IMG/VR virus record: IMGVR_UViG_3300042261_001152
Location: 4,618 to 68,617 of that record
Origin: a virus
Direction: 5' to 3' (one strand)
DNA length: 64,000 nt
Program-made: the position numbers and the translations under genes
The notes under the pieces: generated by a model
The model's database searches: none
Told to the model about the DNA's origin: nothing
Seen by the model: the letters and a program-made list of their open reading frames with translations, nothing else
Shown: piece after piece, positions 1 to 64,000 of the stretch
How the letters are laid out: the number at the start of each line of letters is the position of its first letter
Numbering within the stretch: position 1 is the first letter of the stretch

Positions 1-6
1 CATCCA

Positions 7-375
7 TTATCTGCCACTCCAGGCTTTGTTAAGTACTACTAATCGTTGTTTTACCAGATCTAACCAGATTTCACAGGCTCGTTCTGATTGGGTTGTTCGA
101 CCCTTGTTTAGATTTTCCACTATGCTGGCTGTTGATTCCTGCTGCGGATCTTCTCTAAACTTTGCATATTCGTTTAGCCATTCTGCCTTGTAGATTACCG
201 GGGCCCAGTTGGTTTTATCAGCACAACTAAGACGTTCGGTGTCTAATTTCGCAGTAACATAGGCGCTGGCCAGTGCTGGATCATGATCCCTGGGCCAGTA
301 TTTCTTTACTGTATTTACAGCAGCACAGCCACTTAGCAGCGTGGCTATTAATACGCTATTTATCAGATTCTTCAT
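7..375 (-). CDS. Predicted lipoprotein, unknown function
   Basis: Start MKNLINSVLIATLLSGC has a lipobox (LSGC); ATGA overlap with the Dps stop. Confidence 0.6.
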   Translation of the reverse strand: MKNLINSVLIATLLSGCAAVNTVKKYWPRDHDPALASAYVTAKLDTERLSCADKTNWAPVIYKAEWLNEYAKFREDPQQESTASIVENLNKGRTTQSERACEIWLDLVKQRLVVLNKAWSGR

Positions 376-800
376 TTTGTAATGCTTTTTAACATCCAAC
401 GATGCTTTTTATGAACATCTAATCGATCCTGCAGGAAGTTAGCCAGACCTAATTCACCAGCTGCTTCAGCACTCATATAGGCTGTAATAATGCCTTCCAT
501 GACTGTATCATTGTCGGAATCCAGACGTTTAAACATTTCCAGTGCTTCTGGTATGCCATCATCCAACTTAACATGAGCTAATTCACTGATCATACGATCT
601 ACACCAGGTGCATAGGCATCTAATTGGCGAACATGTTCTGCCAGAGGATCCACGGCTGCAAATAATTCTTCATACAGATCGCCTAGGAATTCGTGATACT
701 GCACGAAATCAGCACCTTCTACGTTCCAGTGATAAAAATGCGCTTTGGCATAAAGGGCAAATGTGTCCGCCTGCACTCGTTTTAAATCATCAACTAACAT
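372..800 (-). CDS. dps: Dps/ferritin-like DNA protection protein
   Basis: HFYHWNVEG..F.QYHEFL..LYEE..VD.LAEH.R motif; C-terminal HKKHRWML. Confidence 0.9.
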   Translation of the reverse strand: MLVDDLKRVQADTFALYAKAHFYHWNVEGADFVQYHEFLGDLYEELFAAVDPLAEHVRQLDAYAPGVDRMISELAHVKLDDGIPEALEMFKRLDSDNDTVMEGIITAYMSAEAAGELGLANFLQDRLDVHKKHRWMLKSITK

Positions 801-2678
801 TTAAACCTCCATTTTTCTAAATTGTTTCATGCGCTTAACATGTTGCGCAGGGTCAGGTAACTGTGTTGGGTCCGTGGTTTTAGGTAACCCTGCCAGATGC
901 GCTATGGTATGAGCCAGTGTGGCGTTACTGCTAGCAACATTTTGTTCATGCATGCTTTTTAATCTACGACTTTCTAGCTCGCGAATCTTAGGCACCAGAC
1001 GATTGCTGATTCTAACCACAGCCTGAGAAGCTTTCTTAAGTATGGCTTCGATGCGATTTTTCTCAGCTGCACTGAGTTTACTATAATCACGGCCTCGTAG
1101 TAGTTTGGCTTTGATTAACTTACGAGCATGCACTATGGCTTTACTTTTGAGTTTCTTCTGACCGCTGGGTCGTTTAAGCGCAATCTTACGAGCAATTTCT
1201 CGTTTGGCCTTGGTCTTCATGAAGGCAAATTTCTTATTCATGCGTTGCAGTGCTGTCAGATCCTCATCCAGCAGATCACCGCTGGCTTCAAATTCTTCTT
1301 CGGCTTCCTGTTCCTTTTGTTTGCCCTGACTTAATATATGACGTACATCTTCCCATTCCATCTGATCTATGTGTTTTTCTATGTCTCTGAGATCTTTATC
1401 TGTCAGATGTGGGTCCATGTCAATGCTTTGTTTTTCTGCAGCATTCATCTTTTCTGCAATATAATTCTTAAATCTGTCCATGTCAACGCTCTCCTCTTTG
1501 GGACTGGTATCCTTTCCGTGCATTAAATTCATTAGGTTATGTGTATGTTTTTCCATGTAGCTTTCGTGAGCTGGTAAATCACCTATGGCTCTAAGCATGG
1601 AAGCTGCATGACGTATATGATCTACAAATTGTGTAACAGCATGATCGTCCAGACGATCTGGATCTTGTTCGCCCAATCTTTCTATGTCCAGGTAATGAGC
1701 TGTGGCATCCAGAGCTTCCAGAACCACACTTTGATCTTTGGTAACATCGTCTAACAGACGACCAAATTCTTTCTGAGCCAGAGGACAATATGACAGGCTG
1801 TCCAGCAGATACTTTCTTATGTCAGCTGGATAACCTTCGGCTACATAGGTTTTGAATGTACGAGTTGGCTGAGCTGGTAGTTCTGGCAGATGCTGTGCTT
1901 CTACGTCACTGATCCAGCGTTTAAAACTTAGATCTTCGTCTATCTGTACAGTGACATAGGTTGGACCTCTATAGACAATCTGTCCACTTAGACCTGTCTG
2001 AGTATCTTCTACCACAGTGCCCAGAGGTAATTCCAGTCCCTGTATGTAATTTTCACGACTGAGTTCTTCGTTTTTACTTAGACCACCCTGTACGTGTTTG
2101 AATAGTTCCTGTGCATGAGCTGCATTTTGTTTGATCTTGCTGGGTAAATTATGATGGAATCGTTCGTAGTCATTCATCTGAGCATGACGACGCATTTCAG
2201 TTCCACTGATGCCTTCTCTGCGGGCGCCAGTATTGGCTACGCTGATCTTATCAAACTTATAATAACCATGAGGCTTGCCTGAGACACCATTGTATTGTTT
2301 TAATAGCTTGTGATAGCTGCTGGCTCGATCGCCACCGCCGGCCATGATAAAATGTTTAATGCCAGCCTTGTGTGCTGCCACAGCCTGATGTAATATGCTG
2401 GGAGCTTCGGTAGAGCTAGTACCTATGGTGGTACGGCTCAGATGACCAAAGGCTCGTTTTAGGTGTTTGACTTTTTGTACTGTACTTAGAGGATTCTTTT
2501 TGTCATCGTGACTATGGCTAGCAATGATGCTTAGGTCGGCATTGTGCTTTTCGGCAACCTTGTGAGCGTTCAGTACATTTTCTTCATGTCCCGCCGTAGG
2601 TGGGTTCATGCGCCCAAATAAGACTACACGAGTCTTGGGTGCGTTGGCTTCTTGAACTAACTGACTAAACGATTTCAT
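801..2678 (-). CDS. HIGH-family (cytidylyltransferase-like) nucleotidyltransferase with long C-terminal extension; likely virion internal protein
   Basis: FGRMNPPTAGH and ISGTEMR motifs typical of T4-like phage cytidyltransferases; N-terminus MKSFSQLVQE. Confidence 0.7.
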   Translation of the reverse strand: MKSFSQLVQEANAPKTRVVLFGRMNPPTAGHEENVLNAHKVAEKHNADLSIIASHSHDDKKNPLSTVQKVKHLKRAFGHLSRTTIGTSSTEAPSILHQAVAAHKAGIKHFIMAGGGDRASSYHKLLKQYNGVSGKPHGYYKFDKISVANTGARREGISGTEMRRHAQMNDYERFHHNLPSKIKQNAAHAQELFKHVQGGLSKNEELSRENYIQGLELPLGTVVEDTQTGLSGQIVYRGPTYVTVQIDEDLSFKRWISDVEAQHLPELPAQPTRTFKTYVAEGYPADIRKYLLDSLSYCPLAQKEFGRLLDDVTKDQSVVLEALDATAHYLDIERLGEQDPDRLDDHAVTQFVDHIRHAASMLRAIGDLPAHESYMEKHTHNLMNLMHGKDTSPKEESVDMDRFKNYIAEKMNAAEKQSIDMDPHLTDKDLRDIEKHIDQMEWEDVRHILSQGKQKEQEAEEEFEASGDLLDEDLTALQRMNKKFAFMKTKAKREIARKIALKRPSGQKKLKSKAIVHARKLIKAKLLRGRDYSKLSAAEKNRIEAILKKASQAVVRISNRLVPKIRELESRRLKSMHEQNVASSNATLAHTIAHLAGLPKTTDPTQLPDPAQHVKRMKQFRKMEV

Positions 2679-3313
2679 TTTTCGTAATCCTTGGGATGCA
2701 TTCTCTGTATGCTTCCATCTGGTTTTGCATGGTAGGCATGAAATTCCGTATGAGGATATTCATGTCTGAGTTTTAAAAAATGTTTAAGATTGCTATGACT
2801 ATCATCATACATGGCCACTCGGGCATAGGGATGATCATTTAAATGACGACGCAGCACCATGTTTTTAGCTTCACCTGGGCTGGTAGCACCTGGTTCATTA
2901 CCGGCTCTGTGCACATGTATGTGCTTGATGGGTATGCCGTGCTTATGAAACGTCATTAAAAACTTGCTCTTTTTATCAAAGTCCGTACGAGCAGTATTCA
3001 TAATTATCTTACTATTAGGATATTTATGTATGATATTCTGATGTATGGCTTTTACTTTTTTAATCATGCGAGGTATGGGTTTGCTCTCATGATGGAATTT
3101 ATGCGCACTGCGAAACTCGCTAAAATCATAATGATGATGAGCTGGTAATTTATGATCGTTAAATTCTGAATTACTCAGAGTTCTAACTGTTTTACCTGCG
3201 GCATTTTTAACATGTATCTTGGCTGTGGTATGGAACAGAGTGTCGTCGATGTCAAACACATGTAGACTACCGCGTCGTTCGTTTTCGGTTAAAAAGTCGT
3301 TGAAGTTTTTCAT
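2675..3313 (-). CDS. HAD-superfamily phosphatase, His-rich
   Basis: FDIDDTL (motif I), NTAR (II), K (III), YDDSHSN (IV); N-terminus MKNFNDFLTE. Confidence 0.7.
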   Translation of the reverse strand: MKNFNDFLTENERRGSLHVFDIDDTLFHTTAKIHVKNAAGKTVRTLSNSEFNDHKLPAHHHYDFSEFRSAHKFHHESKPIPRMIKKVKAIHQNIIHKYPNSKIIMNTARTDFDKKSKFLMTFHKHGIPIKHIHVHRAGNEPGATSPGEAKNMVLRRHLNDHPYARVAMYDDSHSNLKHFLKLRHEYPHTEFHAYHAKPDGSIQRMHPKDYEK

Positions 3314-4512
3314 TTACCAAAACCACCTTTTTTAAGATTCTGCTGAGCAAAGCCACCTTCGCCTCGGTGTATGAGTTTGGTGGGTCTGTTATCGCCAGTC
3401 ACTGTGACAAAGCCTTCGGGTCCGCTTTCTTCACCGTGTATGAAATGTTTATAACCATCGCTGTTGCCTCGATGCAGAGCTGGCATCAGTGCCTGTTTGG
3501 CCTGCTGTATGTGATCATGCATTTTTAACAGAGCCTCCAGAGGTTCTGCCTGAGCCTTGATGTTCTTTAATTCAGACTTCATGGCTTCGGTCTTGGCCAG
3601 TTTGGTCTTTTCCATTTTAACAGCATCTATGCCCTTCTGATGACGTTCCTGTACATGAGACACGAGTCCCTGAACACTTGGACGCTGATTGTGTCGTACC
3701 ATGCGATTAATATAGGTGCTTAGATGTTCCTGCATTTCTGGTGACTGATGAAACACTGCGGCTCGATCTGAGTTCTTGAATATGTCGCCAGCGGCATTCA
3801 TTTCAGTTTTAAATTTATTGTGTTCTTCGGGTGTCAATGCTGCTTTTTTAGCACTAAAGCTCTTGTCCCAGGTATGCAGATGTACATCTGGATGTTCGGC
3901 AAATCCACTTAGATCAGGTGTATAGTTAGCGTGCATGTCAGCCAGGCTTCGACCTTCATAGCCTGTGTGTACGGCAAAACCAATCTTGGCATCGGCTATC
4001 TGACGACCCAGTTTGCCATTGACTGGCGCCTGGTATTCTATGAGCTGAGGTTTAAAACTAAAAGTATTGTCGGTGCGACGAACGTCACCATCGGCCTTGT
4101 TGTATAAAAAGTCACCCTGGAATACTCCGGCCTTGGGTGAGACCTTGGGCAGGTATTTTAAAGCTGCGGTTAGTTTACTTACCAGACCAGGCGCATGAGC
4201 ATGATTGGCTTTGATATCAGCTGCGGTATAGTTAATCTTGGGGGTTTTGTTCCAGGCACTTTTGCTGGCTACGAAAAATTTACCGTTTTCGGGATTATGA
4301 CCAAACACAACGCTGGGCGCACCATCGAATTTCGTCATGATTTTGGTGCCGCTGTCTAACCCCTGCAGGGCCTGTTCGGTGGTTTTGAGAGTGTTAAAGG
4401 CGTGATGGAATCCAGGCTCACCACTCTTGATTAAGTGGTCTTCTGGATGTTCTAGATGTTTTAATTTTTCTTCAGTAGGTTCTTCTACTAGAAAATTGGT
4501 AAATGCCTTCAT
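3310..4512 (-). CDS. Conserved T4-like protein (DUF6267-like) with ATP-dependent RNA-ligase-type motifs
   Basis: KHLEHPED N-terminal motif; TKFDGAP (KxDG), FQGDFL, PEGFV, PTKL; likely start MKAFTNFLVE. Confidence 0.6.
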   Translation of the reverse strand: MKAFTNFLVEEPTEEKLKHLEHPEDHLIKSGEPGFHHAFNTLKTTEQALQGLDSGTKIMTKFDGAPSVVFGHNPENGKFFVASKSAWNKTPKINYTAADIKANHAHAPGLVSKLTAALKYLPKVSPKAGVFQGDFLYNKADGDVRRTDNTFSFKPQLIEYQAPVNGKLGRQIADAKIGFAVHTGYEGRSLADMHANYTPDLSGFAEHPDVHLHTWDKSFSAKKAALTPEEHNKFKTEMNAAGDIFKNSDRAAVFHQSPEMQEHLSTYINRMVRHNQRPSVQGLVSHVQERHQKGIDAVKMEKTKLAKTEAMKSELKNIKAQAEPLEALLKMHDHIQQAKQALMPALHRGNSDGYKHFIHGEESGPEGFVTVTGDNRPTKLIHRGEGGFAQQNLKKGGFGK

Positions 4513-4542
4513 ATGACCCATTGAAATATAATGTTAACCGTA

Positions 4543-4550
4543 TATTTATA
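4543..4550 (-). promoter_or_regulatory. T4-type late promoter TATAAATA
   Basis: TATTTATA on + strand, just upstream of the 4512-7 operon. Confidence 0.75.
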
Positions 4551-4553
4551 TAA

Positions 4554-5978
4554 CTATACATCTAGTCCTATGGGAGCATTGAATACATTGGTAGAACTCT
4601 GATTTCTAAGAGCTATCCAGTTGTGATATTCCTGAGCCCAGTTAATCTGAGTATAGAAGTTATAGCTTAATATGCCATTCTTAAAGCTGCTGACAGCATA
4701 GGCTACATGCTGACGTTTTAGAACTTCGTCATAGAACATCTGATAGAAGTTATATTTGCTGGTTGATGTTTCACGACTGCTTTCTACCAGAGCTTTATCA
4801 CAGATATAGCAAAATGTAATGAGATTGATGCCAGCGTTATCGGTATTGGTTAAATTGGCCTTGATAAACTCAGTGAGTTGTTTTTGCTGGGCAGCTGTTG
4901 TTTTAAGATCAGTGCCAAATTCCGGGTTGGGTTTTCGGGTCACAGTCATGGCCTCGTTAACATAGATCAGCAGATCCTTGAATTTATTTAGATCTCGAAC
5001 ACCAAACTTCTGTAGTATGGGTTCAATTTTTGTGCGATCGCCTTCTATGAGTTTGATTAAACTAAGAACAGGAGCTCTGGGCCCTATGCGTCCCTGACCT
5101 ATGACATAACTCTGCACCACGCTTTCACCTATGATTTTCTGTCCCTTTTGATTGCGTTTTTCAGCAGCTGTTAGATCGTTGTACCACTTGGTAACATCTG
5201 CGACCTTGTCATACATGTCCTTGAATTTAACTGTATTGGTTTTAGCACTGGACACTTTGCTTTTAACGCTGATCTTCATGGCAGTACTTTCGCTTTCTTT
5301 GCCCGTGGGGCTGATGCTGATAAAGTAGTCTACCAGGGGGAAGTTGCTCTGTTTAGGTATGTAGATTTTAGCCTTGACCTGACTCATGTTGGTGCGGGCC
5401 GGTATGCCCAGAACCTTTTTGATCTTGGCATCATTGCCCTTGAGTAAAATGCTAAGCTTAATGGCACTAAGCACTTCAAAGAATTCGCTGGGGACTAGAT
5501 CACGAGGGAACTTGGGCAGTGTGTATTGAGTAGCCGTTCCCTGAGCTGTAGTGTCTAATAAATGTATGATGCTGGATCTTTCTTCTGAACCTAGATCCAC
5601 ACTCTGTATGTATTTTTTAACATTGGCCACCATGCGATCAGGTTCAAGCCAGGTATTGACTATGCTGGGAACTATGTCACTGGGCTTAAACATGGGCTTG
5701 CCAGCCTTGGCTGCTTCCTTGGCCTTGACATAGAACTCACCACGATTGATGCTGACTTCACCACTTTTACCCGCAGGTGGATTATACGTAGCGTTAAAAG
5801 GCACATCAGCCAACAGATTGGCCACGGCCCTGAGCAGTGTTTTTCTAACCTGCTGATCGGCGCCAGACACCTGTAAGGTAAAGGTCTTCTTGTTGTCAAA
5901 CACAACGGTCGCCTGTGGTTTGAACCCCTTGGTCAGTGTGTTCTGCAGGGTTTTGATTTGCTGTGCTGATAGGGCCAT
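4554..5978 (-). CDS. Hypothetical protein, possible PD-(D/E)xK nuclease
   Basis: 474 aa ORF; EFFE...NFPLVDY...ISVKSK pattern; late-promoter variant GATAAATA at 6002-6009. Confidence 0.45.
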   Translation of the reverse strand: MALSAQQIKTLQNTLTKGFKPQATVVFDNKKTFTLQVSGADQQVRKTLLRAVANLLADVPFNATYNPPAGKSGEVSINRGEFYVKAKEAAKAGKPMFKPSDIVPSIVNTWLEPDRMVANVKKYIQSVDLGSEERSSIIHLLDTTAQGTATQYTLPKFPRDLVPSEFFEVLSAIKLSILLKGNDAKIKKVLGIPARTNMSQVKAKIYIPKQSNFPLVDYFISISPTGKESESTAMKISVKSKVSSAKTNTVKFKDMYDKVADVTKWYNDLTAAEKRNQKGQKIIGESVVQSYVIGQGRIGPRAPVLSLIKLIEGDRTKIEPILQKFGVRDLNKFKDLLIYVNEAMTVTRKPNPEFGTDLKTTAAQQKQLTEFIKANLTNTDNAGINLITFCYICDKALVESSRETSTSKYNFYQMFYDEVLKRQHVAYAVSSFKNGILSYNFYTQINWAQEYHNWIALRNQSSTNVFNAPIGLDV

Positions 5979-6125
5979 GCTAACTCCTTGATTCGATTGA
6001 ATATTTATCTAGCACGTATTTGTTTGTATCAGGGAATATCAGTATAAAGCCTAGGACAAACAAATGTGTTCTAGGCTGTTTCTGGAGGTTGTGTCTAAAT
6101 TATAGACAGAAAAAGTACTTGTAAA

Positions 6126-6626
6126 TCAATGGGTTAGTTTATGCCAGGTTTTAACCTGATATTTGGCCCATTTGCCAAAGTTTGGAGTACCATCTACCTT
6201 GAATCTAATGTTAATGGTGCCCTGATCTTTATAAGCAGAACGAGGGAATTTAAAATAGTAAATACATTCTAATACAGGGCAGGCTACAATACATCTTAAT
6301 ATGCCAATCTTAGTTTGTATGTTTGAAATTTTAGCTTTTCTATGATTTAGGTTAGTGACATCAAAACTAACAGCGGTTTTGGCATCACTATTATCACTAA
6401 AATCTTTATAAAATTCTGGTGTGCGTTTTAAATGGCTTCGTTTAGCTATGGCATATTCAAACAAATCATGTGCTTTTAATACACCTAGTTTAGCCTTATA
6501 AAGATCATGAGCTATAACCGCTTTGGGCGCCCCTGGGAACGCTTTAGGGTGCAGATGCTCAACTAAAAGTAGCTGACCCTTAAGGTGATTGTTCTTATGT
6601 TTCGTCTTCGTCGCCGTCATAAGCAA
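6126..6626 (-). CDS. Hypothetical basic protein, possible PD-(D/E)xK fold
   Basis: AT-rich 166 aa ORF; FE...DFSDNSDAK pattern. Confidence 0.4.
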   Translation of the reverse strand: MLMTATKTKHKNNHLKGQLLLVEHLHPKAFPGAPKAVIAHDLYKAKLGVLKAHDLFEYAIAKRSHLKRTPEFYKDFSDNSDAKTAVSFDVTNLNHRKAKISNIQTKIGILRCIVACPVLECIYYFKFPRSAYKDQGTINIRFKVDGTPNFGKWAKYQVKTWHKLTH

Positions 6627-6849
6627 TCACCTTTAAAGCTGCACCAATCATATCGCTGATAATTCTATCAGCAGCTGTATCACGTATGACTATGCCCAGA
6701 CCCTCGAGCTTATCACAATACGCATCCATGGCATCGCAAGCAGCCATGACTATGCTGGCCTCAGTCTCCTTGGCCTTCTGTTCTTCTGCGGCCCAATCCA
6801 GGGGCAGATAACCTGGTTTATTTACTCCCATCATGTACTCCTTCATCAT
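6595..6849 (-). CDS. Hypothetical protein
   Basis: ORF in early-gene run. Confidence 0.5.
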   Translation of the reverse strand: MMKEYMMGVNKPGYLPLDWAAEEQKAKETEASIVMAACDAMDAYCDKLEGLGIVIRDTAADRIISDMIGAALKVIAYDGDEDET

Positions 6850-6946
6850 GTAAAAAACCTACTTGGGTTAATACAGTTACTAAACTACACTAACCCAAGC
6901 AGGCTGCTTGGGGGTCCGAAAAAGGAATTAAACGGACCAGTTGGTG

Positions 6947-7213
6947 TTACTTGTTAAATGCTTGCGCGCCAAATACTGCATAGGCCTGAGCAACCATTTC
7001 ACGGCTAGGTTTACCGAGACGGTAGAATGTTTTATTGTCTCGAGCGCGTGTATTTGCATACACACTATAACCTGAGCGACGCAACTCACTGATTCTTGCT
7101 CGTACTGAAGCAACAGTTGTACCAACTAAACCAGCTAACTGACCTGCAGTATAGCCAGAGTTACTTGGACCATTGTTTTCCAATACAGCTAAGATTCTCT
7201 CATGCTTTGTCAT
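6947..7213 (-). CDS. Winged helix-turn-helix DNA-binding protein
   Basis: RILAVLE..YTAGQLA...TVASVRARISELRRSGY; RBS GAAGGAG before MTKHER. Confidence 0.7.
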   Translation of the reverse strand: MTKHERILAVLENNGPSNSGYTAGQLAGLVGTTVASVRARISELRRSGYSVYANTRARDNKTFYRLGKPSREMVAQAYAVFGAQAFNK

Positions 7214-7305
7214 AACGACTCCTTCAGATTTTGACCGCCCTTTTGAAACCCAGATTGTAGGCGCGGTCTTGCCCACAGCTGGTTTTGAAAATAAAAATTC
7301 AAACA

Positions 7306-7620
7306 TTATGCCACCGCCAATTCTGCGATGTTAGCATCAACCTTAACTGCTGCTGGTTTAGCTGGCATCTTAACTGCCACAGGTTGCTTAACAAACTTGT
7401 TAAGAGCTGTAACATAGGCTGGGTTTGAAGCAAAGTCCTTCAAGCCTAGTAAATAAGCCGGAATGTCTTCACGCTTCATGGCCTTGGGTAATTCAACATA
7501 CTTGATGTCAGTATTACCTGCTGCAACCTGACGGTTGATAGTGTCGGTCAAAGACAAAGTTGAATAACGAACTCGCATCTGACCTTTGTTATTTTTTGCT
7601 ACTCCTGCTACTTTAAACAT
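7306..7620 (-). CDS. Hypothetical protein
   Basis: RBS GAGGAG before MFKVAG; Lys/Ala/Pro-rich tail. Confidence 0.6.
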   Translation of the reverse strand: MFKVAGVAKNNKGQMRVRYSTLSLTDTINRQVAAGNTDIKYVELPKAMKREDIPAYLLGLKDFASNPAYVTALNKFVKQPVAVKMPAKPAAVKVDANIAELAVA

Positions 7621-7636
7621 ATAATTACTCCTCAGT

Positions 7637-7795
7637 TTAATAATAAAACGCGATGATAATCGCACCCAAAACAGCGGTCAGCAATACCAAAGCATCACCA
7701 ACATCACTGCTATTCCAACCACTGGAATTCTTGCGAACGATCTGATAGCGACCGTTCAATAATTCTATTTCAAAATTCTTTCTATAATCATGCAT
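7637..7795 (-). CDS. Small membrane protein (52 aa, not in ORF track)
   Basis: GGAG RBS; MHDYRKNF...LVLLTAVLGAIIIAFYY C-terminal TM; sigma70 promoter at 7806-7834. Confidence 0.55.
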   Translation of the reverse strand: MHDYRKNFEIELLNGRYQIVRKNSSGWNSSDVGDALVLLTAVLGAIIIAFYY

Positions 7796-7805
7796 AACAA
7801 ACTCC

Positions 7806-7834
7806 ATTATATGATAAGTTTATCAAAATGTCAA
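7806..7834 (-). promoter_or_regulatory. Sigma70-type early promoter
   Basis: TTGACA-17-TATAAT. Confidence 0.7.
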
Positions 7835-8086
7835 TAGTTCTGCACTGGCATATCGTTCGTTGATCTGGTTGGGTTCAAAACTACCTGAATCCCAGATATC
7901 ATATCTGTCACCAAACTTGTCTTCGCGAATCTCTTTTTCTTTGACTCGCATGGCCATTCTAAAGCTATTTGAACTAAAATATAACTCCCAGGACTTTTCG
8001 GGATTTCTTAGCTCATCATTCATGCAACGCATGACTCTGTAGCGATAGACTGGTTCTTGTTCAAACTCTAAATCATCAACTATCAT
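7823..8086 (-). CDS. Hypothetical early protein
   Basis: RBS AAAGGA before MIVDDL; own promoter. Confidence 0.55.
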   Translation of the reverse strand: MIVDDLEFEQEPVYRYRVMRCMNDELRNPEKSWELYFSSNSFRMAMRVKEKEIREDKFGDRYDIWDSGSFEPNQINERYASAELLTF

Positions 8087-8119
8087 AATATCATTTCCTT
8101 TTTCATTTAACATACTACG

Positions 8120-8147
8120 ATTATATAGGAACGATTCAAAGAGTCAA
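8120..8147 (-). promoter_or_regulatory. Early promoter, 16-bp spacer class
   Basis: TTGACT-16-TATAAT with CGTTCCTA extension. Confidence 0.7.
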
Positions 8148-8162
8148 GCATTTTTGGTGATT

Positions 8163-8459
8163 TTAAAGCTCAAAATCTGCCTCATTTTTAGGCACTAATC
8201 TGCCTGTTTTTAAGGCAATTTTCTCGGCGTATTCCTGGCAGTCCACACACAACTGAACCCCCGGAACTGCTTGCCTTCGAGCTCGGGGAATTTTTACATC
8301 ACATTCCGCGCAGTGCGTGAGTCCAGGACCTACGCCTATCTTGGCTCTGACAGCGGCTATGGCATTCATGTTATTATGAATAGCATGAAGCTGGCCCATT
8401 TCGGCCTCTTCCAGATTTTCGTTCTGGATGCCTTCGACTTCTAATTCTTTATTATACAA
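8163..8459 (-). CDS. DksA/TraR-family C4 zinc-finger protein
   Basis: CAEC..KIPRARRQAVPGVQLCVDCQ. Confidence 0.85.
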   Translation of the reverse strand: MYNKELEVEGIQNENLEEAEMGQLHAIHNNMNAIAAVRAKIGVGPGLTHCAECDVKIPRARRQAVPGVQLCVDCQEYAEKIALKTGRLVPKNEADFEL

Positions 8460-8610
8460 GTTTCATCCCCTTGAATTTTGCTCGGACGCCGGTGTGACGG
8501 CTACGGCTATTGATCATGGCTACCCATTCTTTGGCAATTGATCCCTTATTAAAGTAATCAGCAAATACACGACCTTCTTTAATGACTTCAATTTTATATA
8601 CCTTTTTCAT
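8452..8610 (-). CDS. Small hypothetical protein (52 aa, not in ORF track)
   Basis: MKKVYKIEVIKEG...; TAATG coupling to upstream ORF. Confidence 0.5.
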   Translation of the reverse strand: MKKVYKIEVIKEGRVFADYFNKGSIAKEWVAMINSRSRHTGVRAKFKGMKLV

Positions 8611-8795
8611 TATTCAATCTCCGTTTCTACTTCTTCAATGGTTATGGTATCACCACATTCAAAATTACAGCGAGCTTCTAGTTCACGCATAGCTGCTCCA
8701 ATGCTGGAACTTTCGGTGCTGTCAGCTAAAATGCTGTCTAGTTCACCACCAATGTTGCTAAGAACAATTCTTGCTACTCGTCTAAATTCACTCAT
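8610..8795 (-). CDS. Hypothetical protein
   Basis: Translationally coupled ORF with GGAGG RBS. Confidence 0.55.
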   Translation of the reverse strand: MSEFRRVARIVLSNIGGELDSILADSTESSSIGAAMRELEARCNFECGDTITIEEVETEIE

Positions 8796-8974
8796 TATTC
8801 AGCCTCCGCAAAAAATTGTTGACCAATACCAAATACAATATCAAAAGCTTCGACAACCTTGGGTTCATAGGCCATTCTGCGAAACTTTTTAATTGATATG
8901 CAGATTTCTAAAAAGCCCATACCTTTGTCATCGGCCTGCTTTTGTACTATTTCAAATGCTTCTTTTGTTGTCAT
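8795..8974 (-). CDS. Hypothetical early protein
   Basis: RBS AAAGGA before MTTKEA; promoter at 9008-9035. Confidence 0.55.
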   Translation of the reverse strand: MTTKEAFEIVQKQADDKGMGFLEICISIKKFRRMAYEPKVVEAFDIVFGIGQQFFAEAE

Positions 8975-9007
8975 TTTTTGGTTTCCTTTTTTATTTAACA
9001 TACTGCT

Positions 9008-9035
9008 ATTATATAGAAACGAACCATTTTGTCAA
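9008..9035 (-). promoter_or_regulatory. Early promoter, 16-bp spacer class
   Basis: TTGACA-16-TATAAT. Confidence 0.7.
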
Positions 9036-9041
9036 GCCTGC

Positions 9042-9083
9042 TAAGTCTTTGATTTTTAAGGGTATTTTGCTAACCCATTGATT
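9042..9083 (-). repeat. Tandem IHF-consensus boxes
   Basis: AATCAAAGACTTA (9042-9054) and AATCAATGGGTTA (9071-9083) match WATCAANNNNTTR. Confidence 0.55.
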
Positions 9084-9185
9084 TTAAAGTACTAGTATTT
9101 TCTGCCTGTTTTTTAAGCAGTTCTTGCTGTTGTTGTTCTAGCTCCTGCTGATGGTGTTCAGCGGCCATTCTGTCGTCGTCTGTGA

Positions 9186-9368
9186 TCATTTAGGTTTCCT
9201 CAAGAGATCAAACACGGTCTGAACATTGTTATAGGCCCAGTCATTGATTTCGTTCAGTGGTATGTCAGTAATGAACATGGCATCTGCTCGTCCCATTATG
9301 TACTCTTCTACGACAGCTGGTATGCTCTCATAATCTGACCAACCAAAATTTTCTTTTACTTTACCCAT
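9186..9368 (-). CDS. Hypothetical early protein
   Basis: RBS AAGGAG; promoter at 9394-9421. Confidence 0.55.
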   Translation of the reverse strand: MGKVKENFGWSDYESIPAVVEEYIMGRADAMFITDIPLNEINDWAYNNVQTVFDLLRKPK

Positions 9369-9393
9369 TTAATCTCCTTAATTTACAAACAAT

Positions 9394-9421
9394 AGTATAT
9401 AGGAATGACTCTAAGAGTCAA
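9394..9421 (-). promoter_or_regulatory. Early promoter, 16-bp spacer class
   Basis: TTGACT-16-TATACT with TTCCTA extension. Confidence 0.65.
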
Positions 9422-9439
9422 GCCCTAAAAATGCTTAAG

Positions 9440-9478
9440 AATCAATGGGTTAGAAAGTGCTTGAAAATCAAGTAGTTA
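9440..9478 (+). repeat. Tandem IHF-consensus boxes
   Basis: AATCAATGGGTTA (9440-9452) and AATCAAGTAGTTA (9466-9478). Confidence 0.55.
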
Positions 9479-9480
9479 GA

Positions 9481-9702
9481 TTACTTGATTCTATTGATGA
9501 CCTGGCCCATGGTACTGGGGCTGGCAGATCCAGGTGAAATAGCTTCGGTTTTTTCGTCTATGTGTATGATATGTTGTTTGCGGAGTGCATCCAAGGTAAA
9601 CCAGGTGCCGTCACCTACGCCTTTGGCATAGCCTTCGTTGCGTCCTACATAATACATGATGGCTACTAGTATGACCCAAAGGGCCGTCATGATTAAACTC
9701 AT
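9481..9702 (-). CDS. Small membrane-anchored protein
   Basis: N-terminal hydrophobic helix. Confidence 0.55.
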   Translation of the reverse strand: MSLIMTALWVILVAIMYYVGRNEGYAKGVGDGTWFTLDALRKQHIIHIDEKTEAISPGSASPSTMGQVINRIK

Positions 9703-10370
9703 CGATGTTTCTCCTGTACAGTTACATAGGGTAACCAGTTGTTGATCTTTTTAATTAGCCTGTCGTGGACGTCCTTCCATTTGGTGCCACGGAAGGTTCT
9801 TAGATAGTAACGATAGCTGTATAACAATCTATAATGTTTGATGTTTTTGAGAACGTCATAGGGGTCAAGCTTAGGATAGTGATAGCGAATCTCCATGGCA
9901 ATGTCATGACCAAAGCTATCAATTTCATCAAACATGCTTAGATATTCTATCTGTGATTTTTGTGCGCCGGTCTTGCGGTGGTTTATGGGCATGTATAAAT
10001 CGTGGGTGTAATTTTCGGGATTGCGTCGTTGATTCTGAGCCTTGTGTATGAGCTCATGCTGTACAGTCTGACTCAGTATGAACAGGGTGCGTTTTTTGCG
10101 AGCCCGGGCATCAGCCCAATCAAAGTATTTGCTTTCGGTACTGAATTCTAGGACGATTTCTATGGGCTGGTTACGTCTTTGCCAGCAATAAAATCCCTTG
10201 ACCCATTTACGATTGGGTTTGAGTCGGGAGTTTTGTTCATGCAGAACCATGATGCCAAAAGGTTTTAGGACTTCCTGTAGCTGGCGCACAATGGTAGATT
10301 TCAGCATCTTGCCAGTCCACTTGGACTCAAGCTTGAGCAACTGACGATCTATCTTTTTGGCCAGGTACAT
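9699..10370 (-). CDS. Putative zinc metallopeptidase-like protein
   Basis: QHELIH (HExxH) with downstream EIDSFG; GATAAATA at 10387-10394. Confidence 0.55.
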   Translation of the reverse strand: MYLAKKIDRQLLKLESKWTGKMLKSTIVRQLQEVLKPFGIMVLHEQNSRLKPNRKWVKGFYCWQRRNQPIEIVLEFSTESKYFDWADARARKKRTLFILSQTVQHELIHKAQNQRRNPENYTHDLYMPINHRKTGAQKSQIEYLSMFDEIDSFGHDIAMEIRYHYPKLDPYDVLKNIKHYRLLYSYRYYLRTFRGTKWKDVHDRLIKKINNWLPYVTVQEKHR

Positions 10371-10392
10371 GAACCCTCCTTTGTTTTATTTA

Positions 10393-11772
10393 TCAGAATT
10401 TTATGTTGCTATAGTCTCTATTGGTTCTAATACCTGCTCCAAATTTAACATCTAACTCGGGCTCCTGGCCACTCTGAACCAGCCCCTTCTGAGCACTGGC
10501 TTCTACATCATAGAGTTTCATTTTGGCTCGGTCTACACCTATCATGAATTTACGATTTACTGTTGGATCGTTGTAGCGATTCTTCAACTGCTTGACCATG
10601 AGCTGATTAAGCTGTTCCAGCTCCTCGGTGCTGATCAGTGCAAACATAAAGTCTACGGTTGCTGGGAGGCCAAACGATTCACTGGTATCAGTAAGATCAA
10701 CATCGGTATTGCCATAACCACCTCGGGTAGTCTGCGTGGCACTTAGTATGGGAACATTATGCTCAACTGCTAGCCCTCGCATCTCTTCGGCTATGGCTTT
10801 GATATAGGTATAGCTATTTACACCAGCTCCCTGTTTAATTCTGGCACTGGTACAGATATTCAAATAGTCTACAATGATGATGTCTGGATGAAAACTCTGC
10901 TTGAGACTGAGCTCATTTAACAGGGCCTTGAAATGGCCACAATGAGCACCTGCAGTTGGATATTCTTTAATGATTAATCGGCCCTGTGTCTTGTCCTTGA
11001 TTTTGTCAATGCGATTGTCATACATGGTTTTAGGTAAGTCATGCAGCTGATCCATGTCTAGGTTCATTAGGTTGGCATCAATACGTTCAGCAATGCGTTC
11101 CTCGGCCATTTCCATGGTAATGTATAAGACATTGCGATTCTGAGCCAGGGTACTGGCCGCTACATGACACATGAATAAACTTTTACCCACCCCAGTTCCG
11201 GCCAAGACTACATTTAAAGTCTTGTTGGGCATACCACCATTGGTTATTCTGTTGAAATAATCCAGGTCAAAAGGGATTCGTGTTTCCACTCTATGATAAA
11301 AATCAAAACGATTACTAGCATCAAGTATATAATCGTGCCCCACGCTGTTGTCAAATCCAACGGCCAGAGCTTCTTGCAGGATGCTGGGTAAAGCTTCTGT
11401 GGTATGTTTTTTATCGCGTCCATCAATGATTTCAATACTTTTAAGTATGGCATTATACACCGCCTTGTCTTTGCAAAATTTTTCTGTCTCGGCCAATAAC
11501 CAATCAGCATTTACTTCAGTGGGCTGTAGTTCACGAATTAGTTCTGCTGCAGTTTTAAAATCCGTCTCATTGAGATTCTTTTTCTGCAGAGCTATGTCCA
11601 GAGCCTCAGTGGTAGGACAGTTATTATAGCTACCAATAAAATCTGCAATGAGTCTATAGACTATGAGATCGGTCTGATTAAAATATTCGGGTCGTAAAAA
11701 TGGCAGAACCTGACGCATGTAGGTCTCATCATGCACCAGGTTTCTTAGTATGGTCTTTTCAATTCTGTCCAT
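10393..11772 (-). CDS. 41: Replicative DNA helicase gp41 (DnaB-like)
   Basis: LAGTGVGKS Walker A, YITMEMAEE, VDYLN, SATQTTRGG, SESFGLP. Confidence 0.96.
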   Translation of the reverse strand: MDRIEKTILRNLVHDETYMRQVLPFLRPEYFNQTDLIVYRLIADFIGSYNNCPTTEALDIALQKKNLNETDFKTAAELIRELQPTEVNADWLLAETEKFCKDKAVYNAILKSIEIIDGRDKKHTTEALPSILQEALAVGFDNSVGHDYILDASNRFDFYHRVETRIPFDLDYFNRITNGGMPNKTLNVVLAGTGVGKSLFMCHVAASTLAQNRNVLYITMEMAEERIAERIDANLMNLDMDQLHDLPKTMYDNRIDKIKDKTQGRLIIKEYPTAGAHCGHFKALLNELSLKQSFHPDIIIVDYLNICTSARIKQGAGVNSYTYIKAIAEEMRGLAVEHNVPILSATQTTRGGYGNTDVDLTDTSESFGLPATVDFMFALISTEELEQLNQLMVKQLKNRYNDPTVNRKFMIGVDRAKMKLYDVEASAQKGLVQSGQEPELDVKFGAGIRTNRDYSNIKF

Positions 11773-12049
11773 GTGTATTTTCTTTGATTAGTATGTCATC
11801 CAGGATGCTTATAATTATAGGCTTTACTGTGTCGTCTGTCAATAGCTCAGGATTACGAACTAGTTCATAACCAAACTTGATGTTCAGGTGTCCGGCTACT
11901 TCTTCAAACCGTACACGCCCGTATCTGAACACTATGCCCTGGGCCTGACCCGAGGTAATGTGTATGTGTGTGGTGTCGTTGATAGGGTCGTCTATGAACT
12001 CATAGGTCGGTATCTGCGGCTTCGTCGTAGGCAGCAGAGATGTCTTCAT
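11759..12049 (-). CDS. Conserved hypothetical protein at the gp40 position
   Basis: Between uvsX and 41, as gp40 is in T4; start uncertain. Confidence 0.45.
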   Translation of the reverse strand: MKTSLLPTTKPQIPTYEFIDDPINDTTHIHITSGQAQGIVFRYGRVRFEEVAGHLNIKFGYELVRNPELLTDDTVKPIIISILDDILIKENTHGQN

Positions 12050-13064
12050 CGCCCAGATCCTGCCCCAGATTTGTTGAGCTGACTTTGTAATTGTCTTCAA
12101 CATAGTCTCTAAACTCCTGCTTGGTTAATATAGGCATCCAGAATTCTTTACTATAGGTTTCTTTGATGCGATATTTCTTTTCTTCGCCCTTGTGACTGTA
12201 CCAACCATTGCTAGGTTTGATTACAAAACCACCTTCTAGAGCTACATCCAATAATCCACTCCATTTGCTGATACCACCTTCATAGGTCACTTCAACTGGA
12301 ATCTTGCTCTTCTCTCGGACATATCTGGACTTCTCAACGTTGATGATAAAGTTATATCCAATGACATCTGTTCCGTCTTTTTCCTGCTGACGACCAATGA
12401 TAAAGATATTATCCGCACTGTAATAGATACCTGTTCCACCTGACAGTACGTCTTTGGGGAACATGCCAATCTCTTTGTAGGTATGGTTGACAACTACCAT
12501 GGGAATGTCTTTGATGGTTAAGTGTGGTGTAACCATTCTAAACAATGACTTGAGCTGTTTGGCTCGGCTCATGTCTGCTACACTTTTACCTTCCATGGCA
12601 TCTTCTACTTCTTTCTTTGAAGCCAGATTACCTACTGAGTCAATGATGATCATGACTCTATCACCACGCTCAATGTTGCTTAACTGAGCCATGCTGTCAT
12701 GCTTTAATTGCTCAATATCAGTTATGGGAGTATGCAGTACACGCTTGGTGTCTATGCCAAAGCTTTCAAAATAGCTTTGCGGACTGCCGAACTCTGAGTC
12801 ATAGAATAGTACAACACCGTCAGCATACTTGTCCAGATAACTCTTGGCCAACATGAGTGCAAAGGCTGTTTTAAAATGCTTTGACGGACCAGCAAATACA
12901 GTTAATCCAGGTGTCAATCCACCATCTAACTTACCTGACAGGGCTACATTGATCATGGGAACCGGACTCTGAATCATGTCCTTGGCTCCGAAGAATTTAC
13001 TATCCTTAAGGACATCAGTATCCTTGATGGTAGTATTCTTCTGCAGTTTATCTAGTAATCCCAT
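12000..13064 (-). CDS. uvsX: UvsX RecA-like recombinase
   Basis: AGPSKHFKT, YDSEFG, DSVGNLASKKE, VNHTY. Confidence 0.95.
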   Translation of the reverse strand: MGLLDKLQKNTTIKDTDVLKDSKFFGAKDMIQSPVPMINVALSGKLDGGLTPGLTVFAGPSKHFKTAFALMLAKSYLDKYADGVVLFYDSEFGSPQSYFESFGIDTKRVLHTPITDIEQLKHDSMAQLSNIERGDRVMIIIDSVGNLASKKEVEDAMEGKSVADMSRAKQLKSLFRMVTPHLTIKDIPMVVVNHTYKEIGMFPKDVLSGGTGIYYSADNIFIIGRQQEKDGTDVIGYNFIINVEKSRYVREKSKIPVEVTYEGGISKWSGLLDVALEGGFVIKPSNGWYSHKGEEKKYRIKETYSKEFWMPILTKQEFRDYVEDNYKVSSTNLGQDLGDEDISAAYDEAADTDL

Positions 13065-13207
13065 TATACTAGCTCCTCGGCAATGCCTAAAAATTCTGCT
13101 GTAATTAATAGCAGAGCTGCTGCATGAAAGTTCAGATCAAATAATGCAATACCTGCACCAATACGAACTATGCTCTTGATTAGACTAACATTTAAATGAT
13201 TAAACAT
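13064..13207 (-). CDS. Small hydrophobic membrane protein
   Basis: SLIKSIVRIGAG...AEFLGIAEELV. Confidence 0.55.
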   Translation of the reverse strand: MFNHLNVSLIKSIVRIGAGIALFDLNFHAAALLLITAEFLGIAEELV

Positions 13208-13436
13208 CTTGTTTTTCTCCTTTAACATATGGAACACCTTTTTCAATTTCTGAACCAGGCGCCTTGGTATATTTCATTTCATGATGATAGCTATGACCGC
13301 TTCGCAATCTAAGCTTTAAAATTTTATTGGCTGCGTTTCTGCGCGCTCGATAATCTTCATAGGATTCACCAGCAGCTCTGGCCGGATTTAATCCTTCCTG
13401 TAATTCTGTCATTTTATCAACTGCTTCTTCTGCCAT
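13200..13436 (-). CDS. Hypothetical protein
   Basis: RBS AAGGAG; ESYEDYRARR motif. Confidence 0.55.
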   Translation of the reverse strand: MAEEAVDKMTELQEGLNPARAAGESYEDYRARRNAANKILKLRLRSGHSYHHEMKYTKAPGSEIEKGVPYVKGEKQDV

Positions 13437-13446
13437 GTCTTTCTCC

Positions 13447-15957
13447 TTAACTAAATAATCCTGCCAGTGTGGCCTGCGGACTGGTACTCCAGCCCAGACC
13501 TTCTATGATGCCATTCAGAGGTTCAATAAATGCCTTATCCCACATTGTATCATAATCTACATAGTTTGTCAATTGAAATTCTGCAGGAAGTTTACCTATG
13601 AAGGCCACGCAATTTTCTTTGAATGGATTGGGTGTCTTTAAATATAAAAATTTAATCTTATCACCTTCGCCTATGAGTTCATACTTGTTGGTTAATTTTA
13701 ATTTCTGCAAATGATGATTATACAGTAAACTTCCTCGCACATGCATGGGGCAACCTGAGGCATAGATGTTGCTGCTGCTCTGATATTTCTTCATGCCATT
13801 GACTCCGCGTGGGAATGCTATGTCTTCGGGACTAAACTGATCGAATTGTTCTCGGGCTGTATTAATGAATTTTTGCAAAGCAGCTTCATCTGCAGTAATG
13901 GCTACACGAACGGCCTCTTTGAGAGTATTGCGAATAACCTCAGGTGTACTGGATCGAACAATCTCCAGACCCATGACCTTTAATTTAGGCTCAGCATAGC
14001 GAACCTCTTCGTTGTCATAGACATTAAGAGCATATCGCTTCTTGGCTACCCAGATACCACTATCGGCTATGGCCTCTCGCTTAAAGAATACCTTGGGCTC
14101 AAAGGCATTGGTATAGTCTGCTAGATTCATGCAGGCCTGGTTGATTACATCTGTGAGCTTTTCCTTGCAGATTTTATCCAAGATGTCTACAATCTCTGAT
14201 TTGCTCTTATTAGCATAGAACTTCTTGACCAGAGGATCCAAAGTAATATAACAGCTATCAGTATCTGAATAGAAGCTATACACAAAATCTTTAGTACCCA
14301 CTACTCGATTCAAATATTCATTGATAGCTCGGCCAACCTGCTGAATGATCAACTGACCAGTTATGGTTATGCCCTCGGCAATGCGGTCGTCAAAGTATCT
14401 GAAGTAATAGTTGGCCCAGGCTCCAAATAAGCTATTAAGCTGAATTTTTCGAGCCATCTGGAAGTTATAATATCTGCTGATGTCATTTAACAAGCTGGCC
14501 TTATGAGTCTGCTCATATTCCTGCTTGGCAGCTTTTTCTTTATTCTTATACAGGACTCGGTCATTGAATAACTTCTGAACAATCTCTGGGAATAAGCCTT
14601 TCTTATTGCGATTAAAATAATAACCATTGGCTGTCATACAATGATTATCTGTTTTAAGTTCTGACAAATTTTCCTTCTTATCTAATAGAGCACTTACTGT
14701 GGTTGTTAGATGTGTATCTAGTTCAGGTTCAACCAGAGTCTCTGGACTCATGTTATACTGCATGATAATACTTGGATATAGACTTGTAGCATCTAGACTT
14801 ACAACCCAATCATATTTGCCTGGAACAGGATCCTGTACAAAGGCACCTTCGATGCTTCGATCTGGGCGTGTACTATTGCGTGGATGAACCACGATGTTCT
14901 GATCCCAAAGATGATTATACAGCACACAATCCCAGGTGCGAACTGCACTATATACATCGCCAAATAAGCATTTAGCGTCAAAGGCCATGGTGACTGCCAG
15001 CTCTATGAGCTTCATTTTATCTTCTAGCTGAAGCACTCGCTCCGTATCGACAATGTTATATTGTGTAAATCGATTCCAATCATTGGTATAGAACTCTTTG
15101 AAGGTATCAAAAGGATTTTCTAGTTTACCAACTCCTAGCTCAACCTTACAGATATAATCTAGTTTATAGCTCTCCTGAGCGCCATAGGTAAACTTCTTGT
15201 ATAGATCTAAATAGTCTAAATGAGCTACACCAACAATGTCAAAAGTTGTCAGAGTCTTTTCACCATAGGTGATGTCTCGACGTTTAATCTGTCTCCAGGG
15301 GCTAAGCAGTTTGGATGAATCAGGACCTAGTACGCGCTCGGTCCTGTTGATGATATAAGGTAAGTCAAACAGGTTACTGTTCCAGCCAGTTACTACATCT
15401 GGACAATTCTGATTCCAGTAATTTAAGAATTCTTTAAGTAATGTGCTCTCACTGGCGCAGTGATGATATATGGTTTTATCCTCACCTTCAACTGCATGAT
15501 AAGGTTTACGTCCCCAGGTATGCATGGTTCTGGTTGCCAGGTCCTGTATGGTAATAAGCAGAATTTCTTCTTGAGGATCGTCTACATTGGGGAAGCCCTG
15601 CTCACTAGTAGTCTCTATGTCTATGCCCCAGATGGCAATCTGAGCCATGTCAAATTCAATCTGACCAGAATAGTTTTCAGTTATGTACTGATAGGTCCAG
15701 TTGGTATTGCCATGGATCTTCATGTTGCTGACACCCTCGTAGTTCTTTATGAACTCTCGGGCATCATTTAGATCACCAAATTCCATGACATCCAAGGGCT
15801 CGCCATACATGTTATGATACGTGGCTTCGCCTGGCTTCTTTTTAGGTACAAATAGCTTGGGTTTGAAGTTTTCTTTGGTTTGGAATCGCTGACCGTTATG
15901 AACGCCTCGAACTAAGGCATTATTTCCATAGATTGTTATGTTTGTATAGAATTTCAT
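13447..15957 (-). CDS. 43: DNA polymerase gp43 (family B)
   Basis: DIET exonuclease motif, SLDATSLYPSII, KIQLNSLFG, YSDTDS, KKRY. Confidence 0.97.
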   Translation of the reverse strand: MKFYTNITIYGNNALVRGVHNGQRFQTKENFKPKLFVPKKKPGEATYHNMYGEPLDVMEFGDLNDAREFIKNYEGVSNMKIHGNTNWTYQYITENYSGQIEFDMAQIAIWGIDIETTSEQGFPNVDDPQEEILLITIQDLATRTMHTWGRKPYHAVEGEDKTIYHHCASESTLLKEFLNYWNQNCPDVVTGWNSNLFDLPYIINRTERVLGPDSSKLLSPWRQIKRRDITYGEKTLTTFDIVGVAHLDYLDLYKKFTYGAQESYKLDYICKVELGVGKLENPFDTFKEFYTNDWNRFTQYNIVDTERVLQLEDKMKLIELAVTMAFDAKCLFGDVYSAVRTWDCVLYNHLWDQNIVVHPRNSTRPDRSIEGAFVQDPVPGKYDWVVSLDATSLYPSIIMQYNMSPETLVEPELDTHLTTTVSALLDKKENLSELKTDNHCMTANGYYFNRNKKGLFPEIVQKLFNDRVLYKNKEKAAKQEYEQTHKASLLNDISRYYNFQMARKIQLNSLFGAWANYYFRYFDDRIAEGITITGQLIIQQVGRAINEYLNRVVGTKDFVYSFYSDTDSCYITLDPLVKKFYANKSKSEIVDILDKICKEKLTDVINQACMNLADYTNAFEPKVFFKREAIADSGIWVAKKRYALNVYDNEEVRYAEPKLKVMGLEIVRSSTPEVIRNTLKEAVRVAITADEAALQKFINTAREQFDQFSPEDIAFPRGVNGMKKYQSSSNIYASGCPMHVRGSLLYNHHLQKLKLTNKYELIGEGDKIKFLYLKTPNPFKENCVAFIGKLPAEFQLTNYVDYDTMWDKAFIEPLNGIIEGLGWSTSPQATLAGLFS

Positions 15958-15968
15958 ATCTTAGTTAT

Positions 15969-15976
15969 TATAAATA
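15969..15976 (+). promoter_or_regulatory. T4-type late promoter driving the plus-strand csg operon
   Basis: Exact TATAAATA 30 nt upstream of ATG 16006. Confidence 0.75.
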
Positions 15977-16005
15977 CTATGGTACATTCTGTCAATAGGT
16001 CTATC

Positions 16006-16284
16006 ATGGATATTTTTAAACTCATAGCCGAAGTAGGATTTCCCATAGCAGCTGCCTGTGCTGGTGGGTATTTTGTGTTTCTTACACTTAAATTTATCTT
16101 AGCTGGCGTCATGGGTTCTATCAAAGGTCTTACAGGTATTATAACGGCCCTGGACAACAGAGTCAAGACCATGAACCATGACATTATCAGAATCGATACT
16201 TTAGTTAGTAATGCTCTAGGCGTCAAACCCGATGTGGATCGTATCGCACGTGCGGATGGTAAAAATGACGCTCGCAAAGATTAA
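16006..16284 (+). CDS. Small single-TM coiled-coil protein (YvrJ/holin-like), paralog A
   Basis: LIAEVGFPIAAA..GGYFVF TM then ALDNRVKTMNHDIIR; similar to 17470-17745. Confidence 0.6.
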   Translation: MDIFKLIAEVGFPIAAACAGGYFVFLTLKFILAGVMGSIKGLTGIITALDNRVKTMNHDIIRIDTLVSNALGVKPDVDRIARADGKNDARKD

Positions 16285-16573
16285 CTTTATTATATTAGGT
16301 TTCATAAGCTGTGTCAATCTTTTTGCCGCAGAAAACGTTAAAAAACTACACTATAATTTTAATCCAAACGTAACCATTTGGATAACCAATCAACCCTGTA
16401 CAGATGTTAAATTTCGTCGTACATATCCTTGGGCCGCTGAAGCGGTTCGAAGTGATGGTGAAGTTTTACAGGGCTGTTTCAATGGTGAACAAAATACAGT
16501 AACCATACAATGGTTGGGTGGTGATACCAGTAAATTTCCCGCTGATTATTTTTTAGGGAACAAGGATAATTAA
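16265..16573 (+). CDS. Small exported protein
   Basis: Signal-peptide-like N-terminus; two Cys in the mature part. Confidence 0.55.
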   Translation: MTLAKINFIILGFISCVNLFAAENVKKLHYNFNPNVTIWITNQPCTDVKFRRTYPWAAEAVRSDGEVLQGCFNGEQNTVTIQWLGGDTSKFPADYFLGNKDN

Positions 16574-17356
16574 ATGACTCCTATCAAACAGACAAAATTT
16601 ACCGAACAGGCCTATCTGTTCGCTCGCCTGGCTAAACTGGCATATTCCAACCCAGACCAGGCCGAAGAGCCATTTGCTCAGCTGGGCTTTAATGCTCACT
16701 TTTTTGATGTCAATGGCAGTCAGGCCTATTTGCTGACCAATGCTCATGATCTCATAGTTGTATGTCGTGGCACACAGCCCACGGAATTCAAGGACATAGC
16801 AGCCGATCTGGATGCCATCATGGTGCCTAGCTCAACTGGCATAGGTCATGTACATAGAGGATTTAAAACATCAGTGGATAACATCTGGCCTGGCCTGGTG
16901 GACAAACTTAGGGAATACGGTAAGACTCGCACCGTCTGGTGTACAGGTCATAGTCTGGGAGCAGCCATGGCAACATTATTGGCTTATAGACTGCAAAGAT
17001 CCGAGGATTGTCCTAACCCACAGGCTTTGTTTACCTTTGGTAGTCCACGCGTAGGTAATAAAAAATACGTGACTCAGATTGAAAGCATTGGACTATTGCA
17101 TTTTAGATTTGTCAACAACGCTGACATAGTTGCCCGTGTACCTGTATGGCCCTATCGTCATTTTGGTGGCATGTACTACATGAACCACTTTGGTAATCTC
17201 AGAGCACCAACTGCCTGGCAGGTAACCAAGGACGTCTGGAGAGGTTTCCTGGTAGGACTAAAACGCAGGGAAATTAACTTCTTTAGCAATCATAGCATTG
17301 ATCGCTATGAAAACAACCTATTAAAATGGAATCTGGGCGTAGAAAATCCCCAGTAA
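16574..17356 (+). CDS. Class 3 lipase (alpha/beta hydrolase)
   Basis: RGT oxyanion motif, VHRGF, TGHSLGAAMA, FGSPRVG, NNADIV, NHS. Confidence 0.9.
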   Translation: MTPIKQTKFTEQAYLFARLAKLAYSNPDQAEEPFAQLGFNAHFFDVNGSQAYLLTNAHDLIVVCRGTQPTEFKDIAADLDAIMVPSSTGIGHVHRGFKTSVDNIWPGLVDKLREYGKTRTVWCTGHSLGAAMATLLAYRLQRSEDCPNPQALFTFGSPRVGNKKYVTQIESIGLLHFRFVNNADIVARVPVWPYRHFGGMYYMNHFGNLRAPTAWQVTKDVWRGFLVGLKRREINFFSNHSIDRYENNLLKWNLGVENPQ

Positions 17357-17357
17357 T

Positions 17358-17492
17358 ATGTCATTTAAAGAATACTTTTTAGCCGTTGTGGGCACCATAC
17401 TCATAGCTCTTTATTGCAGCTGGGTTGATGAACATGACGTAACTTTAACAACACCCGAGATCGCAGTTCATGGACATAGTAGCACTAATTAA
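17358..17492 (+). CDS. Small membrane peptide (44 aa, not in ORF track)
   Basis: MSFKEYFLAVVGTILIALYC; fills the operon gap. Confidence 0.45.
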   Translation: MSFKEYFLAVVGTILIALYCSWVDEHDVTLTTPEIAVHGHSSTN

Positions 17493-17745
17493 CAAGTATG
17501 GATTTCCCATAGTAGCCGCAGTTGGTGGTGGCTACATGGTTTATTATGTCTGGGTTTGGGCCACCAAAGAAGTAAAGCCAGTTCTTAGTGAAGCAAATAC
17601 AGTATTAATTGCTTTGATTGATCGTGTTAGAATGTTAGACAATGATTTAATTCGTTTAAACCAAAAGATTAACATAGTAACCATGCTCAAGGATCTGGAA
17701 AATGAAAAAGTTCGTAAACCTACTAATCGCCCTGACCGGGATTAG
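17470..17745 (+). CDS. Small single-TM coiled-coil protein (YvrJ/holin-like), paralog B
   Basis: LINKYGFPIVAA.GGGYMVY, ALIDRVRMLDNDLIR. Confidence 0.6.
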   Translation: MDIVALINKYGFPIVAAVGGGYMVYYVWVWATKEVKPVLSEANTVLIALIDRVRMLDNDLIRLNQKINIVTMLKDLENEKVRKPTNRPDRD

Positions 17746-18148
17746 TACGGCTCTAGCAGCACCGCTTCCTGATTATACATTTAAGAGTCCTGCCTTCAAT
17801 GGCAATGGATATAGTAGTCACGTACTGACCATTGAAAACCAGGAACATGCTCGCAAAGAAAGCATCAAAAAAGAAATACAGGCCGCACTGGACAAAGCCA
17901 AAAATGATGCCAACAACACCAACATAGCCAAATTTCTAAACAATCTAGAGAGTCGTATCTATGCTCAGATATCACAGAATGTAGCCACGGCCATGTTTGC
18001 CGAGGGCGGTAGTAATTCTGGTACATTGAACTTCGAAGGCAACATCATATACTGGACCAAGAGTTCAACAGAGATTACACTTAATGTAACCGATTACCTG
18101 GGCAGTACAACCTCTATTAACATACCACTGGGAAGTTTTCAATTCTAA
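17702..18148 (+). CDS. csgF: Curli assembly protein CsgF-like
   Basis: Signal peptide; YTFKSPAFNG.G, FLNNLESRIYAQIS, C-terminal TTSINIP; adjacent to csgG. Confidence 0.8.
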   Translation: MKKFVNLLIALTGISTALAAPLPDYTFKSPAFNGNGYSSHVLTIENQEHARKESIKKEIQAALDKAKNDANNTNIAKFLNNLESRIYAQISQNVATAMFAEGGSNSGTLNFEGNIIYWTKSSTEITLNVTDYLGSTTSINIPLGSFQF

Positions 18149-18149
18149 A

Positions 18150-18950
18150 ATGCGTACACTAATTTTATTGGTTATGCTACTGGGGTTAACTGGCTGTGCA
18201 ACTACTCGCATGGTCACAGGACCTGATAAACCTCAAGAAGTAAAAAGTATCCTTCAGAAAGAATTTGATACTTTACCACCACCAACCGGTAAGCCTATAA
18301 CAGTGGCTGTTTATACTTTTGCAGACAAAACCGGTCAGCGACGACCAGCTGCTAACTATGCTAATCTTAGTTCAGCAGTCACACAGGGTGCGGATGCATT
18401 TTTAATCAAGGCCCTGCAAGATGTAGGTAAGGGTCGCTGGTTTGAAGTAGTTGAACGCGTAGGCATAGATAGCCTGACCAAAGAGCGTCAATTAATACGT
18501 CAGATGCGCGAAGCCTATGAAGGCGACAAAGCTAAACAGCTCGGTCCTATGGCATTTGCAGGCATTATACTTGAAGGTGGTATCACAGGTTATGATAGCA
18601 GTATCAAGAGTGGTGGCAGTGCTTATAGAATGTTGGGCATAGGACCACAGACTCAGTACAGCGAAGACATAGTCACTGTAAGTTTACGAGCAGTAAGTGT
18701 TAATTCTGGCAAGGTGCTGGCTGCAGTAAACATACAGAAAACCATTTATAGCGCCAGTGATTCATTGGCCATATTAAAGTTTGTGAAAGATGGAACTCAG
18801 GCATTTGAGCTGGAGTCTGGACTAACCATCAATGAGCCAGGCACATTGGCAGTTAAAGCTGCCGTTGAGTCAGCAGTCGTGGAATTAATCAAAGAGGGTA
18901 GCAAGAAAGGTATCTGGGAATTCGCCTATGAACCCTTGCAACCACAATAA
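18150..18950 (+). CDS. csgG: Curli secretion channel lipoprotein CsgG-like
   Basis: Lipobox LTGC; VAVY.F.DKTGQ, SSAVTQGA, WFEVVER.G..L.KERQLIR, EGGI.GYD. Confidence 0.92.
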   Translation: MRTLILLVMLLGLTGCATTRMVTGPDKPQEVKSILQKEFDTLPPPTGKPITVAVYTFADKTGQRRPAANYANLSSAVTQGADAFLIKALQDVGKGRWFEVVERVGIDSLTKERQLIRQMREAYEGDKAKQLGPMAFAGIILEGGITGYDSSIKSGGSAYRMLGIGPQTQYSEDIVTVSLRAVSVNSGKVLAAVNIQKTIYSASDSLAILKFVKDGTQAFELESGLTINEPGTLAVKAAVESAVVELIKEGSKKGIWEFAYEPLQPQ

Positions 18951-18959
18951 GGAGTAAAA

Positions 18960-19745
18960 ATGATAAAATCATTTAAACTTTTTGTTATGGTTTTATTATT
19001 AAGCATCAGTGCATATGCTGCAGATAACAGCATCTACGTTGATCAAAGCGGTGATGACAGTACCATTGACATAACACAAACTGGTGCCGGCAACGTTGTA
19101 CGAGGCATACAGGGCGTGGGCACTGGTAATACAACACCTGCCAAGATCTATGGTAACAGCAATGGCATTGATATCAGACAAATAGGTAGTACCAATACCT
19201 TAAATCTGGGCATCAATACAACTGTTTCAACTGGTAGAGCCTATGGTATAGATCTAACCTATTATGTTACAGGTAATAGTGGTACTGCTACCATCAATAG
19301 TAACAACGCTGGTACTGGAACCTCAGGCAGTAATTTCATAGATGTTCGTCAGACCGGCAACAGTGCTAACCTAAACCTAAACATACTGGGTAGTAAAAAT
19401 GACTTTACAGCTGTTACTTCAGGTGGTGCCAGCAATAGCATAACTGCTACCATCAATGCCGATGAAACTGTGACCAATCTCAGTCTCACTGGTGGTGCCA
19501 ACAATAGCTTTACTGGTACATTGAGCAGCAACAAAGGTCACGTTGATATTACCACAGTAGGTGCCAGCAACAGCATCAACCTAACACAAACCGGTACTGC
19601 TGGAACCAATGGTCATGCATTTACCTATAGTGCCACAGGTTCTAACAATTCCATGACAGCTACACAATCTGGAACTATTGATACAACTGTCAATGTAACC
19701 AGTACTGGTAGTGGCAATACATGGAACATAACTACTGGAAATTAA
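18960..19745 (+). CDS. Curlin-repeat (CsgA/CsgB-like) secreted protein
   Basis: Signal peptide; repeated N-x-I-x-I/V-x-Q-x-G units; N/G/T/S-rich. Confidence 0.7.
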   Translation: MIKSFKLFVMVLLLSISAYAADNSIYVDQSGDDSTIDITQTGAGNVVRGIQGVGTGNTTPAKIYGNSNGIDIRQIGSTNTLNLGINTTVSTGRAYGIDLTYYVTGNSGTATINSNNAGTGTSGSNFIDVRQTGNSANLNLNILGSKNDFTAVTSGGASNSITATINADETVTNLSLTGGANNSFTGTLSSNKGHVDITTVGASNSINLTQTGTAGTNGHAFTYSATGSNNSMTATQSGTIDTTVNVTSTGSGNTWNITTGN

Positions 19746-20836
19746 TCTTATTACTGCTATGGTCGCAAATAGCCTTTGCGGCCGTGGGCAGTATTACTGA
19801 ACTAAGCAACGCACCGCCCAGCATAACACGCAAAGGCAGCAATGTAGCCGGGGCCAAGGGAACAGGTGTAGAAATGTCTGACGTAGTTAAAACTACTGCA
19901 GGCAAGGCCGGCATAACCTTTGCAGATGATACCCGAGTTCAGGTCAATGAAAACAGTAAGTTAGTCATAGATGATTTTGTCTATGACCCCAACAGCAAAA
20001 AAGGTGGCAAACTTGCCATGAATGTTGCTCTGGGTACGGTTCGCTATGCCTCTGGAGCAGTCGCTCACAACAATCCCGATAGTGTAAAAATTAATACTCC
20101 CACGGCAACCATAGCAGTACGCGGAACAGACTTTACAGCTACAGTAGACGAACTGGGTCGCAGCACCATAATCTTATTGCCCAGCTGTCCCCATGATTAC
20201 AAAGATGTCATATTAGATTGCAAGACCGGTAAGATCGAAGTCATAACTGACGAGGGCAAGGTCATCATGGATAAACCTTTTCAGGCTACCAGAGTGGATA
20301 GCAGAGAAACCAAACCATTTAAACCTGTTATATTAAATCTCGATGCTGATCAGATCAGCAATATATTAATACTAAGTCCGCCCAAAGAACTCAGGGACAG
20401 TGACGAGGACAAACACAAAAAGAAGTTTGAAGCCAAGGGTGCATTAGATGTAGACTTTCTGGCCGAGAATAAACTCATTAATGTTCTGGAAAAAGAAAAT
20501 GCTGAAACCTATAAGAATAAACTGGATCGTAATTTCCTGGACAATGACTTTTTAGCCAACATACTGGACATCATAAATGCTCAATTACAGGCACAGTTAG
20601 ATCTGCTGGGTAAAACTAAAACTGGATTGTTGCCCGATTACATACCAACCTCGGGTGTCATAGTCGAAGTAGACGATCTACAGGTTACACTGTGTCGTGA
20701 AGGTGGGGGTGACATACAGTGCATAACAACTCCAAAAAATCAAAACTCAACCATAACACAGATACAGGGACCTGTAGAAATTAAAAATAGGATCAACAAT
20801 GGTGGCAACACGATTATTAACGCTACTCAGAATTAG
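19721..20836 (+). CDS. FecR-domain periplasmic protein
   Basis: Signal peptide; ITFADDTRV.V.ENSKL.IDDFVYDP, INTPTATIAVRGTDF. Confidence 0.85.
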   Translation: MEHNYWKLILLLLWSQIAFAAVGSITELSNAPPSITRKGSNVAGAKGTGVEMSDVVKTTAGKAGITFADDTRVQVNENSKLVIDDFVYDPNSKKGGKLAMNVALGTVRYASGAVAHNNPDSVKINTPTATIAVRGTDFTATVDELGRSTIILLPSCPHDYKDVILDCKTGKIEVITDEGKVIMDKPFQATRVDSRETKPFKPVILNLDADQISNILILSPPKELRDSDEDKHKKKFEAKGALDVDFLAENKLINVLEKENAETYKNKLDRNFLDNDFLANILDIINAQLQAQLDLLGKTKTGLLPDYIPTSGVIVEVDDLQVTLCREGGGDIQCITTPKNQNSTITQIQGPVEIKNRINNGGNTIINATQN

Positions 20837-22319
20837 TTTATTGTTGCTTTGTTTAAATGCTAGGGCTGATACTCTAGGCACGGGTTTTGAAAGCAACAGC
20901 ATAGACGGTTGGACTGTATCTGGAACCCTGGCTGCTACTAAGAATACCTGGAGTCCCAATGGTGCTGGTGTGGCATTAACAACTGGTGTTACCAATTATA
21001 GCCCCGGTGGTGGTAAAACCTGGACCATAGCTCCCTATGGCAGCTACATGGCATCTATTCAACCAGGATCAAACTCTGTAACTTTTGATAGTGCCATAGG
21101 TAGTCTAGGACTGACAACCACTGAGGGAACAGCCATAAAAAACTTTTTAACCTATCAGGCCAACAATGGCGGTGGTGGTAATCCTAATCCTACTAATGCT
21201 GCCTGGATGAAAAAATCATTTGCTCTTACGGCTGGAACTACCTATACCATGGCCTGGCAATATCTCAGCACTGACTATACACCCTGGAATGATGGTAGCA
21301 TGGTGTCTCTGGTCAATGACAGCAATGCCAACATTACACCAACACTCAATGGATCCAATCAACGCTATGGCCTATTGGGCTTTACCAATCCGGGAACTGG
21401 TAACTATGCCACAGGTAGTTATGGCGCCACAGGCTGGCAAAGCATACAGTTTACTGTGCCGCAGTCTGGTAATTATACTTTAGGATTTACAAGCTTTAAT
21501 TTAGGTGACCAATCTTTAAGCCCTATTTTATTTGTAGATGTGATTATTGGTTCAACAAGTCTTAACGGTGCAACATTTACACCCATACAGCCCAATGCAG
21601 GTTCAACTGCACCACCGCCACCGGCTCCGGGTCCTACCTATAGCTCTGGCATAACTGGTGCTCAGACTACATCTAAAAATGCCAAGACTGCTGTACGTCA
21701 GGCTCAACATGGCAATGAAATCTATGTCGAACAGGCCGGCAGTAACAATACATTTACTCTGCGTCAGGGTGGTTATAGCACGGGCAAGGCTCGCATAGAA
21801 TTATATTCAACTGGTGATAGTAATACCTTAAATTTAAATCAGGCTAAAAACACCGATGGGTCTTCACCTGGAGCTGATAGCAACAATCACTATTTGTATC
21901 TGTATCTAAATGGTAATAGCAACAACATTACCACCAAGCAGGTAGATGGAACTACTGCAGGCGTTGGTCATTTCATGGAAAGCACCATATCTGGTAATAG
22001 CAACAATGTCACTAACATACAGCAAGGGTCAGGTGCCAAGATACTATTTCAGAGCATTTCTGGCAATAACAATACAGTATCAACCACACAGAGTGATACA
22101 GGACAGGATTATTTGGATTTAAAATTGACCGGATCTGGTCATAATGTAACTACTGTGCAGTCGGGAGCTGGCAATCATGCTGCCACCATAGACCTAACCA
22201 ACTCAGGTGGAAGCAGCACCCTAAACATGACGCAGAGCGGCAGTACCGCTCAGACGTATTCCATACAGCAGAGCTGCACAACGGCAGCTGGCTGCTCTAC
22301 TACCATAACCCAACCCTAG
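20799..22319 (+). CDS. Secreted protein: jelly-roll-like N-domain, Pro linker, curlin repeats
   Basis: GFE...GW start of domain, PPPPAPGP linker, NEIYVEQAG/NNVTNIQQG/HNVTTVQSG repeats, C-terminal CTTAAGC. Confidence 0.7.
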   Translation: MVATRLLTLLRISLLLLCLNARADTLGTGFESNSIDGWTVSGTLAATKNTWSPNGAGVALTTGVTNYSPGGGKTWTIAPYGSYMASIQPGSNSVTFDSAIGSLGLTTTEGTAIKNFLTYQANNGGGGNPNPTNAAWMKKSFALTAGTTYTMAWQYLSTDYTPWNDGSMVSLVNDSNANITPTLNGSNQRYGLLGFTNPGTGNYATGSYGATGWQSIQFTVPQSGNYTLGFTSFNLGDQSLSPILFVDVIIGSTSLNGATFTPIQPNAGSTAPPPPAPGPTYSSGITGAQTTSKNAKTAVRQAQHGNEIYVEQAGSNNTFTLRQGGYSTGKARIELYSTGDSNTLNLNQAKNTDGSSPGADSNNHYLYLYLNGNSNNITTKQVDGTTAGVGHFMESTISGNSNNVTNIQQGSGAKILFQSISGNNNTVSTTQSDTGQDYLDLKLTGSGHNVTTVQSGAGNHAATIDLTNSGGSSTLNMTQSGSTAQTYSIQQSCTTAAGCSTTITQP

Positions 22320-22388
22320 TTACTTGTATTCCTGATCGCCTCGATCAGATGGTTGTGGTGTTAAAGGCTGTTTGTTTTCGTTAGGCAT
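22320..22388 (-). CDS. Possible 22-aa micro-ORF
   Basis: AAGGAG RBS then MPNENKQPLTPQPSDRGDQEYK directly after the cyclase. Confidence 0.3.
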   Translation of the reverse strand: MPNENKQPLTPQPSDRGDQEYK

Positions 22389-22397
22389 AATGGCTCC

Positions 22398-24422
22398 TTA
22401 TTTGCTTGTTGCACGATATACACCATCCCAGTTAGCTGGTAGGCCTTCATCAAAACGTTCCATCATGTTCTTGTAGTAATCCTTAATGGTTACTTCATCA
22501 TTATTTATCATTTTCTCAGCCCAAGTACGAGCCTTGGTCCAGTTACCACGATAATATTCTTTTAGATATTCATTATGCATATAGGCTATGGTATGACCAA
22601 CAGTAAATATCTTGACGCCTTCGGTTTTACCTTTGACTGCTATGGTATCTAATTCTACAACTGAGATTTCATCCTTGACCAGCTCTGCGGTTCTGGCGCC
22701 CAGTACTACTTTGACACCATAGGGTTTGCTCTGACCTTCGAGTCTTGATGCCAAGTTAACCCCATCGCCGAGGCAAGTATAGTCGAAACGCTGTGTAGAG
22801 CCCATATTACCCACAACAACGTCAGCAGTGTTGATGCCCAGCCCCATGCCGAACGCCGGGATACCTTCCTGAGCAATTTCCGCATTAAAGCCTTCCAGAT
22901 CATTTAACATCTCCAGGGCGCATTGAACTGCGTGTAGTGCATGTGCTTTATCATCCAAGGGTGCATTCCAGAATGCCATCTGAGCATCACCTATGTACTT
23001 GTCCAATGTGCCCTCGTATTCTAGTATGCGTTTGGTCATGGCCGTCATGTAGCGGTTCATGATTTTTGTCAGTCCCTGTACGTCTTTGCCATAGTGTTCA
23101 GAGATTGTGGTGAATCCACGAACATCAGTAAACATGATACTCAACTCTCGGGTCTCGCCACCCAGCTTTAATAACTCTGGATTCTTTTGCAGCTCTTCTA
23201 CCATCTTGGGGCTTAGGTAGGTGCCAAACTGTTTCTTTATCTGAAGCTTGGCATTGAGCTCAGTAAGGAATTTAACTGTATAACTGTGGATATAAACGAG
23301 GGCAAGAGCAACAATAGGAAAACTAACATCGATAAGCCAAAGCTCTTTTGCATAACTAAACTGAGAATATGCATAGATACCATACAAAATACCAATGAAA
23401 GGAATAAAGCCATAGGTCCACCTTGTTAAGAAAATAGCAATAATGCCCAATAATAATACACCCAGTATCTCGGCACCATCGGCCCAGTCAGGGCGCTGAA
23501 TATTTATATTGTTGCTTAATGTGCCTATGACAGCGGCCTGCAGGTCCTGAGGATATACAGCACCCAGAGCCGTTGGTACTGGATTGCTTAGTCCAGCTGC
23601 GGTTAGTCCCACAATGACTATGCCTTTGTTAAAATCCTTGGGCAACTTTACTGCACTGACTGCAGTTGATCGTTGTGAGAGATCAACCCATACACGACCC
23701 AGACTATCGGTGTTGATGACATTGAATGACGGAACACGCATTTTCTCTACGCCATTGGCATTTAACTTGACCTGAAAGGTGCTGTCGCCAGCTAATAGTC
23801 TAAGTACTTCTAGGCTCACACTGGGATAAAGATTGCCATTTGAACCAACAAATAGCGGAAGACGACGATTGACACCATCAATCTCTGGCAGTGTATTGGC
23901 TATGCCTACACCAGCAGCGGCATTTTCTAATTCGGGAATGTTGGCAATCAGACCAGGATAGTTAATGATGCGATCTAGATTTTCTGAACCAATGACAGCT
24001 GAACCTGGACGACGTGCCTGATTCTTGTTGGTCTGGGCTGGCATGTTGGTCAGCACCACGGGCTTGTCTTTTAGAGTTGAAGCCAGAGCAGCATCGCCAC
24101 CCAGCCTATCCTTTTCGGGCATCATGACGTTCCAGACTACCAGCCCGGCATTGTGAGCATATAACTCACCTATGAGGTTGGCATACTGATCGCGTTTAAA
24201 TGGCCATTGACCATAGCGATCTAAAGTAGCCTCATCAATGTTTACCGTATAGATGTTGTTCTGAGTAGCAGCCTTATTGGTAATTAATGTGTCAAAGTAT
24301 CTGAGCCTAACAGACTCCACGAATGCAGGATCAGTGACTCTGATGCCTATGATCAGACTCAGGGTTAGTAAAGCCAACCAAGGGCTTAGTAGTATTTTAA
24401 TGAGTGTCTTTTTCAATTGCAT
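22398..24422 (-). CDS. CHASE2-domain class III adenylate cyclase
   Basis: N-terminal TM, CHASE2 (IDEATL..YGQWPF.R), 3 TMs, FTDVRGFT, DKYIGDA, DYTCLGDGVNLASRLE. Confidence 0.92.
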   Translation of the reverse strand: MQLKKTLIKILLSPWLALLTLSLIIGIRVTDPAFVESVRLRYFDTLITNKAATQNNIYTVNIDEATLDRYGQWPFKRDQYANLIGELYAHNAGLVVWNVMMPEKDRLGGDAALASTLKDKPVVLTNMPAQTNKNQARRPGSAVIGSENLDRIINYPGLIANIPELENAAAGVGIANTLPEIDGVNRRLPLFVGSNGNLYPSVSLEVLRLLAGDSTFQVKLNANGVEKMRVPSFNVINTDSLGRVWVDLSQRSTAVSAVKLPKDFNKGIVIVGLTAAGLSNPVPTALGAVYPQDLQAAVIGTLSNNINIQRPDWADGAEILGVLLLGIIAIFLTRWTYGFIPFIGILYGIYAYSQFSYAKELWLIDVSFPIVALALVYIHSYTVKFLTELNAKLQIKKQFGTYLSPKMVEELQKNPELLKLGGETRELSIMFTDVRGFTTISEHYGKDVQGLTKIMNRYMTAMTKRILEYEGTLDKYIGDAQMAFWNAPLDDKAHALHAVQCALEMLNDLEGFNAEIAQEGIPAFGMGLGINTADVVVGNMGSTQRFDYTCLGDGVNLASRLEGQSKPYGVKVVLGARTAELVKDEISVVELDTIAVKGKTEGVKIFTVGHTIAYMHNEYLKEYYRGNWTKARTWAEKMINNDEVTIKDYYKNMMERFDEGLPANWDGVYRATSK

Positions 24423-24567
24423 GTCCGCGTGTGGCTCCGTTTTGTTGATCGGGTTGAGGTATGATCATGGGTGCAGGACTAGGTGGTGGCAGTGGTGCGC
24501 AAGCGGTTAGAACCACCAGCGATAGATACCCCACAAGTCGATAAAACTGAATATGATGTTGTGCCAT
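24397..24567 (-). CDS. Small proline-rich lipoprotein (56 aa, not in ORF track)
   Basis: MAQHHIQFYRLVGYLSLVVLTAC-APLPPPSPAPM...; lipobox LTAC; weak RBS. Confidence 0.5.
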   Translation of the reverse strand: MAQHHIQFYRLVGYLSLVVLTACAPLPPPSPAPMIIPQPDQQNGATRGHAIEKDTH

Positions 24568-24728
24568 AGTAGTGCTGGATCCCTTCTAAATATATATAAG
24601 CCCATTAAATGGCCTGCAAAGAAAGTAATAAAGCCTATTTTACTATAGGCAAAATTGGAACTTAGTAATAGAGCACTACCTAAAAAGGTAATGCTCATGA
24701 TCCATTTATACTGCTGATCTCTAGTCAA
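24507..24728 (-). CDS. Small multi-TM membrane protein
   Basis: Three hydrophobic segments; N.IF..IDLWGIYRW C-terminus. Confidence 0.6.
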   Translation of the reverse strand: MTRDQQYKWIMSITFLGSALLLSSNFAYSKIGFITFFAGHLMGLYIFRRDPALLWHNIIFSFIDLWGIYRWWF

Positions 24729-25083
24729 TGAGACTGCTCCATTTACGTAATTTTTCTCGTTTGGCCATCTGGGCCTGTGTAATGTGTACGTTGTCTATGA
24801 TATTCATCTGTTGCAGTAGTTCTATCATGCAGCGTAGATCACCAATTTCTTTTTCTAACTGCTCACGATTAGTAGTCCCATCACCTGCGGTAACATAGGG
24901 TAGGTCTATGCCAAAGCGTATGATCTTACTGATCTGCTGTATAACCTCAGCACATTCTTCAGCAGTTATGATCAGAGCTTCTAGTGTTTTGGTGCCCAAG
25001 AGAGGACTCGAACCTCCATGACTTGCGTCGCCAGTACCTGAAACTGGTGCGTCTACCAATTTCGCCACCTGGGCCTGTTTCAT
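24721..25083 (-). CDS. MazG-like NTP pyrophosphohydrolase (N-terminus reads through tRNA-Leu)
   Basis: EECAEVIQ...NREQLEKEIGDL; TAATG coupling at 25081-25085. Confidence 0.7.
   Translation of the reverse strand: MKQAQVAKLVDAPVSGTGDASHGGSSPLLGTKTLEALIITAEECAEVIQQISKIIRFGIDLPYVTAGDGTTNREQLEKEIGDLRCMIELLQQMNIIDNVHITQAQMAKREKLRKWSSLID
24990..25074 (-). tRNA. tRNA-Leu(CAG)
   Basis: GCCCAGG acceptor, CCAGT-TTCAGGT-ACTGG anticodon arm, long variable arm, GGTTCGAGTCC, encoded CCA. Confidence 0.93.
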
Positions 25084-25265
25084 TACGCCTTGCCTGCAGC
25101 TGTTTTGGCTTCTTGAATTTCTTTGCGACGAGCGCGAACCAATTTACCAATCTCACCTAGTGCTTTACGAGCACGAGCTGCAGACGCCTTAACGCCTTTG
25201 GTTTCAAACTTTTCATTCTCAGCTGTATAGATAGCTACCTGTTCTAAAATCTGTTCATGTGTCAT
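25083..25265 (-). CDS. Histone H1-like (Hc1-family) small basic protein
   Basis: KF..KGVKASAARARKAL.EI.KL....RKEI. Confidence 0.65.
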   Translation of the reverse strand: MTHEQILEQVAIYTAENEKFETKGVKASAARARKALGEIGKLVRARRKEIQEAKTAAGKA

Positions 25266-25274
25266 GTCTTTCTC

Positions 25275-25502
25275 CTAAAGATTATTTTCTTGATTAAATT
25301 GTGCAAGTTTGTCTAATGCCTGATTTTGTTTGCGTCGTAATTCACGCTCAATCTTACATTTGTCTTTCTTTACCTGCGTCTTTTCTAACAGAGCAGATAA
25401 TTGCTTTGTATTCAAACCTCTGAGGCGAGGTTTACCACTTTTGTACAACTGTGGATTGTTGTGTCTTTTACTTGGATGAACTCGGTTACTTGGCGTTGCC
25501 AT
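25275..25502 (-). CDS. Hypothetical basic protein
   Basis: ORF within the operon. Confidence 0.55.
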   Translation of the reverse strand: MATPSNRVHPSKRHNNPQLYKSGKPRLRGLNTKQLSALLEKTQVKKDKCKIERELRRKQNQALDKLAQFNQENNL

Positions 25503-25755
25503 GGTCTAGTCCTTCTGGTGTTAGTTTACCTTCGATGATTTCATTTAGAGCTGCATTAATAGGCTTATAACCTGTTTTGATTAATCGACCCTGCTGCTTT
25601 TCCTGAAAGTTTTTCTTATGATGGATTTCACGAGCTCGAGCCGCTGCCACCAGAATCATTTTATACTGTTCCTGGCCAAACATACGAACTGCTCGTTGCA
25701 CATCAATGCGGGGATTTTCTTTTGGTTCCCCTAACATTACGTGATTGTAGCTCAT
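25486..25755 (-). CDS. rpoZ: RNA polymerase omega subunit homolog
   Basis: RIDVQRAV...Y.MILVAAARAREI...KPINAALNEIIEGKL matches the omega pattern. Confidence 0.75.
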   Translation of the reverse strand: MSYNHVMLGEPKENPRIDVQRAVRMFGQEQYKMILVAAARAREIHHKKNFQEKQQGRLIKTGYKPINAALNEIIEGKLTPEGLDHGNAK

Positions 25756-26318
25756 TAAATCTTACCTACTAGATCTAAAGTAGGAGCCAGAGTAGCTGCA
25801 CCTTCTTTCCATTTAGCCGGACAAACCTGACCTGGATTATTGGCTACATAGATGGCTGCTTGAATTTTACGAACTAATTCAGCTGCATCACGACCAATAC
25901 CTTCGGCAGTAGTCTCAACAATCTGTGCTCGACCTTCGGGATTGAATACAATGGTTAAACGATGTGGTAGGCCAGTATCCTGGTCAACATTGTTTAAATA
26001 TGAACTTAGAATCCTGTTTGGATCGCCAATGAGTGCATATTCAACTTTACCCACAGTGTCTGAAGTATCATGCCAGGCTTTATGAACAAAATGTGTATCA
26101 TGACTTACGCCATAGACATTTACACCCATTTCCTGTAACTTGGCATAGTGATCCTGTAGGTCACCAAGCTCGGTAGGACAAACAAAGGTAAAATCTGCTG
26201 GATAAAAGAATAAAACTGACCATTTATTTAAAAGGTCGTCTGTGGTGATTTCTTTAAACTGACCTGCCTGATAGGCATTGAGTTTGAATTGAGGTATGGC
26301 TGCATTGATATAACTCAT
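25755..26318 (-). CDS. ahpC: Peroxiredoxin AhpC
   Basis: FFYPADFTFVCPTE, DTHFVHKAWH, VCPAKW. Confidence 0.95.
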   Translation of the reverse strand: MSYINAAIPQFKLNAYQAGQFKEITTDDLLNKWSVLFFYPADFTFVCPTELGDLQDHYAKLQEMGVNVYGVSHDTHFVHKAWHDTSDTVGKVEYALIGDPNRILSSYLNNVDQDTGLPHRLTIVFNPEGRAQIVETTAEGIGRDAAELVRKIQAAIYVANNPGQVCPAKWKEGAATLAPTLDLVGKI

Positions 26319-26343
26319 CATTTCTCCTTCATGTTAAAATACT

Positions 26344-26372
26344 ATTATATAATACTACTGTGTTGCTGTCAA
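26344..26372 (-). promoter_or_regulatory. Sigma70-type promoter for the ahpC-rpoZ-hc1-mazG run
   Basis: TTGACA-17-TATAAT. Confidence 0.7.
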
Positions 26373-26551
26373 TCCTTTAGCTTTTTATAAAGTTCATCAT
26401 TGTCTTTGATGCTATATTCAAGGGCTGATTCAATTTTTGGTTCTAGCTTTACACTCCAGTCAATCTGATCGAAGTTTTTATCAAAGCTATCTGTACCAGT
26501 TTTTGATTTAATCAAATCATTGGTAATGGGGTTACGAGCAGTTTTACTCAT
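26369..26551 (-). CDS. Hypothetical protein
   Basis: ARNPITNDLIKSK...F..NFD.IDW. Confidence 0.5.
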   Translation of the reverse strand: MSKTARNPITNDLIKSKTGTDSFDKNFDQIDWSVKLEPKIESALEYSIKDNDELYKKLKD

Positions 26552-26562
26552 GTTGTAACTTT

Positions 26563-26817
26563 CTAAAAGAGTTTAGGGGGTAGTTTGTTCTTTTGCTGTT
26601 CGCGTTGCCAGCGTTTGACTGCTGCTGCATGTTTTTGCTTGCGAACCGTAGTGGGTTTGGTATAAGTTTCTCGATCTCGCAGATCACGTAATAAACCTGA
26701 GTCTTCGATCTTTTTACGAAATTTACGAAACGCTGATTCGAAAGAAGCATCACCTACCTGGACCGTACTACCGTCTAGGTTATTTCTGCTGGGTTTTCTG
26801 ATATTTTTTTGTGCCAT
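26563..26817 (-). CDS. rpsU: Ribosomal protein bS21
   Basis: FESAFRKFRKKIEDSGLL.DLR.RE.Y.KPT..RK.K.AAAVKR. Confidence 0.9.
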   Translation of the reverse strand: MAQKNIRKPSRNNLDGSTVQVGDASFESAFRKFRKKIEDSGLLRDLRDRETYTKPTTVRKQKHAAAVKRWQREQQKNKLPPKLF

Positions 26818-26824
26818 AGAAGTA

Positions 26825-26832
26825 TATTTATA
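26825..26832 (-). promoter_or_regulatory. Late promoter TATAAATA upstream of rpsU
   Basis: TATTTATA on + strand, 7 nt before the ATG. Confidence 0.65.
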
Positions 26833-26845
26833 TAATTAAAAATTT

Positions 26846-26917
26846 TGGAACGACTCCCTGGTTACGATCCAGGCCCTCTGCTTTATCGATGCAGCGCTCA
26901 CCATGAGCCAGAGCCGC
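26846..26917 (-). ncRNA. Atypical tRNA-like RNA (anticodon position GAT)
   Basis: Full cloverleaf with CCA, but C33, A31-A39 mismatch, 5-nt D-loop and T-loop ATCGTAA. Confidence 0.65.
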
Positions 26918-26926
26918 TTTGTTCCT

Positions 26927-27002
26927 TGGCCTGCCCAGAGCGATTCGAACGCCCGACCCTGGAGGTAGAAGCTCCATGCTCTATCCACTGAGCTATGAGC
27001 AG
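26927..27002 (-). tRNA. tRNA-Arg(TCT)
   Basis: TGGAG-CTTCTAC-CTCCA anticodon arm; TTCGAAT T-loop; GCCA end. Confidence 0.9.
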
Positions 27003-27005
27003 GTA

Positions 27006-27082
27006 TGGTGGGCCCGCCTGGGCTCGAACCAGGGACCAATGGATTATGAGTCCACTGCTCTGACCAACTGAGCTACAGGCCC
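27006..27082 (-). tRNA. tRNA-Ile2/Met (CAT)
   Basis: GGGCCTG acceptor, GTGGA-CTCATAA-TCCAT arm; resembles lysidine-type ileX; ACCA end. Confidence 0.88.
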
Positions 27083-27087
27083 TTAAT

Positions 27088-27179
27088 TGGCGGAAGTTAT
27101 AGGATTCGAACCTATGCTCCGGATCGCTCCAGAGGACGGCTTAGCAAGCCGCTGCCTTCGACCACTCGGCCAAACTTCC
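27088..27179 (-). tRNA. tRNA-Ser(GCT)
   Basis: GGAAGTT acceptor, CGGC-TTGCTAA-GCCG arm, long variable arm, GCCA end. Confidence 0.92.
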
Positions 27180-27187
27180 ATTATGCT

Positions 27188-27216
27188 ATTATATGATAAT
27201 CTGGGATTGTTGTCAA
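27188..27216 (-). promoter_or_regulatory. Sigma70-type promoter of the tRNA cluster
   Basis: TTGACA-17-TATAAT just upstream of tRNA-Ser. Confidence 0.7.
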
Positions 27217-27737
27217 GTATTTTGTAGACTTGGGCCTGAATACTCTGTAAATGTAATGCGACTAGCGTTTCTACCACCCATTTGATACCAATTTAGTACT
27301 ACAGTGTTTGCAGCTGGTACAAATCTTAAACTATATCTCACAGGACCTAGAGTAACTGGCTGAAAAAAGTGCTTTAAAATATGAGTATGAGTTGTACCGT
27401 TGTTCATGATGCCAGCTGGAAGTACCGCTAAAGCATCAGGACTATAATCAGCAAAAAAGGCTACAAAAAAAGTAAAGCCAGATGATGCACTTGTAAAGTT
27501 CATATTAGCTTCTACTTCAATCAAACTTTGCAAACTAGATGCAGTAAATACACCGTTCCAAAGTTCGTTGCCTTGTGTGATCTGAGGTAAGGTAGTTGGA
27601 ACCGCTAATGTAGCCGAACTTGTAACAGTTTGTGGAAATTGAAACGTCTGTAACTGTCTAATGGTCCGGATACCAGGATCAGTATAAACCGGTGCATTGA
27701 TGGTTGGTGTTATAATTGGTTTTGATGCGTTACCCAT
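27213..27737 (-). CDS. Hypothetical beta-rich protein, possibly virion-associated
   Basis: GGAG RBS; late variant GATAAATA at 27761-27768; Thr/Ser-rich. Confidence 0.55.
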   Translation of the reverse strand: MGNASKPIITPTINAPVYTDPGIRTIRQLQTFQFPQTVTSSATLAVPTTLPQITQGNELWNGVFTASSLQSLIEVEANMNFTSASSGFTFFVAFFADYSPDALAVLPAGIMNNGTTHTHILKHFFQPVTLGPVRYSLRFVPAANTVVLNWYQMGGRNASRITFTEYSGPSLQNT

Positions 27738-27767
27738 GTTAGACTCCTAGTAGAATCTAGTATTTAT

Positions 27768-28070
27768 CTAGTTTACTTTTAAACTTGCAGGGGCAACTAC
27801 TATGCCTGAACCAAAGGCCTTGTTGTATTCGTTTTTAAGATCGGCTTCGGCATCAGTCAGTATGACCACCCATCGACTATCAATGGTAAAGATTTTACCT
27901 TCGGCATAGGGCATCCAACGTGTCAGCCCAATGCTGGCACCTGTTCCGGTTGAGTTTGGTCTGACATAGACCATGCAGGGGTTTTCTATGACCAGCTGAT
28001 TGTTCTCATTGGTTAGTACATCGCCTATGAGATCTTCTCCGGTCTGTAATCGAATCAATTTTACGTTCAT
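27768..28070 (-). CDS. Conserved T4-like Sm-fold hypothetical protein
   Basis: VKLIRL.TGEDLI...WMPY...Y.KAFGSGIVV. Confidence 0.65.
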   Translation of the reverse strand: MNVKLIRLQTGEDLIGDVLTNENNQLVIENPCMVYVRPNSTGTGASIGLTRWMPYAEGKIFTIDSRWVVILTDAEADLKNEYNKAFGSGIVVAPASLKVN

Positions 28071-28080
28071 GATATCTCCA

Positions 28081-28111
28081 AAAAAAAAGGTGGGGAGAAT
28101 TGCTCCTCCCC
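28081..28111 (-). terminator. Rho-independent terminator after the porin gene
   Basis: GGGGAG...CTCCCC hairpin followed by a T run on the minus strand. Confidence 0.7.
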
Positions 28112-28187
28112 TAACAACCCACCAGAGTGCGCATAACAGAATCCCATATGATCAAGGTCTGTGAGAGGCGAGATGGGTTATGTTTAA

Positions 28188-28742
28188 TTAAAACTTCACG
28201 CCATATCCAACGCCAATGGCGTCGTATTTGCTGTCACCTAAACTGCGATCATAACCTAATGATAACGATTGATTTTTGGTCACGGCATATTCTGCACCCA
28301 GACGATAAGTACGAGTGCTATCAACATTGGCATCATTAAAGGCATCGCGGAAGCGAAGACCAGCTTTGAGGCTCAGATCAGATGTTGCTGCTACCTTGAC
28401 ACCTGGTTCCAGACTCCAGTAACCGTCGTTGCTGTCGCCATCGAATTTCTCACCTACAGCACCGCGTGTGTATAATGTAATACCTGATAATACAGGATAT
28501 TTGCCAATAGCGGCAAATTCAGTGCGGGTGTTGTTGGTGCTGTCATCATTGCTCTTGACACGAGCATAGACTTCGGCATCAAAATACTGATTGAGGTTCT
28601 TACCAACTGTTAGGCTGTAGGCATTGGCATCCTGTGTTGAGTCACGACCTTGGCGGTTCTCAAACTTGATACCTGCATAGTTACCTTCGGCTGCTGCTGC
28701 AGTTGATAGGGCTAATAGTACTGCTAGAGTTAATTTTTTCAT
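28188..28742 (-). CDS. Outer-membrane beta-barrel (porin-like) protein
   Basis: Signal peptide, alternating beta-strands, C-terminal GYGVKF beta signal. Confidence 0.75.
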   Translation of the reverse strand: MKKLTLAVLLALSTAAAAEGNYAGIKFENRQGRDSTQDANAYSLTVGKNLNQYFDAEVYARVKSNDDSTNNTRTEFAAIGKYPVLSGITLYTRGAVGEKFDGDSNDGYWSLEPGVKVAATSDLSLKAGLRFRDAFNDANVDSTRTYRLGAEYAVTKNQSLSLGYDRSLGDSKYDAIGVGYGVKF

Positions 28743-29236
28743 GCTGCTTCCTTCTCGGTTAAAAGCTCTTTTTTAGGAGCTTTGATTGTTGGAATTGTTC
28801 CAATGCTAATTTTTTTAGGTTTCTTATGCTCTGGAATAATTCTCACCAACTCAATTGTTAACAAACCATTACGTAGTTCTGCACCTTTGACTTCTACATC
28901 TTCGTTAAGAGCAAAAGTTCGGGTAAAATCTCTATTGGCAATGCCACGGTGAACATATTCAATGTCTTCGGGGCAGGTTAATGATCCCTTGACTGTAAGT
29001 TTGTTTTCTGCATACTCAATATCAATATCTTTTTCACAAAAACCAGCCACGGCCAGATCTATGGCATAGCGTGTATCATCTAATTTGGTGATATTGTATG
29101 GAGGATATCCAGTGGAATTGCGTGTTACTGCATTGGCTAATTCGTTTAGGTGATGAATATGATCATCAAAACCAACGAAAAATTTTTCAAAGTCCTTGAA
29201 ACCTGGACCAAAGGCTAAATGTGACAAAGCTGTCAT
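28739..29236 (-). CDS. Small heat-shock protein Hsp20 (IbpA-like)
   Basis: YPPYNI, LAVAGF, HRGIA.RDF.R.F.L, L.NGLL.I.L. Confidence 0.93.
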   Translation of the reverse strand: MTALSHLAFGPGFKDFEKFFVGFDDHIHHLNELANAVTRNSTGYPPYNITKLDDTRYAIDLAVAGFCEKDIDIEYAENKLTVKGSLTCPEDIEYVHRGIANRDFTRTFALNEDVEVKGAELRNGLLTIELVRIIPEHKKPKKISIGTIPTIKAPKKELLTEKEAA

Positions 29237-29243
29237 GGTACTT

Positions 29244-29260
29244 CTCCTTAGTTAAGCGAG
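29244..29260 (-). promoter_or_regulatory. ROSE-like RNA thermometer hairpin over the Hsp20 SD
   Basis: CUCGCUU-AACU-AAGGAG with bulged G, matching ROSE U(U/C)GCU. Confidence 0.6.
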
Positions 29261-29322
29261 TTAATAAAATTGACTACCCCTAAGGCGTAGCCAGGCAATT
29301 TAAGGTCTTGCCCAGGACCTAG

Positions 29323-29330
29323 TATTTATA
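29323..29330 (-). promoter_or_regulatory. Late promoter TATAAATA upstream of hsp20
   Basis: Exact match. Confidence 0.7.
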
Positions 29331-29543
29331 TTATTCTGGTACTACTGTTTCAGCGTCATTGACCGCTTTTAGTAGATCTTCCTGTAGCTTCTCACGCTTG
29401 TCGTTGCGTTGATCTTCTGGAACCTGAGGCAGGCTCTGTTCGCGAACTTTATCAATCAAAGGAGCCACAGTCTCATAGGGCAATTTAGCCAGAGCCAATA
29501 AAATAGCATTTACTTCGTTGATGCTCAAATCAAGTTTAATCAT
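29331..29543 (-). CDS. Small conserved hypothetical protein
   Basis: MIKLDLSINEVNAIL.AL.KLPY..VA.LI.K. Confidence 0.6.
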   Translation of the reverse strand: MIKLDLSINEVNAILLALAKLPYETVAPLIDKVREQSLPQVPEDQRNDKREKLQEDLLKAVNDAETVVPE

Positions 29544-29979
29544 AAGTATTTTCCTTGTAGGTACGTTTTTTGCCAATGTTGTACTTGGTCTGTAGATTCC
29601 AAGCATTCTTTTCATCAAAGTTGAGTATTTTGATCTGACTCAGAGGAGCCTGATCAGTATATTTATCTGGGTTCATGATGGCCAACAGACCCCAATCAGC
29701 CAGCAGTTTAGCTATGCTGTTGCGTCGTTGAATATCATTTTTGCTTAAATCTGTAGTTTTACCATCAAGGGCAAATAGCTCCTTGAAATGTACTATGAAG
29801 TAATGACCCTGTTTGTGCAGGATATGGCAGCTCTGATATAAGGTATTATCTCTGCGGCTGGCTACACCAATGCGAGTCAGTGTTTCACGAATCTTTAAAA
29901 AGTCGTCAGGCTGAGCCAGTTTGACTTCTAAAGGATAGTATTCGAATGGTAGGTCCAGATTAAAAAAATCTTGGATCAT
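29536..29979 (-). CDS. regA: Translational repressor RegA
   Basis: DDFLKIRETLTRIGVAS, LYQSCHILHKQG.Y.IVHFKELFALDG. Confidence 0.96.
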   Translation of the reverse strand: MIQDFFNLDLPFEYYPLEVKLAQPDDFLKIRETLTRIGVASRRDNTLYQSCHILHKQGHYFIVHFKELFALDGKTTDLSKNDIQRRNSIAKLLADWGLLAIMNPDKYTDQAPLSQIKILNFDEKNAWNLQTKYNIGKKRTYKENTYD

Positions 29980-30425
29980 GCTTGTCCACCTTTGTTCAAT
30001 CGTTTCTTAATGGTCAACAATTGATCTAGTGTTAAAAGAGGCAATACCTGGCGGGCCTTGGCCATGCTATAACCATAGTATTTACATATATCTTCTAGCA
30101 CATCAATCGTCTCGGGCTTTAACCACTTGTTATATCTTTTGCGTGGTCTTATAGTATTTATAAGAAAATCGAATTGTAGACGAAAGTCCAAATGGTAACG
30201 GCTATTCATTTCATTGGCGCAGATTACAGTATCTGCACCCATGCTCAAAGCTCTGAGAACAAAATAAATTTCTTTGCTGGCCTGAGCTTCATTATCCTCA
30301 TTGATCAGTTCGGTGTCATGAGCATTAATGGCATTGATTATGTCCCAGGGGCTGACTCTGGGCTTTTTGGTATCAATTTCATCAGGGACCTTAGGTGCTT
30401 GTAGACCTAGGAGATCGCCCAGCAT
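29976..30425 (-). CDS. 62: Clamp loader small subunit gp62
   Basis: ANEMN, QFDFLIN.IR.RKRY.KW.K, YYGYS..KA. Confidence 0.9.
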   Translation of the reverse strand: MLGDLLGLQAPKVPDEIDTKKPRVSPWDIINAINAHDTELINEDNEAQASKEIYFVLRALSMGADTVICANEMNSRYHLDFRLQFDFLINTIRPRKRYNKWLKPETIDVLEDICKYYGYSMAKARQVLPLLTLDQLLTIKKRLNKGGQA

Positions 30426-31369
30426 TATTTAAACTTTACTGAGGCCATGATTTCAGTTAAACAGGCAACCAGATTGATTTCTGCGTCAGCCACGAAAGCT
30501 GCCTTGTACTGATAATCAGCCAATAATAGAATTAGATTAGGAATGTTTTCTACATGCTCTACCAGAGAGTCATAGAGTTTACGAAATATGCTGCTGGGGT
30601 CAGCATCAATGTTATTTACCACCCACTGACGCATTTTCTTCCAGTCCTTGTCTTTTAGAGCGTCAACCAATTCCTTGGTATTGACATCGGCCAGATTGGC
30701 CAGGATACCTTCGTCAATGCTTCCACTTACACTGTAGCGCTGAAGTTCATTTAGGCATCTGCGATAGTCCGGAAAGTAGCGTTCAACAAGCTTGACCAGA
30801 ACCTTGGGATCTGGTGCCAGTATGGATTCCTGATCTAAAATCTCCTGAACTCGTTTAAAGAATTGAGCTGCTAGTCCAGGTTTTTCTGACTTGGCTAACT
30901 TAAATTCTATGACCGTGGTTCGGCTATGCAGGGCCGGAATGATTTTATTTTTATAATTACAGGTAAAGATGAATCTGCAGTTACTGCTAAACTCTTCTAT
31001 GAAACCACGCAATGCGGGCTGAGTACTAGTAGGATTTAAATAATCTGCTTCATCTAGTATGACTACCTTGGGTCGGCCATTAAAACTCATGGCAGCTGCA
31101 AAGCCCTTGATGTCATTTCTCAAAGTGTCAATGTTACGTTCCATACTGGCATTGATTACCAGATAGTCAGCACCTAGCTCTTCGCATAGTGCTCTGGCTA
31201 CAGTAGTCTTGCCCATGCCGGCTCCACCACATAGCAACATGTTGGATATTTCACCTTTGGCAACAAACTGCTTAAAGGTTGTCTTCATAGCCTCGGGTAA
31301 AATACAATCGTCAATGCGTCTAGGACGATATTTCTCTACCCAGAGAAACTGATTCTGATTTACTTCCAT
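30425..31369 (-). CDS. 44: Clamp loader large subunit gp44
   Basis: WVEKYRP, G.GKTT, ILDEAD, QPALR. Confidence 0.95.
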   Translation of the reverse strand: MEVNQNQFLWVEKYRPRRIDDCILPEAMKTTFKQFVAKGEISNMLLCGGAGMGKTTVARALCEELGADYLVINASMERNIDTLRNDIKGFAAAMSFNGRPKVVILDEADYLNPTSTQPALRGFIEEFSSNCRFIFTCNYKNKIIPALHSRTTVIEFKLAKSEKPGLAAQFFKRVQEILDQESILAPDPKVLVKLVERYFPDYRRCLNELQRYSVSGSIDEGILANLADVNTKELVDALKDKDWKKMRQWVVNNIDADPSSIFRKLYDSLVEHVENIPNLILLLADYQYKAAFVADAEINLVACLTEIMASVKFK

Positions 31370-31384
31370 GATATAAACTCCAGA

Positions 31385-32041
31385 TTAGATTGTAGATTTT
31401 GGATCTAATGCTAACCAATACTCAGGCTGAGCTGCTGTAGTTGGTTTGAAGTGTAAAAACTTCTTCTGACTCAGTGTCACGGTATAGTTATCTGGTAATA
31501 TCTTAAAGTTATTTACATCTAAAATAGCATTGAATGTAAGATCTGTCTGACCAATGACCTTGCTCTGAGTAAGCGTCTTGGCTTTATTGCTTACATATAC
31601 TGAGGCTTTACCACCCTCAGCCTTGAATATAACATGCTCTGCTGCACTGATATTGATGGCCTTGCCAATTAGGGCAACATCAGCTGCTGATAGATTAAAC
31701 TCATAGTGAGTATCTAATTCAATACTCTTGCCCTGAGGTGGTGCCATGATAACATCTGGGCTGGCATATTGATATTCAAATGTACTGCCTGCATTGGTAA
31801 TTTTAAGACTTCTTTCACCAAACTCAATGTCCTGATTCTCCATGTAGCTGATAATCTCCAAGAGACTATTGAGCTCATAGATGCAGGCTTCGGTTGGGAA
31901 TGTATCAGCTACAGTTGCCTTGGCAAAAATGCTCTGTTGCGGACTAATGGTAGCCAATTCATTGCCTGGATAAATTCTAAGGTTGTTGCTGATAGTGGCA
32001 AAATTCTTCAGCACATTCATGGTTTCTTTACTAATTTTCAT
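31385..32041 (-). CDS. 45: Sliding clamp gp45
   Basis: MKISKET..LKNFA.I, IYELN..L; synteny with 44/62. Confidence 0.88.
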   Translation of the reverse strand: MKISKETMNVLKNFATISNNLRIYPGNELATISPQQSIFAKATVADTFPTEACIYELNSLLEIISYMENQDIEFGERSLKITNAGSTFEYQYASPDVIMAPPQGKSIELDTHYEFNLSAADVALIGKAINISAAEHVIFKAEGGKASVYVSNKAKTLTQSKVIGQTDLTFNAILDVNNFKILPDNYTVTLSQKKFLHFKPTTAAQPEYWLALDPKSTI

Positions 32042-32697
32042 TACAAAACTCCTTCTGGTTTATCAATACTACTATTATAATTAATTTTGTCTTTATGGTC
32101 AATAACTATCTGATTTATTTTCATTAAAAATTCTGGTATGGTTCCATCATTACTTACAACATGGTCTTCACCGCAGGCAATCCAGGCCCATTCACTGGCA
32201 TGAACATCTGGGAATAACTTATCCATGCTCAGAGGATTATTACGAGCTGTTGACCACCAAATGGGTCTTTCACCACGCTCTACTCTGATGATAATACCAC
32301 CTGCTGCTTTAATGGCATCAATCTCATTGGGGAAACGCACATCACTGATGACTACATCATCATCACTCATCATGAGCTTGCGTTCTAGGCTGGCTACCCA
32401 GATGTCATTATGCAGGGTATCTCGGCATACGTCTGTACCGAAAAACTGGAGGACCCAACGCGGAGTAAGGTGAGGGATACTCAGGCGTTCGGCCCACCAG
32501 TCATCGACTCGTTCTCTCCAGGCGCGAGACTCTGCAGTCTGGCCCTGAAGTAATTCTCTGTCCCAATGGAATATGTTGGCTACGGCATCTTTAAGGGTGT
32601 TGGCAAAACTATCGCGTCTAAAGCCCCAGGCTAATTCCAGTTGCTCTGCTGCGGTATCTTTACCACTACCAATTAATCCTACTAATCCTATGATCAT
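32041..32697 (-). CDS. 1: Deoxynucleoside monophosphate kinase gp1
   Basis: GLIGSGKDT, FA..LKD, TPRWVLQFFGT, SDVRFPNE, HASE. Confidence 0.9.
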   Translation of the reverse strand: MIIGLVGLIGSGKDTAAEQLELAWGFRRDSFANTLKDAVANIFHWDRELLQGQTAESRAWRERVDDWWAERLSIPHLTPRWVLQFFGTDVCRDTLHNDIWVASLERKLMMSDDDVVISDVRFPNEIDAIKAAGGIIIRVERGERPIWWSTARNNPLSMDKLFPDVHASEWAWIACGEDHVVSNDGTIPEFLMKINQIVIDHKDKINYNSSIDKPEGVL

Positions 32698-32772
32698 AAA
32701 TCATCCCTGTACATGTAGTATAAAATAACTGATATAACTATGAACAAAATCAACAATATCAGAACCTGAGCT

Positions 32773-33075
32773 TTATTTGCAAACATCTTGTTTATATTTA
32801 CGAAACCAATCCCGTTCCCACATACAGGCATAGGGATCATCTTTAATCCAATCTTCTTTGCTCCAGCGTTCAAATCTAGCTGTACGTTCTGCATTATGAA
32901 AACTAGGCTTGGGTTTGGCTGTTACTTTATCTACTACCCATTCACCAGCAGTAAATGCTGCAGTCACTGGCGTTGGTATCAGAGTGTTATCTGCGGCCCA
33001 GATTACCAGGGGCAGAGTAAACAATAGCACTGCCAGGGTCGCTGGCAGTACTAACTCTTTGATTTGATTAGGCAT
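32773..33075 (-). CDS. Hypothetical membrane/exported protein
   Basis: N-terminal hydrophobic segment. Confidence 0.5.
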   Translation of the reverse strand: MPNQIKELVLPATLAVLLFTLPLVIWAADNTLIPTPVTAAFTAGEWVVDKVTAKPKPSFHNAERTARFERWSKEDWIKDDPYACMWERDWFRKYKQDVCK

Positions 33076-34303
33076 TTACAGGACCTGTATTTGTACCGCC
33101 TATGATAGTGTGACCTTGATTAGTTAATACCACAGTACCATCTGGTGTTAGATCGTCTGTTCTAGGCTGTTTCTGTGTGTCTGCCTCATTTTCAGGCACG
33201 CTAACTGCTTGATTTTCTTCGGGTTTATCAACCTTGTTATAAAGGTCCATGAAGGCTGATTTTGTCTCTTCATCAAATCGATTTACACAGAGCTCAATGG
33301 CTTTGACTCTGTTGCGTTTGAACATGCTAAAGGCCTTGACAATATGAATCAATCTACGAGTGCTGACAATTTCATCAACGCCACCCTCGGCAAAGGTTTT
33401 ACGAATAATATCAGCCCAGGTTACCAATAGGTCAGCAAACTGTACATCAACTACATTTAATTCTGTCATCTTGTTCATGATGATTTCATGCTCAACCTTA
33501 GTACCAGGGAATTCCTGTTCTACAGTAATGGCAAATCGTTCTAGGAATGCCTCGTCCAGAATCTGTGCACCAATGAATCGACCATCGTCTGTGCCACGGC
33601 CTTTGGTATTGGCTGTAGCAATGATATTAAAGCCTGCAGCTGGATGCACTACCTCGCCGGTCTTTTTATTGAAGTATGGTTTGCCTTCTAGGATGGCCTG
33701 TAAACACATGAGCTTGTTCGATCCACGGTCACATTCGTCAATGAGCAAGATAGCTCCGCGTTTCATGGCCAATAATACTGGACCTTCGCGGTAAACAATG
33801 TTACCATCAATTAGAGTATTACCACCAATGAGATCGTCTTCGTCAGTCTCTACTGAAACGTTTACACGCACACATTCACGTTTAAGCTCTGCGCAGACCT
33901 GTTCCACCATGGTAGTCTTACCATTACCAGATAACCCAGTAACAAACACTGGATAGAAAATCTTACTGCTAATAATAGATTTCATGTCACGGTAAAATCC
34001 AAACGGAACATAACCACTATCTTTTAAGGGGATCATATCATCCACAACTGTCTCCATTTTTTTCTGACGCACCATGGGCACAACGGCCATGGCTGGTTCT
34101 GGTACTACGGCTTTGGGTTTAAGATCATAGGTGCCTCGGCTGATCTTGTATTCAGCTGAGTCAATGATGAATCTCGGAAACGGAAGCTTTTTGCTTTTGG
34201 CAAATTCTTCCAGCTGACGGCGAGTAACAATTTCGCCATGATTTGCGATCACCTCAGTTAAGAATTGATCTTGTTCAGATTTACTCCACTTCCAATTGCT
34301 CAT
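33068..34303 (-). CDS. MoxR/CobS-like AAA+ ATPase
   Basis: GLSGNGKT, LLIDE, ATANTKGRG, LDEAFLERF, STRRL. Confidence 0.9.
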   Translation of the reverse strand: MSNWKWSKSEQDQFLTEVIANHGEIVTRRQLEEFAKSKKLPFPRFIIDSAEYKISRGTYDLKPKAVVPEPAMAVVPMVRQKKMETVVDDMIPLKDSGYVPFGFYRDMKSIISSKIFYPVFVTGLSGNGKTTMVEQVCAELKRECVRVNVSVETDEDDLIGGNTLIDGNIVYREGPVLLAMKRGAILLIDECDRGSNKLMCLQAILEGKPYFNKKTGEVVHPAAGFNIIATANTKGRGTDDGRFIGAQILDEAFLERFAITVEQEFPGTKVEHEIIMNKMTELNVVDVQFADLLVTWADIIRKTFAEGGVDEIVSTRRLIHIVKAFSMFKRNRVKAIELCVNRFDEETKSAFMDLYNKVDKPEENQAVSVPENEADTQKQPRTDDLTPDGTVVLTNQGHTIIGGTNTGPVNA

Positions 34304-34341
34304 AATACAACTCCTCACCAGTTATTAACATTACAAATACT

Positions 34342-34369
34342 ATTATATAGGAACGATGCTCAGAGTCAA
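34342..34369 (-). promoter_or_regulatory. Early promoter, 16-bp spacer class
   Basis: TTGACT-16-TATAAT with ATCGTTCCTA. Confidence 0.7.
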
Positions 34370-34389
34370 GCATTTTCCGTGCCTCATTT

Positions 34390-36537
34390 TTAGGCAATCA
34401 TTTTAATGAATCGGTTCAATAATACTCGGTTCAATCCCTTGCTTTTCTGCATTTTTCTAAAGGCTCTACCTATGTCTCTTACATTGGCATTGGCTTCTAC
34501 ATCAAATTCGTCATTGACCACCATGTCACTTTTAACTATGTAATACTCATTGTAGCCGGCCTGCCTAAGTATGGCTACGCGATCCTGACGAAATTGTTCC
34601 ATGATTTTATTTTCGTCCAGAGTATTGTTCATGTCCTGCTGTGATCTAAGCTCCTGATTAACTGTGTTTCTAACAGAATTGGTTAGATAAAAACCAACAA
34701 TGTTACAACCAGTGTTTAGGCGAACCAATTCTAACAGAGCCTTGTTTAAAGATTTTTGGCTGTGTCTGGCTCTGAGTCGTATGGTGTGTTTGGTTCTGTT
34801 ATCAGTAATGAAAGTATTACTATACCAGCCTGAATCAACATATTGGAATCTAGGGCTAGTTAGATCTGGTTTGCCGTCGATGTCGTAATAGCCCTGAGAC
34901 ACCTTAACGGTCTGATCACTCTCACCATCGGTTAAGAACACCATGTTAACAATTTCTGCACCAGTGCGCGCACGGAATCTATCAAAAATATTCTGGCTCA
35001 GCAATAATGCACAATTCAATGGTGTGCTGTGCATGTGTTCGCAGGCTGGTTGAAAGTTCATCCAACCATAATCATAACCACCATCACGGCTATATCTGCC
35101 ACTGTTATTCATCCAAGTCTTCATGATCATGCAAAGGTTACCCACCATGCGTTTATAATCTACAGCACTCATGTTAGAGCTAAAATACTGCTGAAGCCTA
35201 AAGTCTGGATCTGTGATGGCTAACTGATTATCAATATGCGCGCCTCGTCTTAGAGACCATTGATCCTGATATATTTTTGTTGCATCTTTGTCCTCCCAGA
35301 ACACTCGATTGTCATTGGTAAAACCATACACCTCAAATGGAATGTTTACCTTGCGACAAAATTCCACCAGGATTAAAATCTGCTCTATGACACCAGCAAT
35401 GCTAGAGTGCATGCTACCACTCATGTCATAGAACATGACCAAACCGTGATTCTTGCCCTTGGGTATGCTGGTAACCTTAAGGAATAGATCCTCGCTAAAT
35501 TTATACTTGAATAATTTTTTAACATCAATTTCGCCTGTTTTGCTGATCTGAGCTCTGGCCAATTGCTGAGCATTACGACGCAATTCAAATTCTTTAACCA
35601 GGTAATTGATGAATTTTAAATTCTTTAATCTAAATGCAGCATAGATTTCTGCACGACGCTCTTCCTGCTCGGGCTTAAAGTTATGCAACTGGAGCATGGT
35701 TTTATAGCTCCAGACATAAGGGTTAGCATCATAGGTGCCAACCGTATAATAGTTATAGGGTTGTGATTTTTCGTCTAAGAGTTCATGTTCACGTTTTCTA
35801 AAAGCTTCATCAGTTAAACTGCGAGGCGCTTGCATGTCTAAAATTTTCTGAGCCAATGCCTCGGCTTCTTCGTCAGTTAGATCTAACTCCTGACTCTGAC
35901 CATCGTCATCACCAGTACCTTCACCAAATTCTATTTTCATTAGATCGGCCTGAGCTTTAAGTTTTTTATCTTTTAATTCTTCCTCGGCCATTTTATATAG
36001 ACGCTTGGCAATATCAACTACTTCATCCCAGGTTTCGCAGGCTTCTACTTCCTGTATGAGCTCTTGCTCAGCTGGACTAAAATCAATGTTAAGTAGTGCG
36101 CCTACCTTAAAGTATAGATTAAGGCGGTCAATAAAAAGTAAATCATCAACATCTTCTTGGGCAATACCAAAAAAGTCTCGATCAAATAATTCTCTATAGG
36201 CTACATGGAAGTTTTTCTTGATGCCAGGATACTGACGTTTGATCAATTTTTCAATGCGGGCATCTTCTAATACATTCAAGAAGCCTTTGAAATGGTCACC
36301 GAAATCTTTATCCATGACCTGATCATGCCAGCCTTCGTGCGGAGTATATAGAGCATGACCTACTTCATGGCCTGTTAACAGGTCATATAGATCAGAACTC
36401 ATGTCCTTCCAGCTGGGTAGTGCAAGAAGCCTATTTTTAGTATCAAAGTAGGCTGTGGGAATGTTTTTATGTTGAACCGTTAGATTTTCTTTGGCCAACA
36501 ATCTTGCTAAAATACTTTTACTTTGCTTAATATCCAT
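34390..36537 (-). CDS. Metallopeptidase-like/vWA protein (CobT-like AAA partner)
   Basis: GHEVGHAL, EDARIE, MIDAS DMSGSM, TP, LTDGE. Confidence 0.8.
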   Translation of the reverse strand: MDIKQSKSILARLLAKENLTVQHKNIPTAYFDTKNRLLALPSWKDMSSDLYDLLTGHEVGHALYTPHEGWHDQVMDKDFGDHFKGFLNVLEDARIEKLIKRQYPGIKKNFHVAYRELFDRDFFGIAQEDVDDLLFIDRLNLYFKVGALLNIDFSPAEQELIQEVEACETWDEVVDIAKRLYKMAEEELKDKKLKAQADLMKIEFGEGTGDDDGQSQELDLTDEEAEALAQKILDMQAPRSLTDEAFRKREHELLDEKSQPYNYYTVGTYDANPYVWSYKTMLQLHNFKPEQEERRAEIYAAFRLKNLKFINYLVKEFELRRNAQQLARAQISKTGEIDVKKLFKYKFSEDLFLKVTSIPKGKNHGLVMFYDMSGSMHSSIAGVIEQILILVEFCRKVNIPFEVYGFTNDNRVFWEDKDATKIYQDQWSLRRGAHIDNQLAITDPDFRLQQYFSSNMSAVDYKRMVGNLCMIMKTWMNNSGRYSRDGGYDYGWMNFQPACEHMHSTPLNCALLLSQNIFDRFRARTGAEIVNMVFLTDGESDQTVKVSQGYYDIDGKPDLTSPRFQYVDSGWYSNTFITDNRTKHTIRLRARHSQKSLNKALLELVRLNTGCNIVGFYLTNSVRNTVNQELRSQQDMNNTLDENKIMEQFRQDRVAILRQAGYNEYYIVKSDMVVNDEFDVEANANVRDIGRAFRKMQKSKGLNRVLLNRFIKMIA

Positions 36538-36564
36538 AAGTCTCACCTTATTAAGTATACAACC

Positions 36565-36592
36565 ATTATATAGGAACGATGCTAGATGTCAA
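36565..36592 (-). promoter_or_regulatory. Early promoter, 16-bp spacer class
   Basis: TTGACA-16-TATAAT with ATCGTTCCTA. Confidence 0.7.
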
Positions 36593-36941
36593 GCATTTTA
36601 TCCAAATAACCATAAGGAACACCCAAATAGTATTCCAAAAAGCCTGTATCACCACGAGTGTCATAGGCTTCATGTAACCAGCGAATGGCCATGCTTCGGT
36701 CTTTAGCGCCTGACATCATAAGATCCTGGATGCGAATCTCTAGGTCATGCACAGCTGCTGCTTCTTCGCGAGCCTCATTAGCCGTGCGCTCGTCTAGCTC
36801 AACTAAAAGACCATCCCAGATAGCTTGCTTTTGATCCGGTGTTGCTTCATCCCAGGATGCATAGCCACCTATGCTAGGTCTATGACCACGAGCGTCTTTA
36901 TGGAGATCGCTATATGTAACATCATCATAAGTATAAGCCAT
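36582..36941 (-). CDS. Hypothetical early protein
   Basis: SDLHKDA.G.RP motif; GGTGAGG RBS; promoter at 36973-37001. Confidence 0.6.
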   Translation of the reverse strand: MAYTYDDVTYSDLHKDARGHRPSIGGYASWDEATPDQKQAIWDGLLVELDERTANEAREEAAAVHDLEIRIQDLMMSGAKDRSMAIRWLHEAYDTRGDTGFLEYYLGVPYGYLDKMLDI

Positions 36942-37019
36942 ATTCCTCACCTTTCTTAATTATTATACAAGTATTATATAGTAAAAAGGGCTCTGTGTCA
37001 AGCCCTAAAAGTACTTAGA

Positions 37020-37059
37020 AATCAATGAGTTACAAAAGTACTTGAAAATCAATGAGTTA
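37020..37059 (+). repeat. Tandem 27-bp direct repeat with IHF-consensus boxes
   Basis: AAAAGTACTT..AAATCAATGAGTTA twice; boxes at 37020-37032 and 37047-37059. Confidence 0.6.
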
Positions 37060-37066
37060 GCGAATC

Positions 37067-37141
<75 letters not shown>

Positions 37142-37146
37142 TCTGT

Positions 37147-37644
37147 TTAAGATTTATTCAACCACCAGTCCTCCCAGGGGAATACAATCCAATCATCACA
37201 CTGAGTATCCATGAGCATTTCGCCATAGAAGTCGCAGTCAAACTTACTGGTGGATTTTTCTAATAGGGTAGCATAGATGATGTTGTTATCAGAAAAGAAT
37301 TCATCATGAAATAATCCCTTGAGGCCTTTTAGGGTTTCGCCTGAATCATTGATATCGTCTACTACAACAATCTGACCAGTCTCAATGAGCTCACCCATGC
37401 GGTCTATGACATGGTTTGTAGCTGCATCATTAAGACTTGCCTCATCTCGATCTCTGAGACTATAATCTAAGACTAATAAAGGACAATTAAAATAATGACT
37501 CATCATTACAGCTGGTGTTAATCCACCACGAGTAATGCCTACTATGGCCGCTGGTTTAATGCCATTCTTTTGTAAATGGCGTATGATATTATTTACCTGA
37601 CCCTGGACTTCATCATGACTTAAAAATCTTTTCTTCACTAACAT
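37147..37644 (-). CDS. Purine phosphoribosyltransferase
   Basis: VGITRGGL, VVVDDINDSGET, WIVFPWE. Confidence 0.85.
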   Translation of the reverse strand: MLVKKRFLSHDEVQGQVNNIIRHLQKNGIKPAAIVGITRGGLTPAVMMSHYFNCPLLVLDYSLRDRDEASLNDAATNHVIDRMGELIETGQIVVVDDINDSGETLKGLKGLFHDEFFSDNNIIYATLLEKSTSKFDCDFYGEMLMDTQCDDWIVFPWEDWWLNKS

Positions 37645-37648
37645 AATT

Positions 37649-37912
37649 TTAACTTTCTATAATTTTTCTCAAAATATCTTCGAATTGTTCTATCTTGGCT
37701 GTGCGATTAGGCCAATAGATATGAGACTTTTCTGGATTCTTTTTTAGGTTTGATAATAATGGTACTATGGCATTGTATAAACGATCAAGTTTATCTTCGA
37801 GCTGGTTTACGGTCTTAGCAGCAGTTTCAGTTTTAGTAGTTAGGTTCTGTACTGCTTCTAATTCATCTTCGTCTACGGCGGTAAAGCCAAAGTCAAAATC
37901 CTGGTCTGACAT
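37649..37912 (-). CDS. Conserved hypothetical protein
   Basis: DFDFGFTAVDEDEL...PLL.NLKKNPEK..IYWPNR. Confidence 0.65.
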   Translation of the reverse strand: MSDQDFDFGFTAVDEDELEAVQNLTTKTETAAKTVNQLEDKLDRLYNAIVPLLSNLKKNPEKSHIYWPNRTAKIEQFEDILRKIIES

Positions 37913-37913
37913 T

Positions 37914-39632
37914 TTATCCCCTTGCAATTCTGCTAAAGTTTTGGAACTTTTCAAATTTAATAACACTGCGAAACTTATCAAAAAGTACATCGCCCTTGTG
38001 ACTGATAACAAATACATTGGTTTCATCACCCAGAGTATTTAATAGGTTCATGAGGTAGTCTGTTCCATTGTTGTCTAAGCTGCTGTCAAATACTTCATCT
38101 AACAGCAATAGGTTTGTGCTGGCACTATTCTTCATCTTGGCTATGGTACGCCAGGTAAATAATAGAGCTAGGTCAATTCTCTGTTTCTCTCCCTCACTAA
38201 AACTAGCATAGCTAAAGTCATCACGATGACGACTCTTGATGGTTTCATTAAAGGCTTCGTCTAGTTCAAAGCTAACAAAGAAGTCCATGGCAGCAAGATA
38301 TTTATTGACCAGCTTGTTTATAACTGGCAAGTATTGACGAATAATTTTTGTCTTGATACCTGTGTCTTTTAACAGACTGGACGCTATGTCCTGATAGTAT
38401 TTTTCTTCATTAAGTGTGGTCTTTTCACCTACCAGTGTCATGACTTCTTTGGCCATGGCCTTGAGTTTTTGCTTTTCATCATCCATGTCGCTGGTATCAT
38501 CTTCGTCAGCATTGCGGTCTGCCTGCAACTTCTGTATGTATTTTTGACCAGCTATGATCTGATTGTTAAAGGTCAGTATTTCATTATTGGTTTCTATGAT
38601 GTCTTCTTGTATGCCATCAATCTCAATGATGCGAGCATTGACAGCCTGTAGTTGTTCATCTAGTTTGGCCAGGCCAGCTTCAATTTCCAGTGCCTTGCTG
38701 GTATGTTCGTGTATGGCCTGAGTCTTTAGGTCAGCATTTAAATTCTGCTGACAGGTAGGACAGTTATCATTGTCATGATAGAACTCAATGTCTTTTTGAA
38801 TCTTAAGGGCTCGATCCTGCAGCTTGTGCTGAAAGTCATAGAGCTGATGCTTGTCACCCATGATCTTTTCGCTATCAGTAATCATGGCCTTGAGTTTGTC
38901 GATGCGTTCACTCAGTGATTGTACATTGCCCTCATAGAGTTTAATTTCATCTTCGGTGTTGGCAATTCTTAATTCAACATCGGCATGACGCTTGTCTGCA
39001 CTTTCTTTCAGTGACTTGATAAACTCATCCTGTAGTCGAACCTTTTCTTTATGCACTTCGATGTCAGCATCCATCTGACGCAATCTGTCTGCTAGCTCTC
39101 GGCTCTTTTCTTTTAGTATGACATTCATGGTGCTAAAGATGCGAATGTCTAATAAGTCTTCAATGATTTCTCTGCGATGACTTGGAGGCAACTGCATGAA
39201 TGGTGTAAAGCTTGCACTACCCAGTATGACAATCTGAGTAAATGATTTGTAATTTAATTTTAAGATATGCTCTTCCAGATACTTCTGAAAGTCTCGGCTA
39301 TCTGCTTCCTGATTTAACTGCTCATCATTGCAGTAGATTTCAAAGCGAGCCGGCTTATGCCCCCGAATAATGGTATAGTCTTTGCTACCAATCTGGAAGT
39401 CAAGCGTGACTTCTAGGTTTTTCTGATTGATACTATTCAATAACTGAGGTTTACTTACATCTCTAAACCCACGATTGAATAGTGCAAAGCATATGGCATC
39501 CAGTATAGTACTCTTGCCTGCACCATTTTCGCCAACAATTAAAGTTGTAGGACTGCGGCGTAAATCAATCTCAATACCGGCATTACCAGTACTAAGCATA
39601 TTCTTCCAGGTTACCTGTTTAAATAAAATCAT
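37914..39632 (-). CDS. 46: Recombination endonuclease subunit gp46 (Rad50/SbcC-like)
   Basis: GENGAGKST, CPTC hook, FSEGEK, LDEVFD, SH. Confidence 0.95.
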   Translation of the reverse strand: MILFKQVTWKNMLSTGNAGIEIDLRRSPTTLIVGENGAGKSTILDAICFALFNRGFRDVSKPQLLNSINQKNLEVTLDFQIGSKDYTIIRGHKPARFEIYCNDEQLNQEADSRDFQKYLEEHILKLNYKSFTQIVILGSASFTPFMQLPPSHRREIIEDLLDIRIFSTMNVILKEKSRELADRLRQMDADIEVHKEKVRLQDEFIKSLKESADKRHADVELRIANTEDEIKLYEGNVQSLSERIDKLKAMITDSEKIMGDKHQLYDFQHKLQDRALKIQKDIEFYHDNDNCPTCQQNLNADLKTQAIHEHTSKALEIEAGLAKLDEQLQAVNARIIEIDGIQEDIIETNNEILTFNNQIIAGQKYIQKLQADRNADEDDTSDMDDEKQKLKAMAKEVMTLVGEKTTLNEEKYYQDIASSLLKDTGIKTKIIRQYLPVINKLVNKYLAAMDFFVSFELDEAFNETIKSRHRDDFSYASFSEGEKQRIDLALLFTWRTIAKMKNSASTNLLLLDEVFDSSLDNNGTDYLMNLLNTLGDETNVFVISHKGDVLFDKFRSVIKFEKFQNFSRIARG

Positions 39633-40678
39633 TCAGCGTGTTGTGCTTCTATGTAGAGTTCTTTGAGTAGGTTTTTAATTCTGGGCTTGTCGGCATCGGT
39701 TTCAACGCCATCAACAAAACCATTTAATAGGCTAATGGTATCTTCCAGATTGATTTCTTCATCTAGAGCGTCAGTTTCAAACTCACTAAAGTCTTCGATA
39801 ATTTTTAATTCTAATAGATTCTGCTTGTAGAGTCGATCCATGAAACGATCATATTTGTAAAAATCATTCTTATTAATGATGATTAACTTGACCATTTTAT
39901 CAGCAAACATGCTGACATCTATGCTGTCTGGATCTACCTTGGTGTCATCATAGAGATATTTTAAAAAGATTTCATGAGGGTTATAGACAACTTCCATGCC
40001 CAGAGTTTCAGTATCTAGTATGGTAAAGCCACGAGGATCATCATAATCATTCCAGGTAATAGCATAAGGATTGCCTATGTAGGTAATGTTGTCCTGACTG
40101 CTGCGATGATGGAAGTGTCCAGAACAGACCAGATCAAAACGATCAAATAGTTTGCGGTCCATGCCATGGTCGTTCATCTGACCTTTGTACATGCTAAAGC
40201 CTTCGAGCTCTAGATGACTAAACATTACTGGTGCTGTAGTTGCACGAACCAGATCCATGGCCTCCTGATAGTTGTCTGCACAGATCCAGGGCATCATAAT
40301 GAATTTAAAATCTTCAATCATAACCTCAGTGGGTTTATCATAGGTATTAACATGAGCATACTGACTGGCCAATAGATCAATGCTGTTTACATCATTGGTA
40401 TTCTTAAAGTAAGTATCATGGTTGCCAGCAATCATATGGCACTTGATGTCATGCTTGGTTAATTGATCAAAGAAGTATTCTCTGCAACTTTTTAATATGT
40501 TAAAGTTGATGTACTTGCGGCGATCAAATACATCACCCAGATGGATTATGGTCTTGATGCCTCGGCGCTGTAATTCAGGAAAAAATACTTCAGTATAAAA
40601 TTTTCTGAAATAGTTGTCAAATTGCACACTATCACCACGAGCACCAAAGTGCGTATCAGTTATTAGAGCTACTTTCAT
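39629..40678 (-). CDS. 47: Recombination endonuclease subunit gp47 (Mre11/SbcD-like)
   Basis: TDTHFG, GDVFDRR, GNHD, SGHFH. Confidence 0.95.
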   Translation of the reverse strand: MKVALITDTHFGARGDSVQFDNYFRKFYTEVFFPELQRRGIKTIIHLGDVFDRRKYINFNILKSCREYFFDQLTKHDIKCHMIAGNHDTYFKNTNDVNSIDLLASQYAHVNTYDKPTEVMIEDFKFIMMPWICADNYQEAMDLVRATTAPVMFSHLELEGFSMYKGQMNDHGMDRKLFDRFDLVCSGHFHHRSSQDNITYIGNPYAITWNDYDDPRGFTILDTETLGMEVVYNPHEIFLKYLYDDTKVDPDSIDVSMFADKMVKLIIINKNDFYKYDRFMDRLYKQNLLELKIIEDFSEFETDALDEEINLEDTISLLNGFVDGVETDADKPRIKNLLKELYIEAQHAE

Positions 40679-40817
40679 ATTCAGCAATTTTTCTTTTTAG
40701 GATGAGTTTTTCGTGCTTCATCTTTTGCAGATGAGCATCATCTAGATAATGACTATAACCTTCCTGAATCTTACGATCAAGATCAGCATGCTGCTGCTTG
40801 AGTGCTTCTAAATCCAT
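40656..40817 (-). CDS. YdcH/DUF465-like small coiled-coil protein (53 aa, not in ORF track)
   Basis: GGAGG RBS; L.QQHADLD..I...L.KMK.EKL.LKE.I. Confidence 0.65.
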   Translation of the reverse strand: MDLEALKQQHADLDRKIQEGYSHYLDDAHLQKMKHEKLILKRKIAEYESSSNN

Positions 40818-40825
40818 AGAGCCTC

Positions 40826-41392
40826 CTAGTTAGATTGTCTGTATTGATTGATATAGGTTGAACGAGACTTAGGTGTCTCCCACCAGTCGATCTGATTGAC
40901 TCTAACACCAAGCTTATGCATCTTGGCATCTACAATGTCAGCCATCCAGCGACTTAGATTTTCACTTGTTGGAACAAAATCTACTACTAAAAATCCTTCC
41001 TGGTGTTCATATTCTGGGCTAGCTGGATCTAAACCATCTAGATCTAATTTCCAACCTGCTACAAAATCTGTTCCAGGAACTACAACATTATGAAGTCTTC
41101 TACTACCTACTACGCTGTCATACAATGGATCATTGCGATCTATGACAAACTGATGATCAATGTTGTCATTGATCCATTTCTTTAGCCATTCTAAATGGCG
41201 GAAGTCTGTTACCATGCCTGTGATGTCCAGAGTATTGTTAACACTTTCTAAATAGACCTGTACTTTACCTTCATGTCCATGCAAATGTCTGCAGGCGCAC
41301 TTTAAGTCCGCAGCATACTCACCATTGAGTTGCTGAGTCCAGACTCTGTGTCCATAACAAAATTCAAACGTCTTATCAATTATCCAAGCCAT
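40826..41392 (-). CDS. queD: 6-carboxy-tetrahydropterin synthase QueD
   Basis: FCYGHR, C.HLHGH, GMVTDF, DH, PTSENL, WETP. Confidence 0.9.
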   Translation of the reverse strand: MAWIIDKTFEFCYGHRVWTQQLNGEYAADLKCACRHLHGHEGKVQVYLESVNNTLDITGMVTDFRHLEWLKKWINDNIDHQFVIDRNDPLYDSVVGSRRLHNVVVPGTDFVAGWKLDLDGLDPASPEYEHQEGFLVVDFVPTSENLSRWMADIVDAKMHKLGVRVNQIDWWETPKSRSTYINQYRQSN

Positions 41393-41813
41393 ACTCTGCC
41401 CTTTCTGCTTTAAGATTTTCTGCTAAATTTACTCGTTGTCTAAGCTCACTGCTGCTAAAACTATGACGACGCTTATTATAATGAATTTCTGTATCAAAAT
41501 CTTTGCCAGTAAAGTCTCGATCCTTATATTCTTCACCAACAAAACGTACATCTATTTTATATGATAACAGTAGATCTGTCAATTCCTTTTCAGTTGCATA
41601 AGGAATAATTTCATCTATGTATTTGCAAGCCTTTAATTGTTCGAATCGTTCAAATAAACTCTGTATGGGTTTATTTTTAGTTGGGCGATCTATGGTTGGA
41701 TCACTTTGCAGACCAACAATTAAATAGTCACAGTGCTCTTTGGCCTCTTTGAGCATCATAATATGGCCAGCATGAAATAAATCAAATGTACTACAGGTAA
41801 ATCCTATTCGCAT
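41376..41813 (-). CDS. Cytidylyltransferase (TagD-like)
   Basis: STFDLFHAGH, VGLQSD, R.HSFSSS.LR. Confidence 0.85.
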   Translation of the reverse strand: MRIGFTCSTFDLFHAGHIMMLKEAKEHCDYLIVGLQSDPTIDRPTKNKPIQSLFERFEQLKACKYIDEIIPYATEKELTDLLLSYKIDVRFVGEEYKDRDFTGKDFDTEIHYNKRRHSFSSSELRQRVNLAENLKAERAEYGLDN

Positions 41814-42880
41814 GATTTTACATCCAATAATTGATCTAACATTAGTGTGCAGTTTAGATAGGCATTCTTAATGGTCCACTGAGCCATTTCTAAATCTTTA
41901 GCATATTTTTCTGGATGATGCATTCTGTCACGAATAAATTCAACCAGCTTAGGTTTGTATATCAAGAAATTGTCTACAGAGCTGGTCCAGTTGCTAGGAT
42001 ATTTAAATGCATCTGGATACATTTCAGCATAGCTGCAACGATCTGGCAATACTGGAATTACTCCAGCCAGTACAGCTTCCATGATGCTGATGCCTAGATT
42101 TTCATGCAAGGCACAACTAAATATGATCTGACTGCTGGCCAATTCTTTATAATAGGCCTGTTTGTTCAGGGACATTTTAGCTGTAATGACTACATCAAAA
42201 TCTGTTTTTAATTCTTCAGCAATCTCAGGTTGTTTGTCGGCATTATATCTATGAGGCCAGATAACTTTATGTTGTTTTTTGGTATGTGCCAGAGCTTCTA
42301 GTTGTGGTATGATATATTCATGAGGCTGACCGCTTCTGCGGGCCTTATAACACTGATCACGATCAATTTCTAAATTGGTCAAGAACATGTTCTTATGAAA
42401 GTTAGTTGCATACCAGTTATAATCACAGGCATGGAACCAGGCTCGTTCCTGATGAGGTGGCCAGTCTTTGCGCATCTTCATGCCCAGTATGTCAGTTGGA
42501 TCATAATGACCTGCATGCCAGATGCCATGAATCTCTACAGGTATGTCCAGTAAATCTGACATATAACGAATTGCAGTAACAGCAAAATTCCAGGCATCAG
42601 TTACCAGAAACTTATCACCTGCCTTGACTCGCCCGTGCATGAACAACTCACTAATAGCCTGAACCTGAGCAGCTTTATAATAATTGGTGGTTGCAAAATC
42701 TAAAAATGCTCCCGTAGTAGTTGCATTGTTAGCACCTTCACCAGCAATGGTAACTACTTCAAATGGATCTAATTTTAATTCAGTAATTCTATCACCAATG
42801 ATTCGGGGAATGTTTTCATACCACTGTTTGGTATAACGACTATCAATAGGTTCGATTGGAACTATGTAGATTGTTTTCAT
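41804..42880 (-). CDS. Glycosyltransferase (GT-B, GT4-like)
   Basis: WPHR...DK.PE, HENLGISIMEAVLAG.IPV.P....Y.E. Confidence 0.75.
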   Translation of the reverse strand: MKTIYIVPIEPIDSRYTKQWYENIPRIIGDRITELKLDPFEVVTIAGEGANNATTTGAFLDFATTNYYKAAQVQAISELFMHGRVKAGDKFLVTDAWNFAVTAIRYMSDLLDIPVEIHGIWHAGHYDPTDILGMKMRKDWPPHQERAWFHACDYNWYATNFHKNMFLTNLEIDRDQCYKARRSGQPHEYIIPQLEALAHTKKQHKVIWPHRYNADKQPEIAEELKTDFDVVITAKMSLNKQAYYKELASSQIIFSCALHENLGISIMEAVLAGVIPVLPDRCSYAEMYPDAFKYPSNWTSSVDNFLIYKPKLVEFIRDRMHHPEKYAKDLEMAQWTIKNAYLNCTLMLDQLLDVKSCE

Positions 42881-43632
42881 TTCATCCTTTCAATATCAGT
42901 CTCTTCACATTGTGAGCCATACTGTATTTCAATAATCTTAAGTGGGTCTTTACCACCATTGATTAACTGATGCCAGGTATTTTTAGGCACATGTATGTAA
43001 TCTCCAGTATGTATGATATCTGCCTCGCTGTCAATAATTACAGTGCCTGAACCTTCGCGCACCAACCAAAGCTCTTCACGATGTTCGTGTCGTTGATAGC
43101 TCAGGCAATGATTTGGTTCTACTACAATCTCTTTTAGTTTACAGCCTGGATAATTTTTTAGTATGTCAAAATGGCCCCAGTCTCGTTCTGTTCGATCATA
43201 TTGCCATTTTTCCAGTATCCAACGACTTGAATTCATTTTATTTTCGCCACCAACACCAAAGGCAAATTGTAGCAGCGGATCATCTATGTCCTGTTCGGGA
43301 ACGTTGCCCTCGGTTCTATCACCGCCATTGGCAAATATGATCTTAACACCTGGATACTGTTGTCGTACTTTTCTGATTAAATCGCGACTGCTGTTATCGC
43401 TGTCGTCAAATTCCCAGACTTCATCAACACCTTCCATGGCACCTAGTATGGCCAATCTTTCTGAAATATTCATGAATGGTCGACCTTTTTTATTGGTCAA
43501 CCATGCATCTGAATTGGCACCTACAAATAATAGTTCACCCAGTTGCTTGGCCGCTTTGATATAGCTGATATGACCACTATGTATGGGATCAAACCCACCA
43601 GTAACTATGACTATGCTCTTGGGAAATCTCAT
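42877..43632 (-). CDS. Cytidylyltransferase fused to a mannose-6-phosphate-isomerase-like cupin
   Basis: TGGFDPIHSGH, FANGGDR, NSS; C-terminal R.WG, SYQRH.HR.E.W, EIQYG..C.E.DIER. Confidence 0.85.
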   Translation of the reverse strand: MRFPKSIVIVTGGFDPIHSGHISYIKAAKQLGELLFVGANSDAWLTNKKGRPFMNISERLAILGAMEGVDEVWEFDDSDNSSRDLIRKVRQQYPGVKIIFANGGDRTEGNVPEQDIDDPLLQFAFGVGGENKMNSSRWILEKWQYDRTERDWGHFDILKNYPGCKLKEIVVEPNHCLSYQRHEHREELWLVREGSGTVIIDSEADIIHTGDYIHVPKNTWHQLINGGKDPLKIIEIQYGSQCEETDIERMK

Positions 43633-44000
43633 AGACTCTCCACAATGGCACCATTTTCACCATCTTCAAATACACTGACTATGACCTCTCGTCCAGGATA
43701 TCTATTGTTGATTACTCCAATGATATCTTCTGCAATCATTTCACAACTTTTATGATCAAGTTTTAGAACGTCCCCACTGTACAGGGATTCAAGCCAGCGC
43801 TTGAGCTGGATGAATTCGATGTCCCTGTCATTGTGTTGCACACTGACGCGCACCCTGAAATGAAACACATGACGATGAGGACTAGCAAGAAACGATACAT
43901 CATCCCATCCTCCTGTTTTTAAATTAGGATCAGTAGCCGCTGCTGGATAGCAATGAATACCTTCCCGTTGAAAAGTTATTTCAATCCATCGTTTTATCAT
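43629..44000 (-). CDS. T-fold QueD-like protein, probable DpdL (CDG decarboxylase)
   Basis: EG.H.YP, LASPHRHVF (LxxxHRHxF), DRDIEF, SCEMIA, EDGENG; location in the dpd cluster. Confidence 0.6.
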   Translation of the reverse strand: MIKRWIEITFQREGIHCYPAAATDPNLKTGGWDDVSFLASPHRHVFHFRVRVSVQHNDRDIEFIQLKRWLESLYSGDVLKLDHKSCEMIAEDIIGVINNRYPGREVIVSVFEDGENGAIVESL

Positions 44001-45247
44001 ACAAACATATCTCCAAGTGTAACTGGTTGAACATATTCCTGCACTGGTTCACTTGCAACATATGGTCCGATCTGTTGTAACCAATGATTGAAATCTTCCA
44101 GTGTACGTACTGAGTATAAGGCATTAAAGGCAGTTGCGTCAATACCTCTGGCCATTTTCATGATCTCATCTCGGCTGTCATGTAATTTTTCTACATGAGC
44201 TAAAAAGTTCTTGATGGCACTAGACACAAATGCACCATAGGTCTGCAAACTTGGATCAATGTTGCCGTGTTTTTCCTGATAGGTTCGGCTACTGATATTT
44301 AAAGCTTCATAAAATGTATTTAGATCATAGTTATAGCAAGGGAAATTTTTGCGAATGTCTTCCCAGACAATTCTGTAATTGTCATCAAAGGCTCGAGTAA
44401 AGTTAAGAGCTAGATCGTCTTTGTAATATCGACCCTGAGTCACGCCAGACGTATGTGTGGTAGAGTCATAGCTCATTTCAACATTTTCATATAATCCATT
44501 CTGCATGAATATGAACTGAGGAATCATTCTGTATACACTACCAACTCCTAGTAGATGCAGATGCTTACTTTCTAAGTTAATAGGTAACTGAGTAAAATAG
44601 AATGCTCGTTTAAAGTCTTCCAATGAACCTTTGCCCAGAGCAGCTGCTCCCATGGCGATACCACCAATGCGGCTGACATGATAGTCATCAAGTTCTTCTA
44701 CAACATACTGAGTCCAGTGCATGTAACTGTCATAGTCATTGCCCTGAGTAATCAGCATGGGACGAGCTTTAGAACCTTTTTCATCAAAAAAGTCTATCTG
44801 ACGACGCAGATTACGTCCAGTTTCTCTGGCACAGCTTTCTAATTGTGTACGGTCAAAGCGTCGGTTACTGAGGTCAAGTCTCTCAGAGCGGGCGCCATCA
44901 AGTGTTCGTACAGGAATAACATCAAAACACATAGCAATGTCACTATTACGAGCCTGACTATCATATACTTCTTCCTTGAGTTCGTTGGTAATGGTCCTTC
45001 CCAGCGTAACCATCTGCAGTCCGCCTGAGTCTGCATGAATGCTATGCACCAGTGGTCTATAATGCTCACCCATCCATTCGCCTGGACGTTTTTCTGTATA
45101 GGCATTATATAATAAACTGATTTTGTGATTGTGTGTGTTGTTTAGACTACCAAATGTACGAGCGAAGAAGTCTAGGTTCTGAGGCTCTAGACTTTCTGCA
45201 TACATTAATTTAAAATAACTACTACCACTGGCTACATATTCTAACAT
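43997..45247 (-). CDS. DpdA-like DNA base-exchange transglycosylase (TGT fold)
   Basis: ADSGGLQ, FD, QG, HLHLLGVG, SYDSTT; next to folE/queE/queD. Confidence 0.7.
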   Translation of the reverse strand: MLEYVASGSSYFKLMYAESLEPQNLDFFARTFGSLNNTHNHKISLLYNAYTEKRPGEWMGEHYRPLVHSIHADSGGLQMVTLGRTITNELKEEVYDSQARNSDIAMCFDVIPVRTLDGARSERLDLSNRRFDRTQLESCARETGRNLRRQIDFFDEKGSKARPMLITQGNDYDSYMHWTQYVVEELDDYHVSRIGGIAMGAAALGKGSLEDFKRAFYFTQLPINLESKHLHLLGVGSVYRMIPQFIFMQNGLYENVEMSYDSTTHTSGVTQGRYYKDDLALNFTRAFDDNYRIVWEDIRKNFPCYNYDLNTFYEALNISSRTYQEKHGNIDPSLQTYGAFVSSAIKNFLAHVEKLHDSRDEIMKMARGIDATAFNALYSVRTLEDFNHWLQQIGPYVASEPVQEYVQPVTLGDMFV

Positions 45248-45249
45248 GT

Positions 45250-45756
45250 TTAACTTTCTAGTATTTTTAAAATGTGTCTGGTCTGATGCAGTGCGTCGTC
45301 CAGAGCATTATGATAAACTCCTTGACGTTCATCTGCAGGTACTTGTATGATATTCTTAATGGTTCTGTAGCAACGATCTTCCCAGGGTCTCCAGGGACGT
45401 TTCATGTTGCAGGCTACATAGGCATTTTCCATGATGACGTTGTCAAATCCAGCTCCATTGCCCCAGACTGGTAAACTGCTGGTGCCAAACCAGCTATTAA
45501 AATCATCCAGTGCCTGAACCAAACTGACATTGTCTTTGAGCAGTGCCTGACGAGCTTCTTTGCTTTGCTGATTCCACCAGTTAACAGTATCTGGATCTAC
45601 ATGCAGTCCAACTGCTTTGCAGGTTCTTAAATCAACTGTACGATAGAATTGATCTACAATGCCCGTTCCTACTTCAAATTTAACTGCACCAATGCTGGCT
45701 ATGGCAGCATTGCTGCGCACGCTCATGGTTTCCAAATCCAACATGACCTGTATCAT
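45250..45756 (-). CDS. 3'-5' exonuclease (DEDDh; DexA/DUF5051-like)
   Basis: MLDLET, SIGAV, WGNGAGFD, HNALDDA. Confidence 0.85.
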   Translation of the reverse strand: MIQVMLDLETMSVRSNAAIASIGAVKFEVGTGIVDQFYRTVDLRTCKAVGLHVDPDTVNWWNQQSKEARQALLKDNVSLVQALDDFNSWFGTSSLPVWGNGAGFDNVIMENAYVACNMKRPWRPWEDRCYRTIKNIIQVPADERQGVYHNALDDALHQTRHILKILES

Positions 45757-46448
45757 CGTGGAGCAAACTCCTGTTGTAGTTTAACATTTTCAAAGAATTC
45801 ATTCTTGGTGCTCTGATCTTCAATAAACCGACCTTTTAGGACAGTTGTCTGAGTCAATGAGCTATGCGCCATGATGCCACGATTCTCACAGCAACCATGC
45901 GTTGCCTGAATATAAACTGCTACATTTTCACTACCAGTTGCCTTCTGAATTTCACGGGCAATGTCATTGGCCAGCTCTTCTTGCAGTGTTCCGCGTCGGG
46001 CACACCACTGAGCAATTCTGGTATATTTACTTAGTCCGATTAATTTCTGAGCAGCAATGATGCCAATATAAGCAACACCACTTACTGGTTGATGATGATG
46101 ACTACACATGCTTCTAAGTTCACTTCGAACTACCAGCATACCTGTATATCGATCATCACTATCATTAGGGAATGCAGTTGCATCTGGAGCTGGCTCATAG
46201 CGGCCTGCCATGATTTCATAAATGTACATCTTGGCCAAACGACGAGCTGTTCCTTTACTATTAGGATCTGTTTCGCGATCAATTAACAAGCTGTCTAAAA
46301 CGCCTTCGAACTTTTCAGTTAATTCATCTACTAGAAGTTCTTTATCTTTATCAGTAACGTACTCACTGATATTGTCACCTGCCCAATATCGCTTATTATT
46401 TCGTTTTAGATTGACGCGAATTTCTTCGCTAACCGGAATATACTTCAT
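45753..46448 (-). CDS. folE: GTP cyclohydrolase I
   Basis: SMCSHH, GLSK..R, QE, ATHGC..NRG. Confidence 0.93.
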   Translation of the reverse strand: MKYIPVSEEIRVNLKRNNKRYWAGDNISEYVTDKDKELLVDELTEKFEGVLDSLLIDRETDPNSKGTARRLAKMYIYEIMAGRYEPAPDATAFPNDSDDRYTGMLVVRSELRSMCSHHHQPVSGVAYIGIIAAQKLIGLSKYTRIAQWCARRGTLQEELANDIAREIQKATGSENVAVYIQATHGCCENRGIMAHSSLTQTTVLKGRFIEDQSTKNEFFENVKLQQEFAPR

Positions 46449-46503
46449 GATTGCCTTTCTAATTTATATAACATTATATAGTATGTTTTATTTAGTGTCA
46501 ATA

Positions 46504-47424
46504 CTATTTACCAATAACATTACCAAATACATAGCAGTGATTGCGTGTAGCAATGTTAAATCCTCGCTTCATGGCCTCCATGGCTATGGCTGCGGTTCGA
46601 TCTGTTTCCTGACTATCCTTGGTTGCACCTACAGGCATGACCCACATCTCTGGTGGATATTGGCCATTGGCTTTGAATTGCTCATAGATGTTGTACTGAT
46701 GTGCAGCTAATTCATCCCAGCAGTTAGGTTCACCATTGACGACAAATTTTATGATACCAGAACAACCAGCAATCTGCATGTAATCAAAAATTAAATCTTT
46801 ATTGACTGCATTTTCTTCACCAGCCACAGTAAAGAGTTTAGGACTCATGGCCCAGTGCCAGCGATGTCCCCATTCTGCACAATATTCATCTTCGATGAAA
46901 GTTTTTAATTCAGCTGAAACTGGTTTAGTAGTATTGGTTTCTACTGTAATGGTTCTAGGACAATTGCCTCGGCGTTTTAATTCACGAACAATTTCAATCA
47001 TGGCCTTCTGATACATCATGGGCTCACCACCGGTAAATGCCAGTTGTGTATCCTGATTGGTTGTATGATGAATAAATTCGCCCAGAGGATTGCTTGGGTG
47101 TTTCAGATGTTCAACTAATTGATCGCAAATTTCTGCAACAGTTGCATCATGAACCAGATGTTTATATTTAGCACTCCAGCTATAACTACTATCACAACCA
47201 TGTTCCCAGACCGGAAGATCTTCTAGTTTCTTGACGCTACTGGGATCGAATTCTTTATAAGGTAATACATAGGTAGCTGGATTGGTTGGATCGGTCTGAC
47301 CAAAACCATTGCATTCTAGATTACAACCAAAGAATCTAATCCAGACCGTTGGTTTACCGGCCAGTTCAGCTTCGCCCTGAAAGCTATAGAATATTTCTGA
47401 AAAACGATAGGTTTTATCTGACAT
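46504..47424 (-). CDS. queE: 7-carboxy-7-deazaguanine synthase QueE (radical SAM)
   Basis: [20 protein letters not shown]...CDS, TGGEP, ETN, SPK. Confidence 0.9.
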
Positions 47425-47459
47425 AATTGCCTCTTTTAAATTTAGATTGTTGTATTATA

Positions 47460-48005
47460 TTATTCTTCTGACTCTGTGTCAATATCTTTTAGTATTTTTT
47501 CGGTCTTTTTAGTAATGGTGCTGACCACTTTTTCGTACTCGTACTGATCCATCTGAGTTTTAAGGAATTCTAAGAATTGATTTTGGAACTCTCCGTTATC
47601 ATGTTCCTGTGTGACCAGATCATTGATGTCTAACTGATCAATGTATCTGAATTTGGTTGCCATCTGTTTCTTTTCTTTCTGTATGCGACGAACAAATGCA
47701 AAGAAAGTAATCTGTGTAAAATAGGCAAAGGGATTTTTACTCTTGGCTGGATCGAAATTATTAACAACTGCCAGACAATTTTCTATGGCATCTGAAATCA
47801 TTTCGTCCCGATATGAGTAGTTAATGAAGTTTGATTTGTAGCTAAGGTGTCGGGCAATTTTGATAAAACAATCGCCCAGGTAATCACTGACCGGTGGCAT
47901 ATCTGTATTTGCAGCGCGAGCCTCTTGAACCTTGGCGCGATGATCTAATAGAGCTGCTAGAAAGTCAGCGTTGTTGATATAATGATTGGTGTTTGCGTTT
48001 GCCAT
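47460..48005 (-). CDS. 55: Late-transcription sigma factor gp55
   Basis: HYINN, NFINYSYRDEMISDAIENC, NPFAYFTQI..AF.RRI.KEK. Confidence 0.93.
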   Translation of the reverse strand: MANANTNHYINNADFLAALLDHRAKVQEARAANTDMPPVSDYLGDCFIKIARHLSYKSNFINYSYRDEMISDAIENCLAVVNNFDPAKSKNPFAYFTQITFFAFVRRIQKEKKQMATKFRYIDQLDINDLVTQEHDNGEFQNQFLEFLKTQMDQYEYEKVVSTITKKTEKILKDIDTESEE

Positions 48006-48039
48006 GATATTCCAATTATAAATGAATGATTAAAAAATG

Positions 48040-48444
48040 TCAATGCAATTTTGCCAGAGCAGCTTCTTCCATGGCGTCCCAGATCTCTTCGGATTCGGGC
48101 ATTTCCATGCGGTGAGGTTCATCGAGCTTTCCGGCCTGTTCCTTGTGTAGCATGTCCAGGTATCCGGTATAGCGATCCAGGGCTCCAGGTCTGATATTGC
48201 ATATGGTTAAAATACTTTCAGATGGTAATAAAATTTCTTCATCTGAAGTAGTTGGTATAAATGGTGCCATGCCTATGGTTTCCACTACCTGACCTACGTG
48301 ATTCAAGAACTTAAATGTGCTAAAGATAACTGGATCTTTAACAGCAATGAATTCGTAGTCATGTAGATTTTGCATGGTCAGAGTATCGTCTACTCCGCAG
48401 GCTATGACATCGCCATTTTTAAATTTTATGGTTTTAAGTTGCAT
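48040..48444 (-). CDS. Conserved hypothetical protein
   Basis: Between uvsW and 55; IKFKNGD.I pattern. Confidence 0.6.
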   Translation of the reverse strand: MQLKTIKFKNGDVIACGVDDTLTMQNLHDYEFIAVKDPVIFSTFKFLNHVGQVVETIGMAPFIPTTSDEEILLPSESILTICNIRPGALDRYTGYLDMLHKEQAGKLDEPHRMEMPESEEIWDAMEEAALAKLH

Positions 48445-49921
48445 CGTTTAATTTGACCTTGACTAATTTATAATCAAAATGTTCATCATTGTAGATTTTA
48501 ATGCGTTCAGTCAAATGTAATAGTGTAAAATTTTTCTTGGTCTTCCAGCTTAGGTCGTCGCCTATGTCATAGAGCCTGCAACGATCCTTGCTTTCAGACG
48601 TTCTAAGTCCACGTCCTATACTCTGCAGGTTACGAATACGACTCTTACTAGGGCTAGCAAAAATGATATTATGCAGGTTACGAATATTTATACCTGTACT
48701 AAATGTACCATAGCTGGCAACTATGATGGCATCACTCTCTTGCTCGGTAATGTGTCGAACCTGTTCGCGCTGATCAGTATCGGTTCCACCATGCACAAAA
48801 AAGATGCGACGTCCATCCTTGGCTCGTTGTTCAATCATGTTGTGTAGCTGTTTACCGTGCTTTTCTACATACTGAAACAGCACCAGAGTGTTGCCTGTCT
48901 GTGCCAGAGCCAGGTTGCGTATAAACTTATTGCGTGGTTCATACTGTGTTAGAAAATCCATTTCTTCCTGATAGGTCCAGGCTCGGGAAGCTTTGCGTTG
49001 AGCATCTGGGTATTCCAGAGTAAGTATGGTTATGTCCAGGTCTGCTAACTGTTCATTTTTAATCAGCTGGCGAGTGGTAGTTACTTTATGCACTGCTCCA
49101 AAGATGCCTTCTAGAACCAGTTTATGTGTCTGTGTTCCATCCAGAGTGCCTGTGGTGCCTATGCGATAGCGACAATCAGGCATTTTATTTAATATGCCAG
49201 TCAGACTCTTGGCTTTGAATAAGTGCGCTTCATCTCCGTACACCACATCAAATCCTTCAAAGAAAGATTTAGGGAGTTTGTAGAGGCTCTGCCAGGTACT
49301 TATAACAACTGGCCAGTCGTTGGATTTCTCATGACCACCGTAAATTCTGTGTACGTGTTCAGATGTCTTCCAGCCATTGGCTGAACTATAATCTTGAAAA
49401 TCTGCATATAACTGCTCTACCAGACTTGTTGTTGGTACTACAATTAACTGACGACGACCCTGACTTAAATGATAGCGCACAGTGCCATAGATGATTAAAC
49501 TCTTGCCAGAACCAGTTGGGCTTAGTAATAATGTACGTTCATTATATATGGCATGACGCACTGCGTCAATCTGATAATCGCGAATCTGTATGGGTTTACC
49601 ATGTCCCTGCAGTTTTAGATCTTCTAAATACTGAGCTACATCTACATAGGGCTCTGGCTGAGCTGGTATGGTATTTTCTACAGTATAGCCATTTAAACTG
49701 GCAAAGGCCTGTACATAGGGTATCAGTCCCGTATATAGTTCCTGGGTAAACATGCTGTAGAGTCTGACCTTGCCGTCCCATAACTTGGCTCTGTACTGTG
49801 GCATAAAACGTGCGCCAGGTTGCTCAAAGGTAAAATAATCAGACAGTTCCTGCATGATGCCAACGTCAGCATCCACACGACAATGAACCTGATTTTTGGG
49901 TTTTATGATTATGTTTGCCAC
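48434..49921 (-). CDS. uvsW: UvsW DNA helicase
   Basis: WDGK.RL, RDYQ, SPTGSGKS, GDEAH, QSIGR.LR. Confidence 0.95.
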   Translation of the reverse strand: MANIIIKPKNQVHCRVDADVGIMQELSDYFTFEQPGARFMPQYRAKLWDGKVRLYSMFTQELYTGLIPYVQAFASLNGYTVENTIPAQPEPYVDVAQYLEDLKLQGHGKPIQIRDYQIDAVRHAIYNERTLLLSPTGSGKSLIIYGTVRYHLSQGRRQLIVVPTTSLVEQLYADFQDYSSANGWKTSEHVHRIYGGHEKSNDWPVVISTWQSLYKLPKSFFEGFDVVYGDEAHLFKAKSLTGILNKMPDCRYRIGTTGTLDGTQTHKLVLEGIFGAVHKVTTTRQLIKNEQLADLDITILTLEYPDAQRKASRAWTYQEEMDFLTQYEPRNKFIRNLALAQTGNTLVLFQYVEKHGKQLHNMIEQRAKDGRRIFFVHGGTDTDQREQVRHITEQESDAIIVASYGTFSTGINIRNLHNIIFASPSKSRIRNLQSIGRGLRTSESKDRCRLYDIGDDLSWKTKKNFTLLHLTERIKIYNDEHFDYKLVKVKLNDAT

Positions 49922-50361
49922 TAGATCATTCCGTTGGTAAATTTAGTCCACTCTATGCTATTTTTAATGTCCCAGGTGCGACTATGAATACTTTTAAGAA
50001 TACCTTCGAGCATGCTTAAAACGGTTCTGTGATATTCCAGTTTGTCCTGCAGAGTGATTAGATCCGAATCAGTTGCTATAAATTCATCCATTTCATTCTT
50101 GAGTGGTTTGATTCCCTGATACTGAGGCCAGTTTAATTCATCCAGTTCAATCTGAGTCATTTCACCACGAAAGTATCGGTATTTGTTGCGTCGCATGCGC
50201 AAGTATTCGCTTTCGGCTCTGCGTGCATTTAACTTGGCATTGACCAAAAGGTTAAGATATTTGGCATGAAGCTTGGGGATTTTAGCACTTTCCGAACCTA
50301 AATTGGTTTCGTCTATGCTGCTGTCTCGAGCCCATTCTTCCTGTAGTTCAGCTAATTTCAT
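49921..50361 (-). CDS. uvsY: UvsY recombination mediator
   Basis: W..DS.ID, IPKLHAKYL, R.W.IKNSIEW.KF..G. Confidence 0.9.
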   Translation of the reverse strand: MKLAELQEEWARDSSIDETNLGSESAKIPKLHAKYLNLLVNAKLNARRAESEYLRMRRNKYRYFRGEMTQIELDELNWPQYQGIKPLKNEMDEFIATDSDLITLQDKLEYHRTVLSMLEGILKSIHSRTWDIKNSIEWTKFTNGMI

Positions 50362-50386
50362 TCAGTTTCTCCATTCAGATAGAGAC

Positions 50387-50415
50387 ATTATATAGGAAAT
50401 AATCTATAGTGTCAA
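50387..50415 (-). promoter_or_regulatory. Sigma70-type promoter of uvsY
   Basis: TTGACA-17-TATAAT. Confidence 0.7.
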
Positions 50416-50996
50416 TTACTTAATTTTTCTATGGTAAATACCTTGTAGCGGAAGGTAGCAGTTCCAACAAAATACTCCATGCCTGAACTGGTGATATCAA
50501 AGTTTAAACCTTCTATGGCTGTGGGCCAAAGATCCTGAAAGTTTAATTTGACCTTGGGTATGTTATTGCTGTCAATGATCAATAAACTGGCATCGCTAAA
50601 CGCATTATTATACTTGTCTGGTGTATAAGGATTGGCTCTATAAGTAAGCGAACCGTACTGATCGCCACCGCTAGGAACACCTATGCTGGCTATCCAATCA
50701 TAGAGTTCTTTATAGTTGCTCATGTCTTCGTTGATTAGAAACTGTATGATAAACTCACCAAAAAATACCTTATCACCTGGATGTGGTATGTCTACAAACG
50801 GTGTCTGCTGCATGGCCGCTCCCAGATTTAACGCAGGTAGGTTAGCACTCTGACAAGTATATGTTACATTGGGCATTTTAGCGATCAAAAATTTAAAACT
50901 GTTGGGTCTTAGATAATTGGTGCTGGGCACAGTGGATACTATGCTACTATAATTGCTTATGCTGGTTGTTGCAGAATATTTGGTTGTTAATGTCAT
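50412..50996 (-). CDS. 3: Tail completion/tube terminator gp3-like
   Basis: NYL.P..FKF...P.V.Y.CQ.ANLP, F.INEDM.NY.EL..W, ATF.Y. Confidence 0.8.
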   Translation of the reverse strand: MTLTTKYSATTSISNYSSIVSTVPSTNYLRPNSFKFLIAKMPNVTYTCQSANLPALNLGAAMQQTPFVDIPHPGDKVFFGEFIIQFLINEDMSNYKELYDWIASIGVPSGGDQYGSLTYRANPYTPDKYNNAFSDASLLIIDSNNIPKVKLNFQDLWPTAIEGLNFDITSSGMEYFVGTATFRYKVFTIEKLSN

Positions 50997-51090
50997 TTAA
51001 GTTCCTATTGACTTTCTATCGACACACCTATAGTATCAGCGTGTAGGGTTTGATGTTATCATAATTATATCCATACTGTATTTATCAAGT

Positions 51091-51125
51091 AAAGAAAAGG
51101 GAGTCCGAAAACTCCCTGTTCTTTT
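51091..51125. terminator. Bidirectional rho-independent terminator after gp23
   Basis: GGGAGT-TTTCGG-ACTCCC with T-rich tails on both strands. Confidence 0.8.
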
Positions 51126-51148
51126 ATTACTTCCTAACCAAACAACTA

Positions 51149-52429
51149 TTACATTAAGTTTGTTACTTTTACTCGTCTGTAGTATGTGTTTGTACCAGCT
51201 GTTAAGCTTGTGAACGGATTTGTTACTAGACCGTAACGTGTTTTGAATCCGATCTTAGGTTGGAATGTTGCTGGATCAACAGCACGAACCATTTGTAATG
51301 GAACGTATGGGCAATAGAACATACCAGCGTCATAAGGACTTGTGCCTTTATAACCTGCTACGTAGAATTGGCTAGCTGTGTTTAAGTTTGCTGAATATGG
51401 ATCAACATAAACTTTGATCTTACCGTTTAATACACCAGCAAATGTATTGCCTGTGTCGTCAACGTTTAATGCTGTTGAAAGTGCAGGTGTGTAATCTAAG
51501 ATACCAGCCATTGACAGAGCTGAAGCAACGTCTGCTGATACGATTAAGATATTACCTTTACCTCTACGTGTTGTTTGAGCAATGCTGTTGCAATCACGTT
51601 CGATTTGGAATAGTAAGCCTTTGAAGCGTTCTACTGACCAACGACCGTTTGCATCAGTGTCTAAGTCAAATGTACCAAATGTAGTTGTCGCGCCAGTTTG
51701 TGCACCAGGTTGAGCAGCTGCATAGATAGTACGGATAACTTCACGGTTGATTTCGAATAAGATTTCTTGGCTAAGAATGTTAGCTAATTCACCTTCTGCG
51801 TCAAGACCATGAACTGCTTTTAAGTCTTGTGCTAATTCAACTGTGTATTGAGCTTTAAGGCCACGTGTTTTAGCAGCTACAGTTGTTTTTTCAATTGTAA
51901 ATGCCATTTCGCCCCAAGCATAACCTGGAGAGTCGCCTAATTTTTCAGCGTCGCCAACAGCCATACCAACACCAGTTGTATATGGTGAAACTACTGGATT
52001 TGTACCAGCGTGTGCAGTTAATGAAGAACCAGCAAAGTCTGTGTCTGCTTCGTCAAATAACGCTTCTGTACCACCTTGTGTTGAGTAGTTTGATTTCATA
52101 GCGAAAATCAAACCTGTTGGGCCAGTCATTGGTTGAACGCCGCAAACGTCGTATGCCATTAAGTTAGGCATTGCACGGCGAACTAAACTGATAAGGATTG
52201 GATCGTAACCAGCTAGGTTTGTGTTACCTGGGCTGTTTACTTGACCAGCGATACCAGCGCCAACGCTGTTAGCTGCTACGGTTTCCCATAGTGCTTGTTT
52301 TTCTTCGATAAGCGCTTTTTCTTGGTTTTCAAGAAGAACGCCTGTTACATATTTCTTGTAACTGTCCTTGATTTCTGGAAGTGCGTCGTGATTAATCACT
52401 GCATCCCATTTTTCTTGCAAGTTTTGCAT
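51149..52429 (-). CDS. 23: Major capsid protein gp23
   Basis: LVRRAMP, GVQPMTGPTGLIFA, ELAQDLKAVHGLDAE, YCPYVP, GFKTRYG. Confidence 0.98.
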   Translation of the reverse strand: MQNLQEKWDAVINHDALPEIKDSYKKYVTGVLLENQEKALIEEKQALWETVAANSVGAGIAGQVNSPGNTNLAGYDPILISLVRRAMPNLMAYDVCGVQPMTGPTGLIFAMKSNYSTQGGTEALFDEADTDFAGSSLTAHAGTNPVVSPYTTGVGMAVGDAEKLGDSPGYAWGEMAFTIEKTTVAAKTRGLKAQYTVELAQDLKAVHGLDAEGELANILSQEILFEINREVIRTIYAAAQPGAQTGATTTFGTFDLDTDANGRWSVERFKGLLFQIERDCNSIAQTTRRGKGNILIVSADVASALSMAGILDYTPALSTALNVDDTGNTFAGVLNGKIKVYVDPYSANLNTASQFYVAGYKGTSPYDAGMFYCPYVPLQMVRAVDPATFQPKIGFKTRYGLVTNPFTSLTAGTNTYYRRVKVTNLM

Positions 52430-52476
52430 TTTACTTTTTCTCCTGAAGGAAATGTTGATTCTAAATTATACTTTAA

Positions 52477-53736
52477 TTAGCCTAGGTGTTTAACCTTTGC
52501 TGTTCTTGAAAGCGCTTCCACGTAATTTTTCATATGAGCTGGAACTTCTTTAGTTTGTTCGCCACTGTTATATGAAACCTGTTCCTCCAGCATTTTTTCT
52601 GGACTAGCAGGTGCATTACCTGGGAAGTAGTTTTCTTTAACAACTTTAACTTTGCTTGTGAAAAGTTCTTCGTTGCCAAATTCTACACCTTCTAACAGCT
52701 TAGACATTTTTTCAGCATCTGTTGCTGTTAAATCTCGGCAAGCTTGTTCGACGATTCTGTCGCGTTTGATGCCATCTAACTCTGCTTTGAGAGCTACATT
52801 AGCAGCAATAGTTTCATCTAACTTAGCTTTTGTCTCATCCACTTTAGTAGACATATCTTCTAATACGTCAACCTTGTCGGCTGGGACTTCAAAGTAATGC
52901 TCTTGGAAAAGATTCTTTAAACCAAGCATAAAGTCTTCGGCAACTTCTGTGCGTAGACCTTGTTCCACTTCAACTTCATTGTCTTTCATCCATTGTTCGA
53001 CAACATAATTTAGATATGAATCAACCTTTTCTACAAGACCTTCTTTGAGTTCGTCAAAGTCATGAGCATTTTGTTCTGCTAGTTCAGCAGCAATGTTCTC
53101 AACTTCGTTATTAACACGGGCAATAACTGCGGCTTCGAAAATCGCGCCTGCCTGTGTTTTAAATTCTTCTGACAGATTAGTATCAGCTGCAAACACGCTT
53201 TCGATGTCTTTGCGCAGGTCATCCAAACGCATATCAATCTTACGTGGTTCGTCAACTAAATCTTCTTCTGTGATTACATCATCACCTGCATCAGCGTCTT
53301 CCTTGAATGGAACTTCGCCAGCGCCTGGTGTTGTTGGTTGTGCAAATGTACCAGGTGTTGAACTAGTACCAGTAGCAGCTGAGTATTCAGCTTTGCGGCT
53401 GTTACCTTGCATGTGTTGTGGTTCTTCGCGACCTTTGGTAATGCTAGAATCTGGTGTGTTGCTTGCTGCATTTTGCGCTTCGATTTCAGCGTAGTCTGCA
53501 TCTTTGCTATCGCCCTGTTTAACCTGAGCTTCAGCTGCACCTTTCTTGATGCTTGTATCTTCTGGATTTACAGCTGCGCCAGTATGTGGATCGATCACTG
53601 TATATTCAGCTTTTTTACTATCGCCTTGCATTGGTTGAGGTTCGCTTGGAGCTGAGCTCAATCCTGCTTCGTTGATTTGCTGAGCTTTGGCTTTCTTGCT
53701 TTCCATAAGCTCGCGAATTTTTGTTTCTAATGACAT
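52477..53736 (-). CDS. 22: Prohead scaffold gp22
   Basis: LSEEFK..A..IFEAAV, KVDSYLNYVVEQW; late promoter at 53766-53773. Confidence 0.9.
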   Translation of the reverse strand: MSLETKIRELMESKKAKAQQINEAGLSSAPSEPQPMQGDSKKAEYTVIDPHTGAAVNPEDTSIKKGAAEAQVKQGDSKDADYAEIEAQNAASNTPDSSITKGREEPQHMQGNSRKAEYSAATGTSSTPGTFAQPTTPGAGEVPFKEDADAGDDVITEEDLVDEPRKIDMRLDDLRKDIESVFAADTNLSEEFKTQAGAIFEAAVIARVNNEVENIAAELAEQNAHDFDELKEGLVEKVDSYLNYVVEQWMKDNEVEVEQGLRTEVAEDFMLGLKNLFQEHYFEVPADKVDVLEDMSTKVDETKAKLDETIAANVALKAELDGIKRDRIVEQACRDLTATDAEKMSKLLEGVEFGNEELFTSKVKVVKENYFPGNAPASPEKMLEEQVSYNSGEQTKEVPAHMKNYVEALSRTAKVKHLG

Positions 53737-53765
53737 TTTAAGGTCTCCTAAAACGGGGTTTCTAT

Positions 53766-53773
53766 TATTTATA
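53766..53773 (-). promoter_or_regulatory. Late promoter TATAAATA upstream of gp22
   Basis: Exact match. Confidence 0.75.
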
Positions 53774-53780
53774 AAAAATG

Positions 53781-54440
53781 TTATCTTGATATTTGTTTAA
53801 TGAAATTTTCAAATACCTGAATCTTTACTGCGTCAAGATCTTTTAAGCTAGCCTTTTGAATAACACTACGAGTTTCGTCATAGTGGCGTTCTACGAAACG
53901 ACCTTCAACCATCATCCATTCTTTGCCTTCCATGATACCGCGCACAAACGCGTCTGGTGCACTTGGATCTGCAACTATGTCAGCTGCTGTAGCCAGATAA
54001 AAGTCATCTTGAACTTCATTAACGCCTTCTTTATTCACTTTCAAACTACCCATTCCACGAGAGCTAACACCTAACTGAGCACCTTCATCGATAAGGTTTT
54101 TAACGATGCGGCCCATGGGTGTTTCGGTCATGATCTTGGCACGACCTATGTAATTGTTGCCGTCTTCTTTGAGGCTGACAATCATGTGACTAACGCGATC
54201 TAAATTGATGCTAGGACCATCTGGATGACCTAGTTCACCAAAAGCACGTTTAGTTTCTACATATTCTTTGATGTAGCGTTGAACTTCTTTATCCATGGTT
54301 TCTTTGCGATAGATACGGCCATTGCGATTGGCAATTTCTGTCTGTAAAAATGGACCTTCGATAAAGTAGCTTTTGCTACCATCTTCTTTCTTTTCTTTAA
54401 GATATTGAATATCCTGTACGGTTTCTGTAATCAGCTTCAT
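53781..54440 (-). CDS. 21: Prohead protease gp21
   Basis: NRNGR.Y, GELGHP, GVSSRG.GS, D.VADPSAPDA. Confidence 0.96.
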   Translation of the reverse strand: MKLITETVQDIQYLKEKKEDGSKSYFIEGPFLQTEIANRNGRIYRKETMDKEVQRYIKEYVETKRAFGELGHPDGPSINLDRVSHMIVSLKEDGNNYIGRAKIMTETPMGRIVKNLIDEGAQLGVSSRGMGSLKVNKEGVNEVQDDFYLATAADIVADPSAPDAFVRGIMEGKEWMMVEGRFVERHYDETRSVIQKASLKDLDAVKIQVFENFIKQISR

Positions 54441-54442
54441 GT

Positions 54443-54850
54443 CTATACTCCAACGTTGGTATTTGGACCTGCATACCCAGCTACTTTTCTAAGATCTAAA
54501 ATCAACATGCCAGATGCTTCGAATAATACAAAAATGCTGCTGGTGTTATTTAGCGCAATGCTAGGTAATTGTTGATTTCCAGGATATTCGGTAAATCCAT
54601 GCAGATCTAAAATAACAGTACCAGAGCTATTGCCTCGGCGCACTGTGATGCTGCTGTCGCTAACTGTGGGTGCATTGCTATAGGCATTGCTGATGTTTAT
54701 GGCTAATTCGCTGGTGGTTGAATAGGCAATTTCATCAGCTGCGCGTAAACTCAGCAAAGTAACAGTTGCACTATCGCCAGGTGCACTACCATAGAAATGC
54801 AATACTGCTCTTTGACGATCGTTTTTAATTATGTTATATTGTACGGCCAT
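54443..54850 (-). CDS. Hypothetical virion protein
   Basis: Within the head operon. Confidence 0.55.
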   Translation of the reverse strand: MAVQYNIIKNDRQRAVLHFYGSAPGDSATVTLLSLRAADEIAYSTTSELAINISNAYSNAPTVSDSSITVRRGNSSGTVILDLHGFTEYPGNQQLPSIALNNTSSIFVLFEASGMLILDLRKVAGYAGPNTNVGV

Positions 54851-55419
54851 TATTGGTCTCCTGCTACTTTGTTAATAGCCTTTTTAATGCCATCTTCACG
54901 GCTCCAGGCTTTTTTCTTATATTTTTGACTTAGGCTATTAAGAGCCTGTTTAAGCCCTGGATTGCGTTTCTTTTCGGCTGCATTTTTATACTCTGTTGAA
55001 ATCTGACCATGAATGCGCGCACTGCGTGGTGCCTTGTCCAGATAGCTAAGAGCCAGATCCTTGGAAATTTCGTCTAGTTCTTCAGTATCTTCACTAACAG
55101 CACCGGCTGGCATACCCTTGGCCTTGGTTTTATCCTTGGGCATGGTGGGAAACTTTTGCTTAGGTGTCATGGTTTTTACACCTGATGCAGGAAAGGCTTT
55201 GGCTACATCGGGTTTAAAACTTTCTAACTGATCTAGATCAGTATCAAAATCTTCGTTGGCTTTGATCTTCTTGGCTATTTCATGACCCTTGGTTATGATA
55301 CTTTTAGGTAGGTCATGAGCAGGACCTGAGCCCAGGCCGGCCTTTTTCTTAGCCACCGCCATGCCTATGGCATAGGGGTTGTATTTTGCAGCTTCTCTAA
55401 TCTGCTTGAACTTCGACAT
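54850..55419 (-). CDS. Probable prohead core/internal protein
   Basis: Start MSKFKQIRE; several x-x-E gp21-type sites (LDEIS); lies between 67 and 21. Confidence 0.55.
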   Translation of the reverse strand: MSKFKQIREAAKYNPYAIGMAVAKKKAGLGSGPAHDLPKSIITKGHEIAKKIKANEDFDTDLDQLESFKPDVAKAFPASGVKTMTPKQKFPTMPKDKTKAKGMPAGAVSEDTEELDEISKDLALSYLDKAPRSARIHGQISTEYKNAAEKKRNPGLKQALNSLSQKYKKKAWSREDGIKKAINKVAGDQ

Positions 55420-55570
55420 CTTTAGCTCCCATTTGCTTGGCAACTTCTACTTTGCGTGCATCCAGTGCATCTGTTATCTTTGCACTCATGGCATCTGCAA
55501 AATTTTCCTGCGCCTCAGCCTGTTTATCGTCGATGATATTATCCAACATGTTTCTAATTACTTCACTCAT
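55397..55570 (-). CDS. Prohead core protein gp67-like (57 aa, not in ORF track)
   Basis: MSEVIRNMLDNI..A.E.F..AM.AK..DALD.RK.EVA directly after the portal gene. Confidence 0.7.
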   Translation of the reverse strand: MSEVIRNMLDNIIDDKQAEAQENFADAMSAKITDALDARKVEVAKQMGAKDVEVQAD

Positions 55571-55572
55571 GA

Positions 55573-57225
55573 TTAAGCTCCAGTTTTAATTTTAATAACT
55601 TTTGTATCTTCTACCACAGGATTGCTGGGATTATAGGCTGTTGCCTGCTGTCCCATCAATGGTGCTCCCAGTACTGGTGCACCTCCGGTATTGCTCTGTG
55701 GCCCACCAGCACCCTGTTGTTGCTGTTGCATGGCCATTTGCTGCTGTAGATCTGTATCTGCATCTATGTCTTTCTGCATCTTCTTAACGTCGTCTTCGCT
55801 CAGATGTAATACATCGCTGTATATGAACTCACGACTAAAGTATGTGCCAACATAGGGTGTAATAGCATTTAATAGGTCTATTCTATTACGTAAAATTTCT
55901 GAATCTTTGGCTTCGCTCAAATAGACATCTTCGGTAAATTCATAGAAGATATCTTCTTTAATGCTATCCCAGTCCTGCTCATTCATGATGCCTTTGAGCA
56001 ATAACTGTGTTTTTAACAGATCGTCAAATAATTCGCCAAACTTCATTCTGAGGCGACTGATAAATTTACTAAATTTCAGTTCGTCTCGGGTTACTTCGCT
56101 CTGACGTCCAAAATTCATGCCACTTTCGGGCTTCATGCGGCTTACAGGTACATTCAGGGCTTGATAGAGTTTATTCTGGAAGTAGTTAATGTCATTGATT
56201 TCTCCCAGATTCTGACCACCATCTAATGTGGTAATTTCCGTTCCTTTACCACCTTCACGGCGTGGCATCCAGAAATCTTCCAGCATGCTCAGCGTTTTCT
56301 TTTCGTCTCGAACTTCACCAGTGGTTGCATCATAGGTAACCTTGTTGCGATACTGGTTCATGATGCCTTTTACATATTGTTCGGCCTTGGCTTTAGGCAA
56401 GTTACCAACGTCTATGTAAAAGATACGTCGTTCTGGTGCTCTGGTCATTCTATAGATAACCAGACTATCTTCTACCATTCTAAGCTGATTAACAACTTTA
56501 ATGGCTTTATGCAAATGTCCCAGCACTAGATTTTTATCTAGATCCAAGATGCCACTGGTGCAGAGTGCTATGCTATCTGTGGCTATTTTTAAGCCCTGAG
56601 TAGCTCCCGGTGTATTTGGAACTGCTGTTACTAAACCTTTTTCATTGTAGATAAAGAACTCATCGATCTTTTCTATGAACTCAACACCTGAGGTTGGGTC
56701 CTTGCGCTTATGGATCTGACGCATTTTTTTAATTTTGCGTGGATCTATGTAGCGAAGTTCTTTAATGCCCTGTTTAGGCTGTGTTAGGTCCAGTATCTTG
56801 TGATAATAGACTCTACCATCTACATACCAGCGTTTAAAGATGTCATGGCTTTTACTGTTAAAATCCAAGAGGCTTAATACGTTCTTAAACTCATCTTCTA
56901 TGGCTGTTTTAATATTCTTGCTTAATTCAATTTTTTCTAGATTAAGCTTAACTACTTCTTCGTCATCCTGAGCAGCAACTGCTTCGTTGACAATGTCTTC
57001 TATGGCGCTATCGCAATCAGGATATAAGGCTATATCTCTGTAGCGATTGATTAAATCATTTTCACTTTTAGCACTGGCATCTATGTCCAGATATGTGCCG
57101 AAGAAGCCAGAAGCATTTACGCTTGTGGCTCCGTCGTCATTCAATGGCGCAACGAAACTCTGGTTGCCCTTGGGCTCAGGTTTCTTTTTCGTCAGTGTGT
57201 AACCAAATAATGTAATATCTGCCAT
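55573..57225 (-). CDS. 20: Portal protein gp20
   Basis: WYVDGR, YR.TRAPERRIFYIDVGNLPK.KAEQY, EDFWMPRREGG. Confidence 0.97.
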   Translation of the reverse strand: MADITLFGYTLTKKKPEPKGNQSFVAPLNDDGATSVNASGFFGTYLDIDASAKSENDLINRYRDIALYPDCDSAIEDIVNEAVAAQDDEEVVKLNLEKIELSKNIKTAIEDEFKNVLSLLDFNSKSHDIFKRWYVDGRVYYHKILDLTQPKQGIKELRYIDPRKIKKMRQIHKRKDPTSGVEFIEKIDEFFIYNEKGLVTAVPNTPGATQGLKIATDSIALCTSGILDLDKNLVLGHLHKAIKVVNQLRMVEDSLVIYRMTRAPERRIFYIDVGNLPKAKAEQYVKGIMNQYRNKVTYDATTGEVRDEKKTLSMLEDFWMPRREGGKGTEITTLDGGQNLGEINDINYFQNKLYQALNVPVSRMKPESGMNFGRQSEVTRDELKFSKFISRLRMKFGELFDDLLKTQLLLKGIMNEQDWDSIKEDIFYEFTEDVYLSEAKDSEILRNRIDLLNAITPYVGTYFSREFIYSDVLHLSEDDVKKMQKDIDADTDLQQQMAMQQQQQGAGGPQSNTGGAPVLGAPLMGQQATAYNPSNPVVEDTKVIKIKTGA

Positions 57226-57248
57226 GATTTAATCCTTAGGTACTAAAA

Positions 57249-57857
57249 TTAGATACCAAATATACTGCCACCAGAACCAATGGTATTATTAACTACGTTG
57301 CCAATGCTTAGAGCTGTGTCAAAGCTGGTTGTGTAGTGTTGGTACTGGAATGTTACAGTGTATTGTTCTATGGTATCGTTGTCGCCGTAGTTCAATGTAA
57401 TGTCACTTAGATCCACTGGGAATGCACTATGTAGTGTATATACCTTCAATGGATTGTTATTTCTGTCCAATTGTGTTACTGTTAGGTTAGTCTGATAGTC
57501 ACGAGGATTTGTACGACCTGTGTTATCTGCCAGCCCGTTGATGCCTGCCATCCATTTCTCTAGGCTGTTACGAATATTGAATGAAACATCATTCATTACT
57601 GTAATAGTCCAAGGTTGGAAAATTCTTTCGCCAGCAAATTTAACTTCACGACCACGATATGGAACAATGGTTGGTTGTACAATGCTACCAGGCAAGGCAG
57701 CTGCGTTCACAAGGAACGCTGCCTGCGCTGATGCTGCACCACCCAGTGTTACATAGGTTGGGAAGCTTAATGCTACGAAGAACTGATTGGCACGAGCTCC
57801 GCCACCAATCATTGCGGCTTTAAATTGATCAACGTTAAAAATCGATCTTTCTGCCAT
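57249..57857 (-). CDS. 19: Tail tube protein gp19
   Basis: GGARANQF, GR.VK.AG.R.F..WT.T..ND, QLDR. Confidence 0.93.
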   Translation of the reverse strand: MAERSIFNVDQFKAAMIGGGARANQFFVALSFPTYVTLGGAASAQAAFLVNAAALPGSIVQPTIVPYRGREVKFAGERIFQPWTITVMNDVSFNIRNSLEKWMAGINGLADNTGRTNPRDYQTNLTVTQLDRNNNPLKVYTLHSAFPVDLSDITLNYGDNDTIEQYTVTFQYQHYTTSFDTALSIGNVVNNTIGSGGSIFGI

Positions 57858-57879
57858 TTTCTATCTCCTGTTATAAACC

Positions 57880-59793
57880 TTATGCACCAATTTCTTCAAA
57901 TGCTATACCTGTGCGGGTAGCAATGAAGTTTAGTGTGATGTAATTAATGCTCTTAGCTGGTTTGATATAAATGTCAGCTACGAAATCGTTGCGATCAATA
58001 ACTTCAGCAGTGTTGTTTGTTTCATCACAAACTACACGGAAGTCAATGATACCTCGGCGACCTTGAACATCTCTTAAGAATGGTTCTACCAGGCTAATGA
58101 ATTGACTGCGGGTAAACGCATCATTGAATTCAAAAAGCTGGAATTTAGCAGCTGTTGCAATGGCTTTTTCAAGAACAATGAACAATCTGCGAACATTAAT
58201 ACGATCAAATGCACTTGGTTTCTGTGTCAGTGTTTTATCACCAAATAACACAGTGCCTAGACCAGGTTGAGTAACTACTGGATTGATCTGATATCTATAT
58301 AGGTTATCTCGATCAGTTTTAGTTGGAACCCAGTTTAATCTAACTAGATTTTTAATCTGACCGCGGTTATAACCACCTGGGCTATACCATGGCTCAGCAA
58401 CTAGATCTGTACGAACACATAGGCCTGCTGTATCACCACAGAGTGGTAACCAGCGATATACGTCATTGTAGCGGTCGTATTGATATTTCCAACCTGAATC
58501 CATGACAGCATAGCTACTGTCCTTGTTAAAGTTTGTATTGCGATCACCAACCACTGCGGTTGCAGTTAAAAGGTTGCTGGTTGTTGGGCTAGCAAATACC
58601 ACACAGTCACGACGAACATCAGCTACGTTGTCTACAACATAGCGAGCTGTTGCATTATCGGCTGCTACACCAACTACTGGAATAAGACTTACGTCGTATA
58701 ATTCACCATTGGCTAATTTAACGTATTCTGTTTGCAATAAACCATCGGTTGGAGTTACATCTACACCGCCACTGAAGCTACGTGTAATAGCACCGCTTAG
58801 AACTGTAAAACCAGTGCTGGCTGCAGGAACTGCACTACCCCAGCTAATCTGAGCTGTATTCAATGCTGTTGTATGGCTACCCCACCAGATATAGCGGCTG
58901 TAGTCATTGATGTAGTTTTTATAGTAATTGGTTAAACCATCTGAACTAAGAGCATCAGATGCTTTGCTTAGGCCAGTAAATTTTTCTAAAACTGTGCCAG
59001 CTACACCGGTAATACCACCATCTTCGTCGGCTACAATGACATGTAGTTCGTCATAGATAGTAGCGCTAGAACTAGCTGTATTTTTATTAAGAGCATAACG
59101 TGTATTGCTTGGACGGCTTTCAACCTGATCCCAGTATTCCCATAGCACTGTTGCACTATTGGCTGCACTGGTTGAAGCACCAGTAACGTTGCTAAACACC
59201 AGAGTGGTTGCACTTAGAGCAGCATCAGCTGTTGTTTGGAATCTATAGGTTGAACCTGAAATAGTTACTTCTAACCAAGAGCCCTTGGGAACTGCTCGGC
59301 TTAAGGCTGCAACACCAGCGCCTGTTGTTGTAACTGAGCTAACTGTTGCAGTAAATTGATAGGCATTGTAATCGCAAATACTAACCTTTAAGTTATTGCC
59401 TAATGTGCCTGGGTATTTGGCAGCAAATTCTGTGCCAGTTAATGTTGGTGCGGTATAACCTAATGTGCCATCATAGTTATTTCTGTTTTTAATTAATGCA
59501 GCACTGCCTGAGGCAACTGCATTTCTAGCTGAACTATCAGCAACACGATTAACTTGTAGGTTGTTACCATAGGCTAGGAAGTTAGCAGCTGCAAACCAAT
59601 ACTTAAATGTATTGTCATCGGGTTTACCGAAAGTGTTGTACAGTGTTTTTTCACTATCTACGGTTACGAACTCTTCGGCCGGACCCCAGTTAAAGTTGCC
59701 AACAAAGGCACCTGCTGTGGTTGAAACCTGAGGCACGAACAAGCTAACGTCACGCTCCTGAACTAGTACATTGGGCGAAACTTGGAAAGCCAT
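57880..59793 (-). CDS. 18: Tail sheath protein gp18
   Basis: SP.V.V.E.D, F.WGP, W.SPGG.NRG, FDRINVRRLF. Confidence 0.96.
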   Translation of the reverse strand: MAFQVSPNVLVQERDVSLFVPQVSTTAGAFVGNFNWGPAEEFVTVDSEKTLYNTFGKPDDNTFKYWFAAANFLAYGNNLQVNRVADSSARNAVASGSAALIKNRNNYDGTLGYTAPTLTGTEFAAKYPGTLGNNLKVSICDYNAYQFTATVSSVTTTGAGVAALSRAVPKGSWLEVTISGSTYRFQTTADAALSATTLVFSNVTGASTSAANSATVLWEYWDQVESRPSNTRYALNKNTASSSATIYDELHVIVADEDGGITGVAGTVLEKFTGLSKASDALSSDGLTNYYKNYINDYSRYIWWGSHTTALNTAQISWGSAVPAASTGFTVLSGAITRSFSGGVDVTPTDGLLQTEYVKLANGELYDVSLIPVVGVAADNATARYVVDNVADVRRDCVVFASPTTSNLLTATAVVGDRNTNFNKDSSYAVMDSGWKYQYDRYNDVYRWLPLCGDTAGLCVRTDLVAEPWYSPGGYNRGQIKNLVRLNWVPTKTDRDNLYRYQINPVVTQPGLGTVLFGDKTLTQKPSAFDRINVRRLFIVLEKAIATAAKFQLFEFNDAFTRSQFISLVEPFLRDVQGRRGIIDFRVVCDETNNTAEVIDRNDFVADIYIKPAKSINYITLNFIATRTGIAFEEIGA

Positions 59794-59854
59794 ATTAATC
59801 TCCTTATTTTAGACCATTCGATCTTGCAGAATTGAATCTTCTTTGATATCCATG

Positions 59855-59862
59855 TATTTATA
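59855..59862 (-). promoter_or_regulatory. Late promoter TATAAATA upstream of gp18
   Basis: Exact match. Confidence 0.75.
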
Positions 59863-59866
59863 ATAT

Positions 59867-61561
59867 CTAAGAATTTAACCAACTACTGCTGTCTTTCTGA
59901 ACGGTCCATAAATCTCCATTTTCTACGAACTGCTGGGGTCCTTCATCTTCTCTGCCATCTTCTATGAACCCAAACGGTGTTAATTCTTCTTCGATCTGTT
60001 GAATTTGATTTGCAAAAATTGTTTCACGAAGGTTTACATCAGTTAAATCCTTGAAATACGGGTTGGTGGTAACCCAACCAAACAGCACCAGAGGCATGAC
60101 CAAATCATCATGATAGCCTTCATCGGCTTCGTAGCTGTCTTTGACCTGTACAAAAGTAGTAAATTCCTGTATGATGTCTACATCCCAGCAGACCAGACGC
60201 TGCGTTTCCATGAGTGTTTTAAGCTGACTGCAGCCAATTCTCTTGACTTTTTTATCGGTTCTGACACCATTTTTGCTGGCGCCTCCACCAAAACCACCTG
60301 ATACTACCTGTCCGCTTTTGCTGTTATTATTGACGAACAGTATGTTTTCATACTCTAATTCGTGATGCATGATGTCAGCTACCTGCTGACCATTGTCATT
60401 GATTTCTATGAGTGTCCAGGCATTGTTATAGTTACGAGCCACGGTATGTATGATGCTAGGAAACAGCATGGGTGATATTTTGTTGTCTCGGAATTTAGCA
60501 ACCACTCTATAAGGATTGGTGCTGAGATCTATGACTACTATGGTGCTGTAGTCACCATCCACGCCTCGCGCTACATCTACTATGGCCATGTAGCTATGAC
60601 CCTTGGTTATGACTTTGCCTGTGCTGTCTTTGACATCCTGTATGGGTTCTTCCAGTACATCCAGATTGTCTTTGCGATACACATAGGTTTTAGGACTCAT
60701 TTTGCTTAATGTATCAGCATCTATGAGTGTATAACTGGAACCTAAAAAGCTACATAAAACTTCCTGGCTGAATTTAACATCGCCCAGTACACCCTTTTGT
60801 TCAGCTGCCCATTTCTCATCTCTACCTGGAATCTCAGTATAGTGTATGAACAGATTTACAAAGTCATTGATGCCCTGTTCGGCATCGTTCCAGAACTTCC
60901 AGAAGTGATTATAGCCCAGGGGAGTACTGGACATTAATACCTTGGTGGTTTCACCGGCCATGATGGTTGGATAGGTACTGGTAAAGAACTCTTCGGCTAC
61001 ATTATTGGGTATGATGGCAGCTTCGTCAATGTATAGCCAGTTAACTGACTTACCACGAATACCAGAAGCTGCGGTAGCTGCGGTAAATACGCGACTGCCA
61101 TTTTCCAGCTCTATGCTACCCTTGTTCCATTCTCTTACTCCCTGTTGCAACCACAGAGGTAATTCTTCGTACATGCCCTGATATCGATGCATAACTTCAC
61201 GCGCGCCAGCTGCTTTGTTGGCTAAGATGGCTACGGTTTTGTTTTCGGCAAATAATGTATACCAGAGAATACAAGCAGCACTGGTAATGGTTTTACCCTG
61301 CTGACGTCCTTCCATTAAAATAACTTTTCGGTTTTCTAAGATGGTTCGGACCTTGCGTTTTTGACATTCATAGAGTTTGAATGGAACCAAACCATGATCC
61401 AGGCTTACAATCTTGCAGTAGTTTTCTATGAAGTATATGGCATCCTCAGCACATTTTTGTATTTCTAAAATTTGCTCAGGTGTATAGTCAATGCTAAAGC
61501 CCAGAGGTTTTAGACGACTGTTACCATGATAGCTGCTTTTAATTCTTTGCAGAATCTGCAT
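59867..61561 (-). CDS. 17: Terminase large subunit gp17
   Basis: RQQGKT, IDEAA, SSTP.G.NHF, DVARG..GDYS, HDDLVM. Confidence 0.96.
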   Translation of the reverse strand: MQILQRIKSSYHGNSRLKPLGFSIDYTPEQILEIQKCAEDAIYFIENYCKIVSLDHGLVPFKLYECQKRKVRTILENRKVILMEGRQQGKTITSAACILWYTLFAENKTVAILANKAAGAREVMHRYQGMYEELPLWLQQGVREWNKGSIELENGSRVFTAATAASGIRGKSVNWLYIDEAAIIPNNVAEEFFTSTYPTIMAGETTKVLMSSTPLGYNHFWKFWNDAEQGINDFVNLFIHYTEIPGRDEKWAAEQKGVLGDVKFSQEVLCSFLGSSYTLIDADTLSKMSPKTYVYRKDNLDVLEEPIQDVKDSTGKVITKGHSYMAIVDVARGVDGDYSTIVVIDLSTNPYRVVAKFRDNKISPMLFPSIIHTVARNYNNAWTLIEINDNGQQVADIMHHELEYENILFVNNNSKSGQVVSGGFGGGASKNGVRTDKKVKRIGCSQLKTLMETQRLVCWDVDIIQEFTTFVQVKDSYEADEGYHDDLVMPLVLFGWVTTNPYFKDLTDVNLRETIFANQIQQIEEELTPFGFIEDGREDEGPQQFVENGDLWTVQKDSSSWLNS

Positions 61562-62015
61562 CTATGACCTTCTCATTTTGATTCTTTAACATTTTTAAAA
61601 GATCGTTGGTGCTGCCTGTAAACACTATGTTATTTTGTGTTCCAATCTGTTTGGGTTCTTCAGCACCTGGCACAGGTGCGCTCAGTGCTTTTTTCTGTTT
61701 CTGCAGATCTAGCAGATCTTTAGCAGTCTCAGCAACGGTTTTGATTAACTGACCAGTTACCTCAAAGGCTCGGGGATGATCACTCTGACGGGCTATGCCC
61801 ATGATGTCGTCTACAGCAGTCTGACCTTTTTTAATCATGTCCTTGAGGGCTGTACGAGCCTGCTCAAAGTCATCATCAATCAGTGCTTCGGGTTCAATCT
61901 GTTTGTTTGCAACAGCTGGTACTGGTGCAACTACAGCAGGTTCAGGCTGTACCTGTGGTGTTGGTGCAGAATTAAATTTTGCATCCAGAGCCGTATAGAC
62001 ATTTTTATCGAGCAT
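61539..62015 (-). CDS. 16: Terminase small subunit gp16
   Basis: DDF..AR, HPRAFEV...L.K, F.GST.DL.K.L. Confidence 0.9.
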   Translation of the reverse strand: MLDKNVYTALDAKFNSAPTPQVQPEPAVVAPVPAVANKQIEPEALIDDDFEQARTALKDMIKKGQTAVDDIMGIARQSDHPRAFEVTGQLIKTVAETAKDLLDLQKQKKALSAPVPGAEEPKQIGTQNNIVFTGSTNDLLKMLKNQNEKVIDADSAKN

Positions 62016-63828
62016 ACCTAAAGCCAGTCACTGTAAATTGTAATAATGTAGAGGTTACAAATGCTGGGTTACCTTCGTTAGGTGGCATCTGGAACAGATA
62101 ACGTAATCTTAGTCCTGTGCTGGTAGTAACACTTAGTATACCTGCACCAGCATAGGTGCCGTCTGGTATGTAACAACCGTCTGGAATCATGGGCACCTGT
62201 ATGTTATGTACATTGGTAATGCCTGTGGTCATGCTGCGGAAAATTTCAAACGGAGGATACAAAGCACTAATTGAGCTATTTACAGTCCAGCTATCGCCAT
62301 AGACATAGAGCATGGGCAGTCCGGCCTGAGGTATGTGTTTGACCGTAATAAACGCCGTGATACCTGGTATAGGTGGTATGGTTGTTAGTATACTGGAACT
62401 ATAGTTTTGTAGTGTAAATGTAGCACTAGATCCTACAATTCTGCGTTCTGCTGTAGCCACACTAATGGTATAGCTAGTATCTGAACCATTGGTAGATCCA
62501 GCAGCATTGGCCTGCAGACCCCAGTAGTATTCAAATGCACCATGGTCAATACGTTTAACATTGAATGGAACAGCGCCTGTGGCCGTTGAATTACTTCTAA
62601 TAGGTCCTAGACGTCGCACAACCTGCCAGTATCCACCCCAGCCAGCTGCAGCTAATTGAGCGTCTACAGAAGCAATGTCTCGGTTACTGGACACTACTAC
62701 GTTGCTTGAACCTGGATAGAATGTTTTAGTACCAACTGCATGCTGTTGTAGTGCACCTATGTAGTACAGGTAATACCAGGTATTTGGTAAAACGCTTGAG
62801 TCAATGACTGCTGCAGTAGAACCAGCATCATTGTATTCTGGAGTCCAACCTGATGTAAATGTACGAATAATTGGTGTATAGCTGGCCACCATGGCAATAC
62901 TGGTCACAGGGCTAATACCTGCAACACCAGATGTATTGTAGCTCCAGTGACAGGCTGCACCAGTCACCAGGGTAATTTTATTAACACCACCTTCGTTGTT
63001 GTAGTTATAGATCAATCCTTCACAATGTTTAGGATGATAAACACCGTCTATGTTAATGTAGTTATCGCCAGATAGATTGTTGTTGGTATTGGTATTGACC
63101 AGACCTCTTCGAGCTACTAGTAATGTTGAGCTCAAAGGATACTGACCCAATAATAGTTTTACAAAACCTGTATGTGCTATGGCATTGCTTGAATCTGATC
63201 CACCTCTTACAGCTGCACTCATGCTGGTAAAATCTAAACTAGGTGTCTGATATAGTGTTATGCCTGTGGCAGTACTGGTTGAGTCTAGTAATTTGGTATA
63301 GCTGGCTGTGTCTTCGGCCGAGGCTCTGTATACTTCTAAACCATTAACACCTCGAACAACTGCTGATGTAGTATAAACACTTAAACTGGTAACAGCTGTG
63401 TTACCAACGTTGATGTCCAACTGGCCGCGTATGCTGGCTACGCTGGTATTGTTACGTGTTCTGATAAACAGCATGCCTTTGCCGTCAATCTGTGCAATTA
63501 ATGTGTTGGCAACTGAACTAAAGTCACTGTCGGCCCCACCAGCAACACCAACACTATTGGTAATGTATAGGGCACTGACATCTACAGAACCCAGTGTTCT
63601 GATAGCATTGGCACTGGCTGGCACAAAGGCCTGCTGAGCTGAACTCCAGCTCAGTGTTGTACTGGTGCTGGGTGCACTACCAGTAGATACTTTAAGAGCT
63701 GCAGAACTAGAACCTGCTAGAGCTGTATATAATTCACTAAAGTTGGCATTGATTTTAACACCGCCAACATACAACGAATCTCCATCGTTGTTATTGGGTG
63801 TGCCTAGATTAATTGGCTGATTCGACAT
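62005..63828 (-). CDS. Fibre-like virion structural protein with gp9/gp10-type N-terminus
   Basis: QPINLGT.N...GDSL..GG.KIN.NF.ELY; DSSNAIAHTGFV fibre motif; S/T/G-rich. Confidence 0.65.
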   Translation of the reverse strand: MSNQPINLGTPNNNDGDSLYVGGVKINANFSELYTALAGSSSAALKVSTGSAPSTSTTLSWSSAQQAFVPASANAIRTLGSVDVSALYITNSVGVAGGADSDFSSVANTLIAQIDGKGMLFIRTRNNTSVASIRGQLDINVGNTAVTSLSVYTTSAVVRGVNGLEVYRASAEDTASYTKLLDSTSTATGITLYQTPSLDFTSMSAAVRGGSDSSNAIAHTGFVKLLLGQYPLSSTLLVARRGLVNTNTNNNLSGDNYINIDGVYHPKHCEGLIYNYNNEGGVNKITLVTGAACHWSYNTSGVAGISPVTSIAMVASYTPIIRTFTSGWTPEYNDAGSTAAVIDSSVLPNTWYYLYYIGALQQHAVGTKTFYPGSSNVVVSSNRDIASVDAQLAAAGWGGYWQVVRRLGPIRSNSTATGAVPFNVKRIDHGAFEYYWGLQANAAGSTNGSDTSYTISVATAERRIVGSSATFTLQNYSSSILTTIPPIPGITAFITVKHIPQAGLPMLYVYGDSWTVNSSISALYPPFEIFRSMTTGITNVHNIQVPMIPDGCYIPDGTYAGAGILSVTTSTGLRLRYLFQMPPNEGNPAFVTSTLLQFTVTGFRYAR

Positions 63829-63842
63829 GTCATTCTATCCTA

Positions 63843-64000
63843 TTAAAAATTTTCATCGTCAAACGTTTCTAAAAATCTGAAATCGTCCGAAGGAGCAGCT
63901 GTGCTCGGATCTGTGGTTACAGTATATTTATCTATGCGAGCTGAAAGTTCTGGATCTTTAAATATATTTACAATGGCCTGACGTATGACTTCCTGAGTCT
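63843..64000 (-). CDS. 15: Tail sheath stabilizer gp15, C-terminal fragment (runs off the window)
   Basis: ...VIRQAIVN...DPSTAAPSDDFRFLETF; expected position upstream of 16. Confidence 0.55.
   Translation of the reverse strand, partial: TQEVIRQAIVNIFKDPELSARIDKYTVTTDPSTAAPSDDFRFLETFDDENF

Follow-up and report, generated by a model that had tools for sequence, protein, structure and literature searches.

We wondered what a curli-type secretion operon and a membrane-bound adenylate cyclase might do side by side in a phage. The two converge tail-to-tail at 15969-24422 of a 64,000-nt stretch of DNA, all of which was analysed (the window), from a viral record of 68.6 kb that is 38% complete. The phage has a G+C content of ~42%, and its sequence is present in lake and freshwater metagenome runs. 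An ORF scan (at least 90 aa, not nested in longer minus-strand ORFs) found plus-strand genes at 15979-22319 only, so the preliminary description was right to call this the only plus-strand block of the window (Table 1). It had also placed a late promoter at the block start. The T4-type motif TATAAATA indeed stands there and would presumably serve as one. It is the sole plus-strand copy, against eight on the minus strand, five of which lie in short gaps directly upstream of genes. The nine copies compare with 4.63 expected, and 4 of 100 shuffles reached nine. Overlapping the plus-strand copy is a perfect sigma-70-type promoter directed at the minus-strand DNA polymerase gene. Contigs of three runs, each belonging to a different study, bridge the convergent junction, which is therefore no assembly artefact; two of these runs may be the source sample.

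Table 1. Features of the plus-strand block and of the convergent cyclase gene (window coordinates)
Feature	Position	Strand	Evidence
TATAAATA, T4-type late-promoter motif heading the block (putative function)	15969..15976	+	
phrog_18771 copy 1, small membrane and coiled-coil protein	16006..16284	+	phrog_18771 match 1.5e-33
Small exported protein, signal-peptide-like N-terminus	16232..16573	+	relatives with 51-62% identity in L011, L021, L024
Class 3 lipase/esterase	16574..17356	+	Lipase_3 5.8e-27; phrog_21992
44-aa hydrophobic peptide	17358..17492	+	48-60% identity in L004-L006
phrog_18771 copy 2	17470..17745	+	phrog_18771 profile match; directly 5' of csgF
CsgF, with signal peptide	17702..18148	+	Pfam CsgF 6.5e-15; phrog_35372 1.2e-56
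CsgG outer-membrane lipoprotein channel, lipobox LTGC	18150..18950	+	Pfam CsgG 6.8e-46
Curlin-repeat secreted protein, conserved subunit	18960..19745	+	Curlin_rpt 2.2e-4
Secreted FecR-domain protein, 371 aa	19721..20836	+	Pfam FecR 1.5e-10
Second curlin protein, 506 aa	20799..22319	+	sequence/fold analysis
CHASE2 class III adenylate cyclase	22398..24422	-	CHASE2 4.8e-36; Guanylate_cyc 7.3e-19

Two genes of the block had been described as holin-like A and B. They do encode small membrane proteins, and these are paralogs (phrog_18771 at 1.5e-33 and 9.9e-30); the holin label has as its sole basis a weak 24-residue match to phrog_4898 (E 0.0019). The ORF of copy 1 is open from 15979 and its likely start is the ATG at 16006. 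The lipase bears a GHSLG motif and lacks a signal peptide; it is an accessory gene of the closest relatives only (L004, L005, L007, L008 and L011 among the best 80 of 562 CsgG loci). The small exported protein matched no family among the Pfam and phrog profiles.

CsgF, CsgG, both curlins and the FecR protein carry signal peptides or a lipobox. CsgG matched E. coli CsgG (3x2r) with 157 bits across residues 1-258, its full length. CsgE was not found in the 68.6-kb record (38% complete), in line with the absence reported earlier. The conserved curlin-repeat protein scored 21.5 bits against a Curlin_rpt cut-off of 20.7. The second curlin protein has a variable N-terminal head, a Pro-rich linker and a conserved C-terminal strand-turn-strand array that ends in a Cys pair. 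Its own Curlin_rpt match (E 0.017) is below the cut-off, and 5 of the 25 members of its family reach E<=1e-3; judged by sequence, the Pfam curlin assignment of the window's two proteins is marginal. AF2 predicted a regular strand array for the last 200 residues of the second curlin (pLDDT 80-93). This family bears swappable lectin-like heads, PA14 in 6/25 members and F5/8 type C in 1/25, and the head of the window's own protein gave weak matches to CBM/cleaved-adhesin folds.

Could the FecR-domain protein be an anti-sigma factor? We rejected this role: sequence and domain analysis found neither a cytoplasmic anti-sigma domain nor a membrane anchor in it, and the viral record (38% complete) holds no ECF sigma factor (PF04542) and no STN transducer domain (PF07660). 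The FecR fold (residues 23-200) immediately follows a cleavable signal peptide and leads, through a disordered/helical linker, to a small C-terminal beta domain. Its model matched the periplasmic domains of the anti-sigma regulators 4m0h, 4m0n and 6ovk (probability 1.0, TM 0.47-0.51 on target), 6ovk being PupR bound to its outer-membrane transducer.

The cyclase is built of one TM segment, a periplasmic CHASE2 domain, three TM segments, a catalytic domain and a conserved C-terminal tail. Alignments identified D433, D479, K475, T549, N556 and R560, whose roles we take to be those of class III cyclases. The protein scored 106-127 bits against solved adenylate cyclases, with Lys and Thr at the base-specifying positions. 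From the alignments, the catalytic set appears intact and ATP-type; together with the Pfam CHASE2 and Guanylate_cyc matches this agrees with the intact CHASE2 class III cyclase named in the preliminary description, whose lipase, CsgF, CsgG, curlin and FecR likewise have Pfam matches. The 84-base gap upstream of the inverted cyclase gene contains no late-promoter motif, so the timing of the cyclase may differ from that of the csg block. No class III cyclase was detected in the Pelagibacter HIMB4 genome. A cNMP-binding domain (PF00027) was found neither in this 38%-complete record nor in the complete Melnitz and HTVC008M genomes, two further viral contigs or Pelagibacter HIMB4, and the pathway output thus has no known receiver in the genomes searched. 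One candidate target of cAMP is phrog_18771, which is conserved along with the module.

We scored the linkage of these genes from both ends. Of 562 viral CsgG relatives we took the best 80, and 39 of these loci extend 8 kb or more downstream: FecR is present in 39/39 and the cyclase in 37/39; in L048, one of the two misses, the cyclase lies 14 kb downstream on the same contig. Of 553 cyclase relatives we again took the best 80; 38 of these loci extend 8 kb or more upstream, and among them 32 have FecR within 10 kb, 31 have CsgG and all 38 have phrog_18771. Four of the six FecR misses have FecR farther away on the same contig: L212 lies in L048's contig, which carries FecR, and in three further loci CsgG and FecR are 16-20 kb off. 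The cyclase stands without csg genes in two contigs, both of them fragments (7% and 9% complete). Linkage persists from 91% to ~46% CsgG identity and in both search directions, with cargo of up to ~20 kb between cyclase and csg genes in some phages. An inverted cyclase is seldom seen (2 among the best 80 of 562 CsgG loci, and one MAG-binned contig). Across phage genomes, the CHASE2 cyclase thus goes together with the csg/FecR genes, as had been supposed, and the evidence for tight linkage across phage contigs is strong. Seven parts are conserved: phrog_18771, which is an obligate seventh part, CsgF, CsgG, curlin, FecR-domain protein, head-plus-curlin protein and CHASE2 adenylate cyclase.

Bacteria pair FecR with CHASE2 as well. 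Of 72 bacterial loci gathered with the FecR profile, 32 have a CHASE2 gene within 8 kb, a count bounded by the sensitivity of tblastn with the phage query, and 17 have a cyclase domain as well; CsgG/CsgF occurs in none of the 72. Pfam confirmed FecR adjoining CHASE2-cyclase or CHASE2-PP2C in four loci. The pairing is published for Burkholderiales and Campylobacterota (available portions of PMC5192318 and PMC9239204), and the earlier statement that bacterial CHASE2 sensors adjoin FecR-domain genes is upheld. According to the accessible part of PMC13001267, the S. meliloti CHASE2 cyclases CyaD1, CyaD2 and CyaK sense an outside protein via the outer-membrane protein NsrA, so signalling from outside to cAMP through the envelope has a precedent.

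We favor the reading that a freshwater T4-like phage has here its own copy of the type VIII module of marine SAR11/OM43 phages, in which FecR-CHASE2 sensing leads to cAMP (probability about 0.5). Late in infection, the CsgG/CsgF pair would form an outer-membrane channel through which both curlin proteins would leave the cell. Outside, the curlins would assemble into a beta-solenoid fibre, with the swappable lectin-like head presented on the infected cell. FecR would remain periplasmic as partner of the cyclase's CHASE2 domain, as in the bacterial gene pairs, and an envelope or secretion-state cue could be converted to cAMP by the FecR/CHASE2 cyclase. The trans-envelope signalling suggested in the preliminary description is a plausible hypothesis; its order of information flow, a sensing of superinfection or cell contact and a link to lysis timing are speculative.

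The CsgG/CsgF pore and phrog_18771 might instead form a lysis-timing or pinholin/secretin-like device, with curlins, FecR and cyclase tuning the breach of the envelope, as proposed for Melnitz (PMC9004378, in the portion available). A small membrane protein does open the block behind the late-promoter motif, its family has the holin match and is present in every cyclase locus scored, a cytoplasmic lipase lies within the block, and in L087 an endolysin lies ~1.8 kb from the cyclase. We consider such a device unlikely, because the holin match is weak and spans only 24 residues (YvrJ, E 0.075-0.17, is not significant), a channel in the outer membrane leaves the inner membrane polarised, Pfam and phrog profiles identified no endolysin or spanin within the block, and two conserved secreted repeat proteins, one lectin-headed, would be left unexplained. 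A similarly small chance falls to a cyclase independent of csg and FecR, that is, a general host-takeover or counter-defence nucleotide cyclase sharing a hypervariable island. In this phage its gene runs the other way and is transcribed separately, in some others as much as 20 kb divides it from the csg genes, and the junction beside it is a cargo hot spot where an autotransporter, a porin, dehydrogenases and outer-membrane barrel proteins occur. The catalytic domain is also matched by Pycsar cyclase profiles (best 1.6e-24, 84.8 bits), yet these score below the solved adenylate cyclases and there is no adjacent Pycsar-type effector; linkage is kept over the whole range of CsgG identity, and the sensor is a periplasmic CHASE2 domain whose usual bacterial neighbour, FecR, is encoded within the module.

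Quite improbable is a channel that takes up nutrients or cofactors, with FecR as an iron-responsive regulator, although such ideas are in print (excerpts of PMC7029224 and PMC9599517), the FecR name derives from iron-citrate signalling, and a pore whose periplasmic gate, CsgE, was not found in the record could stay open. The domain layout of FecR and the lack of PF04542 and PF07660 in the 38%-complete record speak against it, bacterial FecR relatives adjoin CHASE2 sensors and not iron transporters, and CsgF and two secreted curlins would be superfluous for uptake.

How does the favored FecR-CHASE2 module compare with known systems? With the E. coli curli system (CsgBAC/CsgDEFG) it shares the full-length CsgG lipoprotein match (157 bits), the CsgF family and secreted Gln/Asn/Gly-rich repeat proteins; it differs by the CsgE not found in the record (38% complete) and by the addition of FecR, CHASE2 cyclase and phrog_18771. 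The CsgG constriction loop, whose residues presumably line the pore, reads GQFKPYPASNF in E. coli and GQRRPAANYANL in the phage. Read from sequence, the phage subunits have no recognisable CsgA-type Gly-rich N-terminal segment, which we took to be the E. coli signal to look for. FecR/PupR anti-sigma cell-surface signalling appears, from the model, to have the periplasmic-domain fold in common with the phage protein, and differs by the cytoplasmic anti-sigma domain, ECF sigma factor and STN transducer that the phage (record 38% complete) is without.

The bacterial pairs come nearer. In Burkholderia (LysM-FecR with a CHASE2 kinase; PMC5192318, available portion), an exported FecR-domain protein stands beside a periplasmic-CHASE2 membrane protein with cytoplasmic output; the Campylobacterota CHASE2 cyclase cluster (PMC9239204, likewise) has the same two neighbours, and the Pelagibacter CHASE2-PP2C operon sets a FecR-domain gene beside a CHASE2 gene with cytoplasmic output. 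The accompanying genes there, however, code for TPR proteins, phosphodiesterases, response regulators or long FecR proteins, whereas FecR of the phage measures a short 371 aa and carries a C-terminal beta domain of its own. The S. meliloti cyclases resemble the phage enzyme in their CHASE2 domains and in that, per the accessible text, cAMP rises on an outside signal via an outer-membrane beta-barrel protein; the partner there is not CsgG, and a Crp-like receiver, Clr, is present, whereas PF00027 searches found none for the phage.

The closest known system is the pelagiphage type VIII module (PMC9599517, PMC7029224 and PMC9004378, as far as available; MZ577097, NC_020484). The preliminary description was aware of no phage in which the full chain is characterised; as a set of genes, the chain is already known in phages. 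Pelagiphage podoviruses and myoviruses carry, according to the available part of PMC9599517, a viral type VIII secretion module that consists of CsgF, CsgG, CsgA/B, FecR, a second CsgA/B and adenylate cyclase. All six are annotated in Melnitz, and its record and that of HTVC008M give the identical order csgF-csgG-curlin-FecR-curlin-cyclase (CsgG 46-48% and cyclase 38% identical to ours), with a phrog_18771 gene directly upstream of csgF. In both settings one or two small genes precede the chain, no CsgE was found, and in the genome of a T4-like phage the module has the replication genes on one side and the structural genes on the other. In the freshwater phage, the cyclase is inverted, the phrog_18771 gene is duplicated, and there are three inserted genes, which encode a lipase, the exported protein and the 44-aa peptide. 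The published phages are marine, and the operon is said there to be lacking from freshwater fonsimyophages. The gene before csgF, compared by position, is a 'histidine kinase' in those papers and a 91-aa protein here, in which Pfam found no kinase domain. Podoviruses have the cyclase less often than FecR (PMC9599517, available part), so FecR may also have a cyclase-independent role, and Melnitz-infected cells did not clump (Buchholz et al., PMC9004378, available part). CHASE2 occurs 0 times in the main texts of PMC7029224, PMC9004378 and PMC9599517. To the published module we add phrog_18771 as an obligate part, a search of the named genomes that found no canonical cAMP receptor, a FecR that is not an anti-sigma factor, swappable lectin-like heads on the second curlin, recurrent bacterial FecR/CHASE2 adjacency and the CHASE2 sensor on the cyclase.

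The curli-type locus lies in a T4-like setting. To the left of the plus-strand block are T4-type replication genes, namely a gp41-like helicase, UvsX and a gp43 DNA polymerase whose closest cultured relatives are polymerases of T4-like cyanophages (48-49% identity), and to the right of the cyclase are tRNAs and accessory genes. The source record, a 68.6-kb IMG/VR virus record, is 38% complete (CheckV). The preliminary description had singled out the block as the only one on the plus strand, and we found the same: all non-nested ORFs of at least 90 aa in the window are on the minus strand except those of the block. The TATAAATA motif at its head is the sole plus-strand copy among nine in the window (4.63 expected). 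Pfam and PHROGs assignments confirmed the gene content and order first read by eye, and alignments of the catalytic residues confirmed that the cyclase, on which the block converges, is intact. Three sequencing runs, belonging to three studies, yielded contigs that cross from the 506-aa gene into the cyclase gene, so the convergent layout is real; two of these contigs show zero differences and may come from the source sample, and the third shows 90 differences over 1820 bases. We found no clean intrinsic terminator in the 78 bases that separate the converging genes, and a megablast search of the phage collection returned no match to the 8.5-kb stretch.

Positions of the features discussed, in window coordinates unless a locus or genome is named
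Feature	Position	Strand	Remarks
gp43 DNA polymerase	13447-15957	-	
sigma-70-type promoter	15967-15995	-	12 of 12
TATAAATA motif	15969-15976	+	head of the block
Plus-strand block	15979-22319	+	phrog_18771, exported protein, class 3 lipase, 44-aa hydrophobic peptide, phrog_18771, CsgF, CsgG, curlin, FecR, 506-aa protein
sigma-70-type promoter	16138-16166	-	11 of 12
sigma-70-type promoter	16289-16317	-	12 of 12
First curlin	18960-19745	+	
FecR protein	19721-20836	+	371 aa
Second curlin	20799-22319	+	506 aa
CHASE2 cyclase	22398-24422	-	674 aa
Contig depth peak	22722-23072		cyclase catalytic core
TATAAATA motif	23501-23508	-	within the cyclase gene
Very hydrophobic protein	24507-24728	-	73 aa
Accessory run	24721-26817	-	MazG-like, histone-like Hc1, RNA polymerase omega (Rpb6) homolog, AhpC peroxiredoxin, ribosomal protein S21
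Contig depth peak	24828-25178		tRNA-Leu
tRNA-Leu	24990-25074		overlapped by the MazG-like ORF
tRNA cluster	26846-27179		
Cargo site	L012:15267-18979		
Cargo site	L048:14527-20189		
HIMB4 operon	L094:4586-10604		Pelagibacter ubique HIMB4
csgG of G008	106181-106957		complete 329-kb phage genome

Three sigma-70-type promoters (TTGACA-17-TATAAT), two of them perfect, face the DNA polymerase gene from the head of the block. The nearest overlaps the plus-strand TATAAATA and the other two are antisense within the small gene that opens the block; early leftward transcription could thus run antisense to the late-block start. On the cyclase side, one minus-strand TATAAATA copy lies on the coding strand about 920 bases past the start of the cyclase gene, and the 84-base gap upstream of that gene contains no TATAAATA motif. 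Directly upstream, on the same strand, is the gene of a very hydrophobic protein with no family match, then a host-like accessory run followed by the tRNA cluster. Contig depth from other runs has two peaks, one at the catalytic core of the cyclase and one at tRNA-Leu, probably through recruitment of conserved sequence from other organisms.

In the window csgF and csgG are adjacent and are followed by the curlin-repeat gene. CsgG (Pfam 6.8e-46; 157 bits to 3x2r) carries the lipobox LTGC and belongs to the outer-membrane lipoprotein channel family. It aligned over its full length, lipobox included, with E. coli CsgG; the sequence differs at the loop which we take to form the constriction of the E. 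coli channel. CsgF was recognized by Pfam (6.5e-15, residues 7-142 of 148), and a phmmer search of solved structures found nothing meaningful and no match to solved CsgF. In line with the preliminary description, in which no csgE was seen, the 68.6-kb, 38%-complete record had no match to the CsgE periplasmic gate.

The first curlin matched Curlin_rpt just above the Pfam cut-off (21.5 versus 20.7 bits). The second was below the cut-off for this repeat, with relatives matching as strongly as 1.3e-8. Across its family the C-terminal repeat array, with a Cys pair at its end, is conserved and the N-terminal head is hypervariable; the head is a PA14 domain in 6/25 relatives and an F5/8 type C domain in 1/25. 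The head of the window protein folded poorly (pLDDT mostly 30-70) and gave weak matches to carbohydrate-binding modules and cleaved adhesins; an Atlas search offered CBM_4_9 and Cleaved_Adhesin at 0.75-0.78, as leads only. Of the jelly-roll and curlin architecture first proposed for this protein, the curlin-like C-terminal repeats therefore stand, and the jelly roll is a suggestion only, given the poor fold and the weak matches. A conserved anchor bearing swappable lectin-like heads, as these sequences suggest, would be the pattern expected of a displayed adhesin.

The FecR protein is predicted to consist of a signal peptide, a FecR fold (residues 23-200, pLDDT about 90), a disordered linker and, at the C-terminus, a small domain of six strands. 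The fold matches the periplasmic domains of anti-sigma regulators, including PupR complexed with its outer-membrane transducer. A cytoplasmic anti-sigma domain or membrane anchor before the FecR domain is absent: the signal peptide gives way to beta strands from residue 23, and we found no ECF sigma factor (PF04542) and no STN transducer (PF07660) in the 38%-complete record. The lack of the anti-sigma domain, in a record without these partners, rules out a FecIRA-type regulator. We also considered whether the C-terminal beta domain is a curlin repeat. Profile-profile comparison of FecR with the curlin families aligned the signal peptides only (probability 23%), and an HMM of the FecR C-terminus did not separate curlin proteins from their shuffled counterparts (best E 0.35 and 0.30, respectively), so we rejected this assignment.

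The FecR and CHASE2 genes are 1.6 kb apart in the window. The CHASE2 domain (Pfam 4.8e-36, residues 21-328) lies between an N-terminal transmembrane segment and further ones, as read from hydrophobic stretches, and is joined to a cytoplasmic class III catalytic domain. Alignments recovered the complete catalytic set, which we take to comprise two metal-binding Asp residues (D433, D479), a base-specifying Lys and Thr (K475, T549) and a transition-state Asn and Arg (N556, R560; Asn-x3-Arg). Adenylate cyclases typically have such a Lys/Thr pair, and the catalytic domain scored 106-127 bits against solved adenylate cyclases, including that of P. aeruginosa CyaB. Profiles of the Pycsar cyclase (PycC) also match this domain, as expected from the shared fold, with scores below those of the solved adenylate cyclases. 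Against a Pycsar identity are the Lys/Thr pair, the lack of a cNMP-binding domain (PF00027) in the 38%-complete record and the lack of a Pycsar-type effector nearby. PF00027 was likewise found neither in the complete genomes of Melnitz (an OM43 phage) and HTVC008M (a SAR11 phage) nor in two large viral contigs or the Pelagibacter HIMB4 genome, which has one CHASE2 gene and no class III cyclase. Thus, at least in the SAR11 system, phage-made cAMP would be without a canonical receiver. A complex prediction for CHASE2 residues 28-316 with FecR residues 21-215 scored 0.00 in both runs; controls were not folded, and the score counts neither way.

We tested whether csg and FecR genes co-occur with the CHASE2 cyclase across phages, working from both ends. 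The CsgG-profile survey of IMG/VR covered the best 80 of at least 562 relatives (63-91% identity) and the cyclase-profile survey the best 80 of at least 553; weaker relatives, which include marine podoviruses, fall outside both. Among these best 80 CsgG loci, those with at least 8 kb of downstream sequence had FecR in 39/39 cases and the cyclase in 37/39. Of the two misses, L048 has its cyclase at a distance of 14 kb downstream, set apart by insertions that encode dehydrogenase and outer-membrane proteins, and L012 has an autotransporter and a phosphate porin at the cyclase position. From the other end, among the best 80 cyclase loci, those with at least 8 kb upstream had FecR in 32/38, CsgG in 31/38 and phrog_18771 in 38/38. 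Of the six FecR misses, one (L212) belongs to the contig of L048, where FecR is present; in three, CsgG and FecR lie 16-20 kb upstream; and the remaining two, in which we saw no csg gene, are fragments (7% and 9% complete). The proposed linkage of the csg/FecR genes with the cyclase was thus recovered in both directions. One of the three distant cases is G008, a phage genome of 329 kb that is complete, has direct terminal repeats and encodes CsgG, FecR and the cyclase, so the module is also present in jumbo phages. The convergent layout is rare: an opposite-strand cyclase occurred in only 2/80 CsgG loci (L045 and L081, among the best 80 of at least 562) and in L087, a contig binned into a metagenome-assembled genome (MAG).

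Between the second curlin gene and the cyclase lies a cargo site. In L012 it holds an autotransporter beta-domain protein and a phosphate-selective porin, and in L048 a PQQ dehydrogenase, a molybdopterin oxidoreductase and an outer-membrane beta-barrel protein.

The two genes originally labelled holin-like A and B do encode small membrane proteins, both of one family, phrog_18771, whose only holin match is short and weak (phrog_4898, E 0.0019 over 24 residues). The family has at least 7997 clusters, no Pfam domain and no informative name, and an Atlas search gave YvrJ at 0.88 as a lead only. In the cyclase survey phrog_18771 was always at one edge of the module, either on the opposite strand immediately downstream of the cyclase (31 loci) or on the same strand upstream, before csgF (28 loci). 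The 18 loci without it all had less than 8 kb of upstream sequence.

A FecR-profile search of the genome collection returned 79 loci, seven assigned to MAGs (L084-L090) and 72 others. The seven were assigned to MAGs of unrelated phyla; six bear the phage module in full or in part, and L084 is a 1.6-kb fragment with FecR only. In L087, the one whose flanks we examined, phage genes (ligase, exonuclease, endolysin and Hsp20) lie on both sides. L163 and L165 likewise bear the module, in full or in part, in MAG bins, L165 being a short fragment like L084, and the labels of these contigs range over Actinobacteria, Flavobacteriaceae, Polynucleobacter, Luteolibacter, Rhodobacteraceae, Pirellulales, Bacteroidetes and Cellvibrio. 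Given the flanks of L087, all nine look like phage contigs mis-binned into cellular genomes.

The other 72 loci match the query through the FecR domain alone. CHASE2 was present within 8 kb in 32/72, with a cyclase domain too in 17, and CsgG or CsgF in 0/72; four bacterial CsgG loci had no FecR or CHASE2 nearby. In Pelagibacter ubique HIMB4 an operon encodes a CHASE2-PP2C phosphatase, a 465-aa unknown protein and an 874-aa FecR protein (Pfam), and the phage FecR or CHASE2 protein could cross-talk with it. In other phyla FecR or TPR proteins directly precede CHASE2 cyclases (Pfam). Published work describes a LysM-FecR protein paired with a CHASE2 kinase in Burkholderiales (PMC5192318) and, in Campylobacterota (PMC9239204), a FecR outer-membrane protein that goes together with a CHASE2 cyclase, a phosphodiesterase and a TPR protein. 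These loci and papers support the earlier statement that CHASE2 sensors of bacteria are encoded beside FecR genes. S. meliloti CHASE2 cyclases are reported, in the introduction of PMC13001267, to respond to an external protein via an outer-membrane protein. Each half of the module thus has clear bacterial precedents, and their union appears to be viral, since none of these 72 bacterial FecR loci had CsgG or CsgF and the four CsgG loci had neither FecR nor CHASE2 nearby.

The gene content, the localisation signals and the linkage are established from the sequences. The most likely working of the module combines fibre export through CsgG/CsgF with a periplasmic FecR protein paired with the CHASE2 adenylate cyclase. 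The CsgG/CsgF channel would export a curlin that forms a fibre with a lectin-like head; the FecR protein would contact CHASE2 in the periplasm, and an envelope or secretion-state cue would in this way be turned into cAMP, which would act on a target in its turn. A more specific reading, which we consider unlikely (roughly 15%), is that the phage builds an outside-in sensory path: the lectin-headed fibre, exported through CsgG/CsgF, would report contact with glycans, neighbouring cells or particles, or the secretion state, through the periplasmic FecR to the CHASE2 cyclase, and cAMP would act on a non-canonical phage receiver to time lysis or fibre display. The always-linked phrog_18771 membrane protein would be the obvious candidate for that receiver. 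Such a path would work in hosts, for example SAR11, whose own genes include neither a class III cyclase nor a cNMP-binding protein.

Aquatic phages very commonly carry the module (IMG/VR has at least 562 CsgG and at least 553 cyclase relatives), which would give infected cells a secretion system absent from their hosts. Viewing FecR as a CHASE2 partner, not as an iron regulator, yields a testable three-compartment model, as does viewing the second curlin as the protein that carries interchangeable lectin-like heads. A compact phage system whose partners are fixed could also offer a tractable model in the long-standing search for the ligand of CHASE2 domains. The missing canonical cAMP receiver in phage and SAR11 host is a concrete puzzle.

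How does the locus compare with the type VIII secretion (T8SS) module described in viruses? In the phage collection, tblastn found CsgG together with a full-length cyclase only in four Melnitz records and in HTVC008M. Both phages are annotated with csgF, csgG, curlin, FecR, curlin and cyclase, in the order seen in the window. The main texts of PMC7029224 and PMC9004378 discuss only CsgF and CsgG and do not mention the cyclase, FecR or CHASE2. Our literature search for CHASE2 with curli found only an unrelated paper, and that for CsgG, adenylate cyclase, phage and FecR found PMC9599517 only. The preliminary description knew of no phage in which the full chain was characterised; PMC9599517 in fact describes it, from sequence and expression surveys. 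There, the viral T8SS region comprises CsgF, CsgG and CsgA/B, then FecR and, frequently, a second CsgA/B and an adenylate cyclase after it; the region occurs in podo- and myoviruses, is widespread in ocean viromes, was present at all 65 GOV2.0 (Global Ocean Viromes) stations examined and is expressed in metatranscriptomes. FecR is treated there as an iron regulator, and the main text lacks the term CHASE2, though its figures or supplements could hold domain annotations. The one or two small genes before csgF are called histidine kinase in that text; at this position the window has two phrog_18771 genes, whose products have no kinase domain (Pfam). By its sequence, the window locus belongs to this known viral T8SS module. 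It differs in its freshwater source, its duplicated small membrane gene, its added lipase and its inverted cyclase, which is co-directional in Melnitz and HTVC008M; with this freshwater origin, the module extends beyond marine pelagiphages.
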